From positions 1-30,999 of IMG/VR virus record IMGVR_UViG_3300016665_000461: 30,999 nt of DNA. One strand, 5' to 3'. Position numbers and translations under genes: made by a program. The DNA is from a virus. Its lineage: Duplodnaviria; Caudoviricetes. This document shows, in pieces, positions 1 through 30,999 of this stretch (positions within the stretch are counted from its first letter, which is position 1; each line of letters opens with the position of its first letter). The notes under the pieces are model-generated. The model was not told the DNA's origin, made no database searches, and worked only from the letters and a program-made list of their open reading frames with translations.

Positions 1-352
1 TCTTCTTTGCTGGTATAGGTCCGGCTTCGGATCCACCCTTACCACTGAAATACTTTTTGCCACCGATGACTCCTCGAAGAAGCTCAGCTTTTCTTATTGC
101 TCTGGCTGCCTTTGCACTAGTATTACCACGGTCTCTATACCACTGATCCATGTACAGATCGCCCATGAGATCCATTTCTCTACGGGCTTTTCTTCTTAAT
201 AGTTTTCTACCAGCTTTAGTTGTGATTAGTCTTTTCGCCGCTCTACCTTTACGGGCTAAACTTGTTCCGCCTCGACGAACGGCACCAGCAATTGCCTGCC
301 CACCTCTAGAGGCAGCTAATCTTCCAGCAAGAGCTAGTAATGGTCCTGGCAT
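1..352 (-). CDS. 5' part of a virion-associated protein running off the window; positional candidate for tape measure (gp29-like) or ejected protein
   Basis: Not in the ORF track. ATG at 352-350 overlaps the TAA of the upstream ORF (TAATG). The frame is open to position 1: MPGPLLALAGRLAASRGGQAIAGAVRRGGTSLARKGRAAKRLITTKAGRKLLRRKARREMDLMG..., very Arg/Lys/Ala/Gly-rich. Function is inferred from position only. Confidence 0.7.
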   Translation of the reverse strand, partial: MPGPLLALAGRLAASRGGQAIAGAVRRGGTSLARKGRAAKRLITTKAGRKLLRRKARREMDLMGDLYMDQWYRDRGNTSAKAARAIRKAELLRGVIGGKKYFSGKGGSEAGPIPAKK

Positions 353-534
353 TAGATGTTTCTCTTCTCAGCTTCTTCTTTTTGTTTTTCGAGATAAGCC
401 AACAACATTTCGACGTAAATATCACGCTCAAACGGAATCAATTTTTCAATCTCGTCAATAGAGTATTTATGATGCTGAGCCAGAGCGAACACGGTGCTGT
501 AGTAATTCTGGAGAGAATTATGACTCAGCCCCAA
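352..534 (-). CDS. gp51: Short baseplate hub assembly protein ('gp51' of cyanophage-type T4-likes); possibly made as the -1 frameshift extension of gp26
   Basis: LSHNSLQNYYSTVFALAQHHKYSIDEIEKLIPFERDIYVEML matches the NYY..NF.L.QHHKYS..EIE.MIPWERDIYV pattern of this family. It follows gp26, has only a TTG start and no clear SD. Confidence 0.8.
   Translation of the reverse strand: MGLSHNSLQNYYSTVFALAQHHKYSIDEIEKLIPFERDIYVEMLLAYLEKQKEEAEKRNI
464..471 (-). promoter_or_regulatory. Putative T4-type late promoter CATAAATA inside gp51
   Basis: + strand TATTTATG; 1 mismatch to TATAAATA; about 110 nt upstream of the ATG at 352. Confidence 0.55.
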
Positions 535-1235
535 GTAAAAAAATCGCGAAGACTCGTCAGTTCAATTGAACGTTCATTACCAAGAGAATTCTTATACTCA
601 ATCTTGTGGTACATCTTTGGCAGATCGCTGAAGAACTGACGGATCTTATCATAGGTCTCAACATCAAGGTTATCGATGAATGCCTGTACTTCAGCTTCCG
701 GTTCTTCGGCTACGATATAGACATTATCCTCATCATAGATCTTGTCGATGCAGCTACGAACCAGATACTCAACGACATCGGTTCCAGTTGCATTCTCAGG
801 AATGTTATTGATCGTTTGCACCGATGGGTACTTCATAATCATGCCGATCTCGTCATTGATCTTGATCTTGTTCGACTGAGTTTCAGTCTTCTGAATCTCT
901 ACTTCATCCAGATCAATCTCAAATGTGTAGACCTTATCATCCTCAAGATCTCGGTAAGACACCTCGATGACGTTATTCACCGAGCGAGCACGAAGCTTGA
1001 GGAACATGTACTCAAGATCAAACGTCGCCAAAGAATCAACGTCAAAGTCTGCATCAAGAATACAGTTGTTGAGAATCTGCTTGATTGCAAGGATGATGTC
1101 TCTGTCGGTGTCGCTCTGCTGAGCAATCAGAAGAATCTTTTCTTCCTTGACTAGAAACGGACGAAACTTAACTACCTTATCTTGAGATGGTATAGTCATT
1201 TCAAAGATAGGCGTATCAATTTTAGGTAGTGCCAT
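525..1235 (-). CDS. gp26: Baseplate hub subunit/assembly chaperone gp26
   Basis: MALPKIDTP...VKFRPFLVKEEKILLIA...FDLEYMFLKLRARSV...IGMIMKYPS...DFF are typical T4-like gp26 motifs. GGAG SD upstream. Confidence 0.88.
   Translation of the reverse strand: MALPKIDTPIFEMTIPSQDKVVKFRPFLVKEEKILLIAQQSDTDRDIILAIKQILNNCILDADFDVDSLATFDLEYMFLKLRARSVNNVIEVSYRDLEDDKVYTFEIDLDEVEIQKTETQSNKIKINDEIGMIMKYPSVQTINNIPENATGTDVVEYLVRSCIDKIYDEDNVYIVAEEPEAEVQAFIDNLDVETYDKIRQFFSDLPKMYHKIEYKNSLGNERSIELTSLRDFFTWG
537..543 (-). promoter_or_regulatory. Putative -1 programmed frameshift (slippery) site T TTT TTT at the gp26/gp51 junction
   Basis: Minus strand GAT TTT TTT ACT TGG GGC TGA; the -1 frame reads TTT TTT TAC TTG GGG CTG AGT CAT, which is the gp51 frame. 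Confidence 0.6.
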
Positions 1236-1249
1236 TATTTACTCCATAG

Positions 1250-2053
1250 TTAAAAACTGCCACTGGCTCCACCACCACCAGAACTTCCGCCCCCGTAAAA
1301 GACCGTCGGTCCGGTTGTGGTAGAAGGAGCTTGTGTTCTATTCATTTGTGGTGATGTTTGGTTTTGTGGTGCTATATTTCCGCGAGGCGCTTCAGTCTGT
1401 GGAACTGGAGGTCTTGGTGATCTATCAGATCCTTCGGCCAGCGAATAGTCGATGGTGAATTCACGAAAGGTAAATGGAATCATCAACTTCATAAGGCTGT
1501 CAGTGTTTTCCCAGCCAACATCGATCTGATTGATAGCCTTAGGAAATGCTCTTAGCATTGTAACTTTCTGAACTCTTTGGTTGGCCTCGTTGTAGACATT
1601 GAGAACCAGATCCGCTATGTATCTCGACTTATAGCCAACTTCATAGGTTCTAAAGTTGTTCAGCGAAGATCTTGAATCCAATCCCTTCGAGTTATCAAAA
1701 TTGACTATGCACTGCAGCCAGTCATAGAAAAACTTATGAAGGAATGAATTCTTATCCAAAAGAAATGTAAGATTGATCTGATCGTACATCATCGAGTAAG
1801 GGAATGTTTCCATTGGACCATAACCATACTTTGGCTGACCATCAATAGTAGCCAATGACATACCGGGAATAGAAGTTGCCTCGCATCTGATGGCAACCAG
1901 ATCCGTGTCTTTATAGTTAGGTCTCAAATAGTGCGATGACGAAAGGTTTATCCCAACATCAAACTGGTGATTTCGCAGGACGCCGCGATTGTTGATGTCC
2001 GCTCTAAATCTATTGATGTCGAATTTTGTAGCTGACTTTCTAGCCATTGACAT
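1250..2053 (-). CDS. gp54: Baseplate tail-tube initiator (gp54-like, gp19 tube fold) with low-complexity C-terminal tail
   Basis: RCEATSIPG...YDQINLTFLLD...FFYDW...RAFPKAINQIDVGW...LMIPFTFR is a tube-protein pattern; it lies between gp2 and gp26. The start may be the second ATG at 2047. Confidence 0.65.
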   Translation of the reverse strand: MSMARKSATKFDINRFRADINNRGVLRNHQFDVGINLSSSHYLRPNYKDTDLVAIRCEATSIPGMSLATIDGQPKYGYGPMETFPYSMMYDQINLTFLLDKNSFLHKFFYDWLQCIVNFDNSKGLDSRSSLNNFRTYEVGYKSRYIADLVLNVYNEANQRVQKVTMLRAFPKAINQIDVGWENTDSLMKLMIPFTFREFTIDYSLAEGSDRSPRPPVPQTEAPRGNIAPQNQTSPQMNRTQAPSTTTGPTVFYGGGSSGGGGASGSF

Positions 2054-2079
2054 TTCTCTTTGATTGGATTATAATTGCT

Positions 2080-2676
2080 TTAAGCATTAATGATACTTCT
2101 ACTTTGTGCATGTACATAATTTGCAGTTCTCTTTTCAAACCTTGCAATTGGCAGAAAGATAGCAATGTCCCACTCGGACGGATAAATGTACATGAATCGA
2201 GTTGTAACATGCTCGTCCAAGTACATCTTAATACACGGCTTGAAATATCTAAGCTTAGCAACACCGTTCAATAGTCTGTAACTTAGATTGATTCTTGTCG
2301 ACTCATCATATCTGTTGTTAGTTGTGTAGTCATACAGCCCATCCATTAGTTTTGCTCTTAAATTCAGCGGCAAATAGTGGAGATTAAGGCCATAGAATCC
2401 ACCCTTTACTTTTCGGAATGGAAAAATAAGAGGCACTCTATCCCAGTAAGGAAGAGTGTCTTTATGCTTGGCGTCGTACTGGAATATGTACATGTTGCCA
2501 GGCAGAATCTTGTTTGTCAGACGATCGGTATCGTTTCTCATGAGAGTGTTTTCATTAACTCTCTTGATCTGCTTGGCCGCGTTTCTATACCATTCGCGTG
2601 CGTCTTCCGTACGCGCAGGAACCTGTCCTGCTCGAACACCCTTAGTGATGATAGTATCGAATACGTTTGCGGCCAT
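2080..2676 (-). CDS. gp2: DNA end protector protein
   Basis: PGNMYIFQYDAKHKDTLPYWDRVPLIFP...GLNLHYLP...FKPCIKMYL..HV...EWDIAIFLP are gp2 motifs. Confidence 0.92.
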   Translation of the reverse strand: MAANVFDTIITKGVRAGQVPARTEDAREWYRNAAKQIKRVNENTLMRNDTDRLTNKILPGNMYIFQYDAKHKDTLPYWDRVPLIFPFRKVKGGFYGLNLHYLPLNLRAKLMDGLYDYTTNNRYDESTRINLSYRLLNGVAKLRYFKPCIKMYLDEHVTTRFMYIYPSEWDIAIFLPIARFEKRTANYVHAQSRSIINA

Positions 2677-2697
2677 TCTTTCCTCAATCTTACATGA

Positions 2698-2705
2698 TAT
2701 TTATA
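2698..2705 (-). promoter_or_regulatory. T4-type late promoter TATAAATA for gp2 and downstream leftward genes
   Basis: Exact consensus (+ strand TATTTATA) in the gp4-gp2 gap, about 20 nt upstream of the gp2 ATG. Confidence 0.8.
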
Positions 2706-3152
2706 TCAAAACTTAAGACCTAAATGATCTTCGGTAAAGATCAAGAACTTCCAACCACGGTCCTTACAGTACTCGTTTGCCGCCTTCCACTTAGCCTCAT
2801 TGACACCCCATGTGGCGACTTCAGCAATATATCGTTTCGAAGGCTTACCGGTCTGTACTTTAGGCGGAGCTGTTTGAGCCTTTGGCTTGACTTCAATAAG
2901 GACTGTCTCAATTCTTCCGTCACTGTGATTCCTTTTCTTCACGTAAAAATCAACGAAGTACCGATGGATCTTATTATCCAGCGGCGATCTGTATGGAACT
3001 ACTATCTCTTCACTTGACCACTCAAGTACATCGGGATGTTTGTCTAAATCAGACATCAGTTTAAGCTCCCAACGCGAACGATATATTATGTTCGTGGGAT
3101 CCCCTTTGTACTTTTTAGGGTTAAGTGGTCTGAACTTGCCTTTGTACGCCAT
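2706..3152 (-). CDS. gp4: Head completion protein (TnsA-like PD-(D/E)xK nuclease fold)
   Basis: MAYKGKFRPLNPKKYKGDPTNIIYRSRWE...WSSEE...HRYFVDF...IEVKP...NEAKWKAA...GWKFLIFTE are gp4 motifs. Confidence 0.93.
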   Translation of the reverse strand: MAYKGKFRPLNPKKYKGDPTNIIYRSRWELKLMSDLDKHPDVLEWSSEEIVVPYRSPLDNKIHRYFVDFYVKKRNHSDGRIETVLIEVKPKAQTAPPKVQTGKPSKRYIAEVATWGVNEAKWKAANEYCKDRGWKFLIFTEDHLGLKF

Positions 3153-3159
3153 ATAAATA
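3152..3159 (+). promoter_or_regulatory. T4-type late promoter TATAAATA for the rightward baseplate operon
   Basis: Exact consensus about 35 nt upstream of the ATG at 3194; overlaps the gp4 start codon on the other strand. Confidence 0.8.
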
Positions 3160-3193
3160 CTATATATCCCATCTCTGTATAAAGGTTATCTCT

Positions 3194-3580
3194 ATGTCTC
3201 TTGGAAGCTTTGCTAGTAAGTTTGTTAAAACTATAGCTTCTCCGCTCGAAAGTCTGGCCAGTGGAGTGGTCAATAAGATCGTTTCCGGTCTACCAGGTAA
3301 TGCTGGTGGTGTTGCTTCATCGATTACCAAGTCACTATTCGACGTCGGTTCATCGTATGATAGCGTTCAAGCTATCGCCTCGCTCAAGACCGATAACACA
3401 ATCACCAAGGGTTCGGCCGACTACTTTGCAGTCGCTCAAAAGGCGATTGGTCGAGCTTCCGCTGCAGACATTCAAAAGAGAAGAAGAGCCGCGACCAACT
3501 CCAACTTTACTTCGGTTAGCCCTAACGCCAAGATAGCTCAGGCCGAAGCTAATAAAGAGATTATCATCTCTACAATCTAA
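3194..3580 (+). CDS. Hypothetical late protein (Ser/Ala/Gly-rich, amphipathic N-terminus)
   Basis: 128-aa ORF with AAGG SD, directly after a late promoter; fills the gap before gp48. Confidence 0.75.
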   Translation: MSLGSFASKFVKTIASPLESLASGVVNKIVSGLPGNAGGVASSITKSLFDVGSSYDSVQAIASLKTDNTITKGSADYFAVAQKAIGRASAADIQKRRRAATNSNFTSVSPNAKIAQAEANKEIIISTI

Positions 3581-3596
3581 TTTATAAGAGAAAATA

Positions 3597-4757
3597 ATGG
3601 CAGAAAATACGAATGCTCAGACTAAACCGTCTCAATCAAGCACATATGAAAAGCTTGGTCCGTATTACTGTAAGCTGAGCTTTGCAAGATACTCGCGCCA
3701 GAAGCCATTTGATAACGCCACATTCAATAGCCAAAAAGTAATTATTTTGCCGCTTCCATTGGAGTTGATGGATACCACATCGGTTGACTACACCACCAAC
3801 AAACTTGAGGTTGTAGGCGATCTTCTCAATATGAATGCTAGATCCTTTGCTGCTGGTATCGGTCTTCGTATGACAGGAGAACAGTTAAGCCAGGCCGGTG
3901 GCGCCGCCATGGGAGCACTGATGCAAAGACTTGGTGGCGATCCAGATCAAGCATCCAAACTATCTTCTGAAGTATCACGAAGCGTTTTGCAAGCGGATCA
4001 AATTACTAGCGCTCTTCAAGCTCAACTTGGATTGGCACCTAACCCTAACCTGGTCGTAAACTTCCAAGGGCCAAGACTTAGAGAGTTTAGCTTCAGTTGG
4101 ACGTTCTATCCTGAAACGCCAAATGAATCGAGAAATATTAAGAACGCCATCCAAGAAATGAGAAAGAGATCGCTTCCATTCTCTGTTCAGTCCGGATCCA
4201 CAGGTGTTCTTGGCTACCCAGACATGGTCCTAATAAACTTCTACCCATGGGACAATGGCACTGCGGTCAACGGTAACAACTATGGATGGACTGAAAATAG
4301 TATCATTAGAATTAAGAGATGCGTGATCGATCGAGTTTCGGCAAACTACGCACCAAACAACGTTCCAGCGTTCTTTGAAGGTACGACACTTCCAGTAGCA
4401 ATAAGACTTGAGCTGTCTCTAAGAGAAATCGAATATATGATGGCTGAAGACTACATGGTCGGTGAGTATAGAAATGGTGAGTTCGTTGGTGATGAAGCCA
4501 ATGCATTCAGAAATCCAAGTGAAACAGCCATGACTATTGCCGGCGTTGCTGGTGGGGCAATCATCGGCGGATCAGTCGGCGGAACGCCAGGTGCAGTTGT
4601 CGGTGGTGTTGTTGGCGGCGTCGTTACCGCAACACAAAATATCGATCAGGCCGCATCAACTCCAGCTGGTCCTGGTGGAACATCCCAGCCGGCTCAACCA
4701 CAGACAACACCAAACCCAGTGCAAGAAGCAGTGGCTCAACCTAACGGTGGACGATAA
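3597..4757 (+). CDS. gp48: Baseplate tail-tube cap
   Basis: IILPLP..L.D...V.Y, GLAPNPNLVVNFQGPRLREFSFSWTFYP..P.ES..I, LGYPD, RCVIDRVSANYAP, PVAIRLELSLREIE are gp48 motifs; precedes gp53. Confidence 0.82.
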   Translation: MAENTNAQTKPSQSSTYEKLGPYYCKLSFARYSRQKPFDNATFNSQKVIILPLPLELMDTTSVDYTTNKLEVVGDLLNMNARSFAAGIGLRMTGEQLSQAGGAAMGALMQRLGGDPDQASKLSSEVSRSVLQADQITSALQAQLGLAPNPNLVVNFQGPRLREFSFSWTFYPETPNESRNIKNAIQEMRKRSLPFSVQSGSTGVLGYPDMVLINFYPWDNGTAVNGNNYGWTENSIIRIKRCVIDRVSANYAPNNVPAFFEGTTLPVAIRLELSLREIEYMMAEDYMVGEYRNGEFVGDEANAFRNPSETAMTIAGVAGGAIIGGSVGGTPGAVVGGVVGGVVTATQNIDQAASTPAGPGGTSQPAQPQTTPNPVQEAVAQPNGGR

Positions 4758-5611
4758 TGAAGTACTTCGATAAACTTCCGGTCATATCATACAATGGATA
4801 TAGTGTCAGAAATATCATGGCACTGGCAGCTCTTTCGGAGCGTACAAAGTCTGACCAGACCGCCTTTTACCCATACCAGATGAATGACTATGATAGAGTC
4901 GATGCTCTATCACACAAGTACTATGATAACTCCGACTACGCATGGCTCATTTGGATGGCAAACGGAGTTGTTGATCCATACTACGATATGATGATCAGTG
5001 ACTCAGATTTTAATAAGTACATAGAGGCCAAGTATGGTTCTATGGAAGCCGCAGTGGAAAAGATTCTATACTTCAGAACCAATTGGAGAGACGATAACAC
5101 TGAGATTAATACCGCTCAGTTTGAAATGCTTCCAGCAAACGTTAAGAAATACTTTAGCCCGGTACTTGACGTAAATCTTAGAGTTCATTCTTATAAGAGA
5201 AAGGCTAAGGATCTTACGGTATCGACTAATATGATTATCAATATTCAACTGGTTTCAGATGCAACGTTTACAGTTGGAGAGATCATAAAGTCAAATACCG
5301 GAGAAGCTACTGTAACATTCTCAAATCAGTCTACTGTTACATGTCAACATGTGTTTGGCGAATTTCAACCAAGCCAAGAAGTGATCGGTATGACAAGCGG
5401 TGTAACTTCTACGATCAGAACACCACAGGCAAATGAACAATCCGTTACTATCGTCTCAAGAAATATACCTCTAGAAGAGTATCTGTACTGGGAACCGGTT
5501 AATGCTTACGTGTTTGAATACGAAACAAATGAAGATAAGCGCGACATCAAGCTTATTGACAACAGATATAAGCAAACGATTAATAATGAACTGAAAAGAG
5601 TATTTGGTTAA
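4757..5611 (+). CDS. gp53: Baseplate wedge subunit (LysM-like)
   Basis: MKYFDKLP.ISY, DRVDALSHKYYDNSDYAWLIWMAN...DPYYD, YIEAKYGS, AYVFEYETNEDKRDIKLI are gp53 motifs. Confidence 0.88.
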   Translation: MKYFDKLPVISYNGYSVRNIMALAALSERTKSDQTAFYPYQMNDYDRVDALSHKYYDNSDYAWLIWMANGVVDPYYDMMISDSDFNKYIEAKYGSMEAAVEKILYFRTNWRDDNTEINTAQFEMLPANVKKYFSPVLDVNLRVHSYKRKAKDLTVSTNMIINIQLVSDATFTVGEIIKSNTGEATVTFSNQSTVTCQHVFGEFQPSQEVIGMTSGVTSTIRTPQANEQSVTIVSRNIPLEEYLYWEPVNAYVFEYETNEDKRDIKLIDNRYKQTINNELKRVFG

Positions 5612-6963
5612 TGGGTCTTCTCAAAAGAATATTTAAAGACGTACTTGGTGGGCTAGAAAAGTCTCTAGTAAACTCTACGATTAAAATCGGCGGAGACAAG
5701 GGTCCTAGCTCTACTGGAGCAATTCAGGCCGGCGATGTTAACATTGTCAGCCTAGTGATGGTAAGTGAGAATCAACAGAGAGCAATGGATCTTATTGACC
5801 ACGTTAAAGCAATAAGCATCTACGAAAGCATCATGTCGCCGGTGGTAATGGCCGATCTAGAAGTTGCCGATGCTATCGGTATGCTTCAGAACTTTCCAAT
5901 CATTGGTGAAGAGTATGTCAACATCGTGTTCCAAACACCAGACACATCTCTCCCAGCGACATACAACATGAGAGTAAACCGAGTCAAGGACAAGAAAGTC
6001 ACTGACAACTCTCAGATGGTCACTTATGTTCTTGAATGCGTAAGCATGGATCTATTCAAGAACAGTAGCAATATGATTACTCGTCAGTTTGATGCTCCTA
6101 TTTCAGACATCGTCAAAGATATTCTTGAGAATGAGCTTCATACTCAGAAGCCAATGTTTATCGAAGAGACCCGTGGTGTTGAAAAGAGCCTTGTGACTCT
6201 TATGCAGCCATTCAAGGCTATCGACTTCTTTAGAAGAAGAGCCGTTTCCAAAAAGTATGTGTCAAGTTCGTTCGTGTTCTTTGAGAATCGATATGGATAC
6301 AACTTCACCACCATGGAAAAGTTGTTTGAGGATGGATCTAAGTTTATGGAGAAGAGTGATAAGGTCTTCTTCTTCGATCCAACATCTCAGAACTTTAATG
6401 CTGAAAACGTAACATTTAGAAACATCCTGGCATATAACCAGGCGACATTCTTCGATTCGGTATCCAAGATTCAGTCAGGCGGTATCACCAACGTCGTTAA
6501 CCGTTTCGATCTTTTAACCGGCGACATCGTTAAGATCAACTACACTAACAACGAATCGCAGGACAAGTTTAAGCTAGGCGATAAGAGTCCGGTGGCTCTT
6601 AACTCGTCAGGATTCGACTCCACTCATGGTAGAAATCCTGCCGTGTTTAATGTTGTACCATACAACAGCGATAAGCCGGAATCATTCCTACCTGAAAAGC
6701 TTTCGATTCTTCGAGCATTCGTTCAGAGAATAGCTCAGAACATCATACAGATTCATATCTATGGCGATACCGACATATCGGTCGGAGACGTTATCACATG
6801 TTATCTTCCAGCCGCAACCGGTATGACGGATGAACCAGAGAATGCCAGACTCGATTCTGGTAATTACCTGGTGACCAAGGTTAGACATATCATTATCAAT
6901 TCTGACAGACCACAACACACAATTGCATTGGAGCTCGTTAAGGGAGCCTTCTTGGAGAGCTAA
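5611..6963 (+). CDS. Baseplate hub protein (gp27-like)
   Basis: ISIYESIMSP, FPIIGEEYV.I.F.TP, FVFFENRYGYNF, IYGDTDISVGDVI, SGNYLVTKVRH are typical of contractile-tail hub proteins; lies between gp53 and gp5. Confidence 0.72.
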   Translation: MGLLKRIFKDVLGGLEKSLVNSTIKIGGDKGPSSTGAIQAGDVNIVSLVMVSENQQRAMDLIDHVKAISIYESIMSPVVMADLEVADAIGMLQNFPIIGEEYVNIVFQTPDTSLPATYNMRVNRVKDKKVTDNSQMVTYVLECVSMDLFKNSSNMITRQFDAPISDIVKDILENELHTQKPMFIEETRGVEKSLVTLMQPFKAIDFFRRRAVSKKYVSSSFVFFENRYGYNFTTMEKLFEDGSKFMEKSDKVFFFDPTSQNFNAENVTFRNILAYNQATFFDSVSKIQSGGITNVVNRFDLLTGDIVKINYTNNESQDKFKLGDKSPVALNSSGFDSTHGRNPAVFNVVPYNSDKPESFLPEKLSILRAFVQRIAQNIIQIHIYGDTDISVGDVITCYLPAATGMTDEPENARLDSGNYLVTKVRHIIINSDRPQHTIALELVKGAFLES

Positions 6964-6966
6964 ATT

Positions 6967-7779
6967 ATGACTACACAGAAAATCGGTCAGGAAGGATTTC
7001 GTTGGTTCTTTGGAATCGTTGAAGACGTAATCGATCCTATGAGACTTGGACGTATCAGAGTTCGTGTACTGAACGAACATGACGACAACGTTGATACCGA
7101 TCAGCTTCCATGGGCTCAGGTTCTTATGCCTGTAACCAGCGCAAGTCTTGCTGGAGTTGGCTCGACTCCACTTGGTATCGAACGAGGATCCCGTGTCATG
7201 GGATTCTTTGTTGATGGTAACGAGAAACAGATGCCGATGATCCTTGGATCGTTCCATACCATTCCAGGCAACGATCAGTCAAGACATGGTGTCAATCAGT
7301 TAGCCCGTGGTTCGAATACTATTGAAAAGAATCCAATCGGGCCTGAACCATCCGGCGAGTATGGCGGCGAGTATCCATACAACAAAGTCATTCAAACCAG
7401 ATCAGGCAACACGATCGAGATGGATGACACACCAGGCAAGGAAAGACTGCATGTCTATCATAACTCTGGTACATACATAGAGATCAATAGCGAAGGTAGA
7501 GTCATTATTAAGACCGTGACGGATAGCTTCGATATTACGCAGAATAATAAGACAATCTATGCCGGCAAGGACATCGACATCATTGCTGAAGGCAACATCA
7601 CTCTTCAGTCAGCTGGTGGTATCAAGGTAAAGGCACCTGGTGGTATCACAATGACTGAAGGATCGCTTTACTCGGTTGAAGGTATTGGTAGTAAGTCCGG
7701 CGCAACCGACGTATTCTCTACACCAACCGGTCAGACCGTGTACGTTCAAAACGGCATCATTACAAAAGTTACTGGATAA
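6967..7779 (+). CDS. gp5: Baseplate central spike gp5 (OB fold plus short beta-helix; no lysozyme domain)
   Basis: FRWFFGIVEDVIDPMRLGRIRVR...LPWA..LMP...VMGFFVDG...QMPMILGS followed directly by YPYNKV..T.SG...E.DDTPG.ER...YH.SGTY.EI. Confidence 0.88.
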   Translation: MTTQKIGQEGFRWFFGIVEDVIDPMRLGRIRVRVLNEHDDNVDTDQLPWAQVLMPVTSASLAGVGSTPLGIERGSRVMGFFVDGNEKQMPMILGSFHTIPGNDQSRHGVNQLARGSNTIEKNPIGPEPSGEYGGEYPYNKVIQTRSGNTIEMDDTPGKERLHVYHNSGTYIEINSEGRVIIKTVTDSFDITQNNKTIYAGKDIDIIAEGNITLQSAGGIKVKAPGGITMTEGSLYSVEGIGSKSGATDVFSTPTGQTVYVQNGIITKVTG

Positions 7780-7788
7780 GGATATATT

Positions 7789-8676
7789 ATGGCCAACACT
7801 TCATCATCCTCATCGGCATCAGCGCCACTTGCAGTTACTATTGCAGCAGCCGATAGTGATAAGCCACTGGTAGATCTATCTAATGTAGATGTTACCAAAG
7901 AGTTAAACATTAAAGCGCCTGATCTTAGAGACACAAAGACTAAGATGCTTGATGCCACCAACAAAGCGGCATCACAGGTCGACGAAGCGGCAGACTATAT
8001 TGAGACTTTGATCAAACAGATCAAATATGTCACTGATTGTGAAGTGCTTAAGTTGATTGTTAAGGAACACCTCAAGTCTGTTACTGACGAGATCGATAAA
8101 GCTGTAAAACTACAGACGGATATTAGTCAAAAGTACTTGCCGATTACCAAACCACCAACAACTCCATGGGGCGTAGTGAAGTGGGTAAAGAATCTTATTC
8201 TTGGAACAATTCTTCCACAACTTAAAGCATTTGCTTCACTGGCAAAAGAAATTATCAGACTAATCGGTCTAATGAAGGATCTGGTTGACGCTATCGAGAA
8301 CGCAGCCGAAAGACTTGAAGAATGCGCCAAGGAAATCCAAGACATGGCCGTTCAGGAAATCACCGCAGCCGTTGCTAAAGAGATTGGCGAAGGTCTACAG
8401 AACGTACTCGGTGATACGATGAAAGAGATCAATAAGATCCAGGGTACCATTGGAGACATCGTCGACATCGCCAACACAAAGATCGATCTGTCCAGCCCAA
8501 AGGCGTTTGTTGATTCGGTTGACGATGCTATCACTGGGATTGAGACCGTGGCAAATAAATATATTGAATCGCCAGCACCTGAGCCTCCGGTAGAGATTGT
8601 TGTTGCTGGTGACAAGGAATTCAAGATCCAGGGTGGTACAATTATTAGCGTGACTACGGTTACACCACCAGCATAA
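7789..8676 (+). CDS. Hypothetical alpha-helical protein between gp5 and gp25
   Basis: 295-aa ORF with AAGGA SD; helical or coiled-coil composition. Confidence 0.8.
   Translation: MANTSSSSSASAPLAVTIAAADSDKPLVDLSNVDVTKELNIKAPDLRDTKTKMLDATNKAASQVDEAADYIETLIKQIKYVTDCEVLKLIVKEHLKSVTDEIDKAVKLQTDISQKYLPITKPPTTPWGVVKWVKNLILGTILPQLKAFASLAKEIIRLIGLMKDLVDAIENAAERLEECAKEIQDMAVQEITAAVAKEIGEGLQNVLGDTMKEINKIQGTIGDIVDIANTKIDLSSPKAFVDSVDDAITGIETVANKYIESPAPEPPVEIVVAGDKEFKIQGGTIISVTTVTPPA
8554..8561 (+). promoter_or_regulatory. Putative late promoter AATAAATA upstream of gp25
   Basis: 1 mismatch to consensus; in the 3' part of the 295-aa ORF. Confidence 0.45.
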
Positions 8677-8686
8677 GGAATAATAA

Positions 8687-9106
8687 GTGCCTAAGAAGGA
8701 TTCGTACAGTAGCATAGACAGAAAGTCGGAGCTGTACAGCGATTTTCTAACCGATCTTAATCCACATCCAGAAATGGGTGACGTGGTAAGGTTCACCAAT
8801 GAGAATGCGGTTAAGAGATCAATCAGAAATCTTATTCTTACGAACAAATATGAGAGGCCTTTCCAGCCGGATATTGGCTCGGATATTAACAAGATTTTGT
8901 TCGAGCCTATGAACACTGCCGTGGCAGATGTTCTTCGTCAGTACATCAAAGAAACTATTGAAAACTATGAGCCGCGCTGTCAGCTTATAGATGTTCTTGT
9001 CGTAGGGTACGAAGAAAGAAATGTTTACGTAGTAACCATCATATTTGCTACAATAAATAAAGAAGAACCAACCACGCTGCAACTTTCACTTTATAGAGTA
9101 CGATAA
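8687..9106 (+). CDS. gp25: Baseplate wedge subunit gp25
   Basis: YSDF...HP..GD.....NENAVKRSIRNLILTNKYERPFQPDIGS....LFEP...IENYEPR are gp25 motifs. GTG start with AAGGA SD. Confidence 0.93.
   Translation: MPKKDSYSSIDRKSELYSDFLTDLNPHPEMGDVVRFTNENAVKRSIRNLILTNKYERPFQPDIGSDINKILFEPMNTAVADVLRQYIKETIENYEPRCQLIDVLVVGYEERNVYVVTIIFATINKEEPTTLQLSLYRVR
9052..9059 (+). promoter_or_regulatory. Putative late promoter AATAAATA upstream of gp6
   Basis: In the gp25 3' end, about 46 nt before the gp6 ATG. Confidence 0.55.
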
Positions 9107-10932
9107 TGGCCGCCAATTCAAGTATCATCCTCACTAATCTTGATTTCGAGACACAGAAGAATACGCTTAAGACGTATCTGGCCAGCCAGGACCGCTTCAA
9201 GGACTACGACTTTGAAGGGTCGAACATGAATGTTCTACTCGACATTCTTACGTACAACACCTACATGAATGCGTTCTACCTCAATATGGTAGGTAATGAA
9301 ATGTTCCTAGACACGGCTCAGCTTCGTGACTCGGTCGTTTCTCACGCCAAGGAACTGAACTATACACCACGTTCATTCCGTTCGGCTGAAGCAAAAGTTT
9401 CCATCTCTATTCAGTCAATCGTCTCCGGTAAGAACTCATTGGTCATTCCAAAGGGAACAACATTCTCGTCAAGACTGGCAACAAGAAACTTCACATTTAC
9501 CACCGGTGAGAATCTAGTTCTAACCGGCCAATACCTTGGGTCGGGAATCACAAAGTTTGATTCTGGCGAAGTCACACTCTATGAAGGCGACTATGTGGTC
9601 GACTCGTTTACATACATTCAAGGCCAGAACAACAGATACCTTCTTTCAAATAGAAATATCGATACATCCAGCATCAGTGTTACGGTCATTGAAGACGTTG
9701 CCGCAACCATTGTACCATACCAGAGAGCAACATCACTATTCAATATCGATGCCAACTCAAGAGTGTTCTTCGTTCAGGGCGCTGAAAACGAGCAGTATGA
9801 AATCGTATTCGGTGATGGTGTAACCGGTAAGCTTCCTAAGAACAACTCGGTTGTTACGGTCGAGTACAGAGTCTGTAACGGTGAACTTCCAAATGGATGC
9901 GCCATCTTTAAACCGGATGGCGCGATTGACGGCGAAACGAACGTTGTAATATCCACATCGGTTCCTGCTCAGGGTGGCGCCGTTTCGGAAACCACTGAAT
10001 CCATTAAGTTCAATGCGCCAAGACACTTCACCACTCAGGAAAGAGCGGTTACGACCGAAGACTATGAGACTCTTCTATCATTAAACTTCCCAGAAGTAAA
10101 CGCGGTTTCTGCATATGGTGGTGAGGATCTTAGCCCTCCACAATTTGGTAAGGTGTTTGTCGCTGTTGACCTTAAAGAGGTTGATGGTCTACCAAACATC
10201 AAGAAGGATCAGTACTATAGATTCCTTAAGACCCGTTCACCAGTTTCTATCGATCCGGTTATCGTCGACCCAGACTACATGTACATCTATGTCGAGTCGC
10301 TGGTAAGATACAACGTCAACGTCACTCAGTTGAACTCCGACGATATCAGAACCGCAGCCATCTCGGCAATTCTTGATTACGCCGGAACAAACTTGAACAA
10401 CTTCAATAGAACTCTTAGATACTCCAAGCTCGTTCAGGCCGTCGACGCAGCTCACCCTTCAATCATCTCGAATGAAACCAAGGTAAAGGCAATTAAGTAC
10501 ATCACTCCGACTCCTGGAGCAACGACCAGCTTCGATATAGACTTTACTCTTCCACTTCAGGTTGAAGTTGCTGATATCGCGGTCAACTACAACGAGTATC
10601 AAGATAAGCATTCGGTCGAAACAACATCATTCATCTACAACAGTGAAAAGTGCTACATGGAAGATGACGGTCAGCCAAATGAAGCCGGAATCGGTAAGAT
10701 GAGAATCGTATCTATGGCTCTTGGTTCTCATACTCCAGTTAAAGAAGTAGGTACTATCAACTACAACACCGGGCTTATTCAGCTTAAGGACTTCAGAGTT
10801 GATAGCTATACCGGCGGTAGCATTAAGATTTACGCTGCTACAAAGAGTAGCGATATTTTTTCAAAGAGAAATACGATTCTCAACATTAACGAAACAGACC
10901 TAAATATTCAAGTCGAGCAAATAAGAGAGTAA
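9106..10932 (+). CDS. gp6: Baseplate wedge subunit gp6
   Basis: LDFE..K..LK.YL..Q..FKDYDFEGSNMNVLLDILTYNTY.NAFY.NM..NEMFLDTAQLRDSVVSHAKELNYTPRS and ESIKFNAP....QERAVT..DY are gp6 motifs. Confidence 0.95.
   Translation: MAANSSIILTNLDFETQKNTLKTYLASQDRFKDYDFEGSNMNVLLDILTYNTYMNAFYLNMVGNEMFLDTAQLRDSVVSHAKELNYTPRSFRSAEAKVSISIQSIVSGKNSLVIPKGTTFSSRLATRNFTFTTGENLVLTGQYLGSGITKFDSGEVTLYEGDYVVDSFTYIQGQNNRYLLSNRNIDTSSISVTVIEDVAATIVPYQRATSLFNIDANSRVFFVQGAENEQYEIVFGDGVTGKLPKNNSVVTVEYRVCNGELPNGCAIFKPDGAIDGETNVVISTSVPAQGGAVSETTESIKFNAPRHFTTQERAVTTEDYETLLSLNFPEVNAVSAYGGEDLSPPQFGKVFVAVDLKEVDGLPNIKKDQYYRFLKTRSPVSIDPVIVDPDYMYIYVESLVRYNVNVTQLNSDDIRTAAISAILDYAGTNLNNFNRTLRYSKLVQAVDAAHPSIISNETKVKAIKYITPTPGATTSFDIDFTLPLQVEVADIAVNYNEYQDKHSVETTSFIYNSEKCYMEDDGQPNEAGIGKMRIVSMALGSHTPVKEVGTINYNTGLIQLKDFRVDSYTGGSIKIYAATKSSDIFSKRNTILNINETDLNIQVEQIRE
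10899..10906 (+). promoter_or_regulatory. Possible late promoter variant CCTAAATA upstream of gp7
   Basis: TAAATA core about 30 nt before the gp7 ATG, in the gp6 3' end. Confidence 0.35.
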
Positions 10933-10935
10933 TTA

Positions 10936-13900
10936 ATGCGAGATATTGAAAAGAGTATTTCTCCTCTAGTAGAAAATATGTTCCCTGCCTTTTATAAGGA
11001 CGAGGGACCAAACTTTATTGCGTTCGTAAAAGCATACTTCGAATGGCTTGAACAGCCTGACAATCCAATAGCTGAAGCCAGAAACGTTCTGTCATACAGA
11101 GACATCGATACCACTACCGAGAAGTTCATTCTAAGCTTCAAGGAAAAGTATCTTAAGAACATTCAGTTCGACACCGCCACAAACAAGAAGCTTCTCGTAA
11201 AGAACTCGCTCGACCTGTACAGATCCAAAGGTTCAGAGAACGCTATCGATCTGTTCTTTAAGCTGGTGTATGGTACACAGGCCGAAGTAAGAAACCCTGG
11301 CCTAAACGTACTTAAGCTATCCGATGGTGTCTGGGAAAAGCCAATCTATCTCGAAGTATCCGAGACCGATAGAAATATTGACTATGTCGGTAAGCAGATT
11401 ATTGGTTCGCTTTCCGGCGCGACATCATTCGTTGAGAAGTACATCAAGCGTAAGACCGTATCCGGTTACGTAGCTATTCTTCAGATCTCGAACCTTTCAG
11501 GCGAATTTAAGAAGGGTGAAGTCATTTCTGTGATTCTTAATGGATCACAAAAGACATATGACAACTCACCTAAGCTTATCGGTTCGATGCAGGAAGTCAT
11601 CATTCAGGACGGATCCCGTGGATTCAATGTTGGTGACATCGTTTCGATCGGATCCTCATATGCTGGCCTTGGTGGTCTGGCTCGAGTAACAGCAGTTTCA
11701 GAATCTACCGGTGCGGTGGACTTTATCTTTGTCGATGGTGGTTGGGGATACACCGACACATCGGCCTTCTCTATCGTTTCCGAAAAAGTTTTGTTTGTAG
11801 AAAATGTTGTTGCAGCTCCAAGAGCCGAAACATATTTCTCTCTATTCGAGCAGGTGGTACAGCCTCTCGTAAGCATGTCCTATAATAACGCTGAAATATC
11901 TGTTCAGCCTGGTGACTCGCTTTACCGTGTTGATGTGGCCAATAACATTGTAGCCAAAGCGACGGTTCTTACCGCTAATCAGTTTACAACGACAACTGGT
12001 GAGCTTGTTGTAAGCCCAGACTATGGCGCCATTCTAGCAGATAACGAAGAGTACTTTATCAATAGTGTTCAGTCCGGCGATTCACTAAGAGCCGATGCTA
12101 TCCAGGATAGAACCATCAGCGGTTCTGTGATGGGTGCAACGACAACCTACGATCTGTCGATTACCAATCAGTACGGCACTCTTGCGGTCGGTGATACATT
12201 GTATCAAGTCGGTACCACTGCTGAAGGCACGGTGTCAGCAATTGCATCCACACCGACCGGTAACGTTGTAGTTCTTACAAATTCTACCGGCGCATTTAAG
12301 AACTCATTCGCGACATATTCTCTTCTGGAATCAAACAAAACCTTTGATCCATACACTGATGTCGATCAGACAGCTGGTGTATACACCATTGCCATTCCAA
12401 ATAATACGTTTGCAAACAATGATCTTGTAAAGTATGTTACACCAACCGGTTCAGCAGCAATCTCTGGACTAAGCAACAACTCACTGTACTTCGTTGTTGG
12501 TGCTACAACATCTTCAATCAGTCTTTCTGAAACCAGAGGCGGATCAAAGATTGCTATCCAGAAGCTTGGTGTTGCACCTGGTGCCGATCATACAATTCAA
12601 CTAAACAATATAAACGTCGCGTACGCGCGCGTGAGCGGAAACTCATCGTTCGTATTCGATAGTGCTGACTACATCCTGGTAAAGAATAACACCAACCTCT
12701 TTAAGGTTGGCGACATTGTAAGATATACGACTGATGTTGGTGTTCCAGCTATCACTGGTCTAACTTCAGGTACTGACTACTTCGTGGTTTATGCCGACAG
12801 TGATGGCATTAAGCTTTCGAACAGATACAATGGCACACCACTCTCGATTAGTCCAATTGCCACCAACACGGTAGGACATACGTTCACCGGTAGAATGAGT
12901 ATTCGTGCAAGAACTCCGGCTGGAACCACGGTTCCAGATTTCTATGCAGACTTCGAAGGTGTGAACATGAACATTGGTGTCTATGACATCAAGAGATCGG
13001 TGTTCAATATTAACTATGCATCAGCAAGCAACTCAACCGTTCTTGCATATGGCAACAACATCTATCAGTACGATGGTGATGGCAAGGTAAGCGCATCCGC
13101 CAAGATCGTTACCGTAGAAATCGATTCGATCGACGACACAATTGGTCTTATCAGTGCAGTGCCTACATTCGGTACTATCTTTGAAGGTCAATCCATCTAC
13201 ACCGATGCGAATGCTGCTTCGGCTTCGGTTACCAACCTTTCGAATCAGATCAGAGGTGGTGACTATGTAATCTCTTCCAACACGAAGATGATTACACTTC
13301 GTAACGGTACTCAAATGTCGGTGCCAAGACAGTCAAGCGGCTTTGGAGCTAGCTTTGATGTTACTGGTATCGGTGAGACTGAATCAATCTTTATTAACAC
13401 CGACATCATCAATGCAAACGGTGTATCATTCATCAGCAGCGATAGAACAGTCCTGTCGATGACTAACCCTGGATTTAATGAGGGTGACACCGTAGTTCAG
13501 TACTTGAAGTCTAACTTCCAGGGCAATACTTCCAGTGTTCTGTCGAATGGCTTCATTACGATGACCACGACCGGAATTACTGAAGGATCCGTTCTCGAGT
13601 ACTATGCGGCAACCACACCGATCAAGCTGGTTGTTAACTCTACAGCCTCGGCCAATATTTCCAATGGTACTCAGTTCTTTGCCAAGAATGTAACGGCATC
13701 TGGTCTATCTCTTGTTCAAAATCTAGATGATTCGGTTGTTGCTAACCTTGTAGGTACTGCAGCCAACACAAATCACTTCTTCTTGAAAGTACAAGGAGGA
13801 GGAACCATAGTTTCTGAAACCGGTGGTGGAATTACCGTTGCCGATGTTTATGGCGAATTCAAAGTAACAGCATCCGGCTACGGAAACGTAATGGTGTATG

Positions 13901-16900
13901 GCGCTTCTTCAACGAATGCGGCAATCACGGGCATCACTCAGTCGGCTCCGTCATCGATCATTCAAAAGCCATTCCTAGATACTCCTATCAGATCTTCTGG
14001 TTATGGTTTTGCCAAGAATCCAAACGCAAATCTAAACGATACGATTTTCTCGAGCCTATCGTATAATAAGTTCAATATCGGCACGATTGCTGGTATCTCT
14101 GGAGTTGACCCTGGTTCGAACTACAACACCGACCCATACGTCCTCGTTTACCAGCCATACATCGCTCAGTTCAATAGAAAAGACTATGTGTTTGAGATTG
14201 CCAACATCACTGGTACCTTTGTTGCTGGAGAAAAGATTACACAGTCGACCGGTGCACTAACATTCTACGACCTAGAAGTAAGTGGTGGTGTTAAGGACGC
14301 CGACTATAATGCTATCACTAGAAACATCGATCCAAAGTATGATGTCGATGGAACCAATGAATTCATCTACATTCCATTTGAGACTGCAAAGATCAACTCG
14401 ACCAATGATGTCGGCTCGCTAAGACTTTCTTTCAACTCTCTAACCGATGTTGACAGCGTTCAGAACTTTATCTTTATTCAAAACAGCCCATTCACTGATG
14501 GTGATTCGGTTCTTTACATTAAGGAATCCGTATCTGGCATCGGACTATCGAACAATACATCTTACTTTGTAGTATCGTCGAACACATCGGGAATTAAGCT
14601 TACATCGACTGCTGGTGGTGATCCAATTTCTCTTAATAAGACATTGGACTCATCGACTCAGCACTACTTCTCGAAGACCGTATCCAACTATATCTCGGTT
14701 CAGGATCATGGCTATTCAAATGGCATGATCGTAAGATACTATCGTGATACCGGCAATACGCAGAACATCGGTCTTTCCGATGGCGCACTGTACAAGGTTG
14801 CAAATACTGGAGCATACGGTTTCAATCTTGCCAACGTTTCTACTTCGGCTGTAATAGCTCTTACTCCAGGTGGTGATGAAGATGGTCACACGATCAAGGG
14901 TTACTACAACGGAGCTTCGACCACACAGTTGATCTTCAACAACGGCGACAGAATCCTTTACAACAAGTACGTAACCGGCGATACCGATATCGGTCCGGAC
15001 AACGGAAACACATACTTCGTAATCGCGGCAAATACACTTGGCTTCAAGATTACTACCACTCCTGGTGTTGTTGGTGATATTGTCAACCTATCATCAACCG
15101 CATCGAGCGAAGCTTCACACTACATTGGAACCGTTCCTGGATACCTTGCTGGTGATAGAGTTTACCAAGTTATTGAAAAGGGCTTCAACGCTCAGTCCAA
15201 CGTATCGTCGAATAGAATCACTATCGCAAACAGCCCATTTGCAAACAACGATAGAATTAGATACTTCACTGGCACTGGTGGAACGCCAATCACTGGTTCG
15301 AACAATGCATACTACTATGCGATGAATGCCAATTCATCCGGTCTGCAGTTGAAGTCGACTCTTGGATCCACAACACCAGTAACATTGACAGCAGCTGGAT
15401 CCTCACAGACACATAGCCTCGAGACGATTCCTACGGCTTCAATCTTCAATGTGTACACACAGGACGGAGATAGCTTCGTAAGAATCAATAACCTGACTCA
15501 GACATTCCTTCCAGACTATCAATTGAAGTCGAATACAAACATCTATGTCGACAATAATGTTCTATCGGTAACACCATACAGCGAACTAAAGGTTGCTCAG
15601 GGCATTGTTAAGTCGGCCAACACATCGACAGTTCTGGTCAAGAGAATTAATTTTGAGAATACATTTATTCCAGGTGAATCCATCACGGGTCAGTTCTCAG
15701 GTACAAGTGCAACTCTGATTTCAGTGGCCGAAGATGCCAGCTCAGCTTCGATCGGTGTTAATGCCAACATTGAAGCAAACGTTGTTACCGCAAACGGTAC
15801 GATTACTAACCTCGAAGTTATCGATTCTGGTATCGGTTACTCCAACTCTGAAGTTGTACAGTACACTTCGGCTGACGGATCCAGATCAGGTACCGGCAAG
15901 GTAGTCATCGATGGTAGTGGTAGAAGCCGTGGCTACTACAAGAGCAGCAGAGGTTTCCTATCCAACGATCAGTACCTGCATGATGGCGACTACTACCAGG
16001 AATACTCGTACGAAATTCTTACCAAGGTTTCATTCGATCGCTACCAGGACATGTTCAAGAAGGTCCTCCACGTTGCCGGTACCAGAGTGTTCGGTTCGGC
16101 ACTGGTCATTGAAGAGAATGATAAGCCAATCAATGTAAAGCAGATCGAAACTTCTCAGATCGTTGAGTTCAATCCAAAGCTCGACATCAGCGATAACTCG
16201 ATCGAAGTCGGCATCGAAAATATCAAGAGCAGATTTAACTCGGCATTCATCAATGAAACGACCGATTTCATCTCATTGAACGAGCATCAGTTTGCTGAAG
16301 GTGAAAGAGTAAAGTACATCACTGACACTGGAACCGTTCCAAACATCGGTCTTTCAAACAATCAGTTCTATTACATCAAGAATGCTACACCAACTGGCTT
16401 CTCATTAAGTACAACTCGCGGTGGAAATAAGATTCCTCTTACCGCAACCGGAACAACCAGCCTCGGCCACAATATTCAGTCGTACACGAATCCGTTCAAG
16501 ACCGGCGATCTAGTTGAATACTACACTGACTATAGAACCTTCAACTCGAAGTCTGATGTCGACAACGATAATGACTTCATCCGTCTACAGGACAACATCT
16601 TCGATTCGAACGACTACACGGTATATCAAACAACTCCAGTAACAAGATTCCCAACAAAGGGACTTATTCCTGGAAAGTCATACTACGTACTAGAAGCGAA
16701 TACTGCAGGCGTCAAGCTATCAAATGCTCAAAGATACCTTGGTGCGGTATTCCTATACCCAGACGGTTCGAACGATCTTGAAGTTCACCTGGTAGACTCA
16801 AGAAACTTTGGCCAGGTCGATCTTACAGCAAGTCCAAAGTCTCTACTTCCAATCAAAGAGATTGATCTGTACGGACAGCAGTTAGAACTTCAGGGTGTTG

Positions 16901-18783
16901 ATTACGATATCGTAGCGGATAACGTAAGTGCAAGAATGTACACGAAGTCCGGCGAAGAAATCATTCTATTCACGTTTGATGAAACGGTCGGTGGTGCTGC
17001 TGCCGGATCCATGAAGGTCTATATGTACAATGCTTCGGAAAGCTATGATCCGACGGCATACTTCAACCAGACTGGAGAAGGCAACGTAACAAGATACAGA
17101 CTTACTTCAAGAGGTCTGACGGTATTCAATATCCCAGGTGGAATCGAATACATCTTCACTGATGGTAACCTTGACGTTCTTCCAAAGACCAGCCAAGGAT
17201 TCCTTGTCGATCTGTTCAATACAAAGTTCGAGTTCGGAAGAAGCGACATTAGACACGACGATGACTTTATCATCTTCGATAACGAGATGGAAAATGTTGT
17301 CGATACCGATAGAGTGCTCGTATTTGACGGCATCAATGATGTTCCTGGCAGCGCTCTTATCAACATTCCTAACCACGGACTAGTCCTTGGTGATCTTGTT
17401 CAGTACACAAAGGATGCTTCTGCTGGAGCAGTTGGCGGTCTTACGCCGGGCGAAACATACTACGTGGTGTATGCAATCGACAACTTCATCTCACTAAGCA
17501 CATCGTATCCTGGTGTTGCGCTGAACGTAACGGCTGCATCAACCGGTACTGGCGATTCATACCTATCATATGTTAAGAATCCAGACTCCGTGTTCAAGTT
17601 TAACAATGGTGACGTTGTCGAACTGACTTATCCTATCGACAATATTGCGATCGGTGGATTGAACTATGGCCAGCAGTACTATGTAGCACAGGCGAACACG
17701 ACCGGATTTAAGCTTACAGGAAACAATCCAAAGTTTGAAATCATTCCGAATATGCCAACGGCCGTAGATTCTGACTTTATGGCTATTCAGAACAACAAGC
17801 TTTCAAATGGCACTCAAGTAAAGTACTACACCGAAAAGGGAACGATGCCTATCGCTCCGCTTGTGAACAATAGTCTATACTACGTCGTATCATCGAACAC
17901 AAGTGGCGTCAAGCTTTCGGAAACAATGAATGGCGCCGTGGTCAATGTTACGAGTGTTCCATCTCTAACAGGCCACAGACTGCTTGCTCAGTTCGATGAA
18001 ATCAATATCGCCAAGACATCGGCATCATTTGACTCAGTTGAAGATGTTAAGGACGATCAGGACTTCATCATTCTTCTGAACAATCCATTCATTAAGAACG
18101 ATAGAGTCATCTACACTATTGATGCTGGTTACACTGCACCATATGGAATCTCTCCGCCGGTTACATTCAAGGCCAACACTCAAGGAATTGATGAGAGCAA
18201 TAGAACCATTGCAATCACCGGTAACCAGTTCGTAACCGGTCAGAAAGTATTGTACTACACTTCTACTGGAAACACGGTAATCGAAGGCCTCACGAACAAT
18301 GCGATCTACTATGTTGCTAATTCTGAAGTAAACACTCTGAAGCTCAAGGAAACTCCACTCGACTATCCAATTCCTATCAAGGCTGGATCGAATGAAAGCG
18401 GCCATAACCTTGTCCCAGTATACTACGTTGCTCAGTCTAACTCGATCGGTATCAAGATTGCCTTCTCTCCAAATGGCACACCACTTGATATTGGTCCAGC
18501 TACTTCGGCTCCGCCAAGTCCATCAGGTTCGGACAGCACGTTTGAAAAGCTTGAATCCGACTCGGGCTACAAGTTTACCCTAATAAATAATGATACAGGT
18601 GCAGGTCACATCCTTTATAAGTCTATTCCTATTGATGGTCTTGACTTTGGAAGAAGATACTACGTCGTCGACTCTACCGAGACTACGATTAAGATCTCTG
18701 AAACTATGATGGGTCAACCGATACCAATATACTCCACCCGCAACGAAGTAGGTCACTACTTGAAAAAAATTGTTGAGGAATAA
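10936..18783 (+). CDS. gp7: Baseplate wedge initiator gp7, enlarged to 2615 aa by inserted repeat modules
   Basis: N-terminal FP.FY..EGPNFIAFVKAYFEWLE...YRDIDTT...LYRSKGS..AI.LFFKL.YG and the motif GYY.SSRGFLS..QYLHDGDYYQEYSYEI...KKVLHVAGTRVFG (about 15930-16095); lies between gp6 and gp8. Confidence 0.85.
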   Translation: MRDIEKSISPLVENMFPAFYKDEGPNFIAFVKAYFEWLEQPDNPIAEARNVLSYRDIDTTTEKFILSFKEKYLKNIQFDTATNKKLLVKNSLDLYRSKGSENAIDLFFKLVYGTQAEVRNPGLNVLKLSDGVWEKPIYLEVSETDRNIDYVGKQIIGSLSGATSFVEKYIKRKTVSGYVAILQISNLSGEFKKGEVISVILNGSQKTYDNSPKLIGSMQEVIIQDGSRGFNVGDIVSIGSSYAGLGGLARVTAVSESTGAVDFIFVDGGWGYTDTSAFSIVSEKVLFVENVVAAPRAETYFSLFEQVVQPLVSMSYNNAEISVQPGDSLYRVDVANNIVAKATVLTANQFTTTTGELVVSPDYGAILADNEEYFINSVQSGDSLRADAIQDRTISGSVMGATTTYDLSITNQYGTLAVGDTLYQVGTTAEGTVSAIASTPTGNVVVLTNSTGAFKNSFATYSLLESNKTFDPYTDVDQTAGVYTIAIPNNTFANNDLVKYVTPTGSAAISGLSNNSLYFVVGATTSSISLSETRGGSKIAIQKLGVAPGADHTIQLNNINVAYARVSGNSSFVFDSADYILVKNNTNLFKVGDIVRYTTDVGVPAITGLTSGTDYFVVYADSDGIKLSNRYNGTPLSISPIATNTVGHTFTGRMSIRARTPAGTTVPDFYADFEGVNMNIGVYDIKRSVFNINYASASNSTVLAYGNNIYQYDGDGKVSASAKIVTVEIDSIDDTIGLISAVPTFGTIFEGQSIYTDANAASASVTNLSNQIRGGDYVISSNTKMITLRNGTQMSVPRQSSGFGASFDVTGIGETESIFINTDIINANGVSFISSDRTVLSMTNPGFNEGDTVVQYLKSNFQGNTSSVLSNGFITMTTTGITEGSVLEYYAATTPIKLVVNSTASANISNGTQFFAKNVTASGLSLVQNLDDSVVANLVGTAANTNHFFLKVQGGGTIVSETGGGITVADVYGEFKVTASGYGNVMVYGASSTNAAITGITQSAPSSIIQKPFLDTPIRSSGYGFAKNPNANLNDTIFSSLSYNKFNIGTIAGISGVDPGSNYNTDPYVLVYQPYIAQFNRKDYVFEIANITGTFVAGEKITQSTGALTFYDLEVSGGVKDADYNAITRNIDPKYDVDGTNEFIYIPFETAKINSTNDVGSLRLSFNSLTDVDSVQNFIFIQNSPFTDGDSVLYIKESVSGIGLSNNTSYFVVSSNTSGIKLTSTAGGDPISLNKTLDSSTQHYFSKTVSNYISVQDHGYSNGMIVRYYRDTGNTQNIGLSDGALYKVANTGAYGFNLANVSTSAVIALTPGGDEDGHTIKGYYNGASTTQLIFNNGDRILYNKYVTGDTDIGPDNGNTYFVIAANTLGFKITTTPGVVGDIVNLSSTASSEASHYIGTVPGYLAGDRVYQVIEKGFNAQSNVSSNRITIANSPFANNDRIRYFTGTGGTPITGSNNAYYYAMNANSSGLQLKSTLGSTTPVTLTAAGSSQTHSLETIPTASIFNVYTQDGDSFVRINNLTQTFLPDYQLKSNTNIYVDNNVLSVTPYSELKVAQGIVKSANTSTVLVKRINFENTFIPGESITGQFSGTSATLISVAEDASSASIGVNANIEANVVTANGTITNLEVIDSGIGYSNSEVVQYTSADGSRSGTGKVVIDGSGRSRGYYKSSRGFLSNDQYLHDGDYYQEYSYEILTKVSFDRYQDMFKKVLHVAGTRVFGSALVIEENDKPINVKQIETSQIVEFNPKLDISDNSIEVGIENIKSRFNSAFINETTDFISLNEHQFAEGERVKYITDTGTVPNIGLSNNQFYYIKNATPTGFSLSTTRGGNKIPLTATGTTSLGHNIQSYTNPFKTGDLVEYYTDYRTFNSKSDVDNDNDFIRLQDNIFDSNDYTVYQTTPVTRFPTKGLIPGKSYYVLEANTAGVKLSNAQRYLGAVFLYPDGSNDLEVHLVDSRNFGQVDLTASPKSLLPIKEIDLYGQQLELQGVDYDIVADNVSARMYTKSGEEIILFTFDETVGGAAAGSMKVYMYNASESYDPTAYFNQTGEGNVTRYRLTSRGLTVFNIPGGIEYIFTDGNLDVLPKTSQGFLVDLFNTKFEFGRSDIRHDDDFIIFDNEMENVVDTDRVLVFDGINDVPGSALINIPNHGLVLGDLVQYTKDASAGAVGGLTPGETYYVVYAIDNFISLSTSYPGVALNVTAASTGTGDSYLSYVKNPDSVFKFNNGDVVELTYPIDNIAIGGLNYGQQYYVAQANTTGFKLTGNNPKFEIIPNMPTAVDSDFMAIQNNKLSNGTQVKYYTEKGTMPIAPLVNNSLYYVVSSNTSGVKLSETMNGAVVNVTSVPSLTGHRLLAQFDEINIAKTSASFDSVEDVKDDQDFIILLNNPFIKNDRVIYTIDAGYTAPYGISPPVTFKANTQGIDESNRTIAITGNQFVTGQKVLYYTSTGNTVIEGLTNNAIYYVANSEVNTLKLKETPLDYPIPIKAGSNESGHNLVPVYYVAQSNSIGIKIAFSPNGTPLDIGPATSAPPSPSGSDSTFEKLESDSGYKFTLINNDTGAGHILYKSIPIDGLDFGRRYYVVDSTETTIKISETMMGQPIPIYSTRNEVGHYLKKIVEE
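12343..18768 (+). repeat. About 15 copies in gp7 of a roughly 85-aa protein module (consensus F[ND]x3-5V-Dx2-4-DFIxIxNxxFxxGDxVxYxTxxGxxxIxGLxNNxxYYVxxANTSGxKLSxTxGGxxIxLx5-8GHxL)
   Basis: Copies start near 12343, 12631, 13516, 14326, 14392, 14431, 15184, 16168, 16234, 16540, 17233, 17323, 17734, 18028 and 18166. Recognisable at protein level only; counted by eye. Confidence 0.8.
18582..18589 (+). promoter_or_regulatory. Putative late promoter AATAAATA upstream of gp8
   Basis: In the gp7 3' end, about 195 nt before the gp8 ATG; spelled with ATA-AAT codons. Confidence 0.5.
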
Positions 18784-21700
18784 ATGAGCGTTACTAAAAA
18801 GTTGGCCACTACCAAGCTTGGTGTAAATGTGGCTAAGGACTTCTACAATAGCTTTGGAACGACTGACAATACGTACTATATGTACTTTGCCAAGCACGTT
18901 CCATATGGAACTCCATTTGAATACCTAAGTGAAGTTGAAGTCGTGGCTTTCAACGCCAAGGATGATGTCGCTAATTCGACGATCTCGATTCCCAACGTAA
19001 TCTTTAACAATGGTGACAGAGTAAGGTACTACACCAGCGCCGGAATCACGGCAATGAATGGTCTAGAAACCAATGGCATCTACTACGTAATTAACTCGGA
19101 TGAAAATGGATTCCAACTGGCTTCCACCTCATCATCGACCACTCCTATTTCGATCACCGGTAAGTCGGTAAGTGAAATTCACTACTTCAAGTACGCATCA
19201 GGCAGATCGGTATCTCAGGTTACCGGTGATGACGTTGAGGCTCCACAAGATTCTGAAATCTATACCTCGACCCAAGCATACGATGATATGCTTTATGCGA
19301 AGAGAATCACTGAGAACGACGTAAGAATCATGGTGCCAAAGTATCTTTGGACCGGTGGTACAACATACTCTCAGTACGACAACACCGATCCTAATCTTTA
19401 TCAGTCACAGTTCTTTGTGGTCGTTGATGACATCACAGAGTACAACGTATACAAGTGCCTGTATAATAATGGTGGTAGCGCATCGACGGTTCCACCATCG
19501 AGAAACGGTAACGTCTCTGACATCTATCCACTTATTCTAAGCGATGGTTACATCTGGAAATATATGTACACCATCACGAAGCTTGACTACGATCGCTTCA
19601 ACACCGCCAACTATATTCCAGTTTCTCCAAACACATCGATTATCGAGTCAGCAATTCCAGGCACCGTTGATGTCGTCAATGTTTCTGGTGCCGGTGCTGG
19701 ATACTCCAACTGGTACATGGGAACGCTGAAGTCTGGCGATCTTAAGTTTGGTGGTATTGAAACTCAGTACGCTCTTGGCGACGATGCGTCTTCTATTGAT
19801 AACTACTACCAGAATTGTGTTCTTAAAATTACATCGTCTCAGACACCAGGTGTTGTAGGTCAATATAGAATCATCAATAGCTATTCAGGCTTCGGTGCTA
19901 GAAAGTACGTAACTCTCGATTCTCCATTCACCATCTCACCTTCGATTGGTGACACCTACGAGATCTATCCTCTCGTATACGTATGGGGTGATGGATCGGA
20001 AACGGAAACAGCTCGTGGTCGTGCAATCATTCATTCAACCGGCAACACGGTTTCTCGAGTAGAGATGCTATCCTCTGGTAGAAACTACCGCACAGCAATC
20101 GCCTCGATCGAAGTTCCTGACGTCGTAAAGACTGGTCTTACATTTAAGGACGCAACTCTTAATCCTATCGTATCTCCTGCATCAGGCCATGGTGCAAATC
20201 CAGCTGTAGAACTTGGAGGTAGAGCGCTTGGTGTATCGATCACGGTCAATAAGTCTGAGAACGGAACACTTCCAACATCAAACGACTTCAGATCGATTGG
20301 TATCATCAAGAACCCAGAATTTACAAACATCACGATCTCTCACGACACCCCGGTTGGCTCGTTCAGCATCGGTGAAGAGGTTGTTCAGTTCAAGAACATT
20401 AAGCTGTATGGCTATGTAGAATCGGTTGCCGGTACAAACCTCATCTATAAGGAAAATGACGGTAAGATTTCTAACACCATCTCTTTCGCTATTGGAAGTG
20501 GTGGTGAAAATCTTGTCGGTACCGGTTACGATCACAGAACAAATGACCAAGTCATCTTTGATAACACCGACACTGGTGGTACCGGAGCTACAGCAACATT
20601 CATTGCCAACCTAACCGCGGTGAAGAGCGCTAATAACTTCCAGGGCAACAATGCTGTTCATGGTGCAAACTTCATCAATGTTCAGTCGTCGCATACATTT
20701 GCTGTTGGCGACAAGGTAAGATACAGTGTATCAACAACGACACCTAATCCTCCGATCTACGGACTGATTGATGGTGAATACTACTACGTAGCGGCTAACA
20801 CAGCCAACAGCATCTCGGTTTCGACTACACTTAATGGTGCAACTCAGGCTGTAAGCAACTACATCGAGTATGTTTACAATATCTCATCTCCAACCACAAC
20901 AATCACTGGAGCTGATATTGGAAACAAGGTCCTTGAGTATACACTGAATGCGGTTCAGGTTCTTAAGAATGATGTAGCACTAACTAACGTATCACAATAT
21001 GCTCAAACCAACACTTCAGTAATTACACTGGTAGGATCCGGTTCAGCAATTGCTGGAGACGTTATCAAGGTTCGCGCTTTCTCTAACAGTGCAGCAACTT
21101 CATCGTTTAATGTAGTCAATGGCCAGATTACTTCGGTTACCGTCACGAACCAAGGATCTGGATATACCAAGCCGCCAAGAGTTTACATCAATAGCGATAG
21201 TGGTGGCCAAGGCGCCGAAATTACTGCGGCTCTTGCCAACCCAGAGATTACATCGTATGCTGACACATTCGATCATGGTGACCTAATGCTAATCACCAAT
21301 GGATCGAGAAACTTCATCAGCTCGGTCAATTCAACTCCTGATAACTATAAGATCGTTACCGACAGAGTTGCGCCATTCACTACATCGAACAATCAGATCT
21401 CTAAGGTCGAAGTTACCGCGCGTGGCATCGTCACATCGGTCGCTACCGGTCAGATCACCATCACAAACGTAAATGGTATCTTTGAGTCTGGTTCTAGAAT
21501 CGCTGGTCTATCTTCGTACGCAACCGCAAATATTCTTAGCGACAATGCGATCAAGATCAACGATAAGAATCCGAACCTGTTCAAGACCATCGTTCAGCTA
21601 TCATCGCTGATTGGTTCTGCATCGTCGAATATTCCATTCATCGATGACGAAAAGATCTATCAGGACTCAGCAGTAGAATACACGATGCCATCTGCTAGAG

Positions 21701-21954
21701 TACACACCACGGTTATTGGTGAGGGTGCCAATAACGATATCGTATATGCATCCAGACTCTATGGAACGTTCAGTAGAGAAGCTGGTAACAGAACCATTCT
21801 TGGGGACACAAGCGGCTCCTCGTTTGACCTGCTAAACATCTATCCTGGTGATTTTGTTCCAGGATCTGGTGAAGTTCTTTATATTGAGAATGTAGACCCA
21901 ATAAATAGAAATAATAGCAAGTCCGAACAGATCAAAATTATACTGGAGTTCTAA
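18784..21954 (+). CDS. gp8: Baseplate wedge subunit gp8, enlarged to 1056 aa
   Basis: YDDMLYAKRI......MVPKYLWTGGTTY.QYD...FFVV...YNVYKCLYNN...ST..P...DGYIWKYMYTI...F.T.NYIPV, GHGANP..ELG, NDFRSIGIIKNP, SGEVLYIEN..PI.R...KSEQIKIILEF are gp8 motifs. Confidence 0.9.
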   Translation: MSVTKKLATTKLGVNVAKDFYNSFGTTDNTYYMYFAKHVPYGTPFEYLSEVEVVAFNAKDDVANSTISIPNVIFNNGDRVRYYTSAGITAMNGLETNGIYYVINSDENGFQLASTSSSTTPISITGKSVSEIHYFKYASGRSVSQVTGDDVEAPQDSEIYTSTQAYDDMLYAKRITENDVRIMVPKYLWTGGTTYSQYDNTDPNLYQSQFFVVVDDITEYNVYKCLYNNGGSASTVPPSRNGNVSDIYPLILSDGYIWKYMYTITKLDYDRFNTANYIPVSPNTSIIESAIPGTVDVVNVSGAGAGYSNWYMGTLKSGDLKFGGIETQYALGDDASSIDNYYQNCVLKITSSQTPGVVGQYRIINSYSGFGARKYVTLDSPFTISPSIGDTYEIYPLVYVWGDGSETETARGRAIIHSTGNTVSRVEMLSSGRNYRTAIASIEVPDVVKTGLTFKDATLNPIVSPASGHGANPAVELGGRALGVSITVNKSENGTLPTSNDFRSIGIIKNPEFTNITISHDTPVGSFSIGEEVVQFKNIKLYGYVESVAGTNLIYKENDGKISNTISFAIGSGGENLVGTGYDHRTNDQVIFDNTDTGGTGATATFIANLTAVKSANNFQGNNAVHGANFINVQSSHTFAVGDKVRYSVSTTTPNPPIYGLIDGEYYYVAANTANSISVSTTLNGATQAVSNYIEYVYNISSPTTTITGADIGNKVLEYTLNAVQVLKNDVALTNVSQYAQTNTSVITLVGSGSAIAGDVIKVRAFSNSAATSSFNVVNGQITSVTVTNQGSGYTKPPRVYINSDSGGQGAEITAALANPEITSYADTFDHGDLMLITNGSRNFISSVNSTPDNYKIVTDRVAPFTTSNNQISKVEVTARGIVTSVATGQITITNVNGIFESGSRIAGLSSYATANILSDNAIKINDKNPNLFKTIVQLSSLIGSASSNIPFIDDEKIYQDSAVEYTMPSARVHTTVIGEGANNDIVYASRLYGTFSREAGNRTILGDTSGSSFDLLNIYPGDFVPGSGEVLYIENVDPINRNNSKSEQIKIILEF
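21900..21907 (+). promoter_or_regulatory. Putative late promoter AATAAATA upstream of the VrlC-like gene
   Basis: In the gp8 3' end, about 52 nt before the ATG at 21960. Confidence 0.55.
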
Positions 21955-21959
21955 ATTAA

Positions 21960-24900
21960 ATGCCAATTCAAACAGATCTCAGCGCTTCGCCGCACTTTGA
22001 CGATTTTGATGAGAACAAGGGTTACTATAAGATCCTGTTCCAGCCGGGCGTTGCCGTTCAGACACGTGAACTCAACCAGCTCCAGACCATGCTTCAGAAC
22101 CAGATTGAAAAGTTTGGTGACAATATTCTTAAGCGTGGTACAATTGTTGCTGGTTGCAACATCACGTATTGGCCAAGACTTCCATACGTCAAGATCAAGG
22201 ATCTTGCGACCGATGGAACCCCAGTCAATATCAATCAACTTAATGGCTACTACCTAAGAAACTCCAACAACCTTGAGTCCAGAATCTCTGTGGTCGAACA
22301 GGGTCTGGAAACTTCATCTCCAAACCTTAAGACTCTGTTCATAAGCTACATCAACTCCGGTGATGACCTCGGTCAGACCGTTGAGTCCAGCAAGTATGCG
22401 GCAGATCAGATTCTCACGGTATACGATCCAAAGAATCCAGTATTCAAGATCAATATCACCAACGGTTCGTCCGGCTTCTCTAACGCCGACACCGTTGTTG
22501 TAACCAGCTCGATGGCTATTCAGAACTCCACTGGTGGTAAGGACTTCACCATCGGTACTCGTGTTGGTCTGCTTGCAACCGACATCATCAAGAGCGACGG
22601 TCTGGCAATCGGTCAGATTGTTGGTACACCAGATACCACAACTCTACCAGATGCTGTAATCGTTCGTGTTGCTCCACTTGCAGACAGTCTAAGAGCCGGC
22701 GATAATAGACTTTGGACTTTCTACGAAAATTCATCGGTTGAAATCAGTGCGGTCAACACAACTAACAAGAGCACGGCCAATAAGATCTCAAAGGTCTATG
22801 GATACGGCGCGGCTGGATCACTTGTAACCGACAGTCTTGGTAAGGTAACTTCCATCTCGGTAACCAATGGTGGTCTTGGCTACGACTACGATCCATACAT
22901 TTCAGTTTCATCCAGCACGGCAACTGCATCAGAAATTTCGCAGTTTGCAGCATCTGCACAAAGATTCCTAACTACAATTTCGGTCGCGGGCAGCGTACAC
23001 GATCCTGTAGGATTTGGTTATGGCGTAAGCGTTGATGAAGGCTACATCTACCAGAAGGGTTACTTCATTAAGGTCGATGAACAGCTAGCGGTTGTTGAGA
23101 AGTATAACAACATTGGCTTTGATAAGTCGGTAGGCTTTGTTTCAAACGAGTCAATCATTGATAGCAATACCGATGAGACTCTTCTTGACAATGCAACCGG
23201 AGCTCCAAACTTTACCGCTCCTGGTGCAAAGAGACTTAAGCTTCAGCCGGTACTTACAGTCCTAGAAAAGGCCGAGGCCGATCTAGACTCTGAGTTCTTC
23301 CCGATCGTTGAGTTCTCGCAGGGTAGCCCATACATTACTCAGCAAGAGACCGTGTACAACAAGATCGGTGACTTGATCGCTAAGAGAACCGCTGAAGAAA
23401 GCGGCAACTATGTTATCGATAAGTTCAATGTTATCTCAAAGGATCAGAGCAATACCGCGGCTTATGCTGCATCGTTCAACATTAATATCGATCCAGGTCT
23501 AGCATACATCAATGGTTACCGTGTAAAGACCGAAGCCAACTACATTGGTGCGGTTGATAAGGGCACTGATACTTTCACCAAGGAAAACGCATCAACGATT
23601 TTCTCGTATGGCGATTTCTTCAGAGTCAATCAGCTTGCTGGTAACTTCAGATTCGATGTTGGTGACCTTGTCGAGTTCTACGATACCGCAAGACAGTACA
23701 TCACGACTCAGAATCCAGGATCCGCAATTACACCAGCCGGTAACAAGATTGGTACCGCGCGCGTACGCTCGATCGTACTCGAGAGTGGATATGCTGGTAC
23801 GGCTTCCGCGGTTTATAGAGTATACACCTTTGACCGTGTATTTGTTTCTGGAAAGACTGCCAACGACATCAAGGCAATCTACCACGGTGGGGCAACATAC
23901 CCAGGTATCTGCGACATCCTACAAGAAAACAACGAAACGATCCTTTACGATAAGAACTACAGCTCGCTTCTATTCAGAGCTGGAGTTGGCGTACAGTCGG
24001 TAGGTGACACTTTCTTCTACTATAAGGCATCGAATCCATTCAATATTGGTTCAACTGGTACTCTCGATATTTCGGTTGAGGATCCTCTTACCGAATCGTT
24101 CGACATTTTCTCTGAGAACACGATCGCTGAAAACGAAATAGTTATTGTTCCAACCGATAACTTCCAGATCTCGGCAAACCTTGCTGGTACAGTTTCTGTA
24201 TCGGCAACCAACACGCCAATCGTTGCCGGCACAAGCACTCAGTTCTTGTCGCAGCTGGCTATCGGCGACTGGATTAAGATTGATGATAGCTCATCAAACA
24301 TCTTCCAGGTTCAGTCGATTGAGAACGACACGACTCTTACGGTAACTAAGAATGTCGGATCGGTTATCACATCTAAGGGCGTTAAGAGATACTTCCCTAA
24401 GTATGTTCCTATCTCGTTGAGCACGCCAAATAGCAGCAGAACGGCAAAGATCGAAACCGAACAGCTCAAGATCAATCTTGGTATTCCTTCCGGTATGACT
24501 CTTGCCAATACATCGGGTAGCACATACTCGCCACCGGTTGTGGTCAACTACAACGTTAAGAAGAAGTTCACACCACCTGTAACCAAGGGAACATCTAGAA
24601 ACGTATTCGCTCGTATCAGAGTTGCCAACAACTCGGCTGGTGTTGATGGCCCATGGGCACTTGGTGCATCCGACGTATTCCGTCTAAGATCGGTCTACAA
24701 GGCAAACACAGCATCTAGAACATCCACGTTCTATACGAACTCGGCATCGATCGATAATGCCAGCGACTTCATTGCAACTCTATCCCAGCATCGCTTTGCA
24801 AATGGAGACCTCGTTGTCTATACAACCGATGGTGCATCTGCAGCGATCACTGGTCTTTCAAACAACGCAACATACAAGGTGGCGTTGGCAAATACTTCTG

Positions 24901-27563
24901 GATTTAAGCTGGCCAACGTTGCAACAGGTTCGACCATTGCAATCACACCTGATGCTCAGGATAAGACACACAACCTGACAGGTTCTTCGCTGTACTTCAC
25001 CGCCGATACCTTTGGCGCTGAAGACGTAACCAATCAGTTCTATATTGACAACAACCAGAATCCAGACTACCTCGATACATCGTATCTGGTCCGTAAGCCA
25101 TCTGGTACCGCGTTGACTACAAACGATTCTCTACTTGTAGAGTTTGATGCATTTACACCTTCCTCGTCCGAAGGTCTTAAGACGATCAACTCATACCAGA
25201 TCGATGACATCCACGCTCTTGACGATATCGAGACCAACAAGGTCAATACGCTTGAAATCCCAGAGCTGTATGACAACGCAACGGACAAGTACTACGATCT
25301 AAGAGACCAGTTCGACCTTCGTCCAGCTTCCGCTAACACGATTCCTCTGCTCAATGAAGCAGGTGGTGGTCTAACCAGTCCAAACGTAATCAATCCAATT
25401 GAGCCAATCGATGGAATTCTAATCCAGACATCGTTCAATGCAAGCGCAAATGTTAACGCTTCTACGGATACCATCACTATCACGGCTCATGGATTCGTCA
25501 GTGGCGACGTAGTACAGTACTTCACTGGTACCGGAACAACCGGAATCCTAGCAAACAACAGCGTGTACTACGTAAGAAATGCTACCGCTGATACTCTACA
25601 GCTAACAGACTTTACTAATGGACCAAGTGGTGCTATCAAGGATCTTTCAACAGGTACCGGCACTGCCCACAACCTTAAGAAGTCAATGCTTCGATTCTCT
25701 GAAAATAAGAAGTATTTCCCAGTGCCAGGATCTACCTGCACTTCGGACATCACAACTTATCTTGGAAGAACCGATAGAGTCGTCGTAACGACCGGTGGCA
25801 ACTTCAATGTTATCAAAGGCATCCCTGGTAAGATTAATGATGTTCCACCTGAGCCAGCCGATAGCATGACTATCAACCTTCTCAGAGTTCCACCATATCC
25901 TTCGATTCCGCAGGTTCTTTCGGCAACCATGGCCGAGCTTGCAGATACTAAGATTCTGAACCAGAAGGAAATGTATCGTAAGAACAACTTCAAGGTTGCA
26001 ACTCTCCTTTCGCCAAATGAGCAGTCGCTTATTCAGGTTAAGCCATACCGCATGACGGATATCGCTCAGCTTGAAAGAAGAATTAAGGACCTTGAACGCT
26101 ACGTAACAATCACTCTTACCGAGACCATTGCTCGTTCGAGATTTATCGGAAGCTCGACCAACTCGGCTCTTGACCGCTTTAAGTTTGGCTTCTTCGTTGA
26201 TTCGTTCGTTGACTACAACTTTGCCGATGCATCGAACCCAGAGTTCAGTGCAACGATCTTTAACGATAGACTTAACCCTAAGTCGACTCAGATCAATATC
26301 GAAATGACTTATGATATTGATGATGAGAACGTTGTTGGTAAGTCGTTCGGGTCTTATACATACGAAGACTATACACTTATCAATCAGGCCGATGCTACAT
26401 CGGGCGAGATTCCAGTTGTGGTAACTCCAGATCCAGTGTTCGAAGAGACTATCACACAGACAACAATCACTCAGATCACATCGACGTCGATTGGTCAGTA
26501 TAGATCATCGGCCAGAGACGGCAACAAGACCGTCTGGGAAGATTGGTCCTACACAATGTCTTCGCTTCCCGGTCCGGTTAGACTATACGTCAACGCTCGC
26601 GACCAGAGAGTTCAGATCGAAGTCTTCCAGGGAACAACGCCAAACTTCACGCCAACCACTCCAATCGCCACATCGCTTTCTTGGCAGCAGTGGTCGAACG
26701 CAGACCGTGCATTCGGCGGCGAGGCATATCAGTTCGGCGGTAAGTGGGAAGATGGTAACTGGTCAAGCTACCCATGGGTTGAAGACTGCTTCAAGATGAA
26801 TTGGAGCCACAATCCAGCGAATGGCCAGTACTACATCATCAGAGTCTATAAGGGCAAGCATGACGGCGGTCTCTTCGGTGGTAACTCACCTAAGGGCTTC
26901 TACATGTTCAAGCTGTACTACCCATCGGATCAGATCGAAACGACAACCACTCAGTATGTCGGCAAGACTCCATTCGAATACACGGGTCGAGTATACAGCC
27001 AGGCTCCAGAAACATTCACTCTTACCGAGCCAGTCAACTACATCGACCTTGGCTTCATGGGAAGTGGATTCTCATATGGTGCAGGATACATCGCAGACTC
27101 TCAGAAGTTCGACATCTCTATCACCGGACTTCGTCCACTTACGAGACACTCGTTCTACCTGGAGCAAGAAGATCAAACAGCCAAGTGTGTACAGATTAGA
27201 ACCGACAATACGGCTGGAACCAGTGGTCTGGTAAGTGACAAGAATGGTGTACTAACATTCTCGTACTACTATGACGCTGGCATCAATGAGGCAACAACAG
27301 ACTTTGAGCAGCAAAATAAGCTAGCCGCAAGTCTTGCTGGTAGAAAGATCTATAAGCTTTCTAACATTGATGGTACATCAAGCGCAAGTGGTGCAATCGA
27401 GATGAAGTACTATCTGGATTCAACACAGCTTAGATTCTCGGGTATTGGTGCTACACTGAATAACACTACAACAGTAACCGCAACGACCACGCAGGTTACC
27501 AATGAATACACAAACCTCACCAGGTTTGATCTCGTGGATTCACTAGATACCAATCTAAGATGA
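21960..27563 (+). CDS. VrlC-like / DUF4815-type large virion structural protein, N-terminal part
   Basis: TDL..SPHFDDFDE.KGYYKILFQPG.AVQTRELNQLQT.LQNQIEKFG, LLDNA.G.PNFTAPGA.RLK, RTAEESGNY, YRMTDIAQLERRI..LE.Y, DRFKFGFFVD.F are motifs of this family. Confidence 0.85.
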   Translation: MPIQTDLSASPHFDDFDENKGYYKILFQPGVAVQTRELNQLQTMLQNQIEKFGDNILKRGTIVAGCNITYWPRLPYVKIKDLATDGTPVNINQLNGYYLRNSNNLESRISVVEQGLETSSPNLKTLFISYINSGDDLGQTVESSKYAADQILTVYDPKNPVFKINITNGSSGFSNADTVVVTSSMAIQNSTGGKDFTIGTRVGLLATDIIKSDGLAIGQIVGTPDTTTLPDAVIVRVAPLADSLRAGDNRLWTFYENSSVEISAVNTTNKSTANKISKVYGYGAAGSLVTDSLGKVTSISVTNGGLGYDYDPYISVSSSTATASEISQFAASAQRFLTTISVAGSVHDPVGFGYGVSVDEGYIYQKGYFIKVDEQLAVVEKYNNIGFDKSVGFVSNESIIDSNTDETLLDNATGAPNFTAPGAKRLKLQPVLTVLEKAEADLDSEFFPIVEFSQGSPYITQQETVYNKIGDLIAKRTAEESGNYVIDKFNVISKDQSNTAAYAASFNINIDPGLAYINGYRVKTEANYIGAVDKGTDTFTKENASTIFSYGDFFRVNQLAGNFRFDVGDLVEFYDTARQYITTQNPGSAITPAGNKIGTARVRSIVLESGYAGTASAVYRVYTFDRVFVSGKTANDIKAIYHGGATYPGICDILQENNETILYDKNYSSLLFRAGVGVQSVGDTFFYYKASNPFNIGSTGTLDISVEDPLTESFDIFSENTIAENEIVIVPTDNFQISANLAGTVSVSATNTPIVAGTSTQFLSQLAIGDWIKIDDSSSNIFQVQSIENDTTLTVTKNVGSVITSKGVKRYFPKYVPISLSTPNSSRTAKIETEQLKINLGIPSGMTLANTSGSTYSPPVVVNYNVKKKFTPPVTKGTSRNVFARIRVANNSAGVDGPWALGASDVFRLRSVYKANTASRTSTFYTNSASIDNASDFIATLSQHRFANGDLVVYTTDGASAAITGLSNNATYKVALANTSGFKLANVATGSTIAITPDAQDKTHNLTGSSLYFTADTFGAEDVTNQFYIDNNQNPDYLDTSYLVRKPSGTALTTNDSLLVEFDAFTPSSSEGLKTINSYQIDDIHALDDIETNKVNTLEIPELYDNATDKYYDLRDQFDLRPASANTIPLLNEAGGGLTSPNVINPIEPIDGILIQTSFNASANVNASTDTITITAHGFVSGDVVQYFTGTGTTGILANNSVYYVRNATADTLQLTDFTNGPSGAIKDLSTGTGTAHNLKKSMLRFSENKKYFPVPGSTCTSDITTYLGRTDRVVVTTGGNFNVIKGIPGKINDVPPEPADSMTINLLRVPPYPSIPQVLSATMAELADTKILNQKEMYRKNNFKVATLLSPNEQSLIQVKPYRMTDIAQLERRIKDLERYVTITLTETIARSRFIGSSTNSALDRFKFGFFVDSFVDYNFADASNPEFSATIFNDRLNPKSTQINIEMTYDIDDENVVGKSFGSYTYEDYTLINQADATSGEIPVVVTPDPVFEETITQTTITQITSTSIGQYRSSARDGNKTVWEDWSYTMSSLPGPVRLYVNARDQRVQIEVFQGTTPNFTPTTPIATSLSWQQWSNADRAFGGEAYQFGGKWEDGNWSSYPWVEDCFKMNWSHNPANGQYYIIRVYKGKHDGGLFGGNSPKGFYMFKLYYPSDQIETTTTQYVGKTPFEYTGRVYSQAPETFTLTEPVNYIDLGFMGSGFSYGAGYIADSQKFDISITGLRPLTRHSFYLEQEDQTAKCVQIRTDNTAGTSGLVSDKNGVLTFSYYYDAGINEATTDFEQQNKLAASLAGRKIYKLSNIDGTSSASGAIEMKYYLDSTQLRFSGIGATLNNTTTVTATTTQVTNEYTNLTRFDLVDSLDTNLR

Positions 27564-27590
27564 AGTATTGCAAATAAATAAAGTATTGCA
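27563..27590 (+). repeat. 10-bp direct repeat AAGTATTGCA (27563-27572, 27581-27590) bracketing AATAAATA
   Basis: Sequence reads TG AAGTATTGCA AATAAATA AAGTATTGCA GCAAAGAGG. Confidence 0.85.
27573..27580 (+). promoter_or_regulatory. Putative late promoter AATAAATA
   Basis: Intergenic; about 25 nt upstream of the ATG at 27605, with a GAGG SD between. Confidence 0.65.
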
Positions 27591-27604
27591 GCAAAGAGGC
27601 ATTG

Positions 27605-29797
27605 ATGACTACTATTCCAGTTCAACCTACGTATAACTACATTCAGACATTCTTTGTGAATGCCGAGGCGGTAGACAATTCGCCTGAGGTAATGCTCACC
27701 TCTGTTGTTCTTTACTTTAAGTCGAAGCCAACTATTTCTGGTGCGGCTGTAGTGCCAAGTGTAAATATTGCGCTGTGCCCAGTAGTAAATGGCCAGCCAG
27801 TTCCTGAGAATATTATTCCAGGAAGCACGGTAAGAGTTGTTTGGGATAATATCAATGCCTCTTCAAACTCTCTCGACGGCACATTCTTTACATTCCCTAA
27901 TCCAATCCCAGTAAAGACTAATCAGTCTTATGGTGTTATGATTGCTACAGAGCTCGATGCATACGAACTCTGGCAGAACATTCAAGGTCAACGACTTATT
28001 TCATCCGCTGGCACGGTAACGGATACGCCATCACCAGGTGCTTCGGCCAACTTGAATGGTAAGCTGTATAAGTCCAAGCTTACAACAAGCCCAACGAATA
28101 CCGTCAACAACACTCAGTCAAACAATCTTACTGCATATAACTCATATCTCGATAGAGACCTTAAGTTCAGAGTTAATATCGCCAGATTCGACATGAGCAA
28201 TAAGTCGAAGACAATTACACTTACACCAAAGAATTACGAGTTCTTCACGATCACATCGAGAAGTGGTATCTTTTCGGGTGGCGAGTGGGTATTCCTTAAT
28301 CAGCCAAATGAGACCGGCACGATCAAGGTCGATGCAAACAGCAGAACGATCATTGGATCCGGCACCAACTTCACGACCACTCTCATCGGTAAGAGAATCG
28401 TATTCACAATCGATAACATCACCGATGTTCTAAGAATCACTGGTATCAATAGTGCAACTGAAATGGAAGTTGAGTCTTTCCCAAGAAAGTCAAGCAACGC
28501 CGCAACATTCAGAATTCCACCGGTCGGTAAGCTATACACTCAGAACAACCTGAACAACTCAATGGTTCTTGTTGATTCGAACGCTTCGGATGCAGTATTT
28601 AAGTTCTCGGCAGGATCCTCGATCATTGGTGCATTCAGTGGAGCGACTGCAACGATTGCTTCTATTGACAAGCACTCGGTCGATAGCTTCACTCCAAGAT
28701 TTAAGTTGGGTAACCCTGCATTCTCTACCACAAATATTTCTTATAAGTTTTCCACCGAAGCAGGTCAGATCTTCAGCACTTTCAATACTCTCACAACAGA
28801 TAAGCTGAATGAAATCAAGAACTACGATGGATACATCTATTCGAGATCGTACGAAGTATCTCAGCCTGAAGGTACATTTGGCCTAGGTATCAATAAGAAG
28901 TCTGGCATCGCTCAGGTCTCGTTCAACTACACGACCGATAAGAACTACTCGTACATCGCTCCATACATCGATGGCGATCAGCTCGATGTCTATACACAGC
29001 AAAACTCGATCAATGCGGATACCAACATCAGCAAGATCAGAACGATCAACTCGGCTCCTACGGTAGACGTCACGTATCAGTTTGATAGCGAAACGACCAG
29101 ATTCGGTACTGCCAAGTCGAAATATATTTCTAAGAAGATTTCATTTGCTGCGGACAGAGCGGCCGAAGATATTGTTGTGTACATGAGCGCGTACGTACCA
29201 CAGGATACAGAGGTAAGAGTATACGCCAAGCTTCATAACGCCCTCGACAAGGAAGCATTTGACGACAAGACTTGGACTCCACTGGTTCTTAAGTCAACGT
29301 TCATTCCAAGCGATCCATCGGACACGAACGACGTAAGAGAACTAGAGTACAATCTTCCATACTACCACCAGGAAATCGAAACATACCTGGATGGTTTTGC
29401 GGTAACGACCGTAGATGATAATGCCACAGCATCGGTTGCTGGTGGAGACATTTCGCAGTATGTAACCGGCGGAGACGTCGTAAAGATTTATGATCCAAAC
29501 AATGAATCTCAGAACTACGATATATTCCTTGTAGCTTCTGCAACCTCATCAACGATTACTCTCAATCGTAAGATTTTGGATCCAAACATTACCGGTACTA
29601 TGGGCATCAAGCTAATTAAGTACCCTAACGCAGCATTCAAGAGCTATCTGACCGATGGTGTTGCTCGCTATATCTCTAGCGGCGGTGTTCAGTTTGATAA
29701 GTTTAACTCCATGCAGGTCAAGGTTGTTCTACTTTCCAACAACACATACGTCGTTCCTTCAGTGGAATCGATTCAGGTCCTGGGTGTTTCGGCATAA
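27605..29797 (+). CDS. Virion structural protein resembling the C-terminal half of VrlC/DUF4815-type proteins
   Basis: IQTFFV...MLTSVVLYFKSKP, FTFPNPIPV....YGV, DLKFRVNIARF, SKYISKKI......EDIVVYM.AY.P.DTEVRVYAK, FNSMQVKVVLLS.N..VVP are recalled as the C-terminal motifs of that family. ATG 27605 is preferred over TTG 27602 because of SD spacing. Confidence 0.72.
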   Translation: MTTIPVQPTYNYIQTFFVNAEAVDNSPEVMLTSVVLYFKSKPTISGAAVVPSVNIALCPVVNGQPVPENIIPGSTVRVVWDNINASSNSLDGTFFTFPNPIPVKTNQSYGVMIATELDAYELWQNIQGQRLISSAGTVTDTPSPGASANLNGKLYKSKLTTSPTNTVNNTQSNNLTAYNSYLDRDLKFRVNIARFDMSNKSKTITLTPKNYEFFTITSRSGIFSGGEWVFLNQPNETGTIKVDANSRTIIGSGTNFTTTLIGKRIVFTIDNITDVLRITGINSATEMEVESFPRKSSNAATFRIPPVGKLYTQNNLNNSMVLVDSNASDAVFKFSAGSSIIGAFSGATATIASIDKHSVDSFTPRFKLGNPAFSTTNISYKFSTEAGQIFSTFNTLTTDKLNEIKNYDGYIYSRSYEVSQPEGTFGLGINKKSGIAQVSFNYTTDKNYSYIAPYIDGDQLDVYTQQNSINADTNISKIRTINSAPTVDVTYQFDSETTRFGTAKSKYISKKISFAADRAAEDIVVYMSAYVPQDTEVRVYAKLHNALDKEAFDDKTWTPLVLKSTFIPSDPSDTNDVRELEYNLPYYHQEIETYLDGFAVTTVDDNATASVAGGDISQYVTGGDVVKIYDPNNESQNYDIFLVASATSSTITLNRKILDPNITGTMGIKLIKYPNAAFKSYLTDGVARYISSGGVQFDKFNSMQVKVVLLSNNTYVVPSVESIQVLGVSA

Positions 29798-30015
29798 TGA
29801 GATACGTAAAGACTGATGATCCTTATCTAGTCAGAGATATTAGCAGCGGAGCTATCATAAATATGGATGATAGCTACTACAAACAGGTCCTTGCTGCGAG
29901 AGAACAAGATAAGAAGACTAAAGAAGTTTGTAGAGAGATGAACGAACTTAAGTCTGAACTTAGCGAAATAAAAGCGCTAATGCAACAATTTTTAAACGGA
30001 AGAAGAGATGGCTAG
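29797..30015 (+). CDS. Small conserved T4-like phage protein typically found after VrlC (coiled-coil C-terminus)
   Basis: LVRD..SGAIIN.D...Y...L......LKSELSEIKALM pattern; TAATG coupling to the upstream gene. Confidence 0.8.
   Translation: MRYVKTDDPYLVRDISSGAIINMDDSYYKQVLAAREQDKKTKEVCREMNELKSELSEIKALMQQFLNGRRDG
29856..29863 (+). promoter_or_regulatory. Putative late promoter CATAAATA upstream of the tail fibre gene
   Basis: Inside the 72-aa ORF (ATC ATA AAT ATG), about 145 nt before the ATG at 30008. Confidence 0.55.
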
Positions 30016-30999
30016 ACAAGTATCTAATGTCGATATTATTACTGATACCTGGGAGATCGTTGTCTTAAAGACTAACGAGCTTCTAAACTCGCTTTCCACC
30101 GAAGTCATCACGGCCAACTCAACCGTTGCTCTTACGGGCAATACAGATTTCCCAAGAAACGCTGAACTTATCGGTGCTTTCTCAGCGAATACGATCGCAG
30201 TTACCAACGGTCTAAGAGGTGGTAATACATCGGTCGCTGCAAATCTAGTAATTACTTCAAACGTATCTATTATCGGTGAGACTCTCAATACCGCTGCTGC
30301 AGGATACTTCACTGGGCCACAATCGTTCAGTAACGCGGTTACTTTCTCGAGCGCTTCTCTTACTTCAACCAGCAACACCTACATCAATGCGGCCAATGTA
30401 ACCATCAACAGCGCTGCACAGACCTTTAAGGCTGGTACGGTCAACGCCGTTGCAATCACTAATGACGGAACAACCACTGCTGTAACTCTTGCCGGCAACA
30501 ACTTTAATGTCGGATCAAACGTATCCATTACTGGTACAAACCATACGATTGCAGGTAATGTAAACTTTGATGCCGGTACCCTCATTATAAACGGTACTTC
30601 AAATATTGTCAACGCCACAAGCCTAGGTTTGTCAGGTATTCTTTCAGTTACCGGAAATGGATCTGTTGGTGGCATCTTCACCACGACGGGTAATACATCT
30701 CTTGCCGGTGGTCTAGTAAACGTAACATCCACAGGAACAGCAGTTTCTGGAAACGTCAACTTTGATGCTGGCACATTCGTAATCAATGCAACGGGTAATG
30801 TAGTCAACGCTGCATCTCTCGGCGTAACGGGTGTAACTACACTTTCCGGCAACACAACGATTTCTTCCAACGTAACGATGAATGGTATCGTTACGATCGC
30901 CAATACATCATCAACAACTGGTGCTGCAACATTTTCTAATACTGTTGGAGTAACCGGAGCAACAACTCTTTCCAACACGATCAATGTAGTCGGTGCAGC
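30008..30999 (+). CDS. Tail fibre-like protein, 5' part (runs off the window)
   Basis: Not in the ORF track. ATG 30008 opens a frame to the window end: MARQVSNVDIITDTWEIVVLKTNELLNSLSTEVITANST...; T/N/G/V/S-rich beta repeats such as VTGATTLSNT; the N-terminal DT[FW]E....KTN motif is common in T4-like fibres. Confidence 0.8.
   Translation, partial: MARQVSNVDIITDTWEIVVLKTNELLNSLSTEVITANSTVALTGNTDFPRNAELIGAFSANTIAVTNGLRGGNTSVAANLVITSNVSIIGETLNTAAAGYFTGPQSFSNAVTFSSASLTSTSNTYINAANVTINSAAQTFKAGTVNAVAITNDGTTTAVTLAGNNFNVGSNVSITGTNHTIAGNVNFDAGTLIINGTSNIVNATSLGLSGILSVTGNGSVGGIFTTTGNTSLAGGLVNVTSTGTAVSGNVNFDAGTFVINATGNVVNAASLGVTGVTTLSGNTTISSNVTMNGIVTIANTSSTTGAATFSNTVGVTGATTLSNTINVVGA

What the first reader, a model, noticed from the sequence alone, without database searches (positions are those of the whole stretch)
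16168..18768. Matryoshka architecture: the roughly 870-aa gp7 C-terminal extension parses as modules nested about five deep
Seen, read as brackets. A opens FNPKLDISDNSI (16168) [B complete 16234-16476] and continues TNPFKTGDLVEYYTD. C opens FNSKSDVD...GVKLSNAQ (16540-16731) [foreign domain] KTSQGFLVDLFNT. D opens FGRSDIRHDDDFII (17233) [E 17323-17565] FNNGDVV...GFKLTGNN [F 17734-17991] FDEINIAKTS. G opens FDSVEDV...YGISPP (18028) [H 18166-18414] and resumes VYYVAQSNSIGIKI...STFEKL. Short closers follow in reverse order: ESDSGYKFTL (D), INNDTGAGHILY (C), and finally PIDGLDFGRRYYVV...GHYLKK (A), about 700 aa after A was interrupted. The depth is A>C>D>G>H. The assignment of the short closers is my interpretation. 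Inference: a branched, tree-like baseplate appendage built by recursive in-frame domain insertion at different loops, implying a domain with adjacent termini and an unknown insertion mechanism. I know of no description of such recursive nesting in phage baseplates.
Basis: partly seen in the sequence, partly recalled or inferred. Interest (0 to 1): 0.85.

Follow-up and report, generated by a model that had tools for sequence, protein, structure and literature searches.

The report
Self-nested barrel domains in phage baseplate
A baseplate protein of an uncultured T4-like phage ends in eight copies of one small domain whose sequences sit inside one another five levels deep, and its relatives run from one copy to six levels, so this virion protein likely grows a branched arm by pasting copies of the domain into its own loops.

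Summary
The nesting is real. Among 120 gp7 relatives the tail runs from one unbroken module to depth six, so empty sites exist. Close relatives differ by one whole module. AlphaFold models fit closure of A, D and G around their inserts; I saw no contact map. The module is a predicted small beta-barrel like the E1 FCCH domain and phage tail-tube decorations (Z 6-7). One relative carries a probably recent insert that is 90% identical to a module downstream in the same gene, which points to copy-paste. The window's junctions show no microhomology. Function is inferred: an outward binding arm. Recursive self-nesting is published for the Si3 insertion of cyanobacterial RNA polymerase; my ten searches found none for a baseplate. 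This scan noted the same build before in cyanophage gp7 on other DNA. Verdict: new variant of a known kind.

The parts
10936..18783 (+). gp7-like baseplate wedge gene, 2615 aa, between gp6 (9106-10932) and gp8 (18784-21954)
   Evidence: PF23786, phrog_17744; neighbours phrog_219, phrog_438
16168..16230 (+). A1, first piece of outermost module A (aa 1745-1765)
16231..16488 (+). B, complete module inserted in A after model state 19
   Evidence: absent in 7 of 120 relatives whose tail is one module
16489..16539 (+). A2, second piece of A
16540..16722 (+). C1, main body of module C, inserted in A after state 37
   Evidence: site empty in P0006 and L006
16723..17184 (+). unrelated beta-rich domain of about 150 aa inserted in C after state 61; no family found
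   Evidence: absent in P0009-P0013; no Pfam hit; Atlas rows under 0.83 only
17185..17229 (+). C2, C resumes
17230..17322 (+). D1, start of module D, inserted in C after state 76
17323..17577 (+). E, complete module inserted in D after state 21
   Evidence: absent in P0003-P0005; End_beta_barrel E 2.2e-5, below cut-off
17578..17733 (+). D2
17734..17994 (+). F, complete module inserted in D after state 66
   Evidence: absent in P0003-P0005
17995..18027 (+). D3
18028..18165 (+). G1, first half of module G, inserted in D after state 77
18166..18420 (+). H, innermost complete module (depth 5), inserted in G after state 47
18421..18555 (+). G2, second half of G with its closing strand
   Evidence: pLDDT 76-96 in the G[H] model, mostly 25-45 in the long model
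18556..18588 (+). D4, closing strand of D (weakest assignment by sequence)
   Evidence: 13 of 100 shuffles reach it; model ranges 355..813
18589..18627 (+). C3, closing strand of C
   Evidence: same motif closes C in P0079, which has no D
18628..18774 (+). A3, last half of A, 696 residues after A2
   Evidence: pLDDT 84-89; model range 1..876
14326..15138 (+). second nest of the same module in central gp7, three deep (aa 1131-1401)
12343..12897 (+). two further single modules in gp7 (aa 470-558, 574-654); others at 13516-13794 and 15184-15432

Best explanation
The last 870 residues of this gp7 hold eight copies of an 85-residue module and one unrelated domain nested in sequence five deep, predicted to fold as small beta-barrels that close around their inserts, and likely built by repeated in-frame pasting of whole module copies into surface loops to make an outward, probably host-surface-binding arm on the baseplate. 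Steps: (1) shown in sequence: the bracket structure and the empty sites in relatives. (2) Predicted: each module is a closed barrel whose first and last strands lie together, so it can enter a loop, and each host finishes as the chain returns. (3) Inferred: the donor is usually another module of the same gene or genome, placed by non-homologous recombination, and only whole in-frame copies in five tolerant loops survive selection. (4) Inferred: filled and empty alleles then move between close relatives by recombination in the conserved flanks. (5) Inferred and weakest: the arm works as a dispensable, multivalent decoration that binds surface glycans weakly.
For: Parser result and shuffles. Depths among 120 gp7 tails: 7 at depth 1, 63 at 2, 36 at 3, 8 at 5, 6 at 6 (the set is redundant, 27 distinct shapes). 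Insert positions cluster at model states 10-12, 16-21, 36-47, 62-70 and 74-79, with 2 more at 30. P0003-P0005, P0015 and P0016 stack five closers for five open modules before A resumes. L006 (empty), L003/L014 (+85 aa) and L005 (two nested modules) have flanks 91-99% identical in DNA. Long model: A1, A2 and A3 at pLDDT 79-91; four single-barrel matches span model 355..812/813 (D with its closer) and one spans 1..876 (A). G[H] model: pLDDT 90.5, pTM 0.85. P0017: a 95-aa insert in a loop that is empty in 35 of 36 proteins, 90% identical to a module 148 aa downstream, also in three other members of its cluster. P0154: host and insert 62% identical. Allele class does not follow the upstream flank tree: 6 changes, minimum 2, shuffled mean 7.5. 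Cr30 gp7 ends without any module. Best fold matches are tail-tube, E1 FCCH and endosialidase barrels; FCCH domains face outward on siphophage tails (PMC13576161, passages).
Against: No contact map was visible, and a model range gives only first and last residue; no row shows C closing. The long model is weak inside: pTM 0.47, G2 at pLDDT 25-45, and its alignment paired F with relatives' G. The G[H] alignment was chosen for the same nesting, so that model leans toward it. D's closer is not significant by sequence. A looser parser invented edge nesting in 11 of 12 synthetic tandem arrays; the strict one in 1 of 25, and it still nested two natural arrays that I could not verify. Window inserts are no closer to their hosts (23-32%) than to other modules, and junction overlaps of 5-8 nt are at chance level, so the window itself shows no donor or junction signature. 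The downstream flank tree does not force more than one origin per class. All fold Z-scores are under 8. Nothing here tests binding or virion location.
Confidence: 0.78

Rival explanations
1. The outer nesting (A around B and C, G around H) is right, but the short closers of C, D and G are loose linkers or swap partners, so the inner stalk is a string of open barrels and true depth is below five.
For: Closers are interchangeable by score and D's closer is reached by 13 of 100 shuffles; pLDDT 61-69 over the D and C closers in the long model.
Against: The number of stacked closers follows the number of open modules in relatives (3 in P0013, 5 in P0004). G's closer follows G directly in P0010-P0013. 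Four matches put the D closer in the D barrel, and the G closer is a confident strand.
Confidence: 0.1
2. The architecture is as parsed but the arm has no selected binding role: modules pile up nearly neutrally because the barrel tolerates inserts and the gene end faces solvent.
For: Tail size varies from 111 to 975 aa among relatives; Cr30 gp7 has none; presence is patchy among near-identical phages.
Against: Reading frame and barrel motifs are kept at 30-40% identity, and the A>C>D>G spine is shared by relatives at that distance, which suggests selection on folding at least.
Confidence: 0.25
3. The region is a tandem array of circularly permuted repeats or of degenerate fragments, and the brackets are a reading artefact.
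For: The looser parser can invent nesting at module edges.
Against: Model states do not run in cyclic order along the chain; each interrupted module is unbroken in some relative; the strict parser leaves 24 of 25 tandem controls flat.
Confidence: 0.02
4. The graded series reflects loss from a deep ancestor more than gain.
For: P0057 appears by eye to carry E, F and H plus two more nested modules, so the window and P0003-P0005 could each be reductions of it (its automatic parse is partly wrong).
Against: The P0017 insert is polarised as a gain by its 90% identity to a neighbour and its rarity. The modules in A's second loop differ between lineages, which fits separate gains. Loss cannot explain how nesting began.
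Confidence: 0.2

Closest known systems
Si3 insertion of cyanobacterial RNA polymerase beta' (RpoC2), nested SBHM/HABAS domains
   Same: Copies of one small beta domain inserted in each other, with branching, six levels (PMC13114784, passages); eight SBHMs, four built from distant chain segments, forming an elongated arm (PMC10895346, passages).
   Different: Different fold and an enzyme. Here a virion protein whose depth varies from 1 to 6 among relatives, with empty and filled alleles in near-identical genomes.
Contractile tail sheath proteins (T4 gp18 type, diffocin CD1363), 'Russian doll' domains
   Same: Phage-tail structural proteins whose domains are inserted in one another (PMC6088184, passages).
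   Different: Two to four unlike domains in one line; no self-copies, no branching described in the passages read.
E1 FCCH-like / endosialidase beta-barrel domains on phage particles
   Same: Best structural matches of modules B and E: Mystique tail tube 9n71 (Z 7.1, rmsd 4.0, 76 aligned), FCWL1 9jlf (Z 7.0, 2.7, 80), UBA1 215-295 (Z 6.7, 3.1, 77), phi92 endosialidase (Z 6.1, 3.2, 76), P22 coat I-domain (Z 4.6).
   Different: Those chains matched through one barrel each; Z under 8 may mean only a common arrangement; Pfam cut-off not reached.
gp7 of Caulobacter phage Cr30, Stenotrophomonas DLP6, Sinorhizobium phiM12 (nearest cultured relatives)
   Same: gp6 36-41% identical, gp7 core 34-40% over part of the query; gp6-gp7-gp8 order in Cr30.
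   Different: Cr30 gp7 is 767 aa with no module hit; the others matched only the core part of the query.

Membership tests
T4-like gp7 baseplate wedge protein | Family profile match | tested here: met
   PF23786 34 bits over cut-off 27; phrog_17744 E 8e-139
T4-like gp7 baseplate wedge protein | Gene between gp6 and gp8 | tested here: met
T4-like gp7 baseplate wedge protein | Six monomers at the baseplate periphery (PMC3004832, passages) | not testable with these tools
   needs virions
Recursively nested domain architecture (A1-B1-C-B2-A2, PMC13114784) | Host interrupted by a complete domain and resuming in register | tested here: met
Recursively nested domain architecture (A1-B1-C-B2-A2, PMC13114784) | Inserted domains are themselves hosts; uninterrupted forms exist | tested here: met
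Recursively nested domain architecture (A1-B1-C-B2-A2, PMC13114784) | Separated pieces form one folded domain | tested here: inconclusive
   Predicted only: ranges fit for A and D, pLDDT fits for G, none directly for C; no contact map or experiment
Si3 / SBHM (HABAS) | Sandwich-barrel hybrid fold in an RNA polymerase subunit | tested here: not met
   The host is a baseplate protein; top fold rows are FCCH/EF-Tu-II-type barrels. Works like Si3 in build, is not Si3
End_beta_barrel PF12195 | Score at gathering cut-off 35 bits | tested here: not met
   Best 24.8 bits, module E; 16.5 for whole gp7
E1 FCCH-like closed beta-barrel (RIFT-type; label recalled) | Structural match over most of the domain | tested here: inconclusive
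   Z 6.7, rmsd 3.1, 77 aligned, 17% identity; below the tool's caution level of 8; no E1_FCCH Pfam hit on window modules
Circularly permuted tandem repeat | Model states in continuous cyclic order | tested here: not met

The most novel reading that the evidence does not exclude
A family of uncultured T4-like phages builds branched baseplate arms by an ongoing, recursive copy-paste process: a whole barrel domain is copied from elsewhere in the same gene into any of five loops of another copy, and finished branches are swapped between relatives as cassettes. This is a living, population-level series of domain-in-domain insertion from depth 1 to 6, with the donor of one recent event identifiable, and it would tune adsorption by changing arm shape and valency.
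Probability: 0.5. Interest if true: 0.75.

Novelty: new variant of a known kind. Interest (0 to 1): 0.58.

Why it matters
Deeply nested domains are rare, and the published example (Si3) does not come with intermediates in the passages I read. Here the intermediates exist: one module, two, three levels, five, six, with empty and filled alleles in nearly identical phages and one insert whose likely donor sits next to it. That makes the question of how domain insertions arise testable at DNA level. The barrel also looks like a natural scaffold that accepts large inserts at five loops. The limits: structure is predicted, function untested, host unknown, and this scan has already noted the build in cyanophage gp7.

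Tried and rejected
Junction microhomology or target duplication in the window: longest shared words 5-8 nt, while random pairs gave 5-6 most often and 8 or more in 26 of about 500; none evident at the insert boundary in L003/L006 either, where the 7 codons after the site also differ. Self-copy origin of window inserts: host identity 23-32%, not above background. A DNA donor for the C inserts of L003 and L015: only short matches to other loci. The first parser allowed edge nesting and failed its control, so it was tightened; tail shapes come from the loose version and were redone. P0009 lacks the C-terminal closers and P0057's foreign domain is misparsed; both stay in the count of 120 but their shapes are unreliable. 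Related loci with A1: none in viral contigs, one in metagenomes. Cultured phages: one weak tblastn match to the tail. Foldseek: nothing at E 0.001 or better for either model; sequence search of solved structures gave nothing useful. The structural-alignment check of the G[H] model could not be run, so G's closure rests on pLDDT alone. The foreign domain found no family and was not folded alone. Cyanophage check: weak module hits in SynMITS9220M01 gp7 (best 28.5 bits), none in S-RIM44 gp7, so I cannot say the cyanophage nested module is the same family. Literature: ten searches showed no description of self-nesting in a baseplate; most listed papers were seen as title and abstract start only, the library lacks most subscription papers, and no supplements were read.

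Full report
Setting. The window is the tail and baseplate region of a T4-like phage. ORF 10936-18783 encodes a 2615-aa gp7-like wedge protein between gp6 and gp8. The nearest cultured relatives by gp6 are Stenotrophomonas DLP6, Caulobacter Cr30 and Sinorhizobium phiM12 at 36-41%. Cr30 gp7 is 767 aa and has no hit to the module described below. The host of this phage is unknown.

The observation. All quoted motifs are at the quoted positions. A profile from nine complete window modules showed complementary halves for A and G. I then trained an 87-state profile on 103 dereplicated complete modules from relatives, leaving out P0001 and P0002, and wrote a parser that lets a module be interrupted by further modules or by an unrelated stretch. 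Without being given the brackets it returned A[B, C[foreign, D[E, F, G[H]]]], depth five, 449 bits against 315 with nesting switched off. Rejoined A, C, D and G score 67, 64, 40 and 58 bits. Shuffling single pieces reached the real score in 0 of 100 trials for nine of twelve pieces, 1 for D1, 2 for C's closer and 13 for D's closer. That test used P0001, which differs from the window at nine residues, none in the tested pieces. The three short closers are interchangeable by score, so sequence alone does not assign them.

Parser controls. The first parser invented edge nesting in 11 of 12 synthetic tandem arrays. With inserts limited to states 10-79, 24 of 25 arrays stayed flat and the window parse was unchanged. 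Two natural arrays, P0007 and P0008, were still nested at states 10, 63 or 70, which I could not verify, so late-loop calls in diverged sequences carry risk.

Relatives give the empty sites. Two searches gave 120 gp7 proteins, including near-copies of the window's own (the second listed the best 120 of 255). Their tails parse to depth 1 in 7, depth 2 in 63, depth 3 in 36, depth 5 in 8 and depth 6 in 6. The set is redundant (27 shapes), complete modules of these proteins were in the training set, and P0009 and P0057 are unreliable. The series reads: A alone; A[B]; A[B, C]; A[B, C[x]]; and on. Inserts cluster in five stretches of the model. P0010-P0013 lack the foreign domain and have G unbroken up to its closer; P0003-P0005 lack E, F and H but add two more levels and stack five closers. 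P0079 has a different insert late in C and the same closing motif before A resumes. These fix the order G, D, C, A.

Close relatives. A search with P0034 gave 39 viral loci, 25 with a complete tail. Tails fall into three classes of about 256, 341 and 441-449 aa. L006 (empty) is 91-94% identical upstream and 95-99% downstream to L003, L014 and L005 (filled). On a tree of the upstream flank (16 distinct of 25) the classes need 6 changes, minimum 2, shuffled mean 7.5; well-supported branches force 2-3 changes per class. The downstream tree also needs 6 but forces only 1. This fits exchange of filled and empty alleles by recombination, or repeated gain and loss; it does not prove either.

Predicted structure. 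The 876-aa model (15 sequences) has mean pLDDT 69.4 and pTM 0.47. A1, B, A2, C1 and the foreign domain are mostly 75-91, A3 is 84-89, the D and C closers 61-69, and G2 is mostly 25-45; the alignment had put F against relatives' G. Structural alignment against 48,161 chains found single barrels matching model ranges 355..812/813 in four rows (Z 4.3-4.8, 64-75 aligned), which spans D from its start to its closer, and 1..876 in one row (Z 4.2, 79 aligned to a 103-aa chain), which spans A. A range gives only end points, and no row shows C. A second model of G[H] with 17 sequences chosen for the same loop insert reached pLDDT 90.5 and pTM 0.85, both halves of G at 90 or more apart from one loop at 76 and the closer at 89. 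I saw no contact map, and the matching structural search for this model could not be run. The best fold matches for complete modules are the Mystique and FCWL1 tail proteins, the E1 FCCH domain and the endosialidase barrel, Z 6.1-7.1, rmsd 2.7-4.0, with the P22 coat I-domain at 4.6. These are under the tool's caution level of 8. That several of these are themselves inserted domains is recalled knowledge, except where entry titles say so.

How it likely arises. A simple tandem duplication gives N-C-N-C, not N-N-C-C, so nesting needs a whole module placed in a loop (inference). The window's events are old: inserts are 23-32% identical to their hosts, like any other pair, and junction overlaps are at chance level. 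A younger event is visible in P0017: in central gp7 a 95-aa stretch replaces two residues in a loop that is empty in 35 of 36 proteins and in all 19 loci with the site, and it is 90% identical over 86 aa to a module 148 aa downstream. Three other members of its nine-member cluster carry it, one on a 140-kb contig; the other five did not match the site pattern. In P0154 host and insert are 62% identical. So the donor is likely a module of the same gene. The recombination step is not identified; template switching during phage replication is my guess. Nesting is not confined to this tail: central gp7 has a three-deep nest, and 10 of 141 further proteins were flagged, including a gp8-like protein, a small phage protein and P0204 from a 3.8-Mb contig.

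What it likely does. The tail is absent from Cr30, varies ninefold in length, and the same module also sits in gp8 and the VrlC-like protein. FCCH domains face outward on siphophage tail tubes (PMC13576161, passages). I therefore read it as a dispensable outward arm with many weak binding sites. No call tests binding. Near-neutral accretion is a serious rival for function.

Comparison with what is known. Recursive nesting of like domains is published for Si3 of cyanobacterial RNA polymerase: six levels with branching (PMC13114784, passages; the word phage does not occur in its main text) and a crystal structure with non-tandem SBHMs (PMC10895346, passages). I reached these through earlier notes of this scan, which report the same build in cyanophage gp7 (unchecked AI notes). 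My own test found weak module hits in one cyanophage gp7 and none in another. Russian-doll insertion of unlike domains is known for sheaths (PMC6088184, passages). T4 gp7 is a monomer with six copies at the periphery (PMC3004832, passages). PMC13612043 (passages) added only a local FCCH likeness in a hub protein. Ten searches found no description of self-nesting in a baseplate; the library is incomplete and no supplements were read.

Verdict. Observation confirmed; nested architecture about 90% likely at depth five; copy-paste origin likely; function inferred. New variant of a known kind. Its value lies in the graded series and the one event with a visible donor. Interest 0.58.

Noticed in passing
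window 14131-15765 (gp7 aa 1066-1610): The central region also grows by nested modules, 368-653 aa among the relatives shown. By eye the module nest sits inside one or two copies of a second repeat type, which could make this region about five deep as well.
   Followed up: partly
P0017 aa 706-800: Probably recent module insertion, 90% identical to a module 148 aa downstream; site empty in 35 of 36 proteins.
   Followed up: yes
P0154 aa 163-430: A 478-aa protein on a 181-kb contig with three modules nested three deep, 45-62% identical to each other.
   Followed up: partly
P0204, P0224, P0185: Large proteins that do not look like gp7 carry many copies of the module, some nested; P0204 comes from a 3.8-Mb contig, so the module and its nesting may occur in cellular surface proteins.
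   Followed up: partly
window 18784-21954 and 21960-27563: gp8 and the VrlC-like (DUF4815) protein each carry two copies of the same module.
   Followed up: partly
window 16723-17184: The foreign domain in C is confidently modelled (pLDDT mostly 75-88) but has no Pfam family or convincing Atlas match.
   Followed up: partly
window 21960-29797: phrog_358 and phrog_877 match both the 1867-aa and the following 731-aa ORF, so the VrlC-like gene appears split in two here.
   Followed up: no
window 6967-8676: gp5 is only 270 aa (OB domain, no lysozyme Pfam hit) and is followed by a 295-aa ORF of no family.
   Followed up: no
P0057 tail: By eye it has the window's E, F and H plus the two extra levels of P0003-P0005, which suggests losses as well as gains.
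   Followed up: partly
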